The notes under the pieces are model-generated. The model had not been told where the DNA came from. It saw only the letters and a list, made by a program, of their open reading frames with translations, and ran no database searches. A program made the translations under genes and the position numbers. This document shows, in pieces, positions 1 to 64,000 of a stretch of DNA of 64,000 bases (positions are counted from its first letter, which is position 1; each line of letters starts with the position of its first letter). The stretch is from the NCBI GenBank assembly GCA_037445895.1, contig JBBIJO010000003.1:14109-78108 (forward strand), in the 5' to 3' direction. The stretch comes from Ignavibacteria bacterium (GTDB taxonomy: Bacteria > Bacteroidota > Ignavibacteria > Kapaibacteriales > UBA2268).

Positions 1-889
1 TCATTAAATAGGGGGAACTTTTTCCGAGCGAAATCACATATTCAAACCCTTTGATTGCATATACATATTCACCATCGTTTAAGGATGATTGGGCGAAATT
101 TAATACTTCGTAACCGCGAGAGTTTAGGTTTTTATCCAATTCGATATAAATTTGCAATGCCTTGTCATATCGGTTCACTGAACGAAAGAACCAGCCGAGA
201 AGTGTTTTATATTCACGTTCAAGTCCGTTCGGGGGATATTGTAAAGCATTTTGAATCGAAGGATGTGTCTCTTTGAAGCCAATAAGAAGCCCAATTTTCG
301 CTTGTGCACCCGAAATATCCCTTGTTCGATCAAATATTAAAAGGGTTTCTTGCAATGTTTCTTCGAATCTTTTTGTGATTAGGTAAAGTTTAATAAGCTC
401 TTCGGCAAACAATGAATTTGAATGAAGCTTTTTTCGACCTTCCAATAAAGTTTCAATGGCTAATTCGAATTGTTGAAGCGAACTTTGCGTTGTCGATATA
501 ATAGTATAGCTTTTTTCTTTGTCTGGTTCGAGTTGTATTGCCTTTTGCCAAGCGTCTTTCGCATTAACTAACTTACCAGTTCGCCAGTAGAGTTCGCCAA
601 GCAATGCAAATAGTTCTGTGCTGGGCTTAATGGTAATTTGTTCTTCTACGAAGGGTATTAGTTCGGTGAATTTGTTCAAGGCTTTTTTAGCTCGAACAAT
701 CCCTTCGAAGTATTCCCGATTTGTTTTGTTGGACCGGTAAAGCTCAAGGTAAATTTGTTCGGCATTGACAAAATCGCCAACTTTTTCGTATGATTGAGCT
801 AACTTGCTCTTTTCATACAATGGACTTTGAGCAAAACTCGCAAAGACCGCAAAAAGTATTATTAAATATATTATCTTTGTTTTTTTCAT
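1..889 (-). CDS. TPR-repeat protein with N-terminal signal peptide. The start is in the window and the C-terminus runs off the left edge, so the CDS is partial.
   Basis: A minus-strand ATG sits at 889-887. The reverse-strand translation reads MKKTKIIYLIILFAVFASFAQ and continues open to position 1 with repeated TPR-like helices (AxxxY, LG, A..F..A). The ORF is absent from the ORF track only because it is truncated by the window edge. Confidence 0.6.
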   Translation of the reverse strand, partial: MKKTKIIYLIILFAVFASFAQSPLYEKSKLAQSYEKVGDFVNAEQIYLELYRSNKTNREYFEGIVRAKKALNKFTELIPFVEEQITIKPSTELFALLGELYWRTGKLVNAKDAWQKAIQLEPDKEKSYTIISTTQSSLQQFELAIETLLEGRKKLHSNSLFAEELIKLYLITKRFEETLQETLLIFDRTRDISGAQAKIGLLIGFKETHPSIQNALQYPPNGLEREYKTLLGWFFRSVNRYDKALQIYIELDKNLNSRGYEVLNFAQSSLNDGEYVYAIKGFEYVISLGKSSPYLM

Positions 890-959
890 TTTTTGTTTCA
901 TTGGTTAAGTTAAATCGACGATTTTAGATGTATTGTGTTTTAATGCGAATTGAAAGGGA

Positions 960-2837
960 ATGGCTGGTATTGGCGAAAATTTGACCAAAGTTTACGAAAC
1001 GTTGTCGAAAGTAAATAATAAAATTAATGAGCAAACTTATTGTATACCGACTCTTTGGCTTAATTCAGAATCGATATCGGGTAGAGTTGTGGCTGTCGAG
1101 CCAATATCGTTTTTTAAAACCCAAATTGAAAAAATATTGAATTCGAAACCCGATTATCATATATGTCCAAATCCTATTGTTTACAGTATGCTTTTACGCT
1201 ATACAACAGCGTTCGACCATAATCGCGATGGGAAAATAGATTTGCAAGCTATAAACGGAGATTTCTTCGAAACAGGAACTATTTTAAAGGGTATTTCCAT
1301 TCTTCCATATTTGAAATCAATGGGTGTGAATATTATTTATCTTTTGCCTATCACAAAAATTGGGGTAGATGGAAGAAAAGGGAATTTAGGCTCACCCTAT
1401 GCAATAAAAAACCATTTCAAGTTCGATACGAGATTGGCAGAGCCGTTCTTAAATCTTGATTTAGAAATCCAGTTTAAATCTTTTGTAGAAGCTGCACATC
1501 ATCTTGGAATGAAAGTAATTTTGGAGTTTGTGTTTAGGACAGCAAGTCTCGATTCCGATATTGCTTTGGAGCATCCCGATTGGTTCTATTGGATATACGA
1601 CAGCGTTGATAACGAGCAAGTCGAATTCACAAGCCCACAATTTGATGATTCCACGTTAGAGACAATTTTTAAGATGGTAAAGAAAAGAGATTTTTTTGGA
1701 TTACCTCCGCCAGATAGGAATTATATTGGGCTATTTACTGAACCGCCTGTTGCAGTAGAAAAAATTGGTGATAAGGTCTATGGCTCCCTTTCAAATGGCT
1801 TACGTGTAAGAATTCCGAATGGTTTTGCAGATTGGCCTCCCAACGATATGCAACCAGTTTGGTCCGATGTTACTTATTTAAAATTATATGAGCATAGGGA
1901 CTTCAATTACATTGCCTACAACACCATAAGGATGTATGATACTCGGTTGGTAAAAGAAGGTCATAGAGTTGAACCACTCTGGGAATATCTTGCTAATATT
2001 ATTCCTTCATACATTTCAAAATATGACATTGATGGTGCTATGATTGATATGGGGCACTCGTTACCGGAAGAACTTCTCTCGGAGATTATTCATCGAGCAC
2101 GTCGAGTAAAGCAGGATTTCATATTTTGGGAAGAAAATTTTGTTGTCGAAAAAAAGTCGAGGAAAATTGGTTACAATGCAGTGGTCGGATACTTACCTTT
2201 CGACCAACATCAACCAAACAAACTTCGAGAAATTATCCGAAAATTCGAGTGGAAAGAGTTTTATATTCCTTTCTTTTTAGCGCCCGAAACCCATAATACT
2301 CCTCGTTCTGCACGTTTCGGTTGCGATTTTAATGTGCTTGCTTGGGCTTTTAATTCATTTCTCGAAGGATTGCGGTTTATTCTTTCGGGTTTTGAGCTTT
2401 GCGATTCGAAGCCTTTGAATACTGGCTTATGTTTTACGGAAGACGAGATATTTGCTTTGCCCCCTGAAAGATTGCCGCTTTTTTCTGTGATGCAGTTGGA
2501 TTGGGGCAAAGATGATATAGTAAAAAAAATACAAAGAATTAATCAAACGTATAATAATTATCTGCTTCCTAAGCAAGGCCCGAAAATCGAGCCGCGAATC
2601 GTTTCCGTAAATACTCGCAATAGCAATGTTGTTGTATATAAAAGGAAACTAAAACGAAATGAATGCCTTCTCGTTGTAGGTAATTTTTCTGATTCTATCC
2701 AAACCATTGAATTTGACGAAGAATTTACCTGTAAATATTGTAAGGAATTATTATCTTCTCGAATAATACAAAAAATCGAGAAGAATTTAGATTTAGAGCC
2801 TTATGGTGTAAGGATTTACCATTATGTCGCCCGTTAG
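960..2837 (+). CDS. Alpha-amylase family (GH13-like) glycoside hydrolase.
   Basis: The 625-aa ORF has segments resembling GH13 catalytic regions: GVNIIYLLPI...GSPYAIKNHFKFD, GMKVILEFVF and DGAMIDMGHSLP (compare GFRIDAAKH). The call is at family level only. Confidence 0.5.
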   Translation: MAGIGENLTKVYETLSKVNNKINEQTYCIPTLWLNSESISGRVVAVEPISFFKTQIEKILNSKPDYHICPNPIVYSMLLRYTTAFDHNRDGKIDLQAINGDFFETGTILKGISILPYLKSMGVNIIYLLPITKIGVDGRKGNLGSPYAIKNHFKFDTRLAEPFLNLDLEIQFKSFVEAAHHLGMKVILEFVFRTASLDSDIALEHPDWFYWIYDSVDNEQVEFTSPQFDDSTLETIFKMVKKRDFFGLPPPDRNYIGLFTEPPVAVEKIGDKVYGSLSNGLRVRIPNGFADWPPNDMQPVWSDVTYLKLYEHRDFNYIAYNTIRMYDTRLVKEGHRVEPLWEYLANIIPSYISKYDIDGAMIDMGHSLPEELLSEIIHRARRVKQDFIFWEENFVVEKKSRKIGYNAVVGYLPFDQHQPNKLREIIRKFEWKEFYIPFFLAPETHNTPRSARFGCDFNVLAWAFNSFLEGLRFILSGFELCDSKPLNTGLCFTEDEIFALPPERLPLFSVMQLDWGKDDIVKKIQRINQTYNNYLLPKQGPKIEPRIVSVNTRNSNVVVYKRKLKRNECLLVVGNFSDSIQTIEFDEEFTCKYCKELLSSRIIQKIEKNLDLEPYGVRIYHYVAR

Positions 2838-2868
2838 GTAAAATATCTCAAGTGGATAAAATTTTGAA

Positions 2869-3615
2869 TTAAGCTGTTGTTAACACAGCAATGCAAAGAT
2901 TTTTAACTCCGTTGTTCTTCAAAAGAACACCACAGTTAAAGAGAGTTGAACCAGTTGTAATAACATCATCAACGAGAAGAAAAGATTTACCTTCCAAACA
3001 GTTTTTTCCCATATTTAAAAGAAATACATTTTGAACATTTTTTATCCTTTGTTCGAAATTAAGATTAGTTTGGCTTACCGTGTATTTTGTTCTAACGATA
3101 AGGTTTGGATATGTTGGAAGATTTATGGATTTGCCAATTGCATAGCTAATAACTTCCGATTGATTAAACCCACGCTCGCGTTTTCGAACTTTATGAATTG
3201 GGATAGGAATAATTCCATCGAAAGAGAAATTTAATCTGTTTATTGTTTTGGAAATTAATTCACCTAATTCGACACCAAGAAAGTAACCAACTTTTTGGAA
3301 TTTGGTATATTTTAAAAGGTGTATGATTGATAGCAAATCGTGGTTGTTGCTTGAGTTAAATAAAGAAAAAGCATACGAAAATGGGTTGTTTTCCGCTCCG
3401 AAATTATTATTTATTTTTCCGAGAATATCACCAGAATTTAATGGATGGGGTAATTCCTCGAAGCATTTTTGGCAAAGGTGCTCAGATTTCCATTCAGTTA
3501 AATCAATGATTCTATTGCAAAGGATACAAGTTGGAGGTGCAAGCACATAATTAAACGACTCGAAAACTTGGTGAAATAATTTATTGGTTGCTTCTATTAT
3601 CTTTTGCGTTTTCAT
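2869..3615 (-). CDS. comF: ComF family protein (phosphoribosyltransferase domain with an N-terminal double zinc ribbon).
   Basis: CxxC...CxxC zinc ribbon (CILCNR...CQKCFEE) is followed by the PRTase motif LLVDDVITTGSTL. The start is placed at internal Met 3615 because the longer ORF (to 3678) would overlap the upstream DoxX gene by about 100 bp. Confidence 0.6.
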   Translation of the reverse strand: MKTQKIIEATNKLFHQVFESFNYVLAPPTCILCNRIIDLTEWKSEHLCQKCFEELPHPLNSGDILGKINNNFGAENNPFSYAFSLFNSSNNHDLLSIIHLLKYTKFQKVGYFLGVELGELISKTINRLNFSFDGIIPIPIHKVRKRERGFNQSEVISYAIGKSINLPTYPNLIVRTKYTVSQTNLNFEQRIKNVQNVFLLNMGKNCLEGKSFLLVDDVITTGSTLFNCGVLLKNNGVKNLCIAVLTTA

Positions 3616-4060
3616 TTGATAAATGCTTTTCGAAAGACAGATAAGAAATTGGGAACAAGGCGAGGTAAATCGATGCAAAAATTAAAGCAAGATTTTCGAG
3701 CACTTTTTTCCAGCCTACATATTCAATGTGATGGCTAACGCATCCACAGTTAATGTTAAGCCCTCGTGCAACTGCTGATAATACTCCAAAAGTAAAAATA
3801 ATCAAAATACAAGAAGAAAGCATAGATGAAGTTTTTGTTTTCACTCCGAACAATAAAAGAATACCAATAAAAAGTTCAAGCCAAGGTAAGGTAATTGCTG
3901 TAACTTTTGCAACTACTTCCGATACAAGACGGTAGTTCATAATTTCTTTAGCGAATACCTCTGGTTCAACTATTTTACCAACAGCAGCGTAAATAAAGAT
4001 AAAACCGAGTATTAATCGACATACCAGGCTCAATAGTTTTTGTGTTTTATGCCAATTCAT
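3581..4060 (-). CDS. DoxX/MauE family membrane protein.
   Basis: The 159-aa product has 4 predicted TM helices and a CGC motif (NINCGCVSH) typical of the MauE/DoxX family. Confidence 0.55.
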   Translation of the reverse strand: MNWHKTQKLLSLVCRLILGFIFIYAAVGKIVEPEVFAKEIMNYRLVSEVVAKVTAITLPWLELFIGILLLFGVKTKTSSMLSSCILIIFTFGVLSAVARGLNINCGCVSHHIEYVGWKKVLENLALIFASIYLALFPISYLSFEKHLSNENAKDNRSNQ

Positions 4061-4120
4061 AAACTTTTCATTTTTTTATACTCTGTTTATGACGTAATTT
4101 TGAAAATTGAATTTTGCAAG

Positions 4121-5512
4121 ATGGGAAAAATGTCGTTAGTTCGGTCAATTTCTGGATTGCGTGGAGTTTTGGGCGAATCTTTAACTCCGGAAGTGGTTGT
4201 TCGATACGCTTGTGCTTTTGGTGATTATCTACCCGATGGATTTGTTGTTGTTGGGCGCGATGGCCGTCAAAGTGGCAAATGGATTGAAGAAGTTGTAGTT
4301 GGTAGTTTGATAACAATGGGCAAAAGAGTGCTGCGGGCAGGTATTGTGCCAACTCCAACTCTTCAATTATTAGTGAGTGAATTGGGAGCAGTGGGGGGAA
4401 TCTCGGTAACAGCTTCTCATAATCCCGAGCAATGGAATGGCTTAAAATTTATTAATTCCGAAGGGATTTTTTTAAATTCAAGCGAAATATCCAACTTATG
4501 GAACATCGTAGATAATAATGCATATAAACATCAGAATTTGCCCGATAGTGGCTGGGAAATTATTCCTGAACCCGAAATGATGCATATTCACAGGATTTTG
4601 GGGTTACCAATGTTCAAAGATAGTGATAATTTAAGGCGGATTAGAGAAAAAAAATATAAAGTAGTTGTCGATGCTATTAATTCTTCGGGTTCGAAAATAA
4701 TTCCTATGCTTTTGGACCAGTTGGGATGCGAAGTTATCAGATTGCATTGCAATTTAAACGGGAAGTTTGTCCATAACCCTGAACCACGACCAGAGTATCT
4801 CTATGAAATCTCGGAAGTTGTAAAACGTGAAAATGCTGATTTGGGGGTAGTAGTCGATCCCGATGCGGATAGGTTGGTGTTGATTGATGAAAGCGGGAAT
4901 CCTGTTTGGGAAGAATTAACTATTGTTCTTGCTGTTAATTCTATCGGGATTTTGCAGGAATGTTTCGGTAAACAATTTTCTAAAAGAGTAGTTGTCAATT
5001 ATTCGACTACCGAATTAGTTGAGTTTGTTGCTCACAATTTTGGTTTAAAAGTTTTGCGCGCGCCAGTTGGTGAAATCAATGTTGTCGAAAAAATGAAAGA
5101 TATAAATGCTATAATTGGCGGTGAAGGAAGCGGGGGTGTAATCCTTCCTGCTTGTCATTATGGTCGCGATGCTCTTGTTGGGATAGCATTAATCCTTTAT
5201 TTGCTTACAAATGAGAAAATTAAATTATCTGAATTAATAGCGAAGTTGCCAACAAAGAAAATGCAAAAGTTAAAAATAAAAGTTTCCGATGATTTTGAGC
5301 TTCGTATTTTGAAATTGATAGAACTTTTAAACGTTGATTCATTTGATGTTAATCGGGAAGATGGATTTCGAGTAAGAATTACTGATGGTTGGTTTCATAT
5401 AAGGAAATCGAATACTGAACCTGTTGCGCGAATTGTTGCCGAAACGTCGAAAGAAGGATTTTTCGGCAGGCTACAGAATCTTATTGCAACATTGTTCGAG
5501 GTAATAAATTGA
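4121..5512 (+). CDS. Phosphoglucomutase/phosphomannomutase or phosphoglucosamine mutase (alpha-D-phosphohexomutase family).
   Basis: Active-site serine loop TASHNPEQWNGLKF and N-terminal SGLRG motif are present. The start is set at the Met (MGKMSLV...) at 4121 to avoid overlap with the divergent DoxX gene. Confidence 0.7.
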   Translation: MGKMSLVRSISGLRGVLGESLTPEVVVRYACAFGDYLPDGFVVVGRDGRQSGKWIEEVVVGSLITMGKRVLRAGIVPTPTLQLLVSELGAVGGISVTASHNPEQWNGLKFINSEGIFLNSSEISNLWNIVDNNAYKHQNLPDSGWEIIPEPEMMHIHRILGLPMFKDSDNLRRIREKKYKVVVDAINSSGSKIIPMLLDQLGCEVIRLHCNLNGKFVHNPEPRPEYLYEISEVVKRENADLGVVVDPDADRLVLIDESGNPVWEELTIVLAVNSIGILQECFGKQFSKRVVVNYSTTELVEFVAHNFGLKVLRAPVGEINVVEKMKDINAIIGGEGSGGVILPACHYGRDALVGIALILYLLTNEKIKLSELIAKLPTKKMQKLKIKVSDDFELRILKLIELLNVDSFDVNREDGFRVRITDGWFHIRKSNTEPVARIVAETSKEGFFGRLQNLIATLFEVIN

Positions 5513-6765
5513 TGAAAGTATCTATTCTTACGATTGGAGATGAAATTTGTATTGGACAAATTACCAACACAAATGCTAGTTGGATTGCTCAAAAATGTGT
5601 AGAACAAGGTTGCTTGGTTGTTGCCCATTCGACCGTTGGCGACAATAAAATAGCAATAATTTCCGAACTGGGACGATTGTCTAATTTATCCGATATTATC
5701 CTTATTACAGGGGGGTTGGGACCAACGAGTGACGATTTGACAAAACCCGCACTTGTTGAATACTTCGATGATAAACTTATTTTTCGAGAAGAAGCTTATG
5801 AATGGATAAAAGATTTTTATGCCCAGCGTGGAATAACAGAAATTTCTGAACGAAATAGAAATCTAGCATATTTACCTTCGAGGTGTATTCCATTGCATAA
5901 TAAATTAGGCACTGCGCCAGGTATGAAATTTTTCGATAAGGATAAAATTTTTGTTTCGATGCCTGGGGTGCCGAACGAAATGAAGCACATAATGAATGAA
6001 TATGTAATTCCTTTAATCAGGGAGAATATTCAAACTGAACGTCGAGATGTAGTAGTTTACAGGACTTTGCAAATCTGTGGTATTCCGGAAAGTGTTCTTG
6101 CCGATAAACTCTCGGGGATTGAAAAAATTAGCGGAGGTGTCTCAATAGCATATTTACCTTCGTATATGGGGGTGCGACTAAGATTAGGCTGCTATGGTAA
6201 CTCAGTCAGCGAAGTAGAAACTAGTATGCAACCGGTTATTGAGTTCGTCTATTCAAAAGTTGGGAAATATATCTTTGGCGAAGGCGAAGTTTCGTTGAGT
6301 GAAGTTGTCGGGAAATTGCTGAAGGAAAATGGGAAAACAGTATCGGTCGCCGAGTCTTGCACCGGCGGGATGTTGGGAAGTGTTTTTACAGATATTCCTG
6401 GAAGTAGCGAATATTTTACTGGAGGGGTGATTGTATATAGTAATGATGCGAAGGTTAAGATTTTAGGCGTGGATAGGGAAACGATTAGAAAATTTGGAGC
6501 CGTTAGTAAAGAAACAGCTGTAGAAATGGCAAAAAATGTTCGTGAATTATTTGAGACAGACTTTGGGGTAAGTATCACCGGAATAGCAGGTCCGACAGGC
6601 GGAACAGACGAAAAGCCCATCGGAACAGTATGGATTGCACTTGCTGATGTCGATGGGGTTAATGCTGAAAAATTCCAATTTGGTGGCGACAGAAGAATTA
6701 ACCGAGAAAGGAGTGTGGCTTCGGCTTTAACAAAACTATATTTGAAACTTAGTAGTGCTATCTGA
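5509..6765 (+). CDS. cinA: CinA family competence/damage-inducible protein (MoaB/MogA-like N-terminal domain plus CinA C-terminal NMN deamidase domain).
   Basis: The N-terminus MKVSILTIGDEICIGQITNTNASWIA is canonical for CinA. The product is 418 aa, and the start overlaps the upstream stop (ATGA). Confidence 0.75.
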   Translation: MMKVSILTIGDEICIGQITNTNASWIAQKCVEQGCLVVAHSTVGDNKIAIISELGRLSNLSDIILITGGLGPTSDDLTKPALVEYFDDKLIFREEAYEWIKDFYAQRGITEISERNRNLAYLPSRCIPLHNKLGTAPGMKFFDKDKIFVSMPGVPNEMKHIMNEYVIPLIRENIQTERRDVVVYRTLQICGIPESVLADKLSGIEKISGGVSIAYLPSYMGVRLRLGCYGNSVSEVETSMQPVIEFVYSKVGKYIFGEGEVSLSEVVGKLLKENGKTVSVAESCTGGMLGSVFTDIPGSSEYFTGGVIVYSNDAKVKILGVDRETIRKFGAVSKETAVEMAKNVRELFETDFGVSITGIAGPTGGTDEKPIGTVWIALADVDGVNAEKFQFGGDRRINRERSVASALTKLYLKLSSAI

Positions 6766-7781
6766 TGAGAATACTTGGGATTGAAACTTCTTGCGACGAA
6801 ACTTCTTCGGCTGTTGTCGATGATGGTGCTGTCTTGAGCAATATCATTTCTTCGCAGGTTTTACATAACCTTTACGGTGGGGTTGTGCCCGAAATTGCCT
6901 CGAGAATTCACACGCAAATTATTTCTCGCGTTGTGCAAGAAGCGCTCGAACAATCGCTAACAAAAATCAATGAGATTGAGGGAATAGCTGTAACGTATCA
7001 ACCTGGCTTAATTGGTTCTTTAGTTGTTGGAACAAATTTTGCGAAGGGTTTGGCTATCAGGTTTGGTATTCCTTTGATACCAATTGACCATATCGAAGGG
7101 CATATTTACTCTGGTTTTCTCGAGGGAGAAAAACTCGATTTTCCTTTTGTTACACTTGTGGTTAGTGGGGGACACACAACTTTATATTTTGTCAAATCTG
7201 TTATTGAATATGAAGTTATTGGAGCTACTCGCGACGATGCTGCTGGCGAAGCCTTCGATAAAATTGCAAAAATGCTTGGATTAGGTTATCCTGGGGGTCC
7301 GTTAATAGATAAGCTTTCGAAAGAGGGCGATCCGGCAAGATACCGTTTCCCTCGTGGGCTACTCAAATCCGATGATTTCGATTTTAGTTTCAGTGGATTA
7401 AAAACATCGGTTCGGTATTTTCTACAAAAAGAATTCAAAGGAAGGAATTTAACTGATAAAGAGCTCCGAGATATTTGTGCCTCCGCTCAAAATGCCATTG
7501 TTGAAGTATTAGTCTCGAAAAGTATTAAGGCTTTAAATCGGTTTAGTTGTAAAGCGTTGGTAATAGCAGGTGGGGTTTCTGCCAATTCATTATTACGCAA
7601 GAAGCTTAAGGAGGAAGCCGATAAAAACAATTTCTGCGTTATAATTCCGAAAATGAATTACTGTATGGACAATGCAGCTATGATTGCATATCTCGGTGAA
7701 TGGAAATTAAAACTTTCTACATCAGGACAATTTTATAATTATATGTTTAGAGCAAATGCTACTCCTATTAGATCCCGCTAA
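6765..7781 (+). CDS. tsaD: tRNA N6-adenosine threonylcarbamoyltransferase TsaD.
   Basis: N-terminus MRILGIETSCDETS and the metal-binding HIEGH motif are present in a 338-aa product. The gene is translationally coupled to cinA. Confidence 0.85.
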   Translation: MRILGIETSCDETSSAVVDDGAVLSNIISSQVLHNLYGGVVPEIASRIHTQIISRVVQEALEQSLTKINEIEGIAVTYQPGLIGSLVVGTNFAKGLAIRFGIPLIPIDHIEGHIYSGFLEGEKLDFPFVTLVVSGGHTTLYFVKSVIEYEVIGATRDDAAGEAFDKIAKMLGLGYPGGPLIDKLSKEGDPARYRFPRGLLKSDDFDFSFSGLKTSVRYFLQKEFKGRNLTDKELRDICASAQNAIVEVLVSKSIKALNRFSCKALVIAGGVSANSLLRKKLKEEADKNNFCVIIPKMNYCMDNAAMIAYLGEWKLKLSTSGQFYNYMFRANATPIRSR

Positions 7782-8229
7782 AAAGTGTTTCTAATTTAAT
7801 TTCTCTCGCCAGGAAATTGCTTTATCGAATAATAAAGTTTGTTACAATCCTAATTTCTTGTGGTTCCCCTGTGCAAGCATTGTAAGGCTGTAGTAGTGCA
7901 AGGATGCGATACATAGTTATAGTCTTATAAACTTGGCTATCGGCGTATATAGTTGTGTTAAGAGAATACCACAACAACTAATATATCGTAAAAAATAATT
8001 ATTACTGTGTAATTTGCTATTTTTCAAGGTCTATGGCTTTCATTGAAGTTCATACCCGAGTGCATATATAAGTTTAGAGTTGTGGTGGATGGATAATAGT
8101 TCGAATTCGCGAAGTAAAGTTAGCTCAGCAGAAGTTCCGAAGATGTTGGAATCAACAATTTTCCTTTTCCTCGAATAGTTGAATAAAATCAATTTGGAGT
8201 AATAAAGATTTAATTTGGGATAACAGATT

Positions 8230-9300
8230 TCAATTAAGTTTTGTCCTAACAATGCGGAAACCTAAATTTGTTTTTTGGTCCTCGGGGAAGGCACGGCTCG
8301 ATGCCCTACCAAATGAGGGACCTCGTTGCCAACTTCCGCCCCGAACTACATGGATAGAGCCCGTCTCTGGTCCTTTTGGGTTGGTTTGTGGTGTTACTTG
8401 ATAGTAGAACGGTTCGAACCAGTCCCAACACCATTCCCACACATTCCCGTGCATATCATAAATGTCCCAGCTATTGGGGAGTTTCCTTCCAACTGGGTGA
8501 GGTTTAGAGCCAGAATTCACATCGAACCAGCCCATATCCAAAGGATTTCCATTGCCAGCAAAATCGCTTGTAGAACCTGCTCGGCAAGCATACTCCCATT
8601 CCGCTTCGGTTGGTAAACGATAGCCATTTGCATTTGTGTCCCAAACGACCTTACCTTTTTCGAAAATATAACAAGTGTCTAAACCGAACATTTTAGATAA
8701 TCCGTTACAAAAACGAACGGCAAGTTCCCAATCGACATTCGATACTGGTAAATTTTCGCCAACGAAATAACTCGGATTAGAATCTAAAACTGTTAGCCAT
8801 TGTTTTTGTGTAATTTCGTATTTCGATATAAAGAAAGCGCGGGTAAGTTCTACCTCGTGGACTGGTTGCTCGAAGGCTAGTCCAGTATTTGAACCCATTA
8901 GGAATTTCCCTGCTGGCGCTTCCGAAAAGAATATCCGAGGATAAATAAACCCATTGAATGCAATTGAATTAGTTGTATCTTTCGAAGTATAAATGATTCG
9001 AAGATTTCCTTTGAATAATCCTTTCGGAGCAATAAATTTAATAAAATTATTATTCCACCTAATGGTGAGTTGGGAGTTAATTAGCAAAGTCGAATCCAGA
9101 TAAATCGAAGTAGAATCATTGGGGTAACCTAAATTTTCTCCATAAATAGTTACCACATCAAATGGGTATATTGTATCGGGTTCGATTTTAAAGATTTTAG
9201 GTTCTTGAACAAGGTTTAATGTATTATCTGAACAATTTGTTAAAAATGACAACATAACAGTGAAAAAGAGGCAAATTTTGCTAAAGTCTTTCCAATGCAT
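8230..9300 (-). CDS. Formylglycine-generating-enzyme (FGE/SUMF1) domain lipoprotein, possibly a GldK/PorK-like paralog.
   Basis: A lipoprotein signal (LTNCSD) is followed by FGE-sulfatase motifs GYRLPTEAEWEYACRAG and HGNVWEWCWDW. Confidence 0.65.
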   Translation of the reverse strand: MHWKDFSKICLFFTVMLSFLTNCSDNTLNLVQEPKIFKIEPDTIYPFDVVTIYGENLGYPNDSTSIYLDSTLLINSQLTIRWNNNFIKFIAPKGLFKGNLRIIYTSKDTTNSIAFNGFIYPRIFFSEAPAGKFLMGSNTGLAFEQPVHEVELTRAFFISKYEITQKQWLTVLDSNPSYFVGENLPVSNVDWELAVRFCNGLSKMFGLDTCYIFEKGKVVWDTNANGYRLPTEAEWEYACRAGSTSDFAGNGNPLDMGWFDVNSGSKPHPVGRKLPNSWDIYDMHGNVWEWCWDWFEPFYYQVTPQTNPKGPETGSIHVVRGGSWQRGPSFGRASSRAFPEDQKTNLGFRIVRTKLN

Positions 9301-10456
9301 TATATAATCCTTTTATCAATTCATCGACATCATTTTCGGCGATAATGAGGGGAGGGACCAAACGCAAAACATTTTTCGATGTGGCATTTGTTATAATCTT
9401 TTCCTCGAGAAGGGACTCGACTAATCGCGATGCTTCGAAATTCAACAAAATCCCACACATTAAACCCCGACCTCTAAGCTCGATGACTTTTTGTGGGAAT
9501 TCTTTCGCAACATTTTGAAGTTTTTCCGAAAGATACTTGCTAATTTGCTTTATGTGTGGAATAAGGTTTTGCGAAATCTCATTTATTGTTGCTAATCCCG
9601 AGGCACAAGCAACGGCATTGCCGCCGAAAGTAGTTCCGTGCATGCCCTTTTCGAAAATATTTGCAAGAGATTCTTTTAATAAAATTGCTCCCAATGGTAA
9701 TCCCCCGCCCAAACCTTTTGCAAGGGTAACAATATCTGGTCCAATGTTGAACTTATTGAATGCAAAAAAATCCCCAGTCCGGTATATTCCCGATTGAATT
9801 TCATCGGCAACAACAAGGAAATTAAATTTATTCTTTAAACCCCATAGTGTTGCGATAAATTCTTCTGTTGTTTCTTCCAAACCACCTTCGCCTTGGATAA
9901 ATTCAAGAAATACAGCTGCAACATTTGTATTTACCTCTTTTTTCAACGATTGGGCATCGTTGTAGGGAAGTATTTTGATATTATCCAAAAAAGGTTCCAT
10001 CGACTCCTTGTATCTTGGTTTGTCCATTAAGGAAAGACTACCGTAGGTTCTACCGTGGAACCCATTTGTGAATGCGATAATAATTTTTTTGTTTCGTTGA
10101 TTTCCCCAACGTCGACAAATTTTTAAAGCACCTTCGTTTGCCTCTGTTCCAGAATTTGTAAAGAATATCCTATCGTATCCTGTTAGTTGAAGCAATTTTT
10201 CAGCCATTGCGATTTGAGCATCCTGATAAAAATAATTTGAAAGATGCATATACCTTTTGCACTGTGTCGTAATTGCTTCGAGTATTTTAGGGTGTGAATG
10301 GCCAACTAGATTTACAGCAATGCCACCAAGGAAATCGAGATAAGAATTTCCTTCGATATCATATATCCGTGTTCCTTTTGCATAGTCGACGACTATAGGT
10401 AGTCGTTTATATGTTTGGAGCAGAAGTTGCGACTCCTTTTCTATCAACGAATGCAT
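9281..10456 (-). CDS. argD: Acetylornithine/class-III aminotransferase.
   Basis: The PLP-dependent class III aminotransferase fold is recognisable (GTRIYDIEGNSYLDFLGGIAV, TFGGNAVACA). The start is placed at Met 10456. The upstream 28 codons of the ORF are hydrophobic junk. Confidence 0.7.
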   Translation of the reverse strand: MHSLIEKESQLLLQTYKRLPIVVDYAKGTRIYDIEGNSYLDFLGGIAVNLVGHSHPKILEAITTQCKRYMHLSNYFYQDAQIAMAEKLLQLTGYDRIFFTNSGTEANEGALKICRRWGNQRNKKIIIAFTNGFHGRTYGSLSLMDKPRYKESMEPFLDNIKILPYNDAQSLKKEVNTNVAAVFLEFIQGEGGLEETTEEFIATLWGLKNKFNFLVVADEIQSGIYRTGDFFAFNKFNIGPDIVTLAKGLGGGLPLGAILLKESLANIFEKGMHGTTFGGNAVACASGLATINEISQNLIPHIKQISKYLSEKLQNVAKEFPQKVIELRGRGLMCGILLNFEASRLVESLLEEKIITNATSKNVLRLVPPLIIAENDVDELIKGLYNALERL

Positions 10457-10843
10457 AACCATCCAGAATGTTAAATGCAAAATTAAGTAAAATACGCAAA
10501 GCGAAAACAATTTGAGAAATGGTAAGTGATAGAGCAACAATAGTTAATATTGTTGAGCTCAAAATGTGGTCCGTTTTTCACAAATTTATGAGGTGGAAAA
10601 ATAAATGGACTTGTAATTAATTCAATTGTTTTAATGCCTGATTCAATGTTTGCCAAGTTGCAAGAGATAACAAAATTACACACGTTATATTTTTGTCGGT
10701 AGTTTAAATGGTTGGGGTAGCACAGTCGGATAAAACAATTTGCATAACCCGTGGGGGAAAGAATCACTTCGTCCAAATGAAAGATGTAGATGTATTATAA
10801 AGATATAAAGATATTTATTTCATTATGATTCAAACACTGTGTT

Positions 10844-11752
10844 TTACTTTTGGTCGCCAATAATAAACGGGGGCGATTGTTTGCCTCCAAGAATAATAAT
10901 TTTAGAGTTTTGCGAATTTACAAGCTCCTTTTGAACCTTAATCATTTCGAATTGAAGGATTTTATCGCTTAATCCTGAGTTGATTATTCTTTGAGCATCG
11001 GCTACCCCTTGTGCTTCAACACGTTTTCGTTCGGCTTCTTGGCGTTCTCTTTGTAGAACATATTCCATACGTTGAGCTTCTTGAACCGCAGTAATTTTTC
11101 TTTCGATTGATTCTTTTACTGTTTGAGGCAATGTGATGTTGCGAACTAGCAATCTTTCGAGAATCATTCCACGTTTCTTGAATTCATCGTATATCTTACT
11201 ACGGATATTTTGTTCGAATTCTTCGCGTTTACCAGAAAATAGCGAGATTGCATCGTAGTATGTTGCACTTTCGCGAATACCTGTTCGAGTAATAGGGCGT
11301 ATAATTTTATCCTGATAGTTTATTCCGATTTCGCGGTAAATTTTTGGTGCCTCCGATGGATTAATTCTGTAAAGAACAGTTAAATCAATCGTAACTTCGA
11401 GACCATCGCGGCTAAGAACGTGGATGGGGTCGTCGCCCCCGCCTTGTGCTTCGTCGGTATGCCCAGCCATTGTGTAATTTTGAGTTTGAATCGACATTTC
11501 TTTTATATCGACTAATGGATTTACGATGTTCAATCCTTCGTAAAGGATATTAGGTTGAACTTCGCCAAAAAGGATTTGGACGCCAACGTGTCCGGCATCA
11601 ATTTGACGAATTGCAGATGTGGAAAAGCCAACAATCGCCAAAAACAATCCACCAAGCACAATCAATCTTTTGTGTCTGTAAAGACTATTATAGGATTTTA
11701 AGCCAAAAATCCCAAAAATCAAAATGATAATGCCAATAATTAGCAACAACAT
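10844..11752 (-). CDS. SPFH/Band-7 (prohibitin/HflC-like) membrane protein.
   Basis: An N-terminal TM helix is followed by an SPFH core and a C-terminal coiled coil (QEAQRMEYVLQRERQEAERKR). Confidence 0.7.
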   Translation of the reverse strand: MLLLIIGIIILIFGIFGLKSYNSLYRHKRLIVLGGLFLAIVGFSTSAIRQIDAGHVGVQILFGEVQPNILYEGLNIVNPLVDIKEMSIQTQNYTMAGHTDEAQGGGDDPIHVLSRDGLEVTIDLTVLYRINPSEAPKIYREIGINYQDKIIRPITRTGIRESATYYDAISLFSGKREEFEQNIRSKIYDEFKKRGMILERLLVRNITLPQTVKESIERKITAVQEAQRMEYVLQRERQEAERKRVEAQGVADAQRIINSGLSDKILQFEMIKVQKELVNSQNSKIIILGGKQSPPFIIGDQK

Positions 11753-11779
11753 ATAACATTCCCTTTGATGTTAAACATA

Positions 11780-12778
11780 CTATTTAGATAAATTAATCAA
11801 AACTTTTCCAACTTGTTCACCCCGAAGAATTCTGTTAATTTCTTCGTCGAGTTCTACGAGCAAAACTTCGCGATAGAGGTGATTCAAAATGTATAATTTC
11901 CAATCGCTAGCGAGTTTGCTCCAAATTTCCAACCGTTTCGGCATTTTGGTTTCAGCGGAATCAATACCAATAAGAGAAACTCCACGCAAAATAAAAGGAT
12001 AAACTGTTATTTGTAATTTTTCCGATTCAACTAAACCAACCGAGGTTACAACTCCATCGTAATCGGTAGAGCGAATAACAGTCGAAAGAGTATTGCCTCC
12101 AACGTTATCAACTGTTGAAATCCATTTCCGAGGGAGTAGTGGTTTTCCGCTTGTGTCGTAGGTCTCGGACCGATGGATTACCTCCTTTGCCCCTAAGAAT
12201 TGTAGGAACTTTTGTTGATTGGTTTTGCCAGTCGAGGCAACGACGTAGAATCCAAGCCGAGAAAGTAGCGCTATTGATAAGCTTCCTACTCCGCCAGTTG
12301 CTCCGGTTACTAAAACTTTGCCCATTTGTGGAGTTATGCCCTTACGGAGTATTTCATAGACACATAAACCCGCTGTGAAACCAGCAGTGCCATAAATCAT
12401 ACTTTCTTTTAGTGTTAGATTTTTCGGTAAAGGGACAACCCATTCGGCAGGAACGCTGATGTATTGTTGGAATCCTCCAGATGTATTCATTCCAAGATCG
12501 TAGCCTGTAACGAGAACCTCTTCGCCAACTTTAAATTTGTCGGATTTTGTTTCGGCGACTATTCCAGCTGCATCGACCCCCGGTGTGTGAGGGTAGTTGC
12601 GAGTAATTCCCTTGTGTCCAGCGGCGGATAGCGCATCCTTGTAGTTTAAAGAGGAATAAAGGACTTTAATAATCACATCATTTTGGGGCAAATCGCTTAT
12701 TGTTTTATATCCGATAAACCGACGAAATTTGTTGGGTTCGTATTCTTCGACAATTAATGCTCGAAATTTAGTATCCAT
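11780..12778 (-). CDS. YhdH/YhfP-family MDR oxidoreductase (acrylyl-CoA reductase/quinone oxidoreductase-like).
   Basis: N-terminus FRALIVEE...VLYSSLNYKDALSAAGHKGITRNYPHTPGVDAAG matches the YhdH subfamily of zinc-free MDRs. The GxGxxG motif VTGATGGVG is present. Confidence 0.7.
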   Translation of the reverse strand: MDTKFRALIVEEYEPNKFRRFIGYKTISDLPQNDVIIKVLYSSLNYKDALSAAGHKGITRNYPHTPGVDAAGIVAETKSDKFKVGEEVLVTGYDLGMNTSGGFQQYISVPAEWVVPLPKNLTLKESMIYGTAGFTAGLCVYEILRKGITPQMGKVLVTGATGGVGSLSIALLSRLGFYVVASTGKTNQQKFLQFLGAKEVIHRSETYDTSGKPLLPRKWISTVDNVGGNTLSTVIRSTDYDGVVTSVGLVESEKLQITVYPFILRGVSLIGIDSAETKMPKRLEIWSKLASDWKLYILNHLYREVLLVELDEEINRILRGEQVGKVLINLSK

Positions 12779-12866
12779 TATAAAAAACTAAATGATTTGT
12801 TAAGCTAAAAACCTAAATTTATCAAATTTATTTGAGAAAAACAATATTATTACAGATTATTTTTTA

Positions 12867-12899
12867 TTGTTTATTTTTCGGATAATTACTGCTACTTTG
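12867..12899 (+). promoter_or_regulatory. Candidate Bacteroidota-type sigma-A promoter (TTG ... TAnnTTTG) upstream of the 12926 ORF.
   Basis: TACTTTG at 12893-12899 matches the -7 TAnnTTTG consensus and lies 27 nt before the ATG. A TTG is at 12867. The spacing is somewhat long. Confidence 0.2.
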
Positions 12900-12925
12900 C
12901 GATTTAAAATTTATAGGAGCAAAAA

Positions 12926-15244
12926 ATGTCGAAAAAAGATGAACTTCACGAATTAGAAAAAAATTGTATTGAGGTTAAGGACTACATTGAATTGTTTCGT
13001 AAAGCTTTGGAGGAACCGAGCGATAGGGAATATGCTTCTGAACTAATAGCTACTGCCGAAGAAGAATGTAAGTTTCCCAACGATTTTGTGCTTGTTGCCG
13101 AAGGATATTCGTTGCTTGGAAATCATAAGAAAGCGTATGAATTATATGAAGAGGCAGAAGATAGTGCCTTTGAACCATTAGAATTCGCACAAATAGGAAA
13201 TAGCATATTCGCTTATCTAAATGATTCGGAAAAAGCGAATGAACTGCTTCGTCGAGCAGTGAAGGATGTAACAAAGTTATCCGATGCTGTTTCTCTATTA
13301 GGTATGCTCCAAAATATCCCTCTTGGCGAGGAAGCGTTTCAAGAACTTTTTGGAAAAATTCAAGCACAGTGCAAAAGTTTAGAAGACTATAGAAATGTAA
13401 CCAAGACGATTATCGAAGAGGTTGGCAACATACAACTTGCTAAGACTTTCGTTCAACTAATCGAAAGTAAATTAGATGGAATAGAGGCAATCACCAATTT
13501 AGCTGTTACTATTTTTGAAATGTTCAATGACAAAGAATGGGCAATTAGGTTGCTCGATGAAATAAGCTCCGATGCCAAATTTACAAAGGAGTATATAAAG
13601 CTTGCTGAATGTTACCGTAAATTTTCGGAGTTTGATAAAGCTATGGAATTAATGGAAAATGCAAAAGATTATGCAGTCTTGGGCGAAGAATTTTTGGAAT
13701 TAGCCTTTGCATATTGGGATTTCGAACAAAATACGGATCTGTGTGTGTCCTTGATAGAAAAGTCATTGAAGGATATTAAGGAACAAAAGCGACTGATTGA
13801 ACTTGCCAAATTTTCTTCCGAGAAGTTGAAAAACCAAAATCTTACCCAAAAGATTTTGCTGCAAGTCGAAGCGAGGGCTTCTACAACGAGCGATTATATT
13901 AATCTAATTCAATCTGCCTTTGCTTTGGTAGAAGATGATGAATTCAAAGTTGTAATTTATGATAAACTCCTTGAAAAGATAGTTACACCTGTGGATTTAA
14001 TTTCTGTTGCCGAAGATGTCGTTAATCGAACTGAAGATATTGAAAGAGGTAAAAAATTCTTCGATAAAGCAATTCAAAATTGTTCAACATTGAAGCAAAT
14101 GATTGAAATTGCGGAAAAAGCCAATATATTATTTAAGAATAAGCAGTTTACTTTTGAAATTTTGAACCGAGCTACAAATTTTGCCAAGGAAACCACCGAT
14201 TATTTGCTGATTGCAGAAAAATCTTTTTCACTTATCGATGACAAAATTTTTGGACGTAAGAATCTCGAAACCGCAGAAGAACTTGTTACTAATCTCCAAG
14301 AAATCAAAAATGTCCACGAGTTATTTGTGAGGTTTTTATCCGATGAACTCGAAAGTATCCAAAGAGTAAATGAAAAATTAGCGAAACGCGAAATGTTCCA
14401 ATCCAAATACGATGAATTTCGAAAAATTGAAAGCGATGCCAAATATTTACAAGACTACTTAAATCTTGCTGAAAGGGTAGTAGGCGAGATTGACGATGCT
14501 CATTATTGCCGTAATCTATTGAGCAAAGCAGAAAAATTTCTCGATACCCAATTTCTTAATGTCGAAAACTATTTTAAATTAGCAAAAGCTATACTTAAGT
14601 TAACCGCAGATACAAATTGGGCAATACTTGTGTTCGATAATCTATATTGGAAACGAATTGTATTCATAAATGATTTACTACTATTCTGCAAATTGGTTAT
14701 GGGAGCTTTAGCTGACAAAGAAATGGCAAGAGAGTTATGCGAAAAATATATTAACAACTGGAAAAACAAGGTCGAAAATCCAACTGATGCTCTTAAGATA
14801 GCAAAAATTATGGTTGAATTCGATTTCGTTGGAAAAGATATCGTTTCATTGCTCGACAAATATGTTGGTGATATATGCTCTTTGCCTATTGCTATTGAAT
14901 TTCTTAAATTTGCAACGCGTCAAAACTTTATGGACATTATTGGCAAAATTAAAGAAAAGGTATGGGAATTAGTGCGAAGTTCGGATGATATATTAATGGC
15001 AACAAATGCTTTACTCCAAATTGGTGAGCCTAAAGAAAAAGTGATAGAAAATTATATGAAGTTTGTTGAAAATATTAATGATAGCAATATGCTTTTGTCG
15101 TTTACCGCGAATTTTTATGAACTTTTTGGCAACAACGAGAGGTTCAACGAAATTGTAAGTAAAATTACAACTAAGTTAAACAAACAACAAAAAGAGCGAG
15201 TTAAGAAGATTCATTCAATTTTTATGGAACAAAAATATTGGTAA
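12926..15244 (+). CDS. Hypothetical 772-aa acidic cytoplasmic protein built of about 40-aa helical repeats. Function unknown.
   Basis: The ORF is long, clean, with no signal peptide and an RBS (GGAG) 8 nt upstream. A recurring motif of hydrophobic-x-LA-(E/K)xx spaced about 40 aa apart appears as IQLAKTF, YIKLAECY, LIELAKFS, MIEIAEKA, YLLIAEKS, YLNLAERV, YFKLAKAI, ALKIAKIM and IEFLKFAT. The protein is rich in E/D/K. Confidence 0.65.
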   Translation: MSKKDELHELEKNCIEVKDYIELFRKALEEPSDREYASELIATAEEECKFPNDFVLVAEGYSLLGNHKKAYELYEEAEDSAFEPLEFAQIGNSIFAYLNDSEKANELLRRAVKDVTKLSDAVSLLGMLQNIPLGEEAFQELFGKIQAQCKSLEDYRNVTKTIIEEVGNIQLAKTFVQLIESKLDGIEAITNLAVTIFEMFNDKEWAIRLLDEISSDAKFTKEYIKLAECYRKFSEFDKAMELMENAKDYAVLGEEFLELAFAYWDFEQNTDLCVSLIEKSLKDIKEQKRLIELAKFSSEKLKNQNLTQKILLQVEARASTTSDYINLIQSAFALVEDDEFKVVIYDKLLEKIVTPVDLISVAEDVVNRTEDIERGKKFFDKAIQNCSTLKQMIEIAEKANILFKNKQFTFEILNRATNFAKETTDYLLIAEKSFSLIDDKIFGRKNLETAEELVTNLQEIKNVHELFVRFLSDELESIQRVNEKLAKREMFQSKYDEFRKIESDAKYLQDYLNLAERVVGEIDDAHYCRNLLSKAEKFLDTQFLNVENYFKLAKAILKLTADTNWAILVFDNLYWKRIVFINDLLLFCKLVMGALADKEMARELCEKYINNWKNKVENPTDALKIAKIMVEFDFVGKDIVSLLDKYVGDICSLPIAIEFLKFATRQNFMDIIGKIKEKVWELVRSSDDILMATNALLQIGEPKEKVIENYMKFVENINDSNMLLSFTANFYELFGNNERFNEIVSKITTKLNKQQKERVKKIHSIFMEQKYW

Positions 15245-15259
15245 TCTGATAGGTGATTT

Positions 15260-15904
15260 ATGAGGTTAATATTTCTTGGTCCTCCGGGTGCAGGAAAAGG
15301 AACGCAGGCAGAATTCATTTGCCGGGATTACGGAATCCGACAGCTTTCGACTGGCGATATACTCCGAGCACATCGGAAAAATGGGACCCCACTTGGGTTA
15401 AAGGCTCAACAATTTATGGATTGCGGCGAATTGGTTCCCGATGCGATTATTATCGATATGATTCGGGAAGAATTGCAAAAGCCCGAATTAAAAAATGGGT
15501 ATCTTCTCGATGGTTTCCCGCGCACTATTGCCCAAGCCGAAGCGCTCGATAAACTTCTCGAAGAGATGCATCAGCAACTTGATGCTGTTTTAATTTTGGA
15601 TGTTCCAATCGAAGAGTTGGTTACTCGATTGACCGCAAGAAGGACCTGCAAAGTCTGTGGAAAAACCTATCATCTTATTTATAATCCTCCGAAAGTGGAT
15701 GGAGTCTGCGATTTGGACGGAGGGGAATTATATCAAAGGAGCGATGATAATGAAGCAACTGTTCGTAATCGTCTTTCTGTGTATGAAAACCAGACAAAAC
15801 CATTAATCGAATATTATCGAAAAAAAAATATTGGAAAAAATATCAATGGATTAGGTAAAATTGATGAAATTTACCAAAGAATCAAAGAAGCATTAAACCG
15901 ATAA
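15260..15904 (+). CDS. adk: Adenylate kinase, long form with zinc-binding lid.
   Basis: P-loop [11 protein letters not shown] is present. The lid carries Cys/Asp residues (CKVCGKTYH...VCDLDG). Confidence 0.9.
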
Positions 15905-15930
15905 TACTGTTCTGGCGATTTTGTTGCGAT

Positions 15931-15961
15931 GTAATGGCTGTTTTTTGCAAACAGCCGTTAC
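15931..15961. terminator. Bidirectional intrinsic terminator hairpin between convergent adk and rho.
   Basis: gtaatggctgttt-tttgc-aaacagccgttac forms a stem of about 13 bp with one G-U pair and a 5-nt loop. A T-rich run (attatgaattt) follows on the plus strand. The hairpin abuts the rho stop codon. Confidence 0.45.
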
Positions 15962-15962
15962 A

Positions 15963-17288
15963 TTATGAATTTAAACCCTGCAAGAAATCCCGATTAGATC
16001 GTGTTCCTTTAATTTTATTCATCAAAAACTCGATTGCTTCGACTGTTTGCATTTCGCTTAGGACCTTACGCAAAACCCATACTCGGTTAAGTTCGTCGGA
16101 GGTTAATAGTAGCTCTTCTTTACGTGTTCCAGAACGATTAACATCGATAGCAGGAAAGATTCTTCTGTCGGAAATGCGGCGGTCGAGAACAAGTTCCATA
16201 TTTCCCGTTCCTTTAAATTCTTCGAAAATAACTTCGTCCATCCTACTACCTGTTTCAATTAAAGCAGTAGCAATAATAGTTAGTGAACCGCCTTCTTCGA
16301 TGTTTCGTGCTGCACCAAAGAAGCGTTTTGGTTTGTGAAGAGCATTTGCATCGACGCCTCCAGAAAGGATTTTTCCAGAGTGGGGTGTAACAGTGTTGCT
16401 GGCTCTCGCTAATCGAGTTATTGAATCGAGGAGGATTACAACATCAAGTTTAGCTTCGACGAGCCTTTTAGCTTTTTCGAGAACCATATCTGCAACTTGC
16501 ATATGGCGTTCGGGTGGTTCATCGAAAGTTGAGGAAACGATTTCGGCTTTAACTGAACGTTGCATATCGGTAACTTCTTCTGGGCGTTCGTCTATGAGTA
16601 ATATAATTAACTTTATTTCCGGGTGATTTTTTACTATGGCATTTGCCATTTGTTGCAAAAGTATAGTTTTGCCCGATTTTGGGGGTGCCACTATTAATCC
16701 TCGTTGTCCTTTTCCAATTGGACAAAGAAGATTGACAACTCTCATCGAATACTCGCTTGGGGAAGTTTCGAGGTTAATTCTTTTGACTGGATAGGTAGGT
16801 GTAAGATTGTCGAAAAGTTGGCGGTCGCGAAGTAAATCAGGTTCAAGATAGTTGACAGTTTCAACCTTTAACAAAGCAAAAAACCGCTCCCCTTCTTTCG
16901 GAGGTCGCACTTGACCACGAATAGTATCTCCGGTTCGTAAGCCAAAGCGTTTGATTTGCGACGGAGAAACATAAATATCATCGGGGGATGATAAGTAATT
17001 GTAATCTGCCGACCGAAGGAACCCATAACCATCGGGTAAGATTTCCAATATTCCGGTTGCACTTATGTAGCTTTCTGTTTGAACCTCCTTTGGTTGAGAT
17101 ATTGTTTGGGATTCAAGTATTTTCAGTATGAGTTCCTGCTTGCGGAGGTCTGCAAAGTTTGTAATTCCGAGTGATTTGGCTATTGCTGTTAATTCAGCAA
17201 TCTTTTTGCTTTTGAGGATTTCAACATCGATCATTTCTTTTGTTGGATGATTGTTGTTGATTTCATCCTTTACTGTTGTGTATGCCAT
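15963..17288 (-). CDS. rho: Transcription termination factor Rho.
   Basis: Walker [18 protein letters not shown], the Q and R loops, and the C-terminal GTGNMEL are all present in a 441-aa product. Confidence 0.9.
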
Positions 17289-17463
17289 TTTAACACCTAT
17301 AAGTAGTTATTGAATTTTTGAATATTGTGCTCAAGAAGTTTTGTAGCAGTATTATTAATGATGTAATTTTAAGGAATACAAATATAATTCAAATTTTCGA
17401 GTTTCAAATAAAAATTTTATCTTTGTTATTACGACCATAATTATTAACGTATAAAAGGATAAA

Positions 17464-17730
17464 ATGTTTGAATTGAAAAAAATTAAACTGTTTTTTGCTG
17501 TTTTGCTAATCGGCGTTTGGATAGTTTTATATGTAAGTAATGTAATAGCGACAAATAAACTATTTCGCGAAAAATATGTATTGGAAAGTCAGTTAGAAAA
17601 ACTTCGGGAAGAAAATCTAATCCTTTCGAAAAAAATTAACGAATTGGAAGATGCAGAGCGAATAATACCTTTCGCAAAAAAAAATCTAAATATGAAAGAG
17701 CCCGAAAATCTTCCTGTTATCATAAAGTAA
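17464..17730 (+). CDS. Septum-formation-initiator (FtsB/DivIC/FtsL-like) small membrane protein.
   Basis: The 88-aa product has a single N-terminal TM helix followed by a leucine-zipper-like coiled coil (LESQLEKLREENLILSKKINELED). Confidence 0.45.
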   Translation: MFELKKIKLFFAVLLIGVWIVLYVSNVIATNKLFREKYVLESQLEKLREENLILSKKINELEDAERIIPFAKKNLNMKEPENLPVIIK

Positions 17731-17746
17731 CGAATTAAAGGAGATT

Positions 17747-17771
17747 GGGGCTGTTGACTGCCAACAGCCCC
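17747..17771. terminator. Perfect 10-bp GC-rich hairpin between convergent genes.
   Basis: ggggctgttg-actgc-caacagcccc lies between the 17464 gene (+) and susD (-). Flanking U-tracts are weak, as is often the case in Bacteroidota. Confidence 0.45.
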
Positions 17772-17780
17772 AAGTCCATT

Positions 17781-19133
17781 CTATGGCCAGAAGGTTGCGT
17801 CCCACCAGAGTTGGCTGAATATTGTAATATTTGATCCCACTTGCTTGAAATTTTCGAAATTATAGATTCGTTCCGATTGTGGGTATAAAAATCTGCGGGG
17901 GACTTGGCTACCAGTTACAGGTGTTAGTGTTGGATAATCTGTGCGTCGCCAATCAGTCCAAACTTCTGGATTAAAGAAGCAAGCGATATACTTTTGTTCC
18001 ATAATGTTTTTGAGCGTCAAATTTCCTTCGCCAACACTAACCGTAGCCTGATTCCAATAGGCTTGGGCATCGGCATCGGCTACGCCAATCTTTGCCATCG
18101 AAGCCAGAATTCCATCTTTATATGCGTTGTATGCTGCTGTCGCATTTCCTTTGGCAAGTTGGCATTCTGCTTCGATAAATTTGGCTTCGACATAAGTAAT
18201 AAATAGGACGGGAGAATTAATACTTGCGTAAAATGGACCAAGCGGAGAATCTTTCGAATAGTTGCCGTTACCGTCTTTTTCTGCAATAAATGGTCTTCGC
18301 GGGTCATTAAAAGTATTCATCAAATCCATAATAACGGGGCCCATAGTAATGTCTCCACTTCGTTGAGTAACGAACTGATAAAGGGGATTAGCCTCTGTCT
18401 CTTTGTCGGTAAAAGGCATTTGGAAATCATCATCGTTACTTGTAAAGCCGTTTTGTAGCGCTGCGAGTGCTTCGTCGTATTTCTTTAAGTGAAGATGAAA
18501 TCTTGCTTTCAAGGTGTAAGCAGCTTTAATCCAATTAGCAGTTTTACCGCTATACATAAAGTCGTCGGCTCCTGGTTTTAGCAGACTCGAGGTTGCTTGG
18601 AGATTGCTGATAGCATCGTCGAGCAATGATTGAATAGTGTTATAGATTTGTTCTTGTGTGTCATATTTTGGAGTGAGATTGTCCACACCTTTAAAAGCAT
18701 CGGAATAGGGAATGTCCCCACAGACGTCGGTCCACATCCCAAGAGAAAATGCCATAAGTATTTGTGCTATTCCTTTGTAGTAGGGGGAGTTATTTTTGTC
18801 GGCAAGCTTCATAAGAGTGTATAAATCTACCATAGGACCGGCATACATTGTGTTCCAGGCGTTGTCGATTTCATTCTCGTTAAAAGTGTAATTATAGATT
18901 CCTAAATGTTGCCTGTCCGCTCCAAAAAGTTGCTGTGTGAAACAGCCAGCAAAACGTCCAATATCGCCTCCTAGGACATAAGCTATTCCGGCCTGGGTTG
19001 TTGGCAAAATGGTTTTCATAGGGACATTACTTGGGCTTGTTGGGTCAACGTTGAGATTGGTATCGACCCAACTATCGCAGGAAAATGCGAAAACCGAAAG
19101 TAAAACTACCATAAAAATTGTTTTGGTTTTCAT
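17781..19133 (-). CDS. SusD/RagB-family nutrient-binding outer-membrane lipoprotein.
   Basis: Lipoprotein signal (FAFSCDS) and a TPR-like SusD fold are present. The gene lies immediately downstream of a SusC-like gene in canonical order. Confidence 0.8.
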   Translation of the reverse strand: MKTKTIFMVVLLSVFAFSCDSWVDTNLNVDPTSPSNVPMKTILPTTQAGIAYVLGGDIGRFAGCFTQQLFGADRQHLGIYNYTFNENEIDNAWNTMYAGPMVDLYTLMKLADKNNSPYYKGIAQILMAFSLGMWTDVCGDIPYSDAFKGVDNLTPKYDTQEQIYNTIQSLLDDAISNLQATSSLLKPGADDFMYSGKTANWIKAAYTLKARFHLHLKKYDEALAALQNGFTSNDDDFQMPFTDKETEANPLYQFVTQRSGDITMGPVIMDLMNTFNDPRRPFIAEKDGNGNYSKDSPLGPFYASINSPVLFITYVEAKFIEAECQLAKGNATAAYNAYKDGILASMAKIGVADADAQAYWNQATVSVGEGNLTLKNIMEQKYIACFFNPEVWTDWRRTDYPTLTPVTGSQVPRRFLYPQSERIYNFENFKQVGSNITIFSQLWWDATFWP

Positions 19134-19161
19134 ATATTTCTCCTTGTTATTTAACTTCTAC

Positions 19162-22100
19162 TTAGAAATCAACAGTGATTGTGAAATTGTAGCTTCGAGT
19201 CCCGGGCATATTAAAATAGTCGAGGCCTTGTGCACTATACGCACCCATAAGGTTTGTTTCGGGGTCAACCCCTTTATATTTAGTGTTTAGCCAGAGATTG
19301 CGTCCAGTAAAGGTGAGAATCACATTCGAAAATGGAGTATATTCGACAATCGATTTAGGCAAAGTATAGGAAAGGCTCACCTCGCGTAGTCGAATCCAAC
19401 CAGCATCTTCGATAAAGTCTTCTGTGTTGTCGCCAACGAATCCATTCCCATTACCTAAGGATAACCAACCTTCATCTACTACTACTTTAATGTCGTTTCG
19501 AGCGTTTGATGTTACGAGATTGCCATTTTCATCTAAATGTCCTTTAACTCCCGAGAAGACTGTTGTATCGCCACGATTTTCTGTATCTTTATGCGTTCCA
19601 AAGAAATAAAGAGCACCACGAGTCCCATTCCACATTTTACCACCTTTCTTGATATCGATTAAGAAAGATAGGGTCAAACCTTTCCAGGAGATGGAATTTC
19701 GGAAACCAAGAAGCCAATCTGGATTTGGAGAACCTAATGATTTTTCATTTTTGGAATCAAGTATTGGAAAACCATATTCATCTGAATTTGGGTCGTCATT
19801 GATGACAACGTTGCCATTAGAGTCGCGGAGCCAGCCAAACCCAAAGATTGAACCGTATGGCTTACCTGCAACAATGCGAACCGAAGAGCCTTCGAATCCT
19901 CCGAGAAAGATGTTATCGATTCCTTCGTAAAGCTCATCAACCATATTCTTATTCGTCGAGAAGTTGAGATTTATATCCCATCGCCAGTCGGCTGTATTTA
20001 ATGGTGTAATATTTAAAACTGCTTCCCAACCTTTGTTCGATATTTGTCCTGCATTGAAAACAGCTGCGTAATATCCAGTGGAGCGTGCAATAGGGACACT
20101 AAAGATTTGGTCTTTACTCACAGAATTGTAGTATGTTAAATCCAATGAAAAGAGATTGTCGAGAAAAGCAACATTGAAGCCAATTTCCCACGACGTCGTC
20201 TTTTCGGGGCGAAGTTTATCGTTTCCAAGAACGTCACCTGTTACAAAGCCAACTTGTCCATTGAATGGGAAGGAAACTCCGTTTGTATAACCGTCGGCAT
20301 AGGCTGCTTGAATAAAAGGTGTCGAGATTGCATACAATGGCGCATCCTTACCTACAACGGCATAATTAAAGCGAAGTTTGCCAAAATTAAACCAGCTTCC
20401 TTCGAAGACATCTTTAAAGAGAGTTGTAAATACAACACTTATACTTCCTTGTCCATACCAGAATGAGTTATTGTCTTTCGGCAATGTAGTGGACATATCG
20501 TTGCGAATGCTTCCGTTGAAATACAACCATTCCTGGTAGTCCAAGGATAAGTCGCCGTAGAAACCTAATCTTCGAAGTTTACTTTGAGATTGGCGAACAA
20601 TTTGGCTCGTAGTATTAGACATATGGTAGAAATCTGGAACTATTAAGCCATCTCCCTGTGTGTATAGCGAACTGCCAACCGATTGGAATAAGTTATTCCC
20701 GAGGATTAGTTTTCCAACTAAATCATCGGTTAAGTCGTAATTAAACGTTAAAATTAAATCGGAGGTTAGGTCATTGCTGTATAGTTCGTGATTAAAGATT
20801 TGCCCGGCGGGGTTGGTGTTTGAATATATAGCAAATTCTTGACGTCGTTTATCGAAATAAATGTCTGCTCCGAGTCGATACATTAGGTCTATGTTTGGGT
20901 TGAAATAATAGTTGAGTTGAATATTCCCAATAAAACGGTCAACGTCATCAAAGAATGGGCTTCGGACTACCGTCCAAAATGGGTTATCGTAGAAACCACC
21001 TCCACGATAAGTTCTTTGGGTGCCATCGGCGAACATATAAGCATCGGAATGATTAATTGCATCAGTGCCGTAACCATTCGAATTGTCAAATGTAGGTGGT
21101 GTTCGAAGTAATCCCAACATAACTCCACTAGTGTTGCTACCTTGCTGGACGCGTCTTCCCCCCGAGTTAGTATACATAATATTACCGCTTGCTTTAAGTC
21201 GCGAGGAGATTCTTGCCTCTCCGTTGAAACGAATTGATTGACGTGAAAAGCTTGTTAGGGGAACAATTCCAGAAGATTTAGAGTTAGAAAGAGATAAAAA
21301 GAAAGAGCCAAATTCCGTTCCACCTGTAAAGGAAAGGTTCTGAGTATTTGTCATTCCGGTAACAAAGAAATTATGAAGATTGTCGTATGGCTCAATCTTT
21401 TTGAAGCGAGAGGGGTTATTTACGCTATCAACGAAAGATTTGCTTACAATGCTTCCATTTTTATTAAACTTATTTGGGGTTTGTGTATCCCAATACAGGG
21501 TGTCGATTGACGCGCCCCAACTGCGGCTTTGAGTACTTCCTGGTTGGACGAAATTCCCACCAGCACCTTGGGAGAATTTAGTTTGGGTCTCGGGCAGTTT
21601 ATTCACCTCGTCGATGGATGTAGTAGCAGAAAACGTTACATTAATTTTTTCAGTAGTTACTGCCTGTCCTTTTTTGGTGGTAATGACTATCGCACCGTTT
21701 GCGGCACGTATTCCATAAAGTGCAGTTGCAGCAGGTCCCTTCAATACGGTTACCGATTCAATATCGTCGGGATTTAGGTCGATTGCTCGGTTCGAATAAG
21801 CAACACCCCAAAGTAAGTTATTTGTTCCATTATCAGGATTACTGCTATACGACATTGAGTTGTCTATTAGGATGCCATCGACAACAAAGAGTGGTTGGTT
21901 ACCGCCGAGGAAAGAATTTTGTCCTCGAATTTGGATGTATGCCGAAGCACCTGGGACGCCGGTAGAGTTAACCACTCGGACGCCAGCAACTTTTCCAGTA
22001 ATGGAATTCACAATGTTTGTAGTTCGCGATTCAGAAATTAATTTTCCGCCCATTTCTTCGAGGGAATATCCTATCGATTTCTTTTCGCGTTCCAAACCAA

Positions 22101-22428
22101 TTGCAGTGACGACAACTTCTTCGGTGAGTAATTTATCTTCTTCGAGCGAAACATTGAAGAAATCTTTGCCTTCGATACTAACTTCTTTGGTTTTCATTCC
22201 AACTCGACGAAACACTAAAACCCGTGCACGGAGTGGGACTTTGATTGAAAAGCTTCCATCGCCTTTGGTAAAAGTTCCAATTGCTGTTCCTTTTACCATA
22301 ACTGTAACGCCGGAAAGTGCATTTCCGTTTTCGTCCGTTACCTTACCGCTGACAACCCTTTCCTGTGAAAGAGCCCCAACTGTTGTAACGAAAAATGCAG
22401 CAATAAGGTAAAAAATAAATGTTTTCAT
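19162..22428 (-). CDS. SusC/RagA-family TonB-dependent outer-membrane transporter.
   Basis: Signal peptide, carboxypeptidase-regulatory-like N-domain (VSGKVTDENGNALSGVTVMVKGT), plug (TAIGLERE), about 1090 aa, and C-terminal ...TITVDF. The start is placed at Met 22428 (MKTFIFYL), which is preceded by GGGAG. Confidence 0.85.
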   Translation of the reverse strand: MKTFIFYLIAAFFVTTVGALSQERVVSGKVTDENGNALSGVTVMVKGTAIGTFTKGDGSFSIKVPLRARVLVFRRVGMKTKEVSIEGKDFFNVSLEEDKLLTEEVVVTAIGLEREKKSIGYSLEEMGGKLISESRTTNIVNSITGKVAGVRVVNSTGVPGASAYIQIRGQNSFLGGNQPLFVVDGILIDNSMSYSSNPDNGTNNLLWGVAYSNRAIDLNPDDIESVTVLKGPAATALYGIRAANGAIVITTKKGQAVTTEKINVTFSATTSIDEVNKLPETQTKFSQGAGGNFVQPGSTQSRSWGASIDTLYWDTQTPNKFNKNGSIVSKSFVDSVNNPSRFKKIEPYDNLHNFFVTGMTNTQNLSFTGGTEFGSFFLSLSNSKSSGIVPLTSFSRQSIRFNGEARISSRLKASGNIMYTNSGGRRVQQGSNTSGVMLGLLRTPPTFDNSNGYGTDAINHSDAYMFADGTQRTYRGGGFYDNPFWTVVRSPFFDDVDRFIGNIQLNYYFNPNIDLMYRLGADIYFDKRRQEFAIYSNTNPAGQIFNHELYSNDLTSDLILTFNYDLTDDLVGKLILGNNLFQSVGSSLYTQGDGLIVPDFYHMSNTTSQIVRQSQSKLRRLGFYGDLSLDYQEWLYFNGSIRNDMSTTLPKDNNSFWYGQGSISVVFTTLFKDVFEGSWFNFGKLRFNYAVVGKDAPLYAISTPFIQAAYADGYTNGVSFPFNGQVGFVTGDVLGNDKLRPEKTTSWEIGFNVAFLDNLFSLDLTYYNSVSKDQIFSVPIARSTGYYAAVFNAGQISNKGWEAVLNITPLNTADWRWDINLNFSTNKNMVDELYEGIDNIFLGGFEGSSVRIVAGKPYGSIFGFGWLRDSNGNVVINDDPNSDEYGFPILDSKNEKSLGSPNPDWLLGFRNSISWKGLTLSFLIDIKKGGKMWNGTRGALYFFGTHKDTENRGDTTVFSGVKGHLDENGNLVTSNARNDIKVVVDEGWLSLGNGNGFVGDNTEDFIEDAGWIRLREVSLSYTLPKSIVEYTPFSNVILTFTGRNLWLNTKYKGVDPETNLMGAYSAQGLDYFNMPGTRSYNFTITVDF

Positions 22429-22737
22429 ACTCCCATTACCATTATTGAACAAAAATTATTAATTACGAAGGACCTATTGTTAACGCATCGATATTGTTTA
22501 GTCTGGGGCAGTTATCGTTGGCTTGTCGCGAATTTTAATGCTTAAAGAAAATAGTTTTTTCATAAACGACCCCCTTTTTTAAAAATGTAAAAAATGGTAT
22601 GAAATTTTATTGTAAAATAAGGCACCACTTCCTTTCTCACTTCTTTTATTCATTGACTTGTAAATTAAATCCATTATCAAAATAAGCAATTTTAATTTAA
22701 TGTGCAAATATATGCAAAGATTTTTTTATATTTTTTG

Positions 22738-24549
22738 TTATTCTTGCATTTTATACATTTGTTCAATTAATTCAGAATACTTTCGTTCGACAACGTGGCG
22801 TTTGATACTTAATTTTGGGCTCAATTCTCCGCCATCGACAGTAAAAGATTCTGTGAGAAGAGCAAATTTACGAACCCGTTCGAACTTTGCAATATCCTTT
22901 TGCAAATAGTCTATTTCATCTTTAATAGTCTTAATGATTTGGGGATTTGCAACTAATTCCGATAGTGTATTGTAAGATATATTGAAGGTTTCTGCAAGAG
23001 ATTTCAACTCGTCGAAATTAGGTAATATTAACGCAGTGTTGTATTCACGATTGTCACCAATTAGAATACACTGGTCGATATATTTACTTTGACAGAGTAA
23101 ATTTTCGATTGGTTGCGGTGCAATGTTTTTGCCCCCACTGTTTACGAAAATGTATTTTTTCCTGTCGGTAATCTTAATGTTTCCTTTTTTTGTGATTAAT
23201 CCTATATCTCCGGTATAAAGCCAACCGTCTTCGTCGATTGCCGATTTTGTTGCATTAATGTCGTTCCAGTATCCTTGCATAACATTAGGACCTCGGACTA
23301 ATATTTCACCATCATCGGCAATTTTTACTTCAATTCCATCTAATGGTTTACCAACCGTTCCGATTTCGAAGTCATTGTCTCGGTTTACACTTACGACCGG
23401 AGAAGCTTCGGTCAATCCATACCCTTCGAGGACCCGATAACCAAGCGACCAGAAAAAAATGTTAACATCCGGGTTTAATGGTGCTCCGCCCGAAACAAAT
23501 CGGATGAATTGGATTCCGAATTTTTCGCGAATTTTTGAGAAAACAAGTTTATCGGCTAACTTATATTTGCTCTTGATAATTGGGTTTAATTTTCCTTCTA
23601 TTTTATTTAAGATATAATTTTTTCCAGCTTTAATTGCCCAAAAGAAAATCTTTTGTTTTATAGAGCTTTCCTTTTCTATAGCAGCGAAGATGCGTTTTTT
23701 TATAACTTCCAGCAATCGAGGAACTGTTGTCATTAAAGTGGGTTGAATTTCTTTGATATTCGTTGGAATTGTATCAATTGACTCTGCCAGTGCAATGACT
23801 GCACCACATCGGAATGCGGCATAATAGCCAGTTGTCCTTTCATAAGAATGACACCAAGGAAGAAAAGAAAGGAATACATCCTTCTCCCCAAAATCTATTG
23901 CCTTGGCAGCTGCTTCAATATTCGAAATAACATTGTGATGGGTAAGAACAACCCCTTTTGGTTCGCCAGTTGTTCCGCTTGTATAAATAATAGTCAATAT
24001 ATCGTCGGGTTTGATTTTTCCAATACTTTGTAGTATTATTTGCCGACGCATTGCTTCCGTTCTTAAAACAGTACCTGTTTCAATTATCGAATAGTATGTC
24101 TTTGCCGAAATTTCTATTTCATCGGAAACTTTTATATTATCGAGTACTATTATGTGGCGAATTGATTGGATATTATTAACGACTCCAAGAATTTTGTTCA
24201 GTTGGAAATTATTTGAAACAACAACCGCAATAGCCTCGCAGTTGTTGAAAATATATTCTTCTTGTTTTGGTGTTGTGCTGGGGAAAATTGGAACACTCGT
24301 AGCACCTATTGTTGCAATTGCCACATCGACAATTACCCACTCAATCCTATTTTCGGAAACTAATCCAACTCTATCGCCGCTTCGTATCCCAAAATTCAGC
24401 AATCCAATAGCGAATTTTTCTATTCTATCCCATAATTCACTATAAGTAACATTCACGTAGTCCCCGTTTTGTTTGTATCTGAAAGCAGTTTTGCTTGAAC
24501 CATATTTTTGGCATATTAGATAAAACATTTCAGGAATAGAGGAATACAT
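22738..24549 (-). CDS. Long-chain fatty-acid--CoA ligase (AMP-dependent synthetase).
   Basis: AMP-binding signature IIYTSGTTGEPKGV and GYGLTE are present in a 603-aa product. Confidence 0.8.
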   Translation of the reverse strand: MYSSIPEMFYLICQKYGSSKTAFRYKQNGDYVNVTYSELWDRIEKFAIGLLNFGIRSGDRVGLVSENRIEWVIVDVAIATIGATSVPIFPSTTPKQEEYIFNNCEAIAVVVSNNFQLNKILGVVNNIQSIRHIIVLDNIKVSDEIEISAKTYYSIIETGTVLRTEAMRRQIILQSIGKIKPDDILTIIYTSGTTGEPKGVVLTHHNVISNIEAAAKAIDFGEKDVFLSFLPWCHSYERTTGYYAAFRCGAVIALAESIDTIPTNIKEIQPTLMTTVPRLLEVIKKRIFAAIEKESSIKQKIFFWAIKAGKNYILNKIEGKLNPIIKSKYKLADKLVFSKIREKFGIQFIRFVSGGAPLNPDVNIFFWSLGYRVLEGYGLTEASPVVSVNRDNDFEIGTVGKPLDGIEVKIADDGEILVRGPNVMQGYWNDINATKSAIDEDGWLYTGDIGLITKKGNIKITDRKKYIFVNSGGKNIAPQPIENLLCQSKYIDQCILIGDNREYNTALILPNFDELKSLAETFNISYNTLSELVANPQIIKTIKDEIDYLQKDIAKFERVRKFALLTESFTVDGGELSPKLSIKRHVVERKYSELIEQMYKMQE

Positions 24550-24759
24550 TTTTCATTTCATCCATTTTAATTTTGAACAAAACCAAAATTATATATTAGA
24601 TAATTTTTTCCAAATTTTAGCAATCAATTTTTCTGTTTTTTTAATATCGTGCGATAGATGTAGTAATAAATCTTTGGGGAATGGCATTCTTTACTGTGTG
24701 CCGGAGGTTAGGTAAAATGTCTTGTAGTTTTGGAAAGGCTTTTTCGGGAAAAATCATAT

Positions 24760-25359
24760 TTATTTTGCAATGTAGTCAGGGCAATCCAACCTTAATTCGC
24801 TTTTATAAAGGGACTTTTCGAGTAGCATACAGTAGTGCATATTTTTTTCCCTTTTGTAGTATTTGCAACTATAACACATTCTTTGTAATGATATGATGCC
24901 CGACTCATATAGTTGGTGGATTATATCTAGGAAGTTTTGAAGCAAATTTTCCTTTGCATTCGGGCTTAAGTTTTGTATTGGCTCGAGCAATTTGTTTGTG
25001 TATAAAGAAATTTCTTGGTATAATACGCGACCTGTATGGGTAAGTGCTAATTCAAAACTTCTCGAGTCGGATGGATTGCGTTCCTTTGTGATAAGTTCTT
25101 TGCGAATAAGTGATTGTATTGCATCGCTTACGGTAGGTTTTGTAAGATGAAACTCTTGTGCCAAATAGCTTACCTTGCATTTTTCTCGGCTATGGGTATG
25201 CAAAAAAATCAATATTTGTATTTGGATAGGGGAAAGTCCGAATTTTTTGCTTTGCTCCCAAAGAAGCACCCGAAAAACCTCGGCAATTCGCTCCAGTGCC
25301 GCAATTATTCGATGTTCTATTTGGCTATTTTGTATTTCTAAATCGAATGATGACGCCAT
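24760..25359 (-). CDS. MarR-family winged-helix regulator with a C-terminal Cys-rich extension.
   Basis: A MarR-like wHTH (SPIQIQILIFL...LTKPTVSDAIQSLIRKELI) is followed by a tail with C-x2-C-x11-C-x15-C (CYSCKYY...HYC...LDC). Confidence 0.6.
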   Translation of the reverse strand: MASSFDLEIQNSQIEHRIIAALERIAEVFRVLLWEQSKKFGLSPIQIQILIFLHTHSREKCKVSYLAQEFHLTKPTVSDAIQSLIRKELITKERNPSDSRSFELALTHTGRVLYQEISLYTNKLLEPIQNLSPNAKENLLQNFLDIIHQLYESGIISLQRMCYSCKYYKREKNMHYCMLLEKSLYKSELRLDCPDYIAK

Positions 25360-25415
25360 ACAAAGGGGGTAACCGATTTTTTGTAGAATTTATTTTAATC
25401 GGTTACCCATTTCGT

Positions 25416-26000
25416 TTAAAATTCTCCTTCTTTTACGTAAGGATAACACCAAGTCGTTACGGTTAAAACAACGGCTTTAAACCACGCATTATACATCGAT
25501 TCGACTTCCGATAGCGAATGTCCCATTTTCGACAGGAATGGCTTGATTGTGAACGTTATTGGGTAAATAAAAGCAACCATATATCTAAAATTGACGAAAG
25601 GAACCGAGTGCACACCGTCGGTTTGGTTCTTTTTGATTTTGTGGTGTCGTTTTGCAATTTCATATTGATAATCAAGCCATTTTTGGTCATAATCTTTGAG
25701 GCAAATATCTTTTATCCATTGCCCAAATCGCTGTCGAACTGCATCGAGATATTCAAGAATCGGGTTTCCACCATCAGTGAAAAAGTATACCAAATGCTCG
25801 TTTGAGCCAACATATCCATACCACAGGTCGAGAATTTCATCGATTTGCCCGCTCAAAATTTCCCCTGCCATTCGAAGATATCTGGTATCTTCGTCGGTCC
25901 AAAGCAAGGTTTTTTTGAGTAGTTCCAATTCGTCTAATGTTATTGGCGATATTTCAAGATACGATTGTCCAAAATCATATCCTTTAATATTTCTTTCCAT
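25416..26000 (-). CDS. Protoglobin (Pgb, single-domain globin related to globin-coupled sensors).
   Basis: The whole 194-aa product is collinear with archaeal protoglobins as I recall them. Shared segments are LEDL.LLK, ILDLWYGYVGS, VYFFT, YLDAVRQRF, WLDYQYEIAKRHHKIKKNQTD, VPFVNFRYMVAFIYPIT, KPFLSKMGHS, MYNAWFKA and WCYPYVKEGEF. Confidence 0.8.
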   Translation of the reverse strand: MERNIKGYDFGQSYLEISPITLDELELLKKTLLWTDEDTRYLRMAGEILSGQIDEILDLWYGYVGSNEHLVYFFTDGGNPILEYLDAVRQRFGQWIKDICLKDYDQKWLDYQYEIAKRHHKIKKNQTDGVHSVPFVNFRYMVAFIYPITFTIKPFLSKMGHSLSEVESMYNAWFKAVVLTVTTWCYPYVKEGEF

Positions 26001-26322
26001 ACATTCTCCTTTGTTTTGTTGTTAAATATAATTTGTTATTTGGTAGATTTTAATGTGCGATTTCGCATAGATGACTGTCTTTCACTAGCATTTCTGTTAT
26101 AATGCTATTTCACATTGCAGGCGGACTTTTGTTGGGCACAAGGCTATCAAAATATTGCATAAAAAATCAACTAAATTTTGAAAATACAAAATTAATTAGG
26201 AATCCTAACTAAAACAATTAATTTTTTTTCATTTTTTATTCAAATTATGGAATTCTTGATTTTGGAAGTTTTGTTTTAATAAATCGTTAAAGAATACGTT
26301 TAATTAATTTTTTGAACAATAT

Positions 26323-29300
26323 TTGATAAATGTGCTTCGCTTTTGTATTGCCGCAATCTTTTTTTTGGCAAGTTACAATCTGAATTCTGGGACTTTCGTT
26401 GTTAAGTTTAAGAAGAATTTCGACAGTAAATTGCTTAATGAACGCTTCTCGAATATCAAAGCTCATTTTTCGGAGTTACAGTTTTCTAAGATGTTACAAA
26501 CTTCTGGTAACAAACTCAGAATTTCCTCCCAAAGTTTATTATCTTCTAATATGGCAAATAAATTATTGGGTTACTATGTTCTCGAAATACCGGACTCGTT
26601 AATTGCGAGAACATTAAGTGAAATTAATAGTTTTCCCGAAATCGATTTCATTGAACCAAATATTAAAATTAGTATTGAACAGGATAATGTTAGAGATTCG
26701 GATTTGCAAAAGCAATGGTATATTAATTTTGTGAGGGCACACGAAGCTTGGAAGAAATCTACTGGCAAAGGGATTCGAGTTGGTATTATAGACACGGGAA
26801 TTGATTTTGAACACGAAGATTTGAAAAATCGTATTTGGATAAATCCGCAGGAAGATATTAACCATACTGGTCAGTTCGAGCCTTGGCCCGATAGCGTTAA
26901 AATTAATGGAATCACAGGAGATTTAAATAGAGTTGATGACGACGGGAATGGGTTTATTGATGATATTATCGGATATGATTTTGTTAATCAAACTTATGGA
27001 AATTTAGGTGATTATTCTATTCCCGATGCTATTCCATTCGATGAACACGGTCACGGAACAATGGTTGCTGGCGTGATAGCTGCTGATATTAATGGGATGG
27101 GTATAGTTGGGGTAGCCCCAGGGGTTAAAGTAGTTGCTCTTCGCGCGTTTGATTTGACAGGCAATGCAGAAATCAAAGATATTGCTAATGCGATAGTATA
27201 TTCTGCGCTGAACGGAATTAATGTGTTAAACCTTTCGTTCGGTTCCCAAGAGTATTCTCGTTTGCTCGAAGATGCTATTTCTTTTGCACAATCTATGGGC
27301 TGTATAATTGTTGCATCCGCCGGAAATGATGGAACTATTATTCCACACTATCCATCGGATTTCAATGGGGTTATTTCTGTCGGTTCAATTACCCCCGATG
27401 GGACTATTGCTAATTCAAGCAATTTCGGGCCTAATGTTGATATATTTGCTCCTGGAGTAGAAATTTATACTACTTCTTTAAATAATACTTATCGTTATAT
27501 CTCCGGGACTTCCTTTTCTGCACCAGTTGTTTCTGCCGGTTGCGCTCTTCTTCTTTCTTTTGATTCTACATTGAAGGGAGAGGAAATACTTGGAATTTTG
27601 AAAGCCACACAGAAAAAAATTTTAGGGAAAGGGATGAAATACTCTCACGGTTATGTTGATTTTGCCGAATCTGTAAGCTTTTTTGGCTCTTCGCGGTTCG
27701 AGATTTTGAATATTCACAACGATGATGAATTTTTGAAAGAAGAGGTAATTACAGTTCCAATACAAATTTTTGCATATTCTCCATTTTTCTTTCAATATAA
27801 CCTTTACCTATACAAAAACGACACGACCTTGGTGCAAAGATTAGTTGAACGCTCAAGCGAACAATCGATAGGAAACCGTTTCGACTTTAATATTGGCAAT
27901 TTAGACGAAGGGCAATATACTTTAAAACTAATTGCTACTTTGCGAAATGGCAACCAAATCGAAAAGTCTGTTCGTTTTTTTGTATATAGTCGGGATTCTT
28001 CGATAAAAGTGGAATCGTTAGATTGGGCATCTTGTATTTACGAAAATCGAACCTTTTATGTGTTGGTAACAAGTAGCAATTTACCTACATTTTGCAGAGT
28101 AATCTTCTTTGCGAAAGATGGGAAAAAATTGTTGGAATTAAGTGACGAAACTTATTCACAATCACACTTTATACCTTTTTTGGGTATTGAGAATATAGCC
28201 GATAGGCCCCTAACATTTAGAATCCTTTATACTACAAAATCTGGAAAGGAATATAGTATTGACACAGCCATTAATGAGTTTGGATACAACAATCCTATTA
28301 GTTATTCAAAAAAGTTTAATACATTGCCTTTGTCGTATTTATTTAATTATACTGTTCCTATAAATTCATCGCGCTTCGATGGTTTAATGATAAATCCCTA
28401 TGACAATTTGAATTGGAAGAATCTTGAGCTATACAAATTTTCTGATACAGGATTTGCAAAATTGGCTGAATTGAAAGAACCTTGGATTCCAGTAGATACA
28501 GGAGATTCCAACGGTGATGGTAAATTAGAAGTTTTAACTACACTTTTAGGTCGAACAAGACTTTTGCAACCGGCGGGGGAACCACAAAATTATTTCGATA
28601 ATGTTTTGTTTCAAAGCGAGCCGAATTCTACTCTATGGGCTGCAAAAATGAAGGATTTCAATGGAGACGGCAAAGACGAGCTAATTTGTTTCGATGATAC
28701 ATCTATCCTCGTTATAAGCTATGAAGACGGAAAGTATAAAACCATTTCTCGGATTCTACCTCAAGATTCTTTCGGTGTTGTTGGCACTAAACCGAACATC
28801 CAAATTGCAGATTTTGATTCCGATGGAAACTATGAACTTGCATTATTTACGACTCGAGGGTATCTTCTCATCTACCAATACGATAAAGCCTTGGAACGTT
28901 TCGACCTTGAATACTCACTAAAAACCGAAGGCGACCCCTTTTCTACTGCAGCTTGTATTGGTAAGTTAAAATCAAACCAAAATTTCTCGATTTTCTTTAT
29001 TCAATCGAAATACTTCGAGGACAAGACCCACGAACAATTAAAAGGGTCGTTGTGGAATTTATTCAAAGTCGATGCAAGTTCAAAGGATACATATTCAATA
29101 ACTTACGAAAAATCATTTTATGGAGTGAGGAGTGGCAGTATTCCACAAGGTATTTTTTATAGGAATGGTATAAATGCTGGGAATCTCGATAAAGAAGAGG
29201 GAGACGAGCTATTGGTTTCTTTGTTTCCAAACTTCTATGTGCTGAAATTTGGAGCAGACAGCATTGGATTTACTCCGATTTTGTGGATACCTTTTGTTTA

Positions 29301-30573
29301 TTCAAACTCAGCGATTGTAAATGATTTCGATAACAATGGAGTAAATGAGTTCGGTATTTCAAATTGGGATGGCTTGCGTTTCTATGAGTTAAATGTGAAA
29401 GTTAAACTGTTTACACCATCATTTCTCGATGGCTGGTTGGATTCCACCAATAAAATAAATCTTTATTGGGAAAAAGTTGAAAATGCCGATAAATACGAAA
29501 TTTACGAGGTTTTGCCGAATGGAAGTATTAACCTTGTTGGTATGAGCTATTCGAATGATTTTATGTTGGAAGTCGTTAATCCACCTAACTCTATCGAGTA
29601 TATAGTCCGTGGAATAAATGATAGTGGAAATTACGAGCCTAGTGATTTTACTAATCCAATACGAATTTACTTTTTTAAACCAACCCGTGCATTATCTGTC
29701 GCAGTTGTATCGCCAAAGCAAATAGAAATTCATTTTACGGGGAAACTTCCATTGGTTTTCGCAAACAAATCCGTAATTCAAATCTATGATGAGAATTTGA
29801 AAGAGATTGAGTTCGAAACACTTCAAAGAGCAAACGATACAATTCTAGTTGTGACATTTTTCCAAAAATTGTGGATTGGTAAATATTTAGCCCAAATTGG
29901 GAATTTTCGGGATTATTGGGGTAACCGAACGATTTCAGATGGTATTGAATTCGAAATAGACACAACAAATGTAGTTGATTCTTTGCTCTTTGTTCAAAAA
30001 TTTGAATTTGTAAATAACAATAAGATTAGACTATATTTCAACTCAGCTTTGGATTCTATTTCTGCTACAAACCTGTTGAATTATCGAATTGAACCTTTCG
30101 GAGAAATTGTTAATGTCGAACTCGGTCAAGATATTTCTTCGATACAAATAGAGCTTGGTTCGAATGTTAATATAGTTTCGCTTGGAGTTGACTTCTATCT
30201 TGTTTTGGGGAAAATTTACTCATTAGATTCGACTCGAATTGTTGTTCCACCATTTAATACTATCGCACTAACTCGCGAAGCTCAAGAAATTTCGCATGCT
30301 TTTGCCTATCCTAACCCAATAGATTTATCTAAAGATGAACAATTGACTTTCGCTAATATACCATCGAGTTCAATAGTTGAAATATATGATGCGTATTTCC
30401 GTAAAGTTTTGGAATTAAAGAATGATAGATGGAAAGGAGGGATTCAAATTGATATACGGAATCAAAATCGATTTACTTTTGAAAGTGGAATTTACTATTT
30501 TCGGGTTCGGAAGTTGAACGGTGATGGTATTGAAATTATTTCAAATTTGAAAAAATTTGCAGTAGTCCAATGA
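26323..30573 (+). CDS. Subtilisin-like (S8) serine protease with FG-GAP/VCBS-like repeats and a T9SS C-terminal sorting domain.
   Basis: TTG start with signal peptide. Catalytic triad motifs are GIIDTGID (Asp), HGHGTMVAG (His) and GTSFSAPVVSAG (Ser). Repeats: DSNGDGKLEV, DFNGDGKDELICFDD, DFDSDGNYELALF and DFDNNGVNEFGIS. The last 80 aa (GIYYFRVRKLNGDGIEIISNLKKFAVVQ) look like a Por-secretion-tail. Confidence 0.8.
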   Translation: MINVLRFCIAAIFFLASYNLNSGTFVVKFKKNFDSKLLNERFSNIKAHFSELQFSKMLQTSGNKLRISSQSLLSSNMANKLLGYYVLEIPDSLIARTLSEINSFPEIDFIEPNIKISIEQDNVRDSDLQKQWYINFVRAHEAWKKSTGKGIRVGIIDTGIDFEHEDLKNRIWINPQEDINHTGQFEPWPDSVKINGITGDLNRVDDDGNGFIDDIIGYDFVNQTYGNLGDYSIPDAIPFDEHGHGTMVAGVIAADINGMGIVGVAPGVKVVALRAFDLTGNAEIKDIANAIVYSALNGINVLNLSFGSQEYSRLLEDAISFAQSMGCIIVASAGNDGTIIPHYPSDFNGVISVGSITPDGTIANSSNFGPNVDIFAPGVEIYTTSLNNTYRYISGTSFSAPVVSAGCALLLSFDSTLKGEEILGILKATQKKILGKGMKYSHGYVDFAESVSFFGSSRFEILNIHNDDEFLKEEVITVPIQIFAYSPFFFQYNLYLYKNDTTLVQRLVERSSEQSIGNRFDFNIGNLDEGQYTLKLIATLRNGNQIEKSVRFFVYSRDSSIKVESLDWASCIYENRTFYVLVTSSNLPTFCRVIFFAKDGKKLLELSDETYSQSHFIPFLGIENIADRPLTFRILYTTKSGKEYSIDTAINEFGYNNPISYSKKFNTLPLSYLFNYTVPINSSRFDGLMINPYDNLNWKNLELYKFSDTGFAKLAELKEPWIPVDTGDSNGDGKLEVLTTLLGRTRLLQPAGEPQNYFDNVLFQSEPNSTLWAAKMKDFNGDGKDELICFDDTSILVISYEDGKYKTISRILPQDSFGVVGTKPNIQIADFDSDGNYELALFTTRGYLLIYQYDKALERFDLEYSLKTEGDPFSTAACIGKLKSNQNFSIFFIQSKYFEDKTHEQLKGSLWNLFKVDASSKDTYSITYEKSFYGVRSGSIPQGIFYRNGINAGNLDKEEGDELLVSLFPNFYVLKFGADSIGFTPILWIPFVYSNSAIVNDFDNNGVNEFGISNWDGLRFYELNVKVKLFTPSFLDGWLDSTNKINLYWEKVENADKYEIYEVLPNGSINLVGMSYSNDFMLEVVNPPNSIEYIVRGINDSGNYEPSDFTNPIRIYFFKPTRALSVAVVSPKQIEIHFTGKLPLVFANKSVIQIYDENLKEIEFETLQRANDTILVVTFFQKLWIGKYLAQIGNFRDYWGNRTISDGIEFEIDTTNVVDSLLFVQKFEFVNNNKIRLYFNSALDSISATNLLNYRIEPFGEIVNVELGQDISSIQIELGSNVNIVSLGVDFYLVLGKIYSLDSTRIVVPPFNTIALTREAQEISHAFAYPNPIDLSKDEQLTFANIPSSSIVEIYDAYFRKVLELKNDRWKGGIQIDIRNQNRFTFESGIYYFRVRKLNGDGIEIISNLKKFAVVQ

Positions 30574-31055
30574 AATTAGTTCTTTTCATCCTTATTGTTT
30601 CTTTCGTGGGTGGGACCGCGTGCCAGGATGGATTAAGCCCCGACTTTGGAAAAAAGGAGGGTAATATTTATGGGAATTTAATTATTGTTTCGGGAACCGA
30701 TAGTTGGCCCAGCCCGGATTCTGCTTTAGAGTTAAGGGTTGTTGCTTTCAAGGAGTATCCACCGAAAGATATAATTGGCGAAATTGTTTCTGGTAATGCC
30801 TACTTTACCGATACTTTACCACGTTTCGTCGATACTATTCCTTTTTCTTTGAAGATAGACACTCCCCCAGTCGAGTTGAAATACATTGTTGGAGCATTAC
30901 GTTATGGCTCGCTTGTTCAATGGAAAGTAATCGGGGTTTATACTTTGGATACTTCTTCGAAGCAGCCGGCTACGATTTTTGTCCAACGAGGCGATTTAAT
31001 AAACAAAATAAACATTTATGTTGATTTTTACAATCTGCCCGAACAACCTTTTTGA
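30570..31055 (+). CDS. Small lipoprotein, function unknown.
   Basis: 161 aa with signal peptide and Cys (VGGTAC). ATGA overlaps at both ends imply translational coupling with the protease and the TonB receptor. Confidence 0.5.
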   Translation: MKLVLFILIVSFVGGTACQDGLSPDFGKKEGNIYGNLIIVSGTDSWPSPDSALELRVVAFKEYPPKDIIGEIVSGNAYFTDTLPRFVDTIPFSLKIDTPPVELKYIVGALRYGSLVQWKVIGVYTLDTSSKQPATIFVQRGDLINKINIYVDFYNLPEQPF

Positions 31056-33244
31056 TTGATATGGGTTCGAGAACTGTTTTTATATTTTGTATTTTTCTAT
31101 TGAGTTTGAAAGTTTTGGCATACGATTTTGTCGGATTCGTTTTCGATAAAAATTCGAATCGTCCGCTCGTTGGAGTAACTGTTCGGCTCGAAGGGACAAA
31201 TTACGGGACAATTTCCAACAAAAGCGGATTTTTTCGGCTGACTAATCTACCAAAAGGTGAATTTAACATTATCGTTAGTGCAGTTGGATACGACAGCTTT
31301 CACGGTAGGATTAGCATCCCGTTTATTGATACATTAAAAATTTTTCTTGCCGAGAAAACACTTAGAACAGACGAGGTTGTAGTTTCTGCAACAAAAAGAT
31401 TGCAAGCGGTCCAAGAGGTGCCGGTTAGTGTTTCGGTTATTTCCGAAGAGTTTTTTCAAAAGAGAAATTATTTGCGTTTCGACGAAGCGCTTAGAAATAC
31501 TTCGGGAGTAATAGTGAACAAGGACAATATTAATATTCGCGGTTCTTCGGGGTTCTCACTTGGCTTGGGTTCAAGGGTTGCTTACCTTGTCGATGGATTA
31601 CCTTTCCTTTCTGGCGACAATGCCGATGCAAAATTTGATATTGTCCCCGTCGAAATGATTAATCGAGTGGAAATTGTTAAAGGTTCGGGCTCTGCATTGT
31701 ATGGCTCGAGTGCGATAGGTGGAGTTGTGAATATATTAACGAAAGAACCAACAGACACGACTGCTTATAACATTAGCCTGCAAGGTGGGGTTTATACTAA
31801 ACCTAAATATAAACAGTGGGTATATACAAATAAACTGACTTCTAAAAGCTCTATTAGTGGTTATTATTCGTCGGATTTGGGATATTTTAAACTTGGTTGT
31901 GGAGGCTACGTCTTAAACGATGAAAGCTATAGAAAATATGATAAAAGTTTGCGAGGGAATATCTTTGCTAAACTAAGCAAGGAATTTAGGAATTACGGGA
32001 AACTTATGATTTTTGGTTTTTTTGCTTCGGATAAAAGAGATGATTGGGTGTATTGGAATAGTTTGGACAGTGCAACTATACCTCCAACAAATACAGATTT
32101 GAACCGAAAGTTGCTTTCGAACAAAGGGAGTTTATCGTTGGATTTTAAATTAATAGTTACCGAAAAGACATTTGCGAACATTCGAAGTTCGCTTTACAGC
32201 ACGGATCTATCGATGAATATTCCTTTAAATAATCCAGAATATCGGCAAAGTTCAGCATATAGTTTCAACAACGAGTTACAGTTTAACCATCATTTCCCTA
32301 ATAATATCTTTTTAACTTATGGGTTGAATTATATTCATAATTGGGTAAAATCTAACATCTATGGTTCTCATAAGCAAAACTGGTTGTCTTCCTACGCACA
32401 AGTTGAGCTTTCGAACTTGGATGGCTTGATTATTACTCTTGGAGATAGATTAGATGTTGAAAAATCTGATTCCACCGACACGCAAGTAGAAATTTCCCCT
32501 AAATTGGGGATAAACTACTTATTAGATAAAAGCAACAGCTTGCGTTGCTCGATTGGTCGCGGATTTCGAAGCCCATCGTTAGCCGAAAGATTCTCGTCGA
32601 TTAAATACAGCGGTTTCGAAGTTGTTCCAAACATTGGGTTGAAGTCGGAAAAATCGTGGTTTGCCGAGATAGGCTCTTTGTTAGAATTTCAGGATTGGTT
32701 TTTTCCTACGCAATTTGATTTTGCTTTGTTTTATACTAGATACAACGACTTAATCGAACCGCAATTCGATTTAACGTTGCCAAAACCTGTAATAAAGTTC
32801 CAAAATATTACCAATGCAGAAATCTTTGGAACTGAATTTTATTTGCGAACTTTGCTGTTTCATACCTTACCTTTTACTTTTGGGTTAACCTTTCTCGAGC
32901 CAAGAGATATTGATTCTGCAACGATTTTGAAGTATCGACCAAAGTGGAGTATTGTAACCTCGCTCGCGTTGCCTTATGATAATCTCAATTTTGTTGCCGA
33001 TTTTCGCTATATTAGCAAAATAGACAGAATAGATGAATCACTTCGTATCCAGGTATCTGATTACGATGCACGCGTTCCAATCTATGTGTTAGATTTTTCT
33101 TTGCTCGTCGATTTGAGGAAATACAAGTTACCTTTCCAAGTGAATCTTAGTGTTCAAAATGCTTTAGACTATTATTACGTCGAAATGGTTGGAAATCTGG
33201 CAATGACGAGATTGGTTAGCCTAAAGGTTCAATATTTAAAATAA
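31052..33244 (+). CDS. TonB-dependent receptor with an N-terminal carboxypeptidase-regulatory-like domain.
   Basis: Signal peptide, CarbopepD_reg-like segment (FVGFVFDKNSNRPLVGVTVRLEGTNYGT), plug motifs (DEVVVSATK, NIRGSSG, YLVDGLP, IEIVKGSGSALYGSSAIGGVVNI), about 730 aa. There is no SusD partner. Confidence 0.75.
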   Translation: MIDMGSRTVFIFCIFLLSLKVLAYDFVGFVFDKNSNRPLVGVTVRLEGTNYGTISNKSGFFRLTNLPKGEFNIIVSAVGYDSFHGRISIPFIDTLKIFLAEKTLRTDEVVVSATKRLQAVQEVPVSVSVISEEFFQKRNYLRFDEALRNTSGVIVNKDNINIRGSSGFSLGLGSRVAYLVDGLPFLSGDNADAKFDIVPVEMINRVEIVKGSGSALYGSSAIGGVVNILTKEPTDTTAYNISLQGGVYTKPKYKQWVYTNKLTSKSSISGYYSSDLGYFKLGCGGYVLNDESYRKYDKSLRGNIFAKLSKEFRNYGKLMIFGFFASDKRDDWVYWNSLDSATIPPTNTDLNRKLLSNKGSLSLDFKLIVTEKTFANIRSSLYSTDLSMNIPLNNPEYRQSSAYSFNNELQFNHHFPNNIFLTYGLNYIHNWVKSNIYGSHKQNWLSSYAQVELSNLDGLIITLGDRLDVEKSDSTDTQVEISPKLGINYLLDKSNSLRCSIGRGFRSPSLAERFSSIKYSGFEVVPNIGLKSEKSWFAEIGSLLEFQDWFFPTQFDFALFYTRYNDLIEPQFDLTLPKPVIKFQNITNAEIFGTEFYLRTLLFHTLPFTFGLTFLEPRDIDSATILKYRPKWSIVTSLALPYDNLNFVADFRYISKIDRIDESLRIQVSDYDARVPIYVLDFSLLVDLRKYKLPFQVNLSVQNALDYYYVEMVGNLAMTRLVSLKVQYLK

Positions 33245-33401
33245 TGCCTAGATTGCCTATCTTGGTCGAATTTCTAAATTCTGTGAAATTGGACAATTCA
33301 TTAAAGTAATAATCTATTGAATATTTGTAATAAAACTGAAGCCAATGGTTTTCTTTTTTAACTGTTCGTTATTAAATTGCATTTTTATTCTATAAGTGTA
33401 A

Positions 33402-36400
33402 ATGACTAAATTTAAATGGATAATTATTCAAGCACTTTTCTTTATACTTAGCTACTTTTCTTTTTCACAAAAAGTTGTTGTGAGCGAGTACTATAATATT
33501 ACGGGTATTCCAAATGGAGAATGGACTGAACTTTTAGTTGTGCAAGACAATATAGATATTGTTGGTTTTACACTGCGCGATAATTCTGGGTCAACAGGGG
33601 TGCCAGTTCAATGGACTGGCGGCATTCGATTCAAAAACCATCCACTTTGGAGGAATCTTCGTTCTGGAACAATTATTGTTATTAATCATCGCTATTCTGC
33701 TTCGCAACGAGTTGATGTTGATAAACGCGATGGTTACATTGAAATAGACGCAGAAAATGAGACTTACTTCGAAAAAAGGTGCTTTAGTTGTGTTGTTGGT
33801 ATCGATTGGAACCAGAAAGCTTTGAATATTGCACAAGGAAGCGATATCCTTGAAATTATTGATAATAATGATAACCACGTTCACGCATTAGCACATATGC
33901 CTAATGCTTCGGGAAGCTGGCTCAATTTGCCGCCTCCAAAGATTTCCTACAATGGAAAAATTCCACAGGGAGGCGTTAGTGTTCAAGTTTGCCCCGGAAG
34001 GAATATTACATCTTATAACAAAGGATTTGATGTATTAAACGAGGAGGTTGTGCAATCTTTGGATTATGTTACCAAAGGTAAACCAAATAATCGAAGTAGT
34101 GCCATTGATGTGAATCAATTGTTCTGGCGTAATCTTCGTGAACCAGAATGGAATTCACCTAATTTAAATGCACGCATATTCAGGGATAAGGTTTTACTAT
34201 TATGGAATTCTATAAATGACCCAAACCCAAACGACAGTGTCAATGGATATTTAATCATACGAATACCATCGGAAGAATTGAGCCAGATACAAACTCCAGT
34301 CGATGGTCGAATATATAACGTTGGCGATAAGCTTGGTTCCGCAACCGTGGTGGGAATTGTGAATTTTTCGCAAACAACAAGTTTTGTCGATAAGTTTGCC
34401 ATTCCTTGCGATACAAGCTATACTTATAGAATTTATGCTTTCCGGTATCGTGCAGATGATTTCGGAGAGGACTCGCGTGCTGTTTACGCTCGTGGACGTT
34501 CTTACAACGAACATGTTGTTGGAGAAACCAACGTTTTTAAACAATTACCTCCGACACCGATTTTAAGTATAAAGGAAAATAAAAATAGGTTCTGCAAAGG
34601 CGATAGTACAATTATTTTTATTTCGAATGGCGAATTGCTGCGGGATATGAAAATTGAATGGTTCGTTGACGACAAAGTTATTCCTAACGAAAATAATATA
34701 TTAATTAAAGCAAAAACCGGAGGAACATACAAAGTAAAAGTTACCGATTCTTTAAATTGTCCTTCTTGGTCGGAACGCATAAATATTGACGTTCTTGCAT
34801 TTCCACAAGTTAACCTTATGGTAAATTCTGTAGTAGTGAACAATGATACTTCGTTTGTCGTATGTAAAGACGATACTGTAATTCTTGTTGCACACGGTTG
34901 GTCCAATTACAAATGGTTCAAAAATGGTAAATTGGTCCAGGAAGGAAATCGCTCGACCTTTAATGTAGTAGAAACGGGAAGTTATCGTCTCGAGGCAACT
35001 AACAACCTTTGCACGACGAAAACCCCTGTGGTGACAGTTAAGTTTCTGGACCAGCGTGCTGAATTTAATTACGATACCTTAAATTTTTATGCTGCCAAGG
35101 ATGTGCCATACGTAGATACTACAGTTATTTATTATAATCTTTCAGCCGATACGATTTTTGTTAGTTCATATAGTTTTGAAGGAAGCGGTTTTGAGTTAAT
35201 CACCCCTAAAGTCCCATTTGTAGTTCTTCCTTACGGGGATGTTAACCTTGTTACAAGATTCCATCCCACAATGTCGGGAGTGTTTGTTTCGAAACTGATT
35301 TTGAGAAAGGAATGTGGTGTTTCCGATACTTTATTTCTAAGTGGTGTAAAAAAGTTTGGCGATTTAGGCAGTTCTACCGATGTTTTGGATTTTGGGATAA
35401 TTCCACTGTGCTATGACTATGGAATAGATACAACTTTGAGAATTTACAATCGTAGCTTGGAACTTGTTGAACTCCGAAATTTTGAGATTTATGCCCCGTT
35501 TGTAGTTTTAAGTCCTTCGTTCCCAACTTCTATTTTTCCACAAGATAGCCTCGATATAACGATTCGTTTCGCTGTTAACCAAGAGGGTAGATTCCAAGTT
35601 CCATTAAATATTGTTTATCGAATTAACAATATTTTCGACACTTTAAAATTACTGGTAAAAGGAGATGTAGATTATCCAAAATATGAAATTAGAAAGGATT
35701 TCAACGAACCATTGGTTTTTGGGGAATGTGTAAGTTCGATGGATACTTCTTTTACGATAGTTAATAATTCCAAGTTTCGATTGGAATATGTTTTCGATAA
35801 TCAGGAGAATACTGTTCAATTGTCTTCAAAAAGTGTAGTTCTTGAACCGTATAGTATTGCGAGTATTCCGGTTACCATACGTCCAATCAAGACAGGGATT
35901 GCAGTTTCTAAACTTTTTTGCTACGTATCTCCTTGTGGAATCAGAGATTCTGTTGAATTTCTTGTCGATAAAAAAGGAGTTCTAATTTCTTTTCCCGAAA
36001 TGACAATAGACTTTGGGGATATTTTTGTTTGCAACATCGATTCAATACGTGCTCGAAAAGTTTCGGTTTCTATTGACGGAGATACTTTGGGGTTAGTTCG
36101 AATACGTTCGATACGAGTAGAGGGGAGTTTTTCCTCGAATACTTCTGCTGGAGCAAAATTGAAAAATGGCGAAGAAATTGAAGTTAGTTTTACTCCCGAT
36201 TCTTCTGGCTATTACGAAGGGGAAATTACTTTTCTTTTGGAACCCTGTCTGGATGAATATAAGTTTGAACTTAAAGGAAGATATGTTAAAGGTAATTATA
36301 AATTAAGTTCTAAAATTCTTGATTTTGATTTTGTGGAAATTGGCTTGTTCGAAACTAAGAAGGTGGTTGTCGAGAATACTTCCAACCAAATAATTTATAT

Positions 36401-37358
36401 TGTTGGAATTTCCGATGTTCTTTCGCCGTTTGAACTGGTTGCATCCAAGACTTTCCCCATTATGCTAAAACCCAACGAAAGCATAAATTTAATTTTCAAA
36501 TTTATACCTATTCAAGTAGGTGATTTTATGCAAACAATTTATATTGATTTTGGCTCGCCTTGTTTTGTTATGGATTCCATTGAATTATTCGGGAAAGGAA
36601 TTGAACCACAGCCCAACATTATTACTCTTGCACTCCCATCTATAGAATCAAAACCTATGAAAATTTTACAGATTCCAATATATCTCGAAGTATCGGAAGA
36701 AAAAAGAATTCGGCTATTTCGATTGGAATTCGATATTAACTTCAACTTCTCGCTCTTCGATTTTTATAAAATCGATTTAAATTATAATTTTGATAATGTC
36801 GATACGATTAGGACGTTAGGAAAAGTTTCTTTTCGGTTAGATTTCGATACAAACTCGTTTGTAAGAAGTGGAGTGATTGGATATTTAGTCGGAAGGGTAA
36901 TGTTAGGTGATGAAAAAAGTACACCACTTACCTTCGCCAATGTTGAAGCTTTGGGGAAAGGCGAAATTCGTGTTGAACAACGGAATGGAAAAATTACTTT
37001 GGACAGTATCTGTGCTTTGGATTTAAGGTTAATTTCAACCGAAACTTTGCCAAACGTCACTTTCAAAAAATTTGAAAATGATGGAATATCCTTCGAGGTG
37101 AGCTCTTCCAAAGGTTGGAATAAATTGCACATCAAGGTTATAAACTTGTTGGGTCAAATTGTTTATTCAGATACGAGAAACATTAGGTCTGCAAGTATCG
37201 ACGAACTTACAATACCAGATTCGGAACTGCCCGACGGATTTTATATTTTTGTTTTCGAGTTCATTAGCGAAAATAATTACTATTTACCACAGACTTTGAA
37301 GGCTTTAATAGCAAAAGGAACCTTTCTTGTCTTGTCTTCTACTACAACAACACATTAA
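33402..37358 (+). CDS. Large (1318 aa) cell-surface protein: N-terminal lamin-tail-domain, multiple Ig-like/beta-sandwich modules, T9SS C-terminal sorting domain.
   Basis: Signal peptide. LTD-like segment VVVSEYYNITGIPNGEWTELLVVQDNIDIVGFTLRDNSG...GTIIVI. C-terminal KVINLLGQIVYSD...LPDGFYIFVFEF resembles the T9SS CTD motif. Confidence 0.65.
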   Translation: MTKFKWIIIQALFFILSYFSFSQKVVVSEYYNITGIPNGEWTELLVVQDNIDIVGFTLRDNSGSTGVPVQWTGGIRFKNHPLWRNLRSGTIIVINHRYSASQRVDVDKRDGYIEIDAENETYFEKRCFSCVVGIDWNQKALNIAQGSDILEIIDNNDNHVHALAHMPNASGSWLNLPPPKISYNGKIPQGGVSVQVCPGRNITSYNKGFDVLNEEVVQSLDYVTKGKPNNRSSAIDVNQLFWRNLREPEWNSPNLNARIFRDKVLLLWNSINDPNPNDSVNGYLIIRIPSEELSQIQTPVDGRIYNVGDKLGSATVVGIVNFSQTTSFVDKFAIPCDTSYTYRIYAFRYRADDFGEDSRAVYARGRSYNEHVVGETNVFKQLPPTPILSIKENKNRFCKGDSTIIFISNGELLRDMKIEWFVDDKVIPNENNILIKAKTGGTYKVKVTDSLNCPSWSERINIDVLAFPQVNLMVNSVVVNNDTSFVVCKDDTVILVAHGWSNYKWFKNGKLVQEGNRSTFNVVETGSYRLEATNNLCTTKTPVVTVKFLDQRAEFNYDTLNFYAAKDVPYVDTTVIYYNLSADTIFVSSYSFEGSGFELITPKVPFVVLPYGDVNLVTRFHPTMSGVFVSKLILRKECGVSDTLFLSGVKKFGDLGSSTDVLDFGIIPLCYDYGIDTTLRIYNRSLELVELRNFEIYAPFVVLSPSFPTSIFPQDSLDITIRFAVNQEGRFQVPLNIVYRINNIFDTLKLLVKGDVDYPKYEIRKDFNEPLVFGECVSSMDTSFTIVNNSKFRLEYVFDNQENTVQLSSKSVVLEPYSIASIPVTIRPIKTGIAVSKLFCYVSPCGIRDSVEFLVDKKGVLISFPEMTIDFGDIFVCNIDSIRARKVSVSIDGDTLGLVRIRSIRVEGSFSSNTSAGAKLKNGEEIEVSFTPDSSGYYEGEITFLLEPCLDEYKFELKGRYVKGNYKLSSKILDFDFVEIGLFETKKVVVENTSNQIIYIVGISDVLSPFELVASKTFPIMLKPNESINLIFKFIPIQVGDFMQTIYIDFGSPCFVMDSIELFGKGIEPQPNIITLALPSIESKPMKILQIPIYLEVSEEKRIRLFRLEFDINFNFSLFDFYKIDLNYNFDNVDTIRTLGKVSFRLDFDTNSFVRSGVIGYLVGRVMLGDEKSTPLTFANVEALGKGEIRVEQRNGKITLDSICALDLRLISTETLPNVTFKKFENDGISFEVSSSKGWNKLHIKVINLLGQIVYSDTRNIRSASIDELTIPDSELPDGFYIFVFEFISENNYYLPQTLKALIAKGTFLVLSSTTTTH

Positions 37359-37530
37359 TTACAAAAATTAAATTTAGTTGCCAATTTAGTTTATATAATT
37401 TTTTAGTTATATTACTTTTTGGTAATTTAGTGTTTGAATTTTGGTGGTAGTGCGATATGATACAGATTGATAGGAATATTTATTTACAAAGTTTATCGAT
37501 AGATTTTTATCCTTTGTGGAGAGCTAGCAT

Positions 37531-39108
37531 ATGAGAAAGATATTTATTATTATTGCTATTTTTTCTTTTCTTGCTTTTATAGTTTTAAACACAGTTTTTC
37601 GTACTTGGGATGTTCAATCTCCTTTGGAAAAATTGAAAGAACAATACGAAAATAAGGAAGACACGAAAGCCGTCGATCACTCGCAATTTTCAATATTGAA
37701 GCAAGTATTCGAACACCCTTCGGAAGTAACGAAAGCTTGCGTCAGTTGCCATAACCTTACATCTCATCAAGTAATGAACTCGAGCCACTGGAATTGGGAG
37801 CGCGAAGAATATGTAAAAGGAAAGGGTGTAGTTTATTTAGGGAAAAAGAATGCCATTAATAATTTTTGCATTTCTTCGGAAGGTAACGAACCAAGTTGTG
37901 CGAAGTGCCACATTGGGTTTGGTATGGATAGCAAAGGCAAAGTGTTTACCGATTCGGTAAACATTGACTGTTTGGTTTGCCACGACAATACAGAAACTTA
38001 TAGTAAAGCACCCGAAAAAGGGGGAGCGCCTTCGGAAACGGTAAACCTTAGTTTTGTTGCACAAAATGTTGGGAGACCCCGAAGATCTAATTGTGGAATT
38101 TGTCATTTTTATGGTGGTGGTGGAAATAATGTTAAGCATGGTGATCTTGAAAAGGCAATGTTTGAACCGACCAAAGAGATAGATGTTCATATGGGTGTTG
38201 ACGGTGCTAATATGCAGTGTGTTGATTGCCACGTAACTAAACAACATAATATTTCGGGAAGGCTTTATTCTCTTTCTTCGATGAACCGCAACAGGGTATT
38301 TTGCGAACAATGTCACTTGTCGGAACCACACACCGACGAAATACTTAATGAACATACTCTTAAAGTGTCGTGCCAAACTTGTCATATTCCTATTTATGCA
38401 AAAGTCAACGCGACGAAAACTTATTGGGACTGGTCAACCGCTGGGAAACTTCGAAATGGACAACCATACGTTGAGGAAGATAGTGTAGGAAATGACAAAT
38501 ATATGTCGATAAAGGGAACTTTTGTTTGGGGAAAAAATCTTAGACCCGATTATATTTGGTTTAATGGAAGTGCAACTCATTATTTAAAAGGGGATATTAT
38601 AGAGGATACGACAAAAGTTGTTGTATTAAATAAGTTGTTTGGTTCGTATTCCGATTGGGAGTCGAAAATTTACCCTGTAAAAACTTTTCGTGCTAAGCAA
38701 CCATTCGACCCGATTAATAAAATCCTTATTAGCCCAAAACTTTATGCTGAACGGAAAGGCGAAGGTGGATTCTGGAAGGATTTCGATTGGATAAAGTCTT
38801 CCGAAATAGGTATGAAATTAGCAAATTTGCCTTTTAGCGGGAAGGTGTCGTTTATTGAAACAGAAATGTACTGGCCTGTCAACCATATGGTGGCACCGAA
38901 GGGACAAAGTTTACAATGTAAGAGTTGCCATACACGGAATGGATCTCGTTTGGCTGGTTTGACCGATTTTTACTTGCCGGGGCGCGATAGCTCTGCGACT
39001 GTAGAATTTATAGGCAAATGGCTTGTTATTTTGGTTTTTATAGGTGTTGTTTTTCATGGAAGTTTAAGAATTTATAATAATTTTCGCAATAAACAGGAGA
39101 TGAATTGA
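37531..39108 (+). CDS. Octaheme c-type cytochrome, membrane-anchored (tetrathionate-reductase OTR or HAO-like family).
   Basis: Eight CxxCH motifs (CVSCH, CAKCH, CLVCH, CGICH, CVDCH, CEQCH, CQTCH, CKSCH). N-terminal signal peptide and C-terminal TM helix (WLVILVFIGVVF). RBS GGAGAG. Confidence 0.8.
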   Translation: MRKIFIIIAIFSFLAFIVLNTVFRTWDVQSPLEKLKEQYENKEDTKAVDHSQFSILKQVFEHPSEVTKACVSCHNLTSHQVMNSSHWNWEREEYVKGKGVVYLGKKNAINNFCISSEGNEPSCAKCHIGFGMDSKGKVFTDSVNIDCLVCHDNTETYSKAPEKGGAPSETVNLSFVAQNVGRPRRSNCGICHFYGGGGNNVKHGDLEKAMFEPTKEIDVHMGVDGANMQCVDCHVTKQHNISGRLYSLSSMNRNRVFCEQCHLSEPHTDEILNEHTLKVSCQTCHIPIYAKVNATKTYWDWSTAGKLRNGQPYVEEDSVGNDKYMSIKGTFVWGKNLRPDYIWFNGSATHYLKGDIIEDTTKVVVLNKLFGSYSDWESKIYPVKTFRAKQPFDPINKILISPKLYAERKGEGGFWKDFDWIKSSEIGMKLANLPFSGKVSFIETEMYWPVNHMVAPKGQSLQCKSCHTRNGSRLAGLTDFYLPGRDSSATVEFIGKWLVILVFIGVVFHGSLRIYNNFRNKQEMN

Positions 39109-39800
39109 TGGCACATAGCAAGATTTACATTTATAAAGGGTTCGAAAGGTTTTGGCACTGGATGCAAGCCCTTTTGATTTTTTTTCTTGCCTTCACAGGC
39201 TTCGAAATTCATGGTGTTTATCATTTTTTTGGATTTCGCGAAGCTGTCCGCTACCATAACGTTGCAGCTTATATGTTCATTGCATTGATAATTTTTGCAA
39301 TTTTTTGGCACCTTACTACTGGGGAATGGAAGAATTATATTCCAACGCTTAGAAACATAAAAGCACAATTGGATTATTATTTGTTTGGAATTTTCCGAAA
39401 TGCACCGCATCCAACAAAAAAATCTGTTTTGAGCAAGCTTAATCCTTTACAAAAAATTACTTACTTTGCTTTGAAAATATTAGTTATACCTTTAAGTGTA
39501 TCGTCGGGTTTGTTGTATATGTTTTTTCGTTACCCAACCCGCTATGGTATCGAAGAGATAAGTATCCAAAATTTGAAGTATATCGCTGTTTTTCATACTC
39601 TTGCTGCATTTTTTTTGGTTGCTTTTATTATTGCTCATTTATATCTAATTACAACGGGCAAAACAATCACTTCGAACCTTAAAGCAATGCTCACAGGTTA
39701 CGAAGAATTCGAAGACGATAAAGAGCAGAATGTTATAGAATCGGAAATAGAAAATCCAATCGAAAAGGTTACTTCACAAAAAGAAAGGGTAAAATTATGA
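39105..39800 (+). CDS. Membrane di-heme cytochrome b (Ni/Fe-hydrogenase b-type / cytochrome b561-like subunit).
   Basis: 231 aa with 4 TM helices and conserved His (FERFWHWMQALLIFFLAFTGFEIHG; HTLAAFFLVAFIIAHLYL). ATGA overlap with the octaheme gene. Confidence 0.7.
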   Translation: MMAHSKIYIYKGFERFWHWMQALLIFFLAFTGFEIHGVYHFFGFREAVRYHNVAAYMFIALIIFAIFWHLTTGEWKNYIPTLRNIKAQLDYYLFGIFRNAPHPTKKSVLSKLNPLQKITYFALKILVIPLSVSSGLLYMFFRYPTRYGIEEISIQNLKYIAVFHTLAAFFLVAFIIAHLYLITTGKTITSNLKAMLTGYEEFEDDKEQNVIESEIENPIEKVTSQKERVKL

Positions 39801-40315
39801 ACAAGATTAATTATATGAATCCGTATTTAGCTGGATTTCTTCTTGGATTACTTCTTATTGTTACAGTTTATATTACAGGCCGTGGTTTGGGAGCCAGTGG
39901 AGCATTCAAGAGCTATGTTGTGGCAAGCGCGGAAACCATAGCGCCGTTACATTCCGAAAATTCAAAATTTTATCGGGAGTACCGCAATGAACATAATAGT
40001 AGTAACCCTTTAATGAATTGGCTAGTTTTCGAGGTTACGGGGGTGTTAGTAGGTGCATTCATTTCTGGTTTAATTTCAAATAGGCTAACACTAACTTTGG
40101 AAAAAGGTCCTAATTTGACCAATAGGTTGCGAGTTGTGGCAGCCTTGATTGGTGGCGTTCTTTGGGGTGTGGGATCCCAGTTTGGTCGCGGGTGTACGAG
40201 TGGTGCTGCTTTAAGCGGTATGGCAGTTATGTCAACTGGAGGAATCATTACGATGTTTTCAATTTTTGCAGGAGCATATCTTTTTGCTTTTTTCTTCAGA
40301 AAACTGTGGATTTAA
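39797..40315 (+). CDS. YeeE/YedE-family (sulfur-transport, DUF395) membrane protein, half-size.
   Basis: Family signature GRGLGASGAF ... GSQFGRGCTSGAALSGM in a 172-aa product. ATGA overlap with the cytochrome b gene. Confidence 0.7.
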   Translation: MNKINYMNPYLAGFLLGLLLIVTVYITGRGLGASGAFKSYVVASAETIAPLHSENSKFYREYRNEHNSSNPLMNWLVFEVTGVLVGAFISGLISNRLTLTLEKGPNLTNRLRVVAALIGGVLWGVGSQFGRGCTSGAALSGMAVMSTGGIITMFSIFAGAYLFAFFFRKLWI

Positions 40316-40332
40316 TTTAAGGAGGTTAAGAT

Positions 40333-41523
40333 ATGGGACCTTTGGTGCCAGACGTTGTAAGTAATAACCTGAACTTGATTTTAGCTTTTTTCATTGGAAT
40401 TGCCTTTGGTGCAATTCTTGAACAGGCTGGGTTTTCATCGACAAGGAAACTGGTGGGTTTATTCTATGGATACGACTTCACTGTTCTTAGGGTCTTTTTT
40501 ACTGCTGGTGTTGTTGCAATGATAGGAGTTATGGCGCTTTCTCATTTTGGATTTATCGATATGAATTTAGTTTATGTAAACCCTACTTATCTTTGGTCGG
40601 CAATTATCGGGGGACTCATTATGGGTTTGGGGTTTGTGATTGGTGGTTTCTGTCCCGGCACAAGTATTTGTGCTGTTGCTATCGGAAAGGTTGATGCTAT
40701 TATATTTGTTATAGGAGTATTTTTAGGAGTGTTGATTTTTGCGGAGGGATATCCAGCTTTCGAAGGGTTGTATAAATCCGAATTTTGGGGAAATCCCAAA
40801 ATATTTGAAACATTGAGTATTTCCCCAAATTTATTCGCTTTAGCGATGGTGTGCTTTGCTATGCTTGCATTTTGGTTTGTTGGATTAGTCGAAAGAAAAG
40901 TTAATAAAGAACCTTTGAAGCAATTTAAATTAAGACCATATTATATAGTTCTTTCTATCGTAGGATTTATTCTTTTAGTTTCGGCTTTTACTCTCAAGGA
41001 TAGGAAGTCTGCTATTCTACAAGTTATTCAAGACGAACAGTATGTCAAATCGAACAAATTGGATGTAATGAACGTCGATGAATTTGCTTTCCGGTTGATG
41101 GACAATGAAGAAGAACTCGAAGTTGTCGATTTTAGGGAACCGAATGATGCAAAAACATTGCCTTTACCAAAATCCAAACTTTATACTATCGATAATTTAT
41201 TCGAGAAGGAACCAAGCAAACATTTGCAAGTTCGAGGGAAAAAATATGTGATTGTTGCTAATGATGAGTTTACGGAACGGAAAATCGGGGTGATTGTAAA
41301 TGAATTAGGGTTGAATAGAATGATGATTCTCGAAGGTGGGCTAAATTATTTTAAAGAACAAATAATCAATTTCAAACCGATTCAAAATCCTAAAACTTTG
41401 CTCGAAAGCTATACTAATCGGTTCCGGGAGAAAGCTAGCAAAATTATTCCTGTTCTTATAAATCGAAATAGAACGCTTCAACCAATAGAAAAAAAACAAC
41501 AGAGAGTTCTTGGGGGTTGTTAA
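40333..41523 (+). CDS. YeeE/YedE-family membrane domain fused to a C-terminal rhodanese-homology domain.
   Basis: N-terminal half carries GFVIGGFCPGTSICAVAIG (YeeE motif). The C-terminal 150 aa fit a rhodanese fold (VIVANDEFTERKIGVIVNELG) but have no Cys at the active-site-loop position. Confidence 0.65.
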   Translation: MGPLVPDVVSNNLNLILAFFIGIAFGAILEQAGFSSTRKLVGLFYGYDFTVLRVFFTAGVVAMIGVMALSHFGFIDMNLVYVNPTYLWSAIIGGLIMGLGFVIGGFCPGTSICAVAIGKVDAIIFVIGVFLGVLIFAEGYPAFEGLYKSEFWGNPKIFETLSISPNLFALAMVCFAMLAFWFVGLVERKVNKEPLKQFKLRPYYIVLSIVGFILLVSAFTLKDRKSAILQVIQDEQYVKSNKLDVMNVDEFAFRLMDNEEELEVVDFREPNDAKTLPLPKSKLYTIDNLFEKEPSKHLQVRGKKYVIVANDEFTERKIGVIVNELGLNRMMILEGGLNYFKEQIINFKPIQNPKTLLESYTNRFREKASKIIPVLINRNRTLQPIEKKQQRVLGGC

Positions 41524-41596
41524 TTGGTTAATTTCAGTTGGTTCCGAAAAAGTTTTTTACAAATGATGATATTTTATTAATTTTGTTTTTCGATAT

Positions 41597-41673
41597 GGCG
41601 AGCTTAGCTCAGTTGGAAGAGCATCAGATTGTGGCTCTGAGGGTCACGGGTTCGAGCCCCGTAGCTCGCCCCA
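41597..41673 (+). tRNA. tRNA-His (anticodon GTG) with genomically encoded G-1 and 3' CCA.
   Basis: Cloverleaf by eye: G-1, acceptor GCGAGCT/AGCTCGC, D-arm GCTC-AGTTGGAA-GAGC, anticodon stem TCAGA/TCTGA with loop TTGTGGC, T-arm ACGGG-TTCGAGC-CCCGT, discriminator C, CCA. Confidence 0.85.
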
Positions 41674-41746
41674 ATTGATTAGTCTATAATACCTTTTAAT
41701 TCCCTTTTTGTTATTTTTGTATTTGTTTAATTTTTTTGGTTATACA

Positions 41747-43786
41747 ATGAAACAAACATTGGCATTATCATTGTTAATTGCTTTACTATTTAATTTTTGT
41801 TCTACAAACAACGAAAGTGGCAAGATGAGATTGGTCGACAAACAAACAATACAAAAAACAATTAAAGTTTTAGTTGAAAAATATGGGGAACGAGACCGGG
41901 AAAGAATCGAGCGAGGTGTGAACCAAGTAGCAAATTTTTGGTATGAAGTCGATGGCTCGAAAAAAGATTTTTTTGAATTTTGCTCTAAAAATTTTGTTCC
42001 AAAATCCGACACGTTAGATGAAGTATTCACTCGGCTTTCAAATTATTTCGAGGTATTAGGCGGATATTTTAACAAAATAACGCTCGAATTGAACCGCCGA
42101 CTCCATCTCGATATGGGCGAAATTATGCCAATCGATTTAATGTTTGCTGGCTACGACCCATCAGCAAATTTAACCACCGATTTTTTCAGAAATAAAATTG
42201 CTTTCTATGTTATTTTGAACTTTCCAAATTATTCGCTCGACGAAAAAAATACATTAGGACGTAAATGGTCCCGGAAAGAATGGGCTTTTGCTCGTCTGGG
42301 GGATATATTTACCTCCCGCGTTCCTGCGGAGTTTCTTCAAAAAATTTCGGAAGCTACTACTGCAGCCGATTCCTACATCTCAGAATACAATATCTATGTT
42401 GGAAATCTTATCGATGATAAGGGAAACACTTATTTCCCGAAGGATAAAAAACTAATTTCGCACTGGAACCTAAGGGATGAGATTAAGTCTTTGTATGGCA
42501 AGGACAATGGTTTGTTCAAACAACAAATGATATATCGAGTGATGAAACATATAATTAACCAGACTATTCCGCAGCAAGTTATAAATAATTCGGAATATCA
42601 GTGGAACCCATTCAAAAATATATTGTTTCAAAATGGAAAAGAATTGCCTTTCAAGACCGAACCCAATACACGATACCAACACTTATTGAATAACTTCCTT
42701 GTTCGCAAGGCTGTCGATAAATTTTATCCTGAATATCCTACCTATATCAAACGAAAATTCGAATTGGAGTTTGAAATCTCCGAAAAAGACATTGAAAAAC
42801 TTTTTATCGATTTGATTTCATCGCCGACAGTCAGTAAAGTTGCAGAATTAATTAAAAAGCGATTGGGACGCAATCTTGAGCCATTCGATTTGTGGTATGA
42901 CGGATTCAAAGCTCGCAGTGCAATCCCCGAAGATGAACTTTCATTAACAACTAAAACCAAATACCCCAACCGCGAAGCGTTTGCAAAAGACTTACCAACT
43001 ATTTTAATGAAACTTGGCTTCACATCTGAGCTTGCTAATTTTATTGCCTCGAACGTTGAAGTTGACCCTTCACGTGGCGCTGGACATGCTTGGGGGGCGC
43101 AAATGCGTTCCGAAAAGGCACATCTTCGCACACGAATTGGCAAAGATGGAATGGATTACAAAGGATATAACATCGCAATTCACGAATTCGGACACAACGT
43201 TGAGCAAACCTTAACTTTGCAAAAAGTCGATTATTATATGCTTAATGGAGTGCCAAACACTGCATTCACAGAGGCAATGGCGTTTATTTTCCAAAAACGA
43301 GACCTCGAACTTCTTGGGATAAAAAATCCCAATGCAAATGCAACTCATTTAATGGCATTGGATAATTTCTGGGCTGCTTACGAAATTATGGGTGTGGCGC
43401 TTGTCGATATTTACGTATGGAATTGGATGTATCAAAATCCAAATGCTACCGCCGAAGAATTGAAAAATGCAACTATCAAAATAGCGAAGGAAGTTTGGAA
43501 TAAATATTATGCCCCTGTTTTTGGTGTGAAAGACGAGCCTATTTTAGCGATTTACTCACATATGATTGACTATCCTCTTTATCTTTCAGCATATCCATTG
43601 GGGCATATCATTGAATTTCAGATTGAAAGAAGCATCGAAGGGAAGAACCTTGCCGATGAACTTTATAGAATTTTGACTCAAGGTAGAATTACTCCACAAA
43701 TTTGGGTGGAAAATGCGGTTGGAAGCGAGATTTCAACGAAACCAATGATTGAGTCCGCCGAGGAGGCGCTCAAATTTGTTAATTAG
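41747..43786 (+). CDS. Putative lipoprotein zinc metallopeptidase (HEFGH gluzincin-like motif).
   Basis: Start at MKQTLALSLLIALLFNFCS (signal/lipobox). HExxH occurs as IAIHEFGHNVEQ with a downstream Glu (TEAMAF). Family not resolved. Confidence 0.45.
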   Translation: MKQTLALSLLIALLFNFCSTNNESGKMRLVDKQTIQKTIKVLVEKYGERDRERIERGVNQVANFWYEVDGSKKDFFEFCSKNFVPKSDTLDEVFTRLSNYFEVLGGYFNKITLELNRRLHLDMGEIMPIDLMFAGYDPSANLTTDFFRNKIAFYVILNFPNYSLDEKNTLGRKWSRKEWAFARLGDIFTSRVPAEFLQKISEATTAADSYISEYNIYVGNLIDDKGNTYFPKDKKLISHWNLRDEIKSLYGKDNGLFKQQMIYRVMKHIINQTIPQQVINNSEYQWNPFKNILFQNGKELPFKTEPNTRYQHLLNNFLVRKAVDKFYPEYPTYIKRKFELEFEISEKDIEKLFIDLISSPTVSKVAELIKKRLGRNLEPFDLWYDGFKARSAIPEDELSLTTKTKYPNREAFAKDLPTILMKLGFTSELANFIASNVEVDPSRGAGHAWGAQMRSEKAHLRTRIGKDGMDYKGYNIAIHEFGHNVEQTLTLQKVDYYMLNGVPNTAFTEAMAFIFQKRDLELLGIKNPNANATHLMALDNFWAAYEIMGVALVDIYVWNWMYQNPNATAEELKNATIKIAKEVWNKYYAPVFGVKDEPILAIYSHMIDYPLYLSAYPLGHIIEFQIERSIEGKNLADELYRILTQGRITPQIWVENAVGSEISTKPMIESAEEALKFVN

Positions 43787-44086
43787 AGTTGATTGTTAGT
43801 AGGGATGGATGAAAATTGGTTTAGGAACAAATGTAGTGGAATTTGTTTTATCTTTTGGATATTTTTATATAATTTGCAATAATAATTATAATTGCACTAA
43901 TTATAATCGCATAGCTTTGCCGGCGAGGCCTAATTTTCCTCTTTTGGGAGTTTTTGGCTATTATCCGTATTCGGACTCATTTCAAGAATCCGAAAAACTC
44001 ACACAAAAAGTAAGGCTTCCAGCAAAATACAATCCCCGTTCTTTCTCTATTTGCTTTGTTTTTAGTTATACTTTTTTCTTTTAAGA

Positions 44087-45424
44087 ATGAGATTGTTGTT
44101 TAAAGTAATATTTTTATTTTACTCCGTTAATTTATTATTTGGTTTCGATTCGGATACTTTGAGTAGGGTACCACGGAAACCGATAGTAAGATTTATTAGA
44201 ATTTTCGGGGAAAAGTCCGAACAAAATCCTCCAATACTGATTCTTAGAACCTCAAATTCCGGAATTAACCCAGAAATAGGCGATGCCCATCTTGTTGTTG
44301 AATTCGATGTTGATTCGAGAGTTCCTCCGAATTTGTATGCTCGGTTTTTTCATTGTTCATACGATTGGAATGAAGATGAGAACATTTTTCTCAACGATAT
44401 AACTGCACATCGCACAAGTAACATTTTTTGGGAGTCTGCCCCTATTAATTCTAAGTATTATTCATTTCGCGGGCGAATAACTATTCCCAATGAGCAGGTT
44501 AAATTCAGTTTTGCCGGAAATTGGAAAATTAAGCTTTTCGATTATGAGAATCCCGATTTGCCGTTAGCCGAAGCCAGATTCTTTATTGTTTCGCCACTTG
44601 TTGATGGTAAAATGACATTTTATTCCGATTTTTATAAACCCGAAAAGAATGTTACAGCTTCGGCTTTCGACGTAGAAGTGTCTGTTTTTAGTTCCAAGAC
44701 TTCAAATATCATAGAAAACAATCTTCATAGTGTGATACTTTACAGAAACCATCGTTGGAGCGAACCTTTTGTTATCTCTCAGTTTACTTTCAATGCTTTT
44801 AACAACAACCTTTTTCGGTATAAGTTCGAAACACAGATATATGGTTTTGTTTCGATGGGAAAAGTCTTTAGAATTGATGGTATTCCAGCAGAAAACGGTT
44901 ATCGGGTATTAAATCTTTCCGATTTAGCTCTTTATCCTTCGATATCAAGTGTTGTAAGAATGCCACTTTCCGATATTCGCCGCCGCGGAAGCTACATCGA
45001 ATCGCACGACGATGGTGCAATGATTACAACCTTTATAACTCCTAATTATGATGATTACGTTTATATGGAATTTATTCTCGACCCCGAAGGATGGAAAACC
45101 GATAACGATGTGTTTGTTGTAGGTTCTTTTAACAATTGGGAACCCACTCGCGATTGGCAAATGTATTACGATGATAAAAACAGGTTGTATAGGCTTCGTC
45201 AATGGGTTCGGCGCGCTCGCCATAATTATCTTTATGCAACTGCAAGAGTCAATTCCGACAATAGTACAATCGAGAAAATTGCCTTCGATGAATTCGAAGG
45301 AAATACTGTTACAAGTGGGCATACCTTTATAGCTTTCGTGTATTACCGAAATACAGGTTACGGAGGTTACGACGAAATAGTAGGTGTTGTTGCTGGCTCT
45401 TATTTCTCGTCCACTTTTCGTTAA
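44087..45424 (+). CDS. Hypothetical secreted protein with C-terminal CBM48/AMPK-beta-like glycogen-binding motif.
   Basis: Signal peptide. The C-terminal segment VFVVGSFNNWEP...YRLR matches the GSFNNW signature of CBM48/E-set domains. No catalytic motifs were seen. Confidence 0.45.
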   Translation: MRLLFKVIFLFYSVNLLFGFDSDTLSRVPRKPIVRFIRIFGEKSEQNPPILILRTSNSGINPEIGDAHLVVEFDVDSRVPPNLYARFFHCSYDWNEDENIFLNDITAHRTSNIFWESAPINSKYYSFRGRITIPNEQVKFSFAGNWKIKLFDYENPDLPLAEARFFIVSPLVDGKMTFYSDFYKPEKNVTASAFDVEVSVFSSKTSNIIENNLHSVILYRNHRWSEPFVISQFTFNAFNNNLFRYKFETQIYGFVSMGKVFRIDGIPAENGYRVLNLSDLALYPSISSVVRMPLSDIRRRGSYIESHDDGAMITTFITPNYDDYVYMEFILDPEGWKTDNDVFVVGSFNNWEPTRDWQMYYDDKNRLYRLRQWVRRARHNYLYATARVNSDNSTIEKIAFDEFEGNTVTSGHTFIAFVYYRNTGYGGYDEIVGVVAGSYFSSTFR

Positions 45425-45426
45425 TT

Positions 45427-46722
45427 CTATTTGGAATGTAATCTTTTGCTTTTGCTTGATTCATACTCGAGTTGGAGGATACGAATCTCTTGGTCAAGTA
45501 GTTTTTGATCGCGCCGAGCCATCACTATCTTTGCAGTTTCAATTGAGCGTTCAAAGCTGCCTAATGTAGAATTACTCCTATCGCCTCCCCACGTAAACGA
45601 TGGAATATATTTAGGTAATAGCCCGCTATGGTAAATGTTGCAACAAATTCCAGCAATAGTTCCTGAATTGAATGATGTATTGATGGCAGTTTTAGTATGG
45701 TCTCCGCAAATTAACCCCAAAAATGTTCGTCCTGTATCGAAACTCTCGGTTTCAATACGTACCGAAATTGATTCATAAGTATTTTTTAAATCCGATGTTG
45801 TTGTTCCAGCGCCAATATTGACCCATTCTCCAATGTAAGAATGCCCCAGGAACCCGTAATGTTGCTTATTTGAATAGGCTTGTAGTATCGAATTTTCGAT
45901 TTCACCCCCGACTTTACAGACTTCACCAATAGAAGTTCCTTGAAATATAGTAGAGCCGGATTTGATATTTGTTCTATTGCCAATAAACACGGGCCCTTCT
46001 ATGAAAGTAAATGGTTGAATTTGAACTCCCTCCCCAAGAATTATGGGACCCTTTGACGCATCGAGAACTACATTAGTAGAAATATATGAATCTTTACCAA
46101 TTGTTATTAAGTCTTCATTTATGAGTGAAATGCTGTTGCGTTTTAGTTGTTCGAAGTCAGCAAAATTGTCAAAAAATTTGAAATCTTCTGCAATACAATC
46201 AGAATTGTATTCAATGGCATCCCAAAGAAAGTTTATGATTCTTGGGGGCTCGATTGAAGTTTTTGGGAGTTTGTTAGAATATTTCTCAAGAATTAGCGGG
46301 AAGAATTCCAGATCGAAATCAGTAGGATTAACAATATCGTTTCGAGCAAGATATAAAGCAAGTGGAATGCCATTGGTTGCGAAAACAACCGATTTTGTTA
46401 GTTGTTGGGTAGCAAGGAATTTTTCGTAAGCTTCGAATAAGGACTGCCAAAATTTTTCTGTTGGCAAAATGCCTGCATTGATTATTAATACGTTGCCAAA
46501 CACTACATTGTCGGTATCGATGTTGAACTTTTTTAGAAACAACTCGAGGGTATTTTTCCGGTGGGAATGGAATAATATCTTTGCAGAGGGGAATCGACGT
46601 TGAATTTTTTCGAAGATACGAAAAGCTCCACACCGCACTTCCCACTGCATATGAAGGATACTGAAAGGATATAGGCTTCGAACATATTCATTCTCGAAAA
46701 TGAGAATATAATCGGGCGACAT
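45427..46722 (-). CDS. Putative sugar-nucleotidyltransferase with left-handed beta-helix (hexapeptide-repeat) domain, GlmU-like.
   Basis: N-terminal NTP-transferase-like region. C-terminal hexapeptide repeats (IGKDSYISTNVVL, IGNRTNIKSGSTI, IGEVCKVGGEIENS, IGEWVNIGAGTTT). Confidence 0.55.
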   Translation of the reverse strand: MSPDYILIFENEYVRSLYPFSILHMQWEVRCGAFRIFEKIQRRFPSAKILFHSHRKNTLELFLKKFNIDTDNVVFGNVLIINAGILPTEKFWQSLFEAYEKFLATQQLTKSVVFATNGIPLALYLARNDIVNPTDFDLEFFPLILEKYSNKLPKTSIEPPRIINFLWDAIEYNSDCIAEDFKFFDNFADFEQLKRNSISLINEDLITIGKDSYISTNVVLDASKGPIILGEGVQIQPFTFIEGPVFIGNRTNIKSGSTIFQGTSIGEVCKVGGEIENSILQAYSNKQHYGFLGHSYIGEWVNIGAGTTTSDLKNTYESISVRIETESFDTGRTFLGLICGDHTKTAINTSFNSGTIAGICCNIYHSGLLPKYIPSFTWGGDRSNSTLGSFERSIETAKIVMARRDQKLLDQEIRILQLEYESSKSKRLHSK

Positions 46723-47147
46723 TATTCTGCTTTAATTAGTTCGACTTCAATTATAAGTTTTGAATTTGGCGGTATATTCCGGAATGAACGATTTCCAAAA
46801 CCTAGTTCAGGCGGGATTATTAATTTCCTTTTTCCTCCAACTCTCATTGTTGCTACCCCTTCTTCGAGTCCTTCGATTGCATCTTTATTACCAAGGATAA
46901 ATGACATTGGAATTCCGCTTTTGTATGTGTCTTCGATTATAGTCCCATCCTCGGTTTTCATAATAAAGTTAATTTTAACTTTCTGTTTTGTTCTTGGGAT
47001 TTCTCCACTTCCAATGAAGATGTCGTAATATTGTAAGCCCGAAGGCGTTGTAATCCATTTTTCCGATTCTTTGCTTACTTTGGAAGAACTACAAGAGAAA
47101 AGAAAGATTAAAATTGTTCCCATTAGTAGCAAACTAAATGTTTTCAT
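46722..47147 (-). CDS. FKBP-type peptidyl-prolyl cis-trans isomerase, secreted/lipoprotein.
   Basis: Signal peptide plus LFSCSS. FKBP core: GIPMSFILGNKDAIEGLEEGVATMRVGGKRKLIIPPELGFG...IPPNSKLIIEVELI. Confidence 0.8.
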   Translation of the reverse strand: MKTFSLLLMGTILIFLFSCSSSKVSKESEKWITTPSGLQYYDIFIGSGEIPRTKQKVKINFIMKTEDGTIIEDTYKSGIPMSFILGNKDAIEGLEEGVATMRVGGKRKLIIPPELGFGNRSFRNIPPNSKLIIEVELIKAE

Positions 47148-47173
47148 ACTTCCTCCAATCAGTCTAGATAAAT

Positions 47174-48787
47174 TTATATTGCAATTTTTGATTTCCTGAA
47201 TTTGAGCGCTGCTTTGATAAAACTTATGAACAGAGGAGCTCCGGTTACCGCTCGCGATTTGAGTTCAGGATGGAATTGTGTTCCAACAAACCAAGGATGA
47301 TCACTTAGTTCAATCATTTCGACGAGTTTACCATCGGGTGAAAGCCCGCTCATAACCATTCCATTTTGCTCTAACAATTCACGATACTTATTGTTTACTT
47401 CGTAGCGGTGTCTGTGTCTTTCATAAATCAGCTCCGAATTATATGCTTGGTGGGCAATTGTATGAGGTTGAATTGCACAGGGGTATTGTCCAAGCCGCAT
47501 TGTTCCGCCTTTGTTGCGTATGGATTTTTGCTCTTCCATTAAATCAATAACGTTATGGGAAACTTTTTTCTCGAATTCTGTTGAATTAGATTCTGGCAAA
47601 TTACAAACATTCCTGGCAAACTCGATTATTGCACACTGCAAACCGAGGCAGATTCCGAAGAAAGGTATTTTTCTTTCTCGAACAAATTTAATTGCATTGA
47701 TTTTACCTTCGATGCCTCTTTTCCCGAATCCTGGGCCTACAAGAATTCCATCCAGATGTCCGAGAAGTTCCTCGCAATTTTCTTCGGTGATTAACTCCGA
47801 GTCTATCAATTCAACATCGACAGCGGTATTATTTATCGAACCAGCATGAATAAAAGCTTCGAGTATGCTCTTGTATGAATCCCGATAGCGAACATATTTG
47901 CCAACAAGTCCAATTGTTACCTTATGTTGGGGGCTTTTAATTTTGCGAACGAAGGATTTCCACTCTTCAAAGTCAAGGCCGTTTGGTTTGATATTAAGTT
48001 TTCGTAATACTATACGGTCCATATTATGCCTTAACATAATTAGAGGAACTTCGTAGATTGTTTCGGCGTCGGGTAGGTCGATAACCGATTCTTCTTCGAC
48101 GTTACAGAATAAAGCAATTTTCGATTTGACGTCTTTCGAAAGTCGGGCTTCGCTACGGCATAAAATAATATCTGGAACAATCCCATGTTCCATTAAATCT
48201 TTAACCGAATGTTGGGTTGGTTTAGTTTTCAATTCTCCAGCACTTTTAATAAAAGGCACATAAGTGAGAATAATGTTTATTGCATTTTTTGAACCACGTT
48301 CGATAGCAAATTGACGAGCAGCTTCGAGGAATGGCAAAGATTCAATATCTCCAACAGTTCCGCCAATTTCAACAATTACGAACTGATATTTTCCATCGAA
48401 AACCGAAATCCTGCGTTTAATTTCATCGGTTATGTGGGGGATAACTTGCACAGTCTTTCCTAAATATTCTCCTTTTCTTTCTCTCATAATGACTGTGTAG
48501 TAAACTTGCCCTGCGGTAGTGTTATTGTCCTTATTTAAAGAGCAACCAAGAAATCGCTCGTAATGGCCTAAATCAAGATCTGTTTCTGCTCCGTCGTCTG
48601 TAACATAAACTTCGCCGTGTTGGAACGGATTCATTGTCCCGGGATCGACATTGATGTAAGGGTCTAATTTCATAATTGTGACAGAAAAACCACGTTGCTT
48701 TAAAAGCAAACCTAATGATGCTGCGGCTATCCCCTTCCCGAGCGATGAAACTACACCCCCATAAATAAAAATGTAATTCGTAATCAC
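47174..48787 (-). CDS. pyrG: CTP synthase.
   Basis: N-terminus YIFIYGGVVSSLGKGI. Glutamine amidotransferase triad region GICLGLQ. Product is 537 aa. Confidence 0.9.
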   Translation of the reverse strand: MITNYIFIYGGVVSSLGKGIAAASLGLLLKQRGFSVTIMKLDPYINVDPGTMNPFQHGEVYVTDDGAETDLDLGHYERFLGCSLNKDNNTTAGQVYYTVIMRERKGEYLGKTVQVIPHITDEIKRRISVFDGKYQFVIVEIGGTVGDIESLPFLEAARQFAIERGSKNAINIILTYVPFIKSAGELKTKPTQHSVKDLMEHGIVPDIILCRSEARLSKDVKSKIALFCNVEEESVIDLPDAETIYEVPLIMLRHNMDRIVLRKLNIKPNGLDFEEWKSFVRKIKSPQHKVTIGLVGKYVRYRDSYKSILEAFIHAGSINNTAVDVELIDSELITEENCEELLGHLDGILVGPGFGKRGIEGKINAIKFVRERKIPFFGICLGLQCAIIEFARNVCNLPESNSTEFEKKVSHNVIDLMEEQKSIRNKGGTMRLGQYPCAIQPHTIAHQAYNSELIYERHRHRYEVNNKYRELLEQNGMVMSGLSPDGKLVEMIELSDHPWFVGTQFHPELKSRAVTGAPLFISFIKAALKFRKSKIAI

Positions 48788-48835
48788 TTTCCTTTAATAT
48801 TTGTTTTTAAAATAAATTCAAATATAAAAAAGTAA

Positions 48836-48858
48836 GGGGTAGTTTTAAAGACTATCCC
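48836..48858 (-). terminator. Candidate intrinsic terminator downstream of leuD.
   Basis: ggggtagt-tttaaag-actatccc forms an 8-bp stem with one G-U pair. On the minus strand it is followed by a T-rich tract (ttacttttttatatttgaattt). Confidence 0.4.
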
Positions 48859-48869
48859 TAAATTAATTT

Positions 48870-49364
48870 TTACTTTTGCGATTGGAGAAGCAATTTCCTT
48901 GTGTAGGGAATTAATCCACCTGCTTCGATTATTGCTAAACGCGATTTGTGATGCGGAATCGTCTTAAATTCTTTCTTTATGGTTTTGTTAATAATCTTGT
49001 CGGACAAAAGTTCGAGTTCGTCACCAATGCTTGCTTCGATTTCCGGACAAATAATTGTTGACAATCCTAGATTAATGCTATTTTGGAGAAAAATCCTTGC
49101 GAAATTTTTTGCGACAACGCGTATATCGTAACCCTTCAAGGTGGACACTGCTTGTTCGCGCGAAGAACCACAACCAAAGTTTTTTCCTGCCACGATTACA
49201 TCTCCGGACTCGAACCTATTTTCGGTGAGTAGTTGATGTAGTTCTTTAATATCGCCAAATGCATATTGTGGAGTTTCGCTCGGCAGAACTGTTGCCATAT
49301 ATCGCCCTGGATAAATAATATCTGTTGAGACATCGTCACCGAGAACATATATTACTCGTGCCAT
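48870..49364 (-). CDS. leuD: 3-isopropylmalate/(R)-citramalate dehydratase small subunit (type-2, archaeal-like LeuD).
   Basis: 164 aa with MARVIYVLGDDVSTDIIYPGRY and GKNFGCGSSREQA. Confidence 0.8.
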   Translation of the reverse strand: MARVIYVLGDDVSTDIIYPGRYMATVLPSETPQYAFGDIKELHQLLTENRFESGDVIVAGKNFGCGSSREQAVSTLKGYDIRVVAKNFARIFLQNSINLGLSTIICPEIEASIGDELELLSDKIINKTIKKEFKTIPHHKSRLAIIEAGGLIPYTRKLLLQSQK

Positions 49365-49365
49365 A

Positions 49366-50655
49366 TTAGCCTCCTTTTTTAGGATTTGTAATATACCCTG
49401 TTAAAGCACTTGCAGCAGCCACACTTGGAGAGCAAAGGAAAACTTCCGAATTAGGATTTCCCATCCTTCCTTTGAAATTTCTATTTGTTGTCGATAGAGC
49501 AACTTCGCCGTCGCCTAAGGCTCCTTGGTGCACGCCGAGACAAGGTCCACATCCTGGATTTACGATTACTGCCCCTGATTCCATCAACTCATACAGATAG
49601 CCTTTTGCCATTGCTTCGCGATAAATACGTCCAGATGCAGGAAAGATAAGCATACGAACTCCCTTTGCTATCTTTTTCCCTTTAAGAATTTTGTATGCCG
49701 TTGCTATATCTTCTAGTCTTCCGTTTGTGCAAGAACCCAAAACTACCTGATTTATTTTTATTCCCTCCACATCGCTAATTGGTTTCACATTATCAACAGC
49801 GTGTGGACAAGCAATTTGGGGTTCTAGATTCGACCCATCTATATAAATTTCTTGGCAGTAGTGGGCATCTGGGTCAGGTTGGAATAATTCGATATCTTCT
49901 TGAACACCAGCAATTTCTTGCAGGTAGCGAATTGTTTCTTCGTCCGATGGAACAATACCCGAAGTTGCGCCTGCTTCAACAGCCATATTACAAATTGTTA
50001 ATCTTCCGGACATACTCATTATTTTGATTGTTTCGCCGTGAAACTCAATGACTTTATAATTGGCTCCTTCTGCTCCCAAAATACCTATTATACGAAGAAT
50101 CAAGTCTTTTGGTTCAACGAAGTCTTGAAAATTTCCGTTTACAACTATTTTGATTGTTTCGGGAACTTCGACGTTCAGAATTCTGCCAATAGCCCAAACA
50201 GATGCCATTTCGGTTGCTCCAATTCCGAAAGCAAAAGAGCCTAAAGCTCCGTGGCTTGTCGTATGGCTATCGGTTCCAACAACAACGTAACCAGGTCGGA
50301 CGTAGCCATATTCAGGTAAAATCTGATGGCAAATTCCCATCTCGTTGCCGCGAATATCGTGAAACTTAGTAATTTTTTGTTGTTCTATGAATTCTCTGAC
50401 TTTTTTCTGATTGGAGGCGGTTTTTGAACTTTCTGCTGGGACTCGATGGTCGAAAATAATTGCAATTTTTTGTGGATTCCACACCCGAGGTTCAAGATTT
50501 GTTCCCCTATAAATTTCTAAAAATTGATTAATAACAAGTGCTGCATTTTCGTGCGACATAGCTAAATCAATACGAGGTTCAACAATGTCTCCGACTTGAA
50601 CCTCGTTTGTTCCGATTGCGCGACTTAATATCTTTTGGACAACTGTTTGTTTCAT
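49366..50655 (-). CDS. leuC: 3-isopropylmalate/homoaconitate dehydratase large subunit (type-2 LeuC, aconitase family).
   Basis: 429 aa. Aconitase-family Fe-S ligands GSCTNGR and VNPGCGPCLG. N-terminus QKILSRA...IDLAMSHE. Confidence 0.8.
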   Translation of the reverse strand: MKQTVVQKILSRAIGTNEVQVGDIVEPRIDLAMSHENAALVINQFLEIYRGTNLEPRVWNPQKIAIIFDHRVPAESSKTASNQKKVREFIEQQKITKFHDIRGNEMGICHQILPEYGYVRPGYVVVGTDSHTTSHGALGSFAFGIGATEMASVWAIGRILNVEVPETIKIVVNGNFQDFVEPKDLILRIIGILGAEGANYKVIEFHGETIKIMSMSGRLTICNMAVEAGATSGIVPSDEETIRYLQEIAGVQEDIELFQPDPDAHYCQEIYIDGSNLEPQIACPHAVDNVKPISDVEGIKINQVVLGSCTNGRLEDIATAYKILKGKKIAKGVRMLIFPASGRIYREAMAKGYLYELMESGAVIVNPGCGPCLGVHQGALGDGEVALSTTNRNFKGRMGNPNSEVFLCSPSVAAASALTGYITNPKKGG

Positions 50656-50669
50656 CTTTGTATTCCTTA

Positions 50670-51863
50670 TTAAACTACACCTTCTTTGCGTAAAAGTGCA
50701 AATTCATTTTTATCAATACCAATTAATGCGAGAATTTCTTCTGTGTGTTGCGATAGCTTTGGTGGGGAAGTTTGGACCATTCCAGGTGTTTTTTCAAATT
50801 TTGCAGTCATATTGAAGACTTGGATTTCGCCGATTCCTTCTACTTCGACCGTAGCGAATGTATTACGATGCCGAATTTGTTGCTGATTCAACGCAGACTC
50901 GAGAGAAAGTATTTCCCCCGCTGGAATACCATTTTTATTCAGTAGTTCAACCCAAATGGAAGTTGGTTTTTCCATTAATTTTTTTTCTATTAGTGGGTTT
51001 AATTCGTAACGATTTTTTTTCCGAATATCTCTTTCTTTGAATCTTGTATCTTCTTTAAGATGCGACAATCCAAGCAAATCGGCAAGGGTTTCCCATTGTT
51101 CTTGTTTGTTGGCTGCGATGTTGATGTATCCATCGAGGGTTTTGAACGTCCCCGATGGGGCTGCGGTAAAATTATCGTTGCCGAGCAACTCTGGGTGCTG
51201 TCTTCCAAGCATAAGGTTTGCGACAACCCAACCGAGAAGAGGCATAATGGAATCGAGTAGAGCAATGTCGATAAACTGACCTTCGCCGGTTTTTTCGCGA
51301 TAGAAAAGAGCGGCAACAGTAGCAAATGCAGCGTTTAGTCCCCCGACTGTATCGCAAACAGGGAAACCGCATCGTAATGGATTCAATCGTTTGTCGCCAT
51401 TGATTGCCATTACGCCGCTTAGACCCTGAATGATTTGATCGTAAGCGGGCTTAAATGCATCGGGGCCTGTTTGCCCAAACCCCGAAATTGCGCAATAAAT
51501 TAAACGAGGATTAATTATTTTTAACGCATTGTATCCAATTCCCAGGCGTTCCATAACACCAGGCCGAAAATTTTCAACAACAACATCGGAAATTTTCACA
51601 AGTTTCCGAAAGATTTCCTTGCCACGTTCATCTTTTAAATTTAGCGTAACAGATTTTTTGTTTGAATTTTGAGCAAGGAAACTAGTCCCCATCAACATTT
51701 TGTTGTATTCTGTAACACAGCCAAGTTTGCGTGCAAGGTCTCCTTCGGTTGGATTTTCAATTTTGATAACTTCGGCTCCGAGCCAAGCTAAATGCAAAGT
51801 AGCAAAAGGTCCCGACAATACATTCGTTAAATCAAGAACCCTTATTCCTTCGAGTATTTTCAT
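50670..51863 (-). CDS. Family III CoA-transferase (CaiB/BaiF family).
   Basis: N-terminus MKILEGIRVLDLTNVLSGPFATLHLAWLGAEVIKIE is diagnostic for the family. Product is 397 aa. Confidence 0.75.
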   Translation of the reverse strand: MKILEGIRVLDLTNVLSGPFATLHLAWLGAEVIKIENPTEGDLARKLGCVTEYNKMLMGTSFLAQNSNKKSVTLNLKDERGKEIFRKLVKISDVVVENFRPGVMERLGIGYNALKIINPRLIYCAISGFGQTGPDAFKPAYDQIIQGLSGVMAINGDKRLNPLRCGFPVCDTVGGLNAAFATVAALFYREKTGEGQFIDIALLDSIMPLLGWVVANLMLGRQHPELLGNDNFTAAPSGTFKTLDGYINIAANKQEQWETLADLLGLSHLKEDTRFKERDIRKKNRYELNPLIEKKLMEKPTSIWVELLNKNGIPAGEILSLESALNQQQIRHRNTFATVEVEGIGEIQVFNMTAKFEKTPGMVQTSPPKLSQHTEEILALIGIDKNEFALLRKEGVV

Positions 51864-52761
51864 TTTCCCTCTTAGTTTTATAAATATACCCAGGTAAATC
51901 TTTTATAAAAAAACCACTTGCATATTTTGAAACGGCAATGATTTTCGAAATATCGATATCTTGGCGAAATCCCATTCTTTGAAGCATAAATACAAAATCT
52001 TCGGTGCAAACATTCCCAGCAGGTTGCTTGGTGAAAGGACAACCCCCCAATCCCCCAAAAGCGGTTTCGACATATCGAACGCCTAATTTCAGTGCAGTAT
52101 AAACATTTAATAGTCCCATACCATAAGTGTTATGGAAATGACAAGCAAATTGAGCATTTGGGTTCATCTCCATCAGTTTAGCATACATACGCTCGACTTT
52201 GGTTGGGTATGCCATTCCTGCAGTGTCGGCAAGACTGATGTTTTGTATCCCATTTTTAAAATACTCTTCGACAATTTGGAATACTCGTTTTTCTGGTATC
52301 TCGCCTTCGAAACCACAACCGAAAGCCGATTGAACCGAGACTTGAAGCTTCTTTCCTTCTTTCTTAACAACTTTTGCCATTTCGAGAATTCTGTCTAATG
52401 CCTGCAACGATGTCATTCCAGTATTTTTCGATGAATGTGTATCGCTTGCAGAAACACCCATACATATCATATCAACATTTACTGCCAAGGCTCGTTCCAA
52501 GCCCTTTTCATTAAGAACAAGGGCAGAGAAAATAGGCTTTTGCGGTTCAGCTTTGGTTCGAGAGAATAACTCGAACAAATCGTCTGTGTCTGCCATTTGA
52601 GGGACTTTTTGGGGATTGACAAACGAACCGAGTTGAATTATATCGATGTTTGATTGAATTAATAATTTAACCCATTCTTCCTTTGTAATTGTTGGAACCG
52701 GTTCGCTTTCCATTTGTAAGCCATCTCGCAGCCCAACCTCGTGAATTATCACTTTTTCCAT
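51832..52761 (-). CDS. HMG-CoA-lyase-like (DRE-TIM metallolyase) enzyme. Candidate hydroxymethylglutaryl-CoA or citramalyl-CoA lyase.
   Basis: N-terminus IIHEVGLRDGLQ (compare EVGPRDGLQ of HMG-CoA lyases). Product is 309 aa. The 3' end overlaps the CoA-transferase start by 32 nt. Confidence 0.7.
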   Translation of the reverse strand: MEKVIIHEVGLRDGLQMESEPVPTITKEEWVKLLIQSNIDIIQLGSFVNPQKVPQMADTDDLFELFSRTKAEPQKPIFSALVLNEKGLERALAVNVDMICMGVSASDTHSSKNTGMTSLQALDRILEMAKVVKKEGKKLQVSVQSAFGCGFEGEIPEKRVFQIVEEYFKNGIQNISLADTAGMAYPTKVERMYAKLMEMNPNAQFACHFHNTYGMGLLNVYTALKLGVRYVETAFGGLGGCPFTKQPAGNVCTEDFVFMLQRMGFRQDIDISKIIAVSKYASGFFIKDLPGYIYKTKRENENTRRNKGS

Positions 52762-52776
52762 AAAAGCTCTGCATTA

Positions 52777-53910
52777 TTAGATGTAATTGGCTATTGCTTG
52801 TGCCATTTCTATGGTTGTGTTCGAACCTCCCATATCGTAGGTTCGAATCTTTCCATCTTCAATAACCCTTGCAACTGCATTTTCAATTTGCTGGGCTTTT
52901 TCGGTTTCTCCGAGCCATTCCAACATCATTTTTGCAGCAAGGATTGTTGCCGTTGGGTTGACTTTATACATTCCGGCATATTTGGGTGCCGAACCATGCG
53001 TTGGTTCAAACACTGCGAGTTTTTCTCCGATATTTCCTGAACAGCCGAAACCAAGGCCACCTACCATTTGGGCGCACAAATCAGAAATAATATCGCCATA
53101 TAAATTTGGAGCAACTAAAACTTCGTAATTCAGTGGATTTTTTAGTAACCACATTGTTATTGCATCGACATTTGCTTCGTCTGCTTCAATTTCGGGATAA
53201 TCGCGGGCTACCTCGCGTGCTATTTCGAGGAACAAACCATCGCTTGCTCGAACAACATTCGCTTTATGAATAATAGTAACTTTTTTATGTCCAAATTGCT
53301 TTGCATATTCAAATGCTGAACGAACTATCTTTTCGGAAGATTTCTTTGTGTTGATTTTACAGGAAATTGCAAATTCATCTGAATTCAGTTTGGCGAAAGG
53401 AGTAAAATTAGGCGATAACTTTGTCAATGTGGATTTTAGTTCTTCGGGAACGGGATTGAATTCTACCCCAGCATATAAATCCTCGGTGTTTTCGCGAAAA
53501 ACAACTAAATTAATGTTTTCCTTATAATTCAACGGATTACCTTTGTATGCTTTGCAAGGGCGTAAGCATACATAAAGATTAAACATTTGTCGCATTCTGA
53601 CAATCGGCGAACGGTAGATTAATCCTTTTCCACGAAGTTCAGGGCGAAGTTCCGATTCGGCGGATTTCACAGGTTTGGATGTGATAGCACCAAAAAGTGC
53701 GGCGTCGACGTTTCTCAGTAGTTCGATTGTTCGTTGGGGTAGGGCATCGCCTTCGTTACACCAGAACTCCCAACCAATATCTCCGTGGATGTAATTGGCG
53801 TTGAGTTTAACTTTTTCGAGAACTATTTTGGTTGACTCCATAACGTCGTTGCCAACACCATCGCCCGGAAGCCAAGCAATTCGGTAGTGATTTTTCTTTT
53901 GACTAGCCAT
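52777..53910 (-). CDS. Isocitrate/isopropylmalate dehydrogenase family protein (beta-decarboxylating dehydrogenase).
   Basis: IAWLPGDGVGNDV and NLYGDIISDLCAQMVGGLGFGCSGNIG motifs. The call is at family level. LeuB versus IDH versus homoisocitrate DH cannot be decided by eye. Confidence 0.7.
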   Translation of the reverse strand: MASQKKNHYRIAWLPGDGVGNDVMESTKIVLEKVKLNANYIHGDIGWEFWCNEGDALPQRTIELLRNVDAALFGAITSKPVKSAESELRPELRGKGLIYRSPIVRMRQMFNLYVCLRPCKAYKGNPLNYKENINLVVFRENTEDLYAGVEFNPVPEELKSTLTKLSPNFTPFAKLNSDEFAISCKINTKKSSEKIVRSAFEYAKQFGHKKVTIIHKANVVRASDGLFLEIAREVARDYPEIEADEANVDAITMWLLKNPLNYEVLVAPNLYGDIISDLCAQMVGGLGFGCSGNIGEKLAVFEPTHGSAPKYAGMYKVNPTATILAAKMMLEWLGETEKAQQIENAVARVIEDGKIRTYDMGGSNTTIEMAQAIANYI

Positions 53911-54043
53911 AATTCTTTTATTTTTCTGTTGAACAAGAGCAACACAAAATTACTCAAAAATCACCTCTAAAGCAAAGGTAGCCGAACATTGAAAATCCCT
54001 TGCAGAATATCTTTCCTTTATCTTAATTTACATTTTTTGAAAT

Positions 54044-55720
54044 TTGGATATGGAAAAAAAAGTAAAAGGCAAACCCAAACGTTTCTTTTTTAAGGAAACA
54101 ATTATAATTGCATTGGCATTATTTGTGCTTTATTTCCCGTCTCTAAAGTATCAATTCGTATGGGACGATAAAGAAATTTATATTAACGAAGTAAATTTAC
54201 CACGAACGGAAACCATTTCGGCAATTCCAAACTATTTCGTGCCTAAAAAAGACAAGATGTATATTCCAATTACTTATACTTTTTGGAACATAATATTCAA
54301 TATTGAGAGCACCGACGATAGAGTTTACAATCCATATTCATTTCATTTTTTCAATTTGGTTTTGCACATAATAAACTCGATACTTATCTTTTTAGTGTTG
54401 TTACGACTGTTAGGCTCACGTAGGTTTGCTTTTTTTGGAGCGATGGTTTTTGCTTTACATCCAATACAAGTGGAATCGGTCGCTTGGATTTCCGAAGCTC
54501 GAGGCTTGCTTGCGGGAACATTTGGATTTTCTGCAATGCTTTTATACTTAAAAAACAAAATAGGTCCATTTCGCAATTACTTAATTCCTCTGCTTTTGCT
54601 TTGTTCGATGTTATCGAAGCCGAGTGGAATTGTTTTTCCATTGATTTTAATAGCACTTGATGGTTATTTAAATGGTTTTACACCGTTCAAAAAGCTTTTA
54701 CAGCGTAATATTTTCATATTGATTCTTGTGATACCGTTTATTCTTTTGGCAATGTATGGTGAATCGAGTCGGACAATTGAGTTTTCCGCTCCAATGTGGA
54801 TACGCCCCCTTTTGTGGCTAAACGCAATAGGATTTTATTTGTTTAAAATTTTTATTCCAATAAACTTTTCTGCGTGTTATGGTCTGACATATAGTTATTT
54901 AGTGGCCAACGTATTCAACTTTTTCGCAATATTAATTTTTGTTGGCGTTTTGTTTGTAATGGTTCTTTTGAAAAAAAAGGAATTTTGGTTTGCGATGATA
55001 ATTTTTGTTTTGGGATTTCTCCCAGTATCAAATCTTCTAACCTACTATTATCAATACTGGTCGACAGTGTCGGATAGATATGTTTATTTTTCGATGTTTG
55101 CAATTGCATTTGGTCTTTCTTTTATTGTTAAAGAATACTTTAGCAAGTATTTCTATTATATTTTTGGTATTGTTGGAATAATTTTGTTCTTTTTTTCTAA
55201 AATCGAGTTGCCAAAATGGGAGAATGAAAGAACTTTATGGAGTGATTGTATCGAAAAATACCCTAATCGCATTCCACATCCTTATTTAGGACAAGGACTA
55301 ATATTCCAAAACGACGGGAACTATCCAAGAGCTCTCGACTATTACAATAAAGCTATTGAGTTGGATTCAAATTATTACTTTGGTTATTACAATCGTGGAA
55401 ATTTATACTATGACTTAAAGCAGTTCACTAAGGCAATCGAAGACTATTCGAGAGTTCTAAAAATTAACACTAAATATCTTAATGCCTATGTAAATCGTGG
55501 ATTATGCTTGATGAATCTCGGACAATACGAGGAAGCAATAATCGATTTTACAAAGGCAATAGAATTGGATTCTAAGCAATTTGATGTTTACTATGAACGT
55601 GCTAATTGTTTTATCGAAATTGGGATGAAAGAGAAAGCTGTCGAGGATTTGAAATTTTGTTTGAAACTTAATCCAAATTTTGAACAAGCAAAATCACTTT
55701 TGTATAAAACCTTGAAGTAA
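54044..55720 (+). CDS. Polytopic membrane protein with C-terminal TPR repeats (TMTC/PMT_2-like putative glycosyltransferase).
   Basis: Around 10 TM helices over 380 aa, then 4-5 TPR units (YFGYYNRGNLYY, AYVNRGLCLMNLGQYEEAI, VYYERANCFIEIG). Confidence 0.55.
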   Translation: MDMEKKVKGKPKRFFFKETIIIALALFVLYFPSLKYQFVWDDKEIYINEVNLPRTETISAIPNYFVPKKDKMYIPITYTFWNIIFNIESTDDRVYNPYSFHFFNLVLHIINSILIFLVLLRLLGSRRFAFFGAMVFALHPIQVESVAWISEARGLLAGTFGFSAMLLYLKNKIGPFRNYLIPLLLLCSMLSKPSGIVFPLILIALDGYLNGFTPFKKLLQRNIFILILVIPFILLAMYGESSRTIEFSAPMWIRPLLWLNAIGFYLFKIFIPINFSACYGLTYSYLVANVFNFFAILIFVGVLFVMVLLKKKEFWFAMIIFVLGFLPVSNLLTYYYQYWSTVSDRYVYFSMFAIAFGLSFIVKEYFSKYFYYIFGIVGIILFFFSKIELPKWENERTLWSDCIEKYPNRIPHPYLGQGLIFQNDGNYPRALDYYNKAIELDSNYYFGYYNRGNLYYDLKQFTKAIEDYSRVLKINTKYLNAYVNRGLCLMNLGQYEEAIIDFTKAIELDSKQFDVYYERANCFIEIGMKEKAVEDLKFCLKLNPNFEQAKSLLYKTLK

Positions 55721-55810
55721 GTGAGTATTCTAAAATATGCGAGTAAAGATAGCAGTCGTTGGAAAAATTTTTGTAAGTTGCTTTTTGTAAATTCATTTTT
55801 TGGAGTCAAT

Positions 55811-56023
55811 ATGAAAAAGAATATGGGGTCTTTCGACCGCACGCTGCGGATTATTTTAGCTATTGCTCTCGCAGTGTTAATTGCGTTGGGTCAGATCAAA
55901 GGCATATCCATAATAATTTTTGGAATTGTTGCGATAATTTTCATTGTTACAGGAATTATCGGAATTTGCCCACTTTATTTCCCGTTTAAAATTAACACAG
56001 CCAAAAGAGAAGATAAACGCTAA
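55811..56023 (+). CDS. DUF2892 (YgaP-like) small membrane protein.
   Basis: 70 aa. FDRTLRIILAIAL...GIIGICPLY matches the DUF2892 signature. RBS TGGAG. Confidence 0.6.
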   Translation: MKKNMGSFDRTLRIILAIALAVLIALGQIKGISIIIFGIVAIIFIVTGIIGICPLYFPFKINTAKREDKR

Positions 56024-56067
56024 AGATTAATATAGTGACTAGAGTTATTCTCGCACTCTTATTTGGC

Positions 56068-56799
56068 TTAATTTAAACAGGCATTAAACAAAAGGACAAG
56101 CCCAATAATCAGAAGCAAAATATAAACATACTTTACGAATTTTTCCTGTGGTATTCTTGCGTTGAGTATATTGCCAACGTAAATACTTAAGATTACAAGC
56201 GGTAATGATAGTAAAAAAAGTATCCCAACTTGTTCTGTCCACAGTCCGGCAATACCTTGTCCAGCGATAATGAATAAGTTTGTTGGGAGGAAAATCCCTT
56301 GTAGAATGGTTCTAAAGCGTTCGGATTCCCAACGGCGAAGAGTTCCGTAAATTATTATTGGAGGTCCATTCGAATTGTATGCCCCGCCAAGGATACCAGA
56401 AAATAGTCCAAAAATAGGCGAGTACTTGTCTGTTTTTAACTCGAAAAGTTGTGGATTAAATAGCTTAAATAATGAGAATGCTATTAGAATGATAGCAAGG
56501 ACACCTTTTACAAGTGTTTCGTTCGTTCCTTTAAGGAAAGTTAAGCCTATTGGGATTCCAATAATAGTAGAAATCAGGATTCTTTTAAAGCCTGTAATTT
56601 TCGGTGATTTCCTTTCTTGTAACACAATCCAAATTGCTACGGCTAATGATATGAAGGCAGAAAGAGGCGCAGCGGTTTTAACTCCAATAACTAATGTAAG
56701 CAATGGCATTGCAATTAAGGCATCACCAAATCCAAAGGTTGCCCTCAGAATAGTGGATATAAGAATTATGAGTAGTATTATTATGTATTCGCTCGACAT
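56068..56799 (-). CDS. TauE/SafE-family sulfite/anion exporter.
   Basis: 243 aa with 7-8 TM helices. N-terminus ILRATFGFGDALIAMPLL and an internal repeat typical of TauE/SafE. Confidence 0.7.
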   Translation of the reverse strand: MSSEYIIILLIILISTILRATFGFGDALIAMPLLTLVIGVKTAAPLSAFISLAVAIWIVLQERKSPKITGFKRILISTIIGIPIGLTFLKGTNETLVKGVLAIILIAFSLFKLFNPQLFELKTDKYSPIFGLFSGILGGAYNSNGPPIIIYGTLRRWESERFRTILQGIFLPTNLFIIAGQGIAGLWTEQVGILFLLSLPLVILSIYVGNILNARIPQEKFVKYVYILLLIIGLVLLFNACLN

Positions 56800-56989
56800 T
56801 AAAAGTAATCGCCACAGTTACGTTATAAAACTCCAAAATTATTGATTTTTTGATAAAGTGTTTGGTATTAGCTGTGAAATGGACAAAAAATTAAATTTTT
56901 GAAGACAAAAGAAGGCAATGGTTATGTTATTAAGCAAACGAGTAAACGTTAGATGGAGGATTCTCCAAAAATGAATCCCCCAAACGTTG

Positions 56990-58288
56990 TTATCCCATCA
57001 TTGCAAATAATGGAAATTTGCTTGTAAATTCTTGAACTTCTGCTTTTATTTGGGCAAGGATTTCGTTGTTTTCAATGTTACTTATGACTTTGTCGATGAA
57101 ATCAGCGATTGTGCGCATCTCGGCTTCTTTCATTCCACGCGTAGTCATTGCTGGCGTTCCAATCCTGATACCCGATGTGATAAGTGGAGGTTGAGTGTCG
57201 AATGGGACAGCATTTTTATTTACTGTTATGCCAGCTTTATCCAAAGCAATTTCTGCTTGTTTACCAGTAACTCCTTTGTTACGTAAGTCTATAAGCATAA
57301 GATGATTATCGGTTCCATTGCTAACAAGGTTGTAATCTTTTTCGAGCAACGACTGGGCAAGTGCTTTGGCATTCTTAATAACTTGTTGAATATACCTATC
57401 GAAAGTATCGGTTAAACATTCTCCAAACGCAACAGCCTTTGCTGCAATAACGTGCATTAATGGTCCACCTTGAATGCCTGGCATAACCCAAGAATCAATG
57501 ACTTCGCTCATTTTTTTTACTCTTCCCGATTTCGGTGCAACAATTCCGAACGGGTTTTCGTAATCTTTTCCGATAAGAATGATTCCGCCGCGTGGACCTC
57601 GAAGTGTTTTGTGTGTAGTGCTAGTAACGGCATGGCAATAAGGCATTGGGCTTTGCAAATAACCTTTTGCTATTAATCCTGCTGGATGGGCAATATCGGC
57701 GAAAAGGAATGCTCCAATTTTATCGGCAATTTCACGGAAAGATTTGTAGTCGATTTCACGTGGATAGGAAGATGCACCAACGGTAATCATCTTTGGTTTA
57801 TGCTTCAAAGCTAATTCCTCGACAATGTTCATATCGATTCGGCCAGTATCTTTGTCCAATTCGTATGGGATAAAATTGAATAATCTTCCCGAGAAATTCA
57901 CTGGTGAACCGTGAGTAAGATGACCTCCGTGGGCTAGACTTAACCCCATAACAGTATCGCCAGGCTTAAGGAAAGAAAAATAGATTGCCATATTAGCTTG
58001 GCTACCGCTATGTGGTTGAACATTGGCATATTCTGCTCCAAAAAGCTTTTTAACTCTTTCGCGAGCAAGATTTTCTACAACATCAACCCATTCACAACCA
58101 CCATAGTAACGAGCTCCTGGGTATCCTTCTGCATATTTGTTTGTTAGCACCGAACCTTGAGCTTCTAATGTTGAAGGCGAAACGAAATTTTCGCTTGCGA
58201 TTAGTTCTATTTTTTCATGCTGCCGTTTGTATTCATTTACTAATGCTTCGTGGACTTCCGGGTCTGAATTTTTAACTAAATTATACAT
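56990..58288 (-). CDS. glyA: Serine hydroxymethyltransferase.
   Basis: [38 protein letters not shown] and PLP Lys region [14 protein letters not shown]. The start is placed at Met 58288. Confidence 0.9.
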
Positions 58289-58383
58289 TCGATTTCCTTT
58301 TGAAAAAACATCAAAAATCAAACTTATGTAAAGATTAGGAATTATCAAAGAGCTTAGTCCGGAATTTGATGCCCCATCTGTTT

Positions 58384-59373
58384 TTAAGCTATTCCTTTTG
58401 CCATCAAACTACAAATACAGGCAACATTAATCATATCGTCCACGCTGCAACCCCTTGATAAATCACAATATGGTTTGCTAAGACCTTGAACAATAGGTCC
58501 AATGGCTTGTGCCCCACCGAGTCGTTCGGTAAGTTTGTAACCGATATTTCCGGAATTGAGATCGGGGAAAATAAGAACATTGGCTTTTCCAGCAACTGGC
58601 GAACCTTTGCATTTACGTTCTCCAATCGAGGGAATCAATGCAGCATCGGCTTGCATTTCACCATCGACGTTTATTCCAGGATTTTTCTCTTTTACGATTT
58701 GTGTTGCCTTAATAACTTTATCTACTAATGGATGCTTGGCACTACCTTTGGTCGAAAACGACAACATAGCCACGTAAGGGGTCAAGCCGGTTACAGCGTT
58801 AAAGTTGATTGCCGAAGTTATTGCAATATCTGCCAATTGTTCGGCTGTGGGGTCGGGATTTACCGCACAGTCCGCAAAGCAAAGAAGCTTGCCATCCAAT
58901 ACCATTATAAAATAACTGCTAACAATCGAGATATTCGGAGCAACACCTACGGTGTAGATTGCGGCTCGAATTATATCCCCAGTTGCAGAAATATTCCCGC
59001 CAACAACTACTTGGACTTCATTGGCATCGAGCATCATCCCGGCATAATAGATTGGATTAGCCGTGAGTATACTTGCTTGTTCGGGGGTCATACCTTTTGC
59101 TTTCCGTTTTTCATAAAGTCGTTCGCTATATAAAGTAAAGTTCTCGGATTTTTCTGGTTCAACAATCTTTATTCCTTCAATTGAAATTGAACCAGATTTT
59201 GCTAATTCGGATATTGCATTTGAATTACCAACAAGAATTGGTCGGGCAATTTTATTCTCTTTAAGGAATAGAGCAGTTTGTAGTGTTCTAATGTCTTCTG
59301 CATCGGGAAAAGCAATTTTGTAATTTAACCCTTTTGTGTTTCTTCTTATACTTTCGATGAATGTTAAGCTCAT
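58384..59373 (-). CDS. pta: Phosphate acetyltransferase (Pta, short form) or phosphate butyryltransferase.
   Basis: 329 aa in the PTA_PTB family. It is immediately downstream of ackA. Confidence 0.75.
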
Positions 59374-59389
59374 ATATCACCTATTTAGT

Positions 59390-60634
59390 TTACCAGATGC
59401 GTGGAACATTTAAGACTACTCGGAGTGTATCGCGGGCAATAAGAAGTTCTTCGTTTGTTGCAATGACGTAAACTTCAACTTTGCTATCTTCGGCAGAAAT
59501 TTTCATTTCCTTTGTTCCTATTGCTTTTTCGTTGAGTTCGTCATCAAGTTTTATTCCTAAACTATCTAAATTCATCAGGCAGCGTCGTCGAACCTCCGGT
59601 GAATTTTCCCCAATTCCTCCGGTAAAGCAAATTGCATCAGTTCCGTTGAGTTCTGCAAAATAGGCGCCTATGTATTTTTTAATTCGGTTACAAAAAATGT
59701 TGATTGCTAACGACGCTCGGCGGTCCTGGTGCTCATGTTCCTCTTCGAGTAGGTCGCGCATATCGTTTGTTAAACCTGAAATTCCAAGTAGGCCAGAGCG
59801 TTTATTCAACACATTGAAAACTTCCTCGAGCGAAGTCCCCTCGTTATGGACAAGAAATTCTACGATTGCAGGGTCTATGTCGCCCGACCGAGTTCCCATA
59901 ACTAAACCTTCGAGCGGGGTTAAACCCATAGAAGTATCGATGGAAAATCCATTTTTAATAGCACAAGCAGAACAACCATTCCCTAAATGCAAAGTGATTA
60001 TATTGACTTGTTCTCGTTCAATTCCTTTCAGTTTTCGATATCGGTATGCAATATATCGATGCGAGGTTCCGTGGAAACCGTATTTTCTTATTTTAAATCT
60101 TCGATATAGTTGGTATGGGATTGCGTATAGATAGTTTTCTTCGGGCATTGTCGAATGGAATGCGGTATCGAAAATAGCAACTTGAGGTATTCCGGGGAAG
60201 GCGTCGCGAGCAGCATAAACACCCTTCAAATTTGGGGGATTATGTAGTGGGGCAAGTGGGATACATTCTTCAATTTGGTCGATTACCTCCTCGTCGATAA
60301 GTATGGATTTTTTTAAACGTTCGGCACCGTGGACAATTCTGTGTCCAATTGCGTGAATATCGGAAAGGTCGCGAATCCCCTCTATTAATGTATCTGGATT
60401 ATTTATCCAGCGAATGATATAATTTAGCGCAGCTTTGTGGTCGCGGATGGGTTCTGCGGTTCGTAGGGGAGTGCGTCCGGTTGCATGAAAGGTAATAATA
60501 GCCTGGCTTCCAATTCGTTCGATGTAGCCTTTGGCTAACATTTTGTCTTCATCATTTTTGATTGATTCTAAATCGGTTTGTATGATTTGAAACTTTAACG
60601 ATGAACTACCACAATTCAAAACTAAAACATTCAT
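59390..60634 (-). CDS. ackA: Acetate kinase.
   Basis: N-terminus MNVLVLNCGSSSLKFQI and ASKHG-type ATPase motifs (HLGNGCS, GTRSGDIDP). Confidence 0.85.
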   Translation of the reverse strand: MNVLVLNCGSSSLKFQIIQTDLESIKNDEDKMLAKGYIERIGSQAIITFHATGRTPLRTAEPIRDHKAALNYIIRWINNPDTLIEGIRDLSDIHAIGHRIVHGAERLKKSILIDEEVIDQIEECIPLAPLHNPPNLKGVYAARDAFPGIPQVAIFDTAFHSTMPEENYLYAIPYQLYRRFKIRKYGFHGTSHRYIAYRYRKLKGIEREQVNIITLHLGNGCSACAIKNGFSIDTSMGLTPLEGLVMGTRSGDIDPAIVEFLVHNEGTSLEEVFNVLNKRSGLLGISGLTNDMRDLLEEEHEHQDRRASLAINIFCNRIKKYIGAYFAELNGTDAICFTGGIGENSPEVRRRCLMNLDSLGIKLDDELNEKAIGTKEMKISAEDSKVEVYVIATNEELLIARDTLRVVLNVPRIW

Positions 60635-60751
60635 TTTTGCTCAATCAATTTTAAAACACAAAACATCAAGGTTACAAAATTACTTAAAAAACAAACCTAT
60701 TATCCTCGGTAATCAAATTTAGTGATTTATCCTGTTGTTATCAATTTAGAT

Positions 60752-61957
60752 TTATTTTTTAAAGTATCTTAAAAATCCTAAACAAAGCCATTTTGCTATA
60801 GCTTGTCGATTGTCTGTTTCAATGAACCGATATTGGTTGCTCTTGTTTTGAATGTTTCCAAGTTCAATATAAACAGTCGGTGGGATGGTGTTGCGAAGCA
60901 TAAATAAGTTCCTAGTTTCCACAGTTCCCGAATAGCCACGACCAGGTTGAAATTTCTCGTATTGTAACCGAAGCGTTGATAGGAGTGAGTCTGCCATTGC
61001 TCTACTAATTAAACTTCCTTCTTGATAGTAGAAAAAAACGTCGATTTTCTCTCCTTCGGAACGTGAATCGAGATGAATGTTTACCGAAATGTGGTTTTTG
61101 TAACGAATTTTGTTTTGTTGATATAGTTTGTTTATAATGTTGGCGCAATCTTGAAGTCTTTCTTTTTGGCTATTAGCTATTTGGACACCACCATAAAAAA
61201 CCTCGTCGAAGCTTGGTTTTAAGAATTTTTCGTCGCGAATCCCATCGCTTGTATCGATTGTAATCATATATACTTTAGCCTGGTGCTTTTGCAACTCCAT
61301 AGCAAGACGAAGAGTGATGTCATAAGCATACTCGTCTTCGTGGAGTTCGTTTCCGTCGAATTTTCCGATTGCCCCGGGGTCAATACCACCGTGCCCGCTA
61401 ACGAGGTAGAACACGCATCCTTTTAGTGTCTTATCTTTAGCTTTAATTTTTTTGTATTTTTTGCCGAAATATGGCTCAAATAATTTGTTTGCTTTACTTT
61501 CCTTTTTATGTTTAAGCTTAGTAGTGCTGATTTTTTCTTCTAAAGGATTGCTTTCAGTTTGGAGTGTAAGGAAATGAATTGGCACCCACACTTCTTTTCC
61601 GGATGTTTTGAGTTTTTCGTTCTCCATTTTTTTATTGTATTCGCGAATATTTTGAAGGACGGGTGGTTCTATTTTTTTAGCTAATTGTTTTTCAAAATTG
61701 TTGGATGAATAAACTTCTATAGGAAGTTTATATCGTATTCCCCAAAAAATTTTAAGATTTTTTCGAACTTTTCGAGAATTTAGTTCGCAGAATTCTTTTA
61801 TGTTTTGTGTATTGTAGGGTATTTCGTAAAGTTCAAATAATGTTGAAAGTGTTTGCCCTTCTCTTACTTTTATAGTTAGGTGTTTTTTGCCTTCACTTGC
61901 TACAATATTTATTAATAATAAATTAATCGAAAGAATAAGGAATATTATTTTTTTCAT
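60752..61957 (-). CDS. N-acetylmuramoyl-L-alanine amidase (Amidase_3) with N-terminal LysM-like region.
   Basis: Signal peptide and catalytic region VFYLVSGHGGIDPGAIG...EDEYAYDI. Confidence 0.7.
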   Translation of the reverse strand: MKKIIFLILSINLLLINIVASEGKKHLTIKVREGQTLSTLFELYEIPYNTQNIKEFCELNSRKVRKNLKIFWGIRYKLPIEVYSSNNFEKQLAKKIEPPVLQNIREYNKKMENEKLKTSGKEVWVPIHFLTLQTESNPLEEKISTTKLKHKKESKANKLFEPYFGKKYKKIKAKDKTLKGCVFYLVSGHGGIDPGAIGKFDGNELHEDEYAYDITLRLAMELQKHQAKVYMITIDTSDGIRDEKFLKPSFDEVFYGGVQIANSQKERLQDCANIINKLYQQNKIRYKNHISVNIHLDSRSEGEKIDVFFYYQEGSLISRAMADSLLSTLRLQYEKFQPGRGYSGTVETRNLFMLRNTIPPTVYIELGNIQNKSNQYRFIETDNRQAIAKWLCLGFLRYFKK

Positions 61958-61959
61958 TT

Positions 61960-64000
61960 TTAACTGGATTTTATTTGTTTCTGTAGTTCTTCTAAAAGGC
62001 TAAGTGCTTGCAGAGGAGTTATATTGTTTAAATCTAAATCTAATATTTTATTTCTAATATCATTGTCTGTAAAATCGAAAATTGCTAATTGTTGGAATTG
62101 GAGCCTGTTTTCTATCGATTTAATCTTTTTAGGATTTGGTTTGCTTACTTTAAAAATTACTTGTTCGTTTGGATTGGTTGTTCCAGCCTCTAAGATTTCC
62201 AATATATCTTTTGCTCTTTGAACAACTTCTTTCGGTAAACCAGCCATTTCGGCAACATAAATACCAAATGAATGGTCGCTTGTTCCTCGTTTTACTTTAT
62301 GGGTAAAGATAACTTTTTCTCCTTCTTCGAGCACATCGATGTAATAATTTACAATCTTATCGTATTTTGCTTCGAGTTCGTTGAGTTCGTGATAATGGGT
62401 TGCAAAAAGCGTTTTTGCCTGGATATTATTGTGGATGTATTCAGTGATAGCCCAGGCAATCGAAATTCCATCGAAAGTAGCGGTTCCACGCCCAACTTCG
62501 TCCAAAAGGATTAGGCTTCTTTTGGTCGCATTATTCAGGATGTTTGCCGATTCTTGCATTTCTATTAAAAAAGTGCTTTCTCCTCGGCTAATGTCATCTT
62601 GGGCTCCGACACGGGTAAAAATTCTATCGACGATACCAATTTTTGCGGAATCCGCAGCAACGAAAGACCCTACTTGAGCAAGAAGGACTGCAAGAGCCAC
62701 TTGTCGGAGATAACAAGATTTGCCAGACATATTGGGGCCAGTTATTATATGTATTAATTCCTTGTCGCTCAGCTTTGTAGAGTTGGGAATATAATGTTCT
62801 CCAATTGGCAAGCTTTTTTCAACTACTGGATGTCTTCCGTTTTGTATAATTATTTCAGTCCCGTTGTCCACAACTGGTTTACAAAAATGATTTTTCAAAG
62901 CTAGATAGGCAAAACTTACTAAACAATCGAGTTCAGCAACTATTTGTGAATTTTCTTGCAGTTCCGATATAAATTTTGCTATGTTGAGCAAAACATCTTG
63001 ATACAATTGAGTTTCCAAATTATATAATTTTTCTTCGATGTTTTTGAGTTTAAATTCGATTTCGCGTAGTTCCGGGGTTGTATATCTTTCTGCATTTGTA
63101 AGAGTTTGTTTCCTTATATAACGGGATGGCACTTTTCCTGCATTTACTTTGGAAATTTCTATGTAATATCCAAAGACAAGATTGTAACCAATCTTCAATG
63201 ACTGGATGCCTGTTTTTCGTCTCTCTTCTTCTTGCAGTTTATTGATATGACTTTTGCTATTGCGGGCAAGGGAGAGTATTTTATCGAATTCTTCTGAATA
63301 GCCTTTGCGGATAACGTTACCAGTTCCTACACTGTTGTTTGTATTTTGGTCGATAGCCTTTTCAATGAGAGAACTTATTTCATTTAAATTAACGAATCTT
63401 TTTGAAAGGCTAATTAGATATTCATTGCCAGTGTTTTCAAGAAGTTGCTGTATATATGGTATGGAATCCAAACTTTTTTTGAGGACAAGAAGTTCACGAG
63501 GTGTGGCTTTTGTTGAACATACTTTTGCCGAAAGACGTTCTAAGTCGCCAATTTCCGAAAGTATACTTCGTATTTTCTCCACTAAATTAGTGTTCTTATA
63601 GAAATAATCGACGATTTCCAGCCGCCGATTTATTTTTTCGACGTTTAGCAGTGGGCGTGCAAGCCAATTCTTTAATAAACGACTACCCATCGGGGTTTTC
63701 GTTTCATCTAAAACTGAATAAAGGCTTCCTTCGATATTATTTGACCATGAAAAGTATATTTCAAGATTCCTTCGAGTTGCACTATCCAATATCATATATT
63801 CATTGGGATTAAAAAGCGAGATTTTTTGTATTTGATTAAGATAGAGTTTTTGAGTTTCGTTGATGTAATGGAGTAAAGCACCAGCCGAGATAATACCTAA
63901 CGGTAGTTCTTCGATTCCAAAACCTTTAAGATTAAGCGTTCGGAGCTGTCCAAGAAGTGCTTCCCGAGCAAATGTGAAATCAAAAATCCAGGGTTCCAGT
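61960..64000 (-). CDS. mutS: DNA mismatch repair protein MutS. The C-terminus is in the window and the N-terminus runs off the right edge, so the CDS is partial.
   Basis: Walker A ITGPNMSGKSCYLRQ, STFLIEMQE and a C-terminal beta-clamp motif QLAIFDF. The reading frame stays open past the listed Met to position 64000. Confidence 0.85.
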   Translation of the reverse strand, partial: LEPWIFDFTFAREALLGQLRTLNLKGFGIEELPLGIISAGALLHYINETQKLYLNQIQKISLFNPNEYMILDSATRRNLEIYFSWSNNIEGSLYSVLDETKTPMGSRLLKNWLARPLLNVEKINRRLEIVDYFYKNTNLVEKIRSILSEIGDLERLSAKVCSTKATPRELLVLKKSLDSIPYIQQLLENTGNEYLISLSKRFVNLNEISSLIEKAIDQNTNNSVGTGNVIRKGYSEEFDKILSLARNSKSHINKLQEEERRKTGIQSLKIGYNLVFGYYIEISKVNAGKVPSRYIRKQTLTNAERYTTPELREIEFKLKNIEEKLYNLETQLYQDVLLNIAKFISELQENSQIVAELDCLVSFAYLALKNHFCKPVVDNGTEIIIQNGRHPVVEKSLPIGEHYIPNSTKLSDKELIHIITGPNMSGKSCYLRQVALAVLLAQVGSFVAADSAKIGIVDRIFTRVGAQDDISRGESTFLIEMQESANILNNATKRSLILLDEVGRGTATFDGISIAWAITEYIHNNIQAKTLFATHYHELNELEAKYDKIVNYYIDVLEEGEKVIFTHKVKRGTSDHSFGIYVAEMAGLPKEVVQRAKDILEILEAGTTNPNEQVIFKVSKPNPKKIKSIENRLQFQQLAIFDFTDNDIRNKILDLDLNNITPLQALSLLEELQKQIKSS

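Follow-up and report, generated by a model that had tools for sequence, protein, structure and literature searches.

Several characterised enzymes resemble parts of the locus described here. In Chloroflexus, an HMGL-type R-citramalyl-CoA lyase is paired with a family III succinyl-CoA:citramalate CoA-transferase. Biosynthetic homoisocitrate dehydrogenases (HICDHs) and isopropylmalate dehydrogenases (IPMDHs) are NAD-dependent, while SUGCT and succinate--glutarate CoA-transferase are enzymes of lysine catabolism. The operon in question combines a dehydrogenase (DH), a lyase (LY), a CoA-transferase (CT) and the two subunits LeuC (LC) and LeuD (LD), and lies in a 64-kb window, which is the whole stretch of DNA analysed (Table 1). 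On balance, we think it probable that the operon encodes a thioester-conserving, synthase-free homocitrate/homoaconitate/homoisocitrate module, most likely catabolic and forming the last part of lysine degradation. We infer the substrates from motifs and gene context, and the CoA donor and reaction direction given below are likewise putative.

Table 1. Features of the five-gene operon and its borders
Feature	Position	Strand	Details
DH, NADP-type beta-decarboxylating, homoisocitrate-dehydrogenase-like	52777-53910	-	377 aa; Pfam Iso_dh 1.5e-90
LY, HMGL-type (DRE-TIM) acyl-CoA lyase	51832-52761	-	309 aa; Pfam HMGL-like 2.5e-42
CT, family III (CaiB/BaiF) CoA-transferase	50670-51863	-	397 aa; Pfam CoA_transf_3 1.2e-119
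LC, type-2 LeuC/HacA-like large subunit, aconitase-family isomerase	49366-50655	-	429 aa; Pfam Aconitase
LD, type-2 LeuD/HacB-like small subunit	48870-49364	-	164 aa; Pfam Aconitase_C
Putative Bacteroidetes-type operon promoter TTTG-N20-TAATTTTG	53945-53976	-	pattern match only
Terminator-like hairpin and T-run, leuD/pyrG interval	48835-48859	-	stem + T-run

The initial annotation placed five co-directional genes on the minus strand, and open reading frames and Pfam matches (E-values from 1e-13 to 1e-119 across the five proteins) confirm them. LY and CT overlap by 32 nt, as first described (51832-51863), with the CT start overlapping the LY stop, because the C-terminus of LY is extended by ~9 aa relative to its orthologues. 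The spacing between leuC and leuD is 1 nt (TAA, t, ATG) rather than the 2 nt originally given. Sequence comparison indicates intact catalytic residues in all five proteins, each of which also carries an invariant signature particular to it. None of the five reaches an equivalog-level (substrate-specific) NCBIfam cut-off, which counts against the homocitrate reading. A scan of 35 larger ORFs in the window turned up no leuA, cimA, ilv or citrate synthase gene; this set excluded ORFs 3581-4060, 26323-30573, 33402-37358, 44087-45424, 47174-48787, 54044-55720 and 56990-58348. The promoter pattern matches the window 10 times against 2.46 expected, with 0 of 100 shuffles reaching 10, and the match assigned to the operon stops 35 nt short of the start codon of DH; a sigma-70 scan gave nothing above chance. 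At the other end, the hairpin has an 11-bp stem (AGGGATAGT...ACTACCCCT) followed by TACTTTTTTAT on the minus strand, with terminator-like sites over the region as a whole not above chance.

LY passes the cut-off of the HMG-CoA lyase subfamily PRK05692 (272.8 bits; cut-off 246), and its best PDB matches are the HMG-CoA lyases 6nds and 1ydo. Models of LeuA, CimA and HCS score no higher than 73 bits (cut-offs 413-950), and the synthase C-terminal domain is absent from LY. Residues R12, D13, H208, H210, C241 and N250 are retained. However, E72 of human HMG-CoA lyase, the Glu of the DRE motif, corresponds to Gln43, and N46 to Met; the Glu-to-Gln change occurs in every LY orthologue with a readable motif, and other active-site positions also differ from those of four solved or characterised HMG-CoA lyases. 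By its NCBIfam score LY belongs to the HMG-CoA lyase subfamily, but it makes up an orthologous group of its own. The nearest solved relative of CT is human SUGCT (9br6, 2.9e-78), and its top NCBIfam match is succinate--glutarate CoA-transferase (284.7 bits; cut-off of 750 missed). Its catalytic Asp is D171 (Frc D169), and among 44 orthologues conservation is 90% or higher at 212 of 397 columns.

Among loci with enough flanking sequence, 30 of the 46 from genomes and 23 of the 33 from metagenomes have the order DH-LY-CT-LC-LD. Carriers include Kapabacteria, Ignavibacteria, Bacteroidota and Acidobacteriota/Aminicenantia, among others, and the full cluster is present in a MAG labelled I. album (L022). 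Since this order recurs while the flanking genes vary between loci, the cluster is far beyond chance, and the fortuitous juxtaposition once considered fails on synteny kept across phyla. The data support an earlier suggestion of a CoA-thioester variant at the synthase step: in a conserved operon that resembles a leucine-biosynthetic set minus the initial enzyme, a short HMGL-type lyase and a family III CoA-transferase take the place of the synthase in a 2-oxoacid elongation module. It is scarcely credible, then, that the genes share no pathway and that LY is an ordinary leucine-catabolic HMG-CoA lyase beside LeuBCD-like genes, with CT serving acetoacetate or HMG. The PRK05692 score would suit such an arrangement, as would the 10 of 46 loci in which LY and CT occur without DH, LC or LD nearby; against it stand the conserved order amid unrelated surroundings, the active-site differences of the LY group, the lack of adjacent liu/MCCase genes, and an unrelated C-C lyase that holds the same operon position elsewhere (see below).

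All catalytic residues of DH align with those of E. coli Icd. The top NCBIfam match is AksF2 homoisocitrate dehydrogenase (344.8 bits; cut-off of 540 missed). Its recognition helix, YRSPIVRMRQ (Y99 to Q108), is identical in 77 of 80 metagenome orthologues, the remaining three having one position changed each. This helix matches those of the HICDHs of S. pombe (YSSPIVALRK) and T. kodakarensis (YRSLILTLRK), in contrast to S-x-N in the IDHs compared and G-x-L-L in LeuB/DmlA, in a comparison set that did not include the archaeal-type IPMDH motif. The IDH-defining Asn is replaced by Ile in DH orthologues (Val in one), as in all three solved HICDHs, and two residues further on lies a conserved positive charge, normally Arg but Lys in L183 and one metagenome orthologue. 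Counting against the homocitrate reading, the position of Arg85 in Thermus HICDH has no counterpart in DH. The key Ile persists in an engineered Thermus HICDH that shows IPMDH activity, so DH may also accept hydrophobic substrates. The cofactor motif (K310, Y311, KVNP, Y358) is that of E. coli Icd, whereas LeuB, DmlA and the NAD-IDH references have an NAD-type motif.

LC passes the cut-offs of PRK00402 (564 bits; 385) and hacA_fam (530 bits; 385.7) and carries the Fe-S cysteine motifs GSCTNG and CGPC. Its best equivalog is HacA_Meth (496 bits; cut-off of 550 missed), ahead of LEU2 (475 bits; cut-off 610). LD passes LEUD_arch (123 bits; cut-off 109), with HacB2 (118), HacB (114) and leud (113) all below their cut-offs. 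The top-ranking equivalogs of DH (AksF2), LC (HacA) and LD (HacB2) are thus all homo(iso)citrate enzymes. The specificity loop of LD, I-Y-P-G-R-[YF]-M-A-T-V-L-P-x-E-T, is kept in the LY+CT-type orthologues examined and differs in the divergent L183. It is private to this group, unlike the loops of MjHacB (YLRTTDP), MjLeuD (YLVYTKP) and P. horikoshii (YNLTKDP), and the Arg by which M. jannaschii HacB recognises the distal carboxylate is missing, another point against the homocitrate reading.

The same residues bear on whether the operon is an alternative citrate synthase or citrate-cleaving system in a reversible TCA segment, composed of citryl-CoA lyase, succinyl-CoA:citrate CoA-transferase, aconitase and NADP-IDH. 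Citrate is the carboxy analogue of HMG, DH has the NADP residues and clasp insert of E. coli Icd, and in several genomes DH is found alone and housekeeping-like. We regard this reading as very unlikely, however, given the loss of the S-x-N Asn present in every IDH compared, an LD loop without an Arg equivalent to aconitase Arg580, and the complete conventional TCA cycle reported for these lineages.

Five different arrangements bring lysine genes into the module. In L170 the order is LKR-SDH-DH-X-LC-LD, where X is a PrpB/ICL-family lyase, LKR matches the LKR domain of human AASS (4e-78) and SDH matches saccharopine reductase (6e-79). In L176, an Opitutaceae MAG, the order is ALDH-aminotransferase-DH-X-LC-LD, and the ALDH is apparently ALDH7-like (51% identical to what we take to be the ALDH7A1 sequence). 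L183 has ALDH-aminotransferase-DH-X-carbonic anhydrase-LC-LD; the carbonic anhydrase carries a signal peptide, which counts against the homocitrate reading. In L052 and L059 an ALDH-LAT-CT operon is convergent on LY, with LAT (lysine 6-transaminase) passing TIGR03251 (646 bits; cut-off 520.8), and L042 has ALDH-MFS-LY-CT-RR-LC-LD. Also counting against the homocitrate reading, lysine genes are adjacent in only ~7 of ~90 informative loci, and there are none near the operon in the 64-kb window. Amino-acid or peptide catabolic genes do recur as neighbours in other genomes.

In the DH-X-LC-LD loci, the PrpB/ICL-family C-C lyase occupies the exact place of LY and CT. Its catalytic residues are intact, R241 and R270 of PrpB (whose roles we assume) are lost, and it is of the CoA-independent type. 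This non-orthologous displacement indicates that the job of LY and CT is C-C cleavage of the 2-substituted malate.

The commonest neighbour of the cluster is a VorB-type 2-oxoacid:ferredoxin oxidoreductase (OFOR), adjoining it in 18 loci and at least three arrangements (alpha subunit 536 bits; cut-off 399). As the name VorB suggests branched-chain 2-oxoacids, it counts against the homocitrate reading, although the enzyme could equally oxidise the product 2-oxoglutarate to the CoA donor succinyl-CoA. It accords with an interconversion of 2-oxoisovalerate plus acetyl-CoA and 2-oxoisocaproate via 2-isopropylmalyl-CoA. In auxotrophs for branched-chain amino acids without leuA and ilv, this would make leucine from valine or isobutyrate, or shorten leucine to the valine skeleton. 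Hydrophobic residues at DH positions 115/116 (Ile, Val) and the absence of Arg from the LD loop agree with this, as do the reports of leuBCD without leuA or Val/Ile synthesis in Kapabacteria (PMC6338057), of I. album lacking ilv/leu genes and having VOR (PMC3362086), and of Leu/Val interconversion in anaerobes (cited in PMC9201399). We nevertheless hold it doubtful: the recognition helix of DH reads S-P-I-V, the HICDH form, in place of G-x-L-L; DH lacks the NAD-specific Asp; scores fall far short of the equivalog cut-offs for LEU2, leud and leuB; branched-chain aminotransferase or leucine genes never occur in the operon, against five arrangements with lysine genes; and OFOR specificity is unreadable from sequence.

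The initial annotation had proposed a citramalate or methylmalate branch in isoleucine, itaconate or C5-dicarboxylate metabolism, and the Chloroflexus pair speaks for it. Pyruvate and acetyl-CoA would be interconverted with (R)-citramalyl-CoA, citramalate, 3-methylmalate and 2-oxobutyrate, to make or dispose of the last, and citramalyl-CoA is the smallest departure from HMG-CoA. Possible sources of 2-oxobutyrate are a methionine-gamma-lyase (MGL)-like gene upstream in 13 loci and a Ser/Thr-dehydratase-family gene upstream of LY in 2 loci. The former association, however, is one arrangement in one lineage, with a score of 317 bits against an MGL cut-off of 549.7, and the latter PALP protein scores best as beta-hydroxyaspartate dehydratase. 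With an HICDH-like DH helix, lysine enzymes as co-operonic genes and the ilv genes required for isoleucine reported absent in I. album, this is an unlikely, if live, minority rival; of the original interpretation, the CoA-thioester variant stands and the citramalate proposal has lost ground.

The HICDH-like helix of DH, together with the lysine-to-aminoadipate genes that join the operon, points instead to homocitrate and 2-oxoadipate in the catabolic direction. Lysine would be converted to 2-aminoadipate and 2-oxoadipate by enzymes encoded elsewhere, with entry through lysine 6-transaminase or LKR/SDH and then aminoadipate-semialdehyde dehydrogenase. DH would reductively carboxylate 2-oxoadipate with CO2 and NADPH to homoisocitrate, which LC/LD, in a homoaconitase role, would convert via cis-homoaconitate to homocitrate. 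CT, as an acyl-CoA:homocitrate CoA-transferase, would place CoA (probably from succinyl-CoA) onto the acetate-derived carboxyl, and LY would act as a homocitryl-CoA lyase, releasing acetyl-CoA and 2-oxoglutarate.

The reverse direction is suggested by the replacement of an irreversible synthase with a lyase and transferase, or with an ICL-type lyase, by the NADP(H)-type motif of DH, by the catabolic nature of the co-operonic enzymes (LAT, LKR/SDH, ALDH), and by the carbonic anhydrase inside one operon (L183). Run forwards, from 2-oxoglutarate and acetyl-CoA to 2-oxoadipate, the same chemistry would serve alpha-aminoadipate (AAA)-type lysine synthesis without the diaminopimelate (DAP) pathway. 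The AAA pathway draws on these same enzyme families, the module is expected to run both ways, and I. album, whose labelled MAG has the full cluster, is reported without lysC, asd and dapABD (PMC3362086). Synthesis is still distinctly improbable: associated genes are not LysW/X/Z/Y/J/K or aminoadipate reductase, a lyase or ICL-type enzyme is a poor synthase substitute, and leuBCD-like genes without leuA, presumably the same module, are reported from Kapabacteria whose DAP pathway is complete (PMC6338057).

No published description of such a route of lysine breakdown was found in open-access text. If the catabolic homocitrate reading is true, lysine would be broken down through a reversed aminoadipate half-pathway that takes 2-oxoadipate to 2-oxoglutarate and acetyl-CoA, and the module is most likely the first half of the alpha-aminoadipate pathway, run backwards.

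The five genes of the operon, which encode a dehydrogenase (DH), a lyase (LY), a CoA-transferase (CT), and LeuC-like (LC) and LeuD-like (LD) proteins, are co-directional on the minus strand and lie exactly where the initial annotation had placed them. The 32-nt overlap that it described between LY and CT was also recovered, while the gap between LC and LD is 1 nt rather than the 2 nt claimed. The overlap arises because LY is ~9 aa longer at its C-terminus than its orthologues; it amounts to 4 nt in L001 and 14 nt in L003 (two of the numbered loci with orthologous genes), and in most genomes the two genes are separated by 30–60 nt. The lack of leuA noted for this region holds as well, since no leuA, cimA, ilv or citrate synthase gene was found among the 35 larger ORFs scanned in the window. 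Lysine genes are likewise absent from the window. The exact LY sequence has no record in the contig collection, and close homologues carry the labels Kapabacteria or Kapaibacteriota.

Positions of the operon genes, flanking signals, and other features in the window and in numbered loci with orthologous genes.
Feature	Sequence	Position	Strand	Details
DH, dehydrogenase	window	52777-53910	minus	377 aa; Pfam Iso_dh, 1.5e-90
LY, lyase	window	51832-52761	minus	309 aa; Pfam HMGL-like, 2.5e-42
CT, CoA-transferase	window	50670-51863	minus	397 aa; Pfam CoA_transf_3, 1.2e-119
LC, LeuC-like	window	49366-50655	minus	429 aa; Pfam Aconitase
LD, LeuD-like	window	48870-49364	minus	164 aa; Pfam Aconitase_C
LY/CT overlap	window	51832-51863	minus	32 nt
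Putative Bacteroidetes-type promoter, TTTG-N20-TAATTTTG	window	53945-53976		pattern match; ends 35 nt before DH start codon
Other promoter pattern sites	window	725-757; 24584-24614; 58319-58349; six more		
Hairpin, then T-run	window	48835-48859		between LD and pyrG
pyrG/FKBP/nucleotidyl-transferase block	window	45427-48787		
pyrG/FKBP/nucleotidyl-transferase block	L002	3872-7212		
Cytochrome and sulphur-transport genes	window	37531-41523	plus	multihaem cytochrome c, cytochrome b561-type membrane protein, two YeeE/YedE-like genes
Protoglobin gene and MarR-family regulator	window	24760-26000	minus	adjoining
Serine hydroxymethyltransferase-like ORF	window	56990-58348		from translation
Phosphotransacetylase-acetate kinase pair	window	58384-60634	minus	
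Long ORFs	window	12926-15244; 26323-30573; 33402-37358; 41708-43786		692–1416 aa
DH alone	L097, L103, L109, L120, L130, L147, L168	~9001-10100		
X, PrpB/ICL-family lyase	L119	1563-2504		
X	L166	3816-4748		
X	L171	1159-2091		
X	L170	~4091-5020		
X	L176-L178, L182, L183	10001-10933		
Beta-carbonic anhydrase	L183	10972-11694		inside operon
Four-subunit OFOR	L061	3347-6222		
Four-subunit OFOR	L035	3553-6350		
Four-subunit OFOR	L018	12915-15381		

The candidate promoter upstream of DH is one of 10 matches in the window to the pattern TTTG-N19-21-TAnnTTTG, against 2.46 expected, and several of these matches lie just 5′ of ORF starts. Taken as pattern matches, they suggest that the organism uses FCB-type sigma-A promoters. 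Scans for sigma-70 promoters and for terminators gave no excess over shuffled expectation. An Rfam scan of positions 48000-55000 (E ≤ 1) returned no T-box, riboswitch or leader, so the effector is not revealed in this way. Elsewhere in the window, the phosphotransacetylase-acetate kinase pair lies downstream of the serine hydroxymethyltransferase-like ORF, and the long ORFs at 12926-15244 and 41708-43786 have no Pfam match.

The five genes form a conserved unit. A genome scan with LY as the query and one genome per species yielded 80 loci, and a metagenome scan with DH as the query yielded 80 further loci. The order DH-LY-CT-LC-LD is complete in 30 of the 46 genome loci with enough flanking DNA, the others holding LY and CT only (10), LY alone (4) or CT-LC-LD (2), and in 23 of the 33 metagenome loci with 4.3 kb or more of downstream sequence. 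The carriers bear the labels Ignavibacteria (among them L022, a MAG labelled I. album), Kapabacteria, Bacteroidota, Acidobacteriota, Aminicenantia and Calditrichia, together with one Spirochaetia MAG. When flanking ORFs were clustered, the five families alone recurred broadly, and the surroundings varied by lineage. The recurrence of the order amid varied surroundings bears out the view that the genes belong together; a chance juxtaposition, which would make the neighbouring genes functionally unconnected, is contradicted by it and is exceedingly improbable. Median identities to the window proteins are 74% for DH, 72% for CT, 70% for LC, 60% for LD and 57% for LY, and 212 of the 397 columns of CT are at least 90% conserved over 44 orthologues. 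No full-length LeuA-like match was found in the 84 loci scanned (L001–L084).

Parts of the unit and its relatives also occur in other settings. The window's pyrG block is syntenic with that of L002; in this distant FCB genome, LY and CT are the only operon genes nearby. DH stands alone, with an identical recognition helix, at a further set of loci where the other four genes are absent within the ~4–9 kb flank on each side and a PepD-type dipeptidase often adjoins it. DH paralogues on Collinsella, Legionella and Pusillibacter replicons have unrelated gene contexts.

A second form of the operon bears on the cleavage step. In DH-X-LC-LD loci, the position of LY and CT between DH and LC is held by X, a 310-aa protein of the PrpB/ICL family. 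That two unrelated solutions share one place in the operon implies that LY and CT serve to cleave a C–C bond of the 2-substituted malate formed by LC and LD. X scores 222 bits against the prpB model (cut-off 354) and retains both the Mg ligands and the catalytic loop KRCGH; T212, R241 and R270 of PrpB are replaced by Met, Met and Phe. In PrpB, these three residues are taken to contact succinate at its distal carboxylate, and their loss would then mean that X releases a simple acid, e.g., acetate. The family comprises more than 6000 proteins at E ≤ 1e-40 and is 77–96% identical across Chloroflexi, Thermoleophilia and Opitutaceae labels. Its homologues are automatically named methylisocitrate lyase, 2,3-dimethylmalate lyase or oxaloacetate decarboxylase.

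All five proteins of the window look catalytically competent from their residues, and none is a standard member of any equivalog-level family tested. LY passes the HMG-CoA lyase subfamily model NCBIfam PRK05692 (272.8 bits, cut-off 246) and fails every LeuA, CimA and homocitrate synthase model, with a best score of 72.8 bits against a cut-off of 517; at its length it lacks the synthase C-terminal domain. Its R12, D13, H208, H210, N250 and C241 align with the lyases of human, P. aeruginosa, B. subtilis and A. baumannii, in positions that we take to be the catalytic and metal-binding residues of the human enzyme (Arg41, Asp42, His233, His235, Asn275, and Cys266 of the GLGGCP loop). Four solved HMG-CoA lyases and E. 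coli LeuA have Glu in the DRE signature (human Glu72) where LY has Gln43, and human Asn46 is Met in LY. Every LY orthologue with a readable motif has this Gln, with or without the other genes beside it. In CT, D171 is the catalytic Asp of family III, aligned with D169 of E. coli Frc and conserved in the orthologues; CT scores 284.7 bits against the succinate-glutarate CoA-transferase model NF052585 (cut-off 750).

LC and LD pass the broader models PRK00402 (564 bits, cut-off 385) and LEUD_arch (123 bits, cut-off 109), respectively, and LC has the three Fe-S cysteines, in the motifs GSCTNG and CGPC. Both fall below the equivalog cut-offs for isopropylmalate isomerase (LC 475.5 bits against 610.65 for LEU2; LD 113 against 245.85 for leud) and for methanogen homoaconitase (LC 496 against 550 for HacA; LD 118 against 230 for HacB). 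Homoaconitase models rank first for the two proteins, ahead of isopropylmalate isomerase. Orthologues from LY+CT-type loci conserve the specificity loop of LD, IYPGR[YF]MATVLPxET, and the divergent LD of L183 has a different one. The YMATV segment of the conserved loop differs from YLVYTKP in M. jannaschii LeuD, YLRTTDP in M. jannaschii HacB and YNLTKDP in P. horikoshii. The position of M. jannaschii HacB Arg26 is Ala in LD. This Arg is not universal, since it is also missing from the P. horikoshii small subunit, whose gene we assume to be part of the AAA lysine cluster.

DH gives an indication of the substrate. Its catalytic residues (R107, the LRP Arg, the FRENTED Arg, a Tyr, a Lys and three Asp) align with those of E. 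coli Icd, and it shares with that enzyme the NADP determinants SAPKYAG, KVNP and TYD, as well as a clasp-like insert. The recognition helix, YRSPIVRMRQ, is identical in 77 of 80 metagenome orthologues, the remaining three differing at one position each. Among the references compared, the combination of Ser113 and Ile115 (E. coli Icd numbering) and the SPIV motif occur only in homoisocitrate dehydrogenases (HICDH): the helix reads YSSPIVALRK in the S. pombe enzyme and YRSLILTLRK in that of T. kodakarensis, while Thermus HICDH has GAIRYLRR, with an Arg85 whose position is Val in DH. By comparison, the sequence is RSLNVALRQ in E. coli Icd, YRSVNVTLRQ in the NAD-IDH 6lky, RGALLPLRK in E. coli LeuB and WGSLLKFRR in E. 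coli DmlA. The Asn of the S-x-N motif, which binds the gamma-carboxylate and is present in all IDHs compared, is Ile in DH orthologues (Val in one). Set against E. coli LeuB, DH also lacks the IPMDH helix G-x-L-L, the Glu before it and the Asp that confers NAD specificity. The residue after SPIV is Arg throughout, or Lys in L183 and one metagenome orthologue, and this invariance suggests that a positive charge plays a role there. DH scores 344.8 bits against AksF2 (cut-off 540).

Other substrates were considered in light of these motifs. A citrate version of the module, passing through isocitrate, citrate and citryl-CoA, was dropped because DH has Ile in place of the IDH Asn and the LD loop has no Arg; we regard it as highly improbable. 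The Ile-Val pair of DH and the Arg-less LD loop were first read as signs of a hydrophobic substituent, as in isopropylmalate or citramalate. That reading loses most of its force given the match to the HICDH helix and the absence of the Arg in P. horikoshii.

The extra metabolic genes that join the module are, by homology, those for converting lysine to 2-aminoadipate. For example, two ORFs overlapping by 4 nt precede DH-X-LC-LD on one strand in L170. For the first, the match is to human aminoadipate-semialdehyde synthase (AASS), in its LKR domain (8dda, 4e-78); for the second, it is to saccharopine reductase and to the SDH domain of AASS (1e5l, 6e-79). In L176, an Opitutaceae MAG, an ALDH and a class III aminotransferase accompany DH-X-LC-LD; the ALDH shares 51% full-length identity with what we take to be the sequence of human ALDH7A1, the aminoadipate-semialdehyde dehydrogenase, and 30% with E. 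coli GabD. L183 has the order ALDH, aminotransferase, DH, X, beta-carbonic anhydrase, LC and LD. LY faces a convergent ALDH-LAT-CT operon in L052 and L059, and LAT passes the L-lysine 6-transaminase equivalog (646 bits, cut-off 520.8). An orthologue of the L052 ALDH (60% identity) begins the L042 series ALDH-MFS-LY-CT-RR-LC-LD, where it takes the place held by DH in the otherwise collinear L044. Finally, the ALDH of L082, which is convergent on LY-CT-LC-LD, is 61.5% identical to that of L176. In plasmid annotations, records for the ALDH and the aminotransferase give generic names only. Together, these loci show five or six different arrangements; two of the loci are on metagenome contigs, and the others are in MAGs with the labels Opitutaceae (Verrucomicrobiota), Bacteroidetes, Ignavibacteria, Pseudomonadota and Hyphomicrobiales. 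Lysine genes are adjacent in ~7 of ~90 informative loci, which we infer to be far above expectation given the handful of lysine genes per genome.

The other recurrent neighbours are likewise genes of amino-acid or peptide catabolism. A four-subunit 2-oxoacid:ferredoxin oxidoreductase (OFOR), with an alpha subunit that passes the NCBIfam VorB model, adjoins the cluster at 18 loci in at least three arrangements (three loci are tabulated; 15 others are known). A methionine-gamma-lyase (MGL)-like gene is a neighbour at 13 loci in a single arrangement, and histidine ammonia-lyase, peptidases, an amino-acid permease and hydroxyproline genes also recur. Some of these neighbours would suit other substrates. 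An isopropylmalate version of the module would be in keeping with the VorB-type OFOR and with reports of lineages that have leuBCD-like genes but neither leuA nor Val/Ile synthesis (PMC6338057; PMC3362086), Kapabacteria among them (PMC6338057). A citramalate version could draw on the MGL-like and Ser/Thr-dehydratase-like neighbours and on the precedent of Chloroflexus Sct/Ccl. A plain alkylmalate model, built partly on the OFOR and MGL neighbours, was revised in view of the HICDH motifs and of the operons with lysine genes, and we consider the isopropylmalate and citramalate versions to be unlikely, one as much as the other.

The reading that we prefer, tentatively, is that the module runs the homocitrate half of the aminoadipate pathway in reverse. 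At slightly less than an even chance, it represents an undescribed, O2-independent form of lysine catabolism that would occur in at least five phyla and in two forms, one conserving the thioester through LY and CT and the other using a widespread PrpB/ICL-family homocitrate lyase. DH would convert 2-oxoadipate, CO2 and NADPH to homoisocitrate, which LC and LD would isomerize to homocitrate via cis-homoaconitate. CT would then transfer CoA from an acyl-CoA to homocitrate, and LY would cleave the resulting homocitryl-CoA to acetyl-CoA and 2-oxoglutarate. The latter product would re-supply the amino acceptor, which is used twice between lysine and 2-oxoadipate. More speculatively, the neighbouring OFOR may oxidise 2-oxoglutarate to succinyl-CoA, the likely CoA donor.

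Judging from the analogous reactions of isocitrate dehydrogenase, aconitase and citrate lyase, every step of this pathway should lie near equilibrium. Cleavage is the usual activity of ICL-family enzymes and of acyl-CoA lyases. The chain-shortening direction is favoured because enzymes of this cleaving type replace an irreversible synthase, because DH is of the NADP type, because the operon partners are catabolic, and because the L183 operon includes a carbonic anhydrase, though one with a signal-peptide-like N-terminus. A forward, biosynthetic homocitrate route would fit I. album, which is reported to lack the DAP pathway (PMC3362086), but these features argue for the opposite direction, and we judge it distinctly unlikely.

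If the lysine reading is correct, it would explain the ‘leuBCD without leuA’ genes of Kapabacteria, in lineages without branched-chain amino acid synthesis, and the presence of the same module in the Ignavibacterium album-labelled MAG. Glutaryl-CoA dehydrogenase and the O2-dependent HglS have roles in lysine breakdown; anaerobes would have a route from lysine to 2-oxoglutarate and acetyl-CoA that requires neither. 2-Oxoacid elongation modules would become reversible through the exchange of their synthase for a lyase and CoA-transferase or for an ICL-type lyase. Thousands of genes now named HMG-CoA lyase, isocitrate or isopropylmalate dehydrogenase, 3-isopropylmalate dehydratase or methylisocitrate lyase would need to be re-annotated. 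No published description of the cluster was found in open-access full text, and an earlier description may exist elsewhere.

Several known systems share parts of this design. The first half of the alpha-aminoadipate (AAA) lysine pathway, with homocitrate synthase, homoaconitase and HICDH (Thermus, Pyrococcus, fungi), has the same proposed intermediates, a LeuC/LeuD-type isomerase and an IDH-family dehydrogenase, and the DH helix resembles that of the S. pombe and T. kodakarensis enzymes. In contrast, the module has LY and CT or an ICL-family lyase in place of homocitrate synthase, an NADP-type DH and a proposed catabolic direction, falls below the equivalog cut-offs, and lacks Thermus Arg85 and M. 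jannaschii HacB Arg26. LeuABCD, CimA-LeuBCD and methanogen AksA/D/E/F employ the same isomerase and dehydrogenase families in the same three-step chemistry; the module differs from them in having no synthase, in scoring below the LEU and Aks equivalog cut-offs, and in its private specificity loops.

Reductive TCA citrate cleavage in Hydrogenobacter (IDH, aconitase, citryl-CoA synthetase, citryl-CoA lyase) follows the same logic of reductive carboxylation, isomerization, CoA activation and cleavage to acetyl-CoA and a 2-oxoacid one carbon shorter. However, its activation and cleavage enzymes belong to unrelated families, whereas the module would use CoA transfer without ATP, act on a substrate one methylene longer, and serve a catabolic rather than an autotrophic purpose.

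For the cleavage step itself, the nearest characterised relatives of LY and CT are human HMGCL and SUGCT, which belong to separate pathways; LY differs from HMGCL in the Gln that replaces the DRE Glu and in other active-site changes. The sole known precedent for an HMGL-type lyase acting with a family III CoA-transferase on a 2-substituted malate is Sct and Ccl of Chloroflexus aurantiacus, reportedly a succinyl-CoA:(R)-citramalate CoA-transferase and an R-citramalyl-CoA lyase. The substrate in that case is citramalate, and the pair is not known to be linked to LeuCD or a dehydrogenase. The DH-X-LC-LD form resembles DmdAB and Dml of nicotinate fermentation in Eubacterium barkeri, which pair a LeuCD-type enzyme (dimethylmaleate hydratase) with an ICL/PEP-mutase-family lyase for a substituted malate (2,3-dimethylmalate lyase), but it always includes an IDH-family dehydrogenase and is accompanied by lysine rather than nicotinate genes. 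By analogy, then, the module would work like the first half of the AAA pathway in reverse, with a cleavage step built like Sct/Ccl or, where X is present, like DmdAB/Dml.
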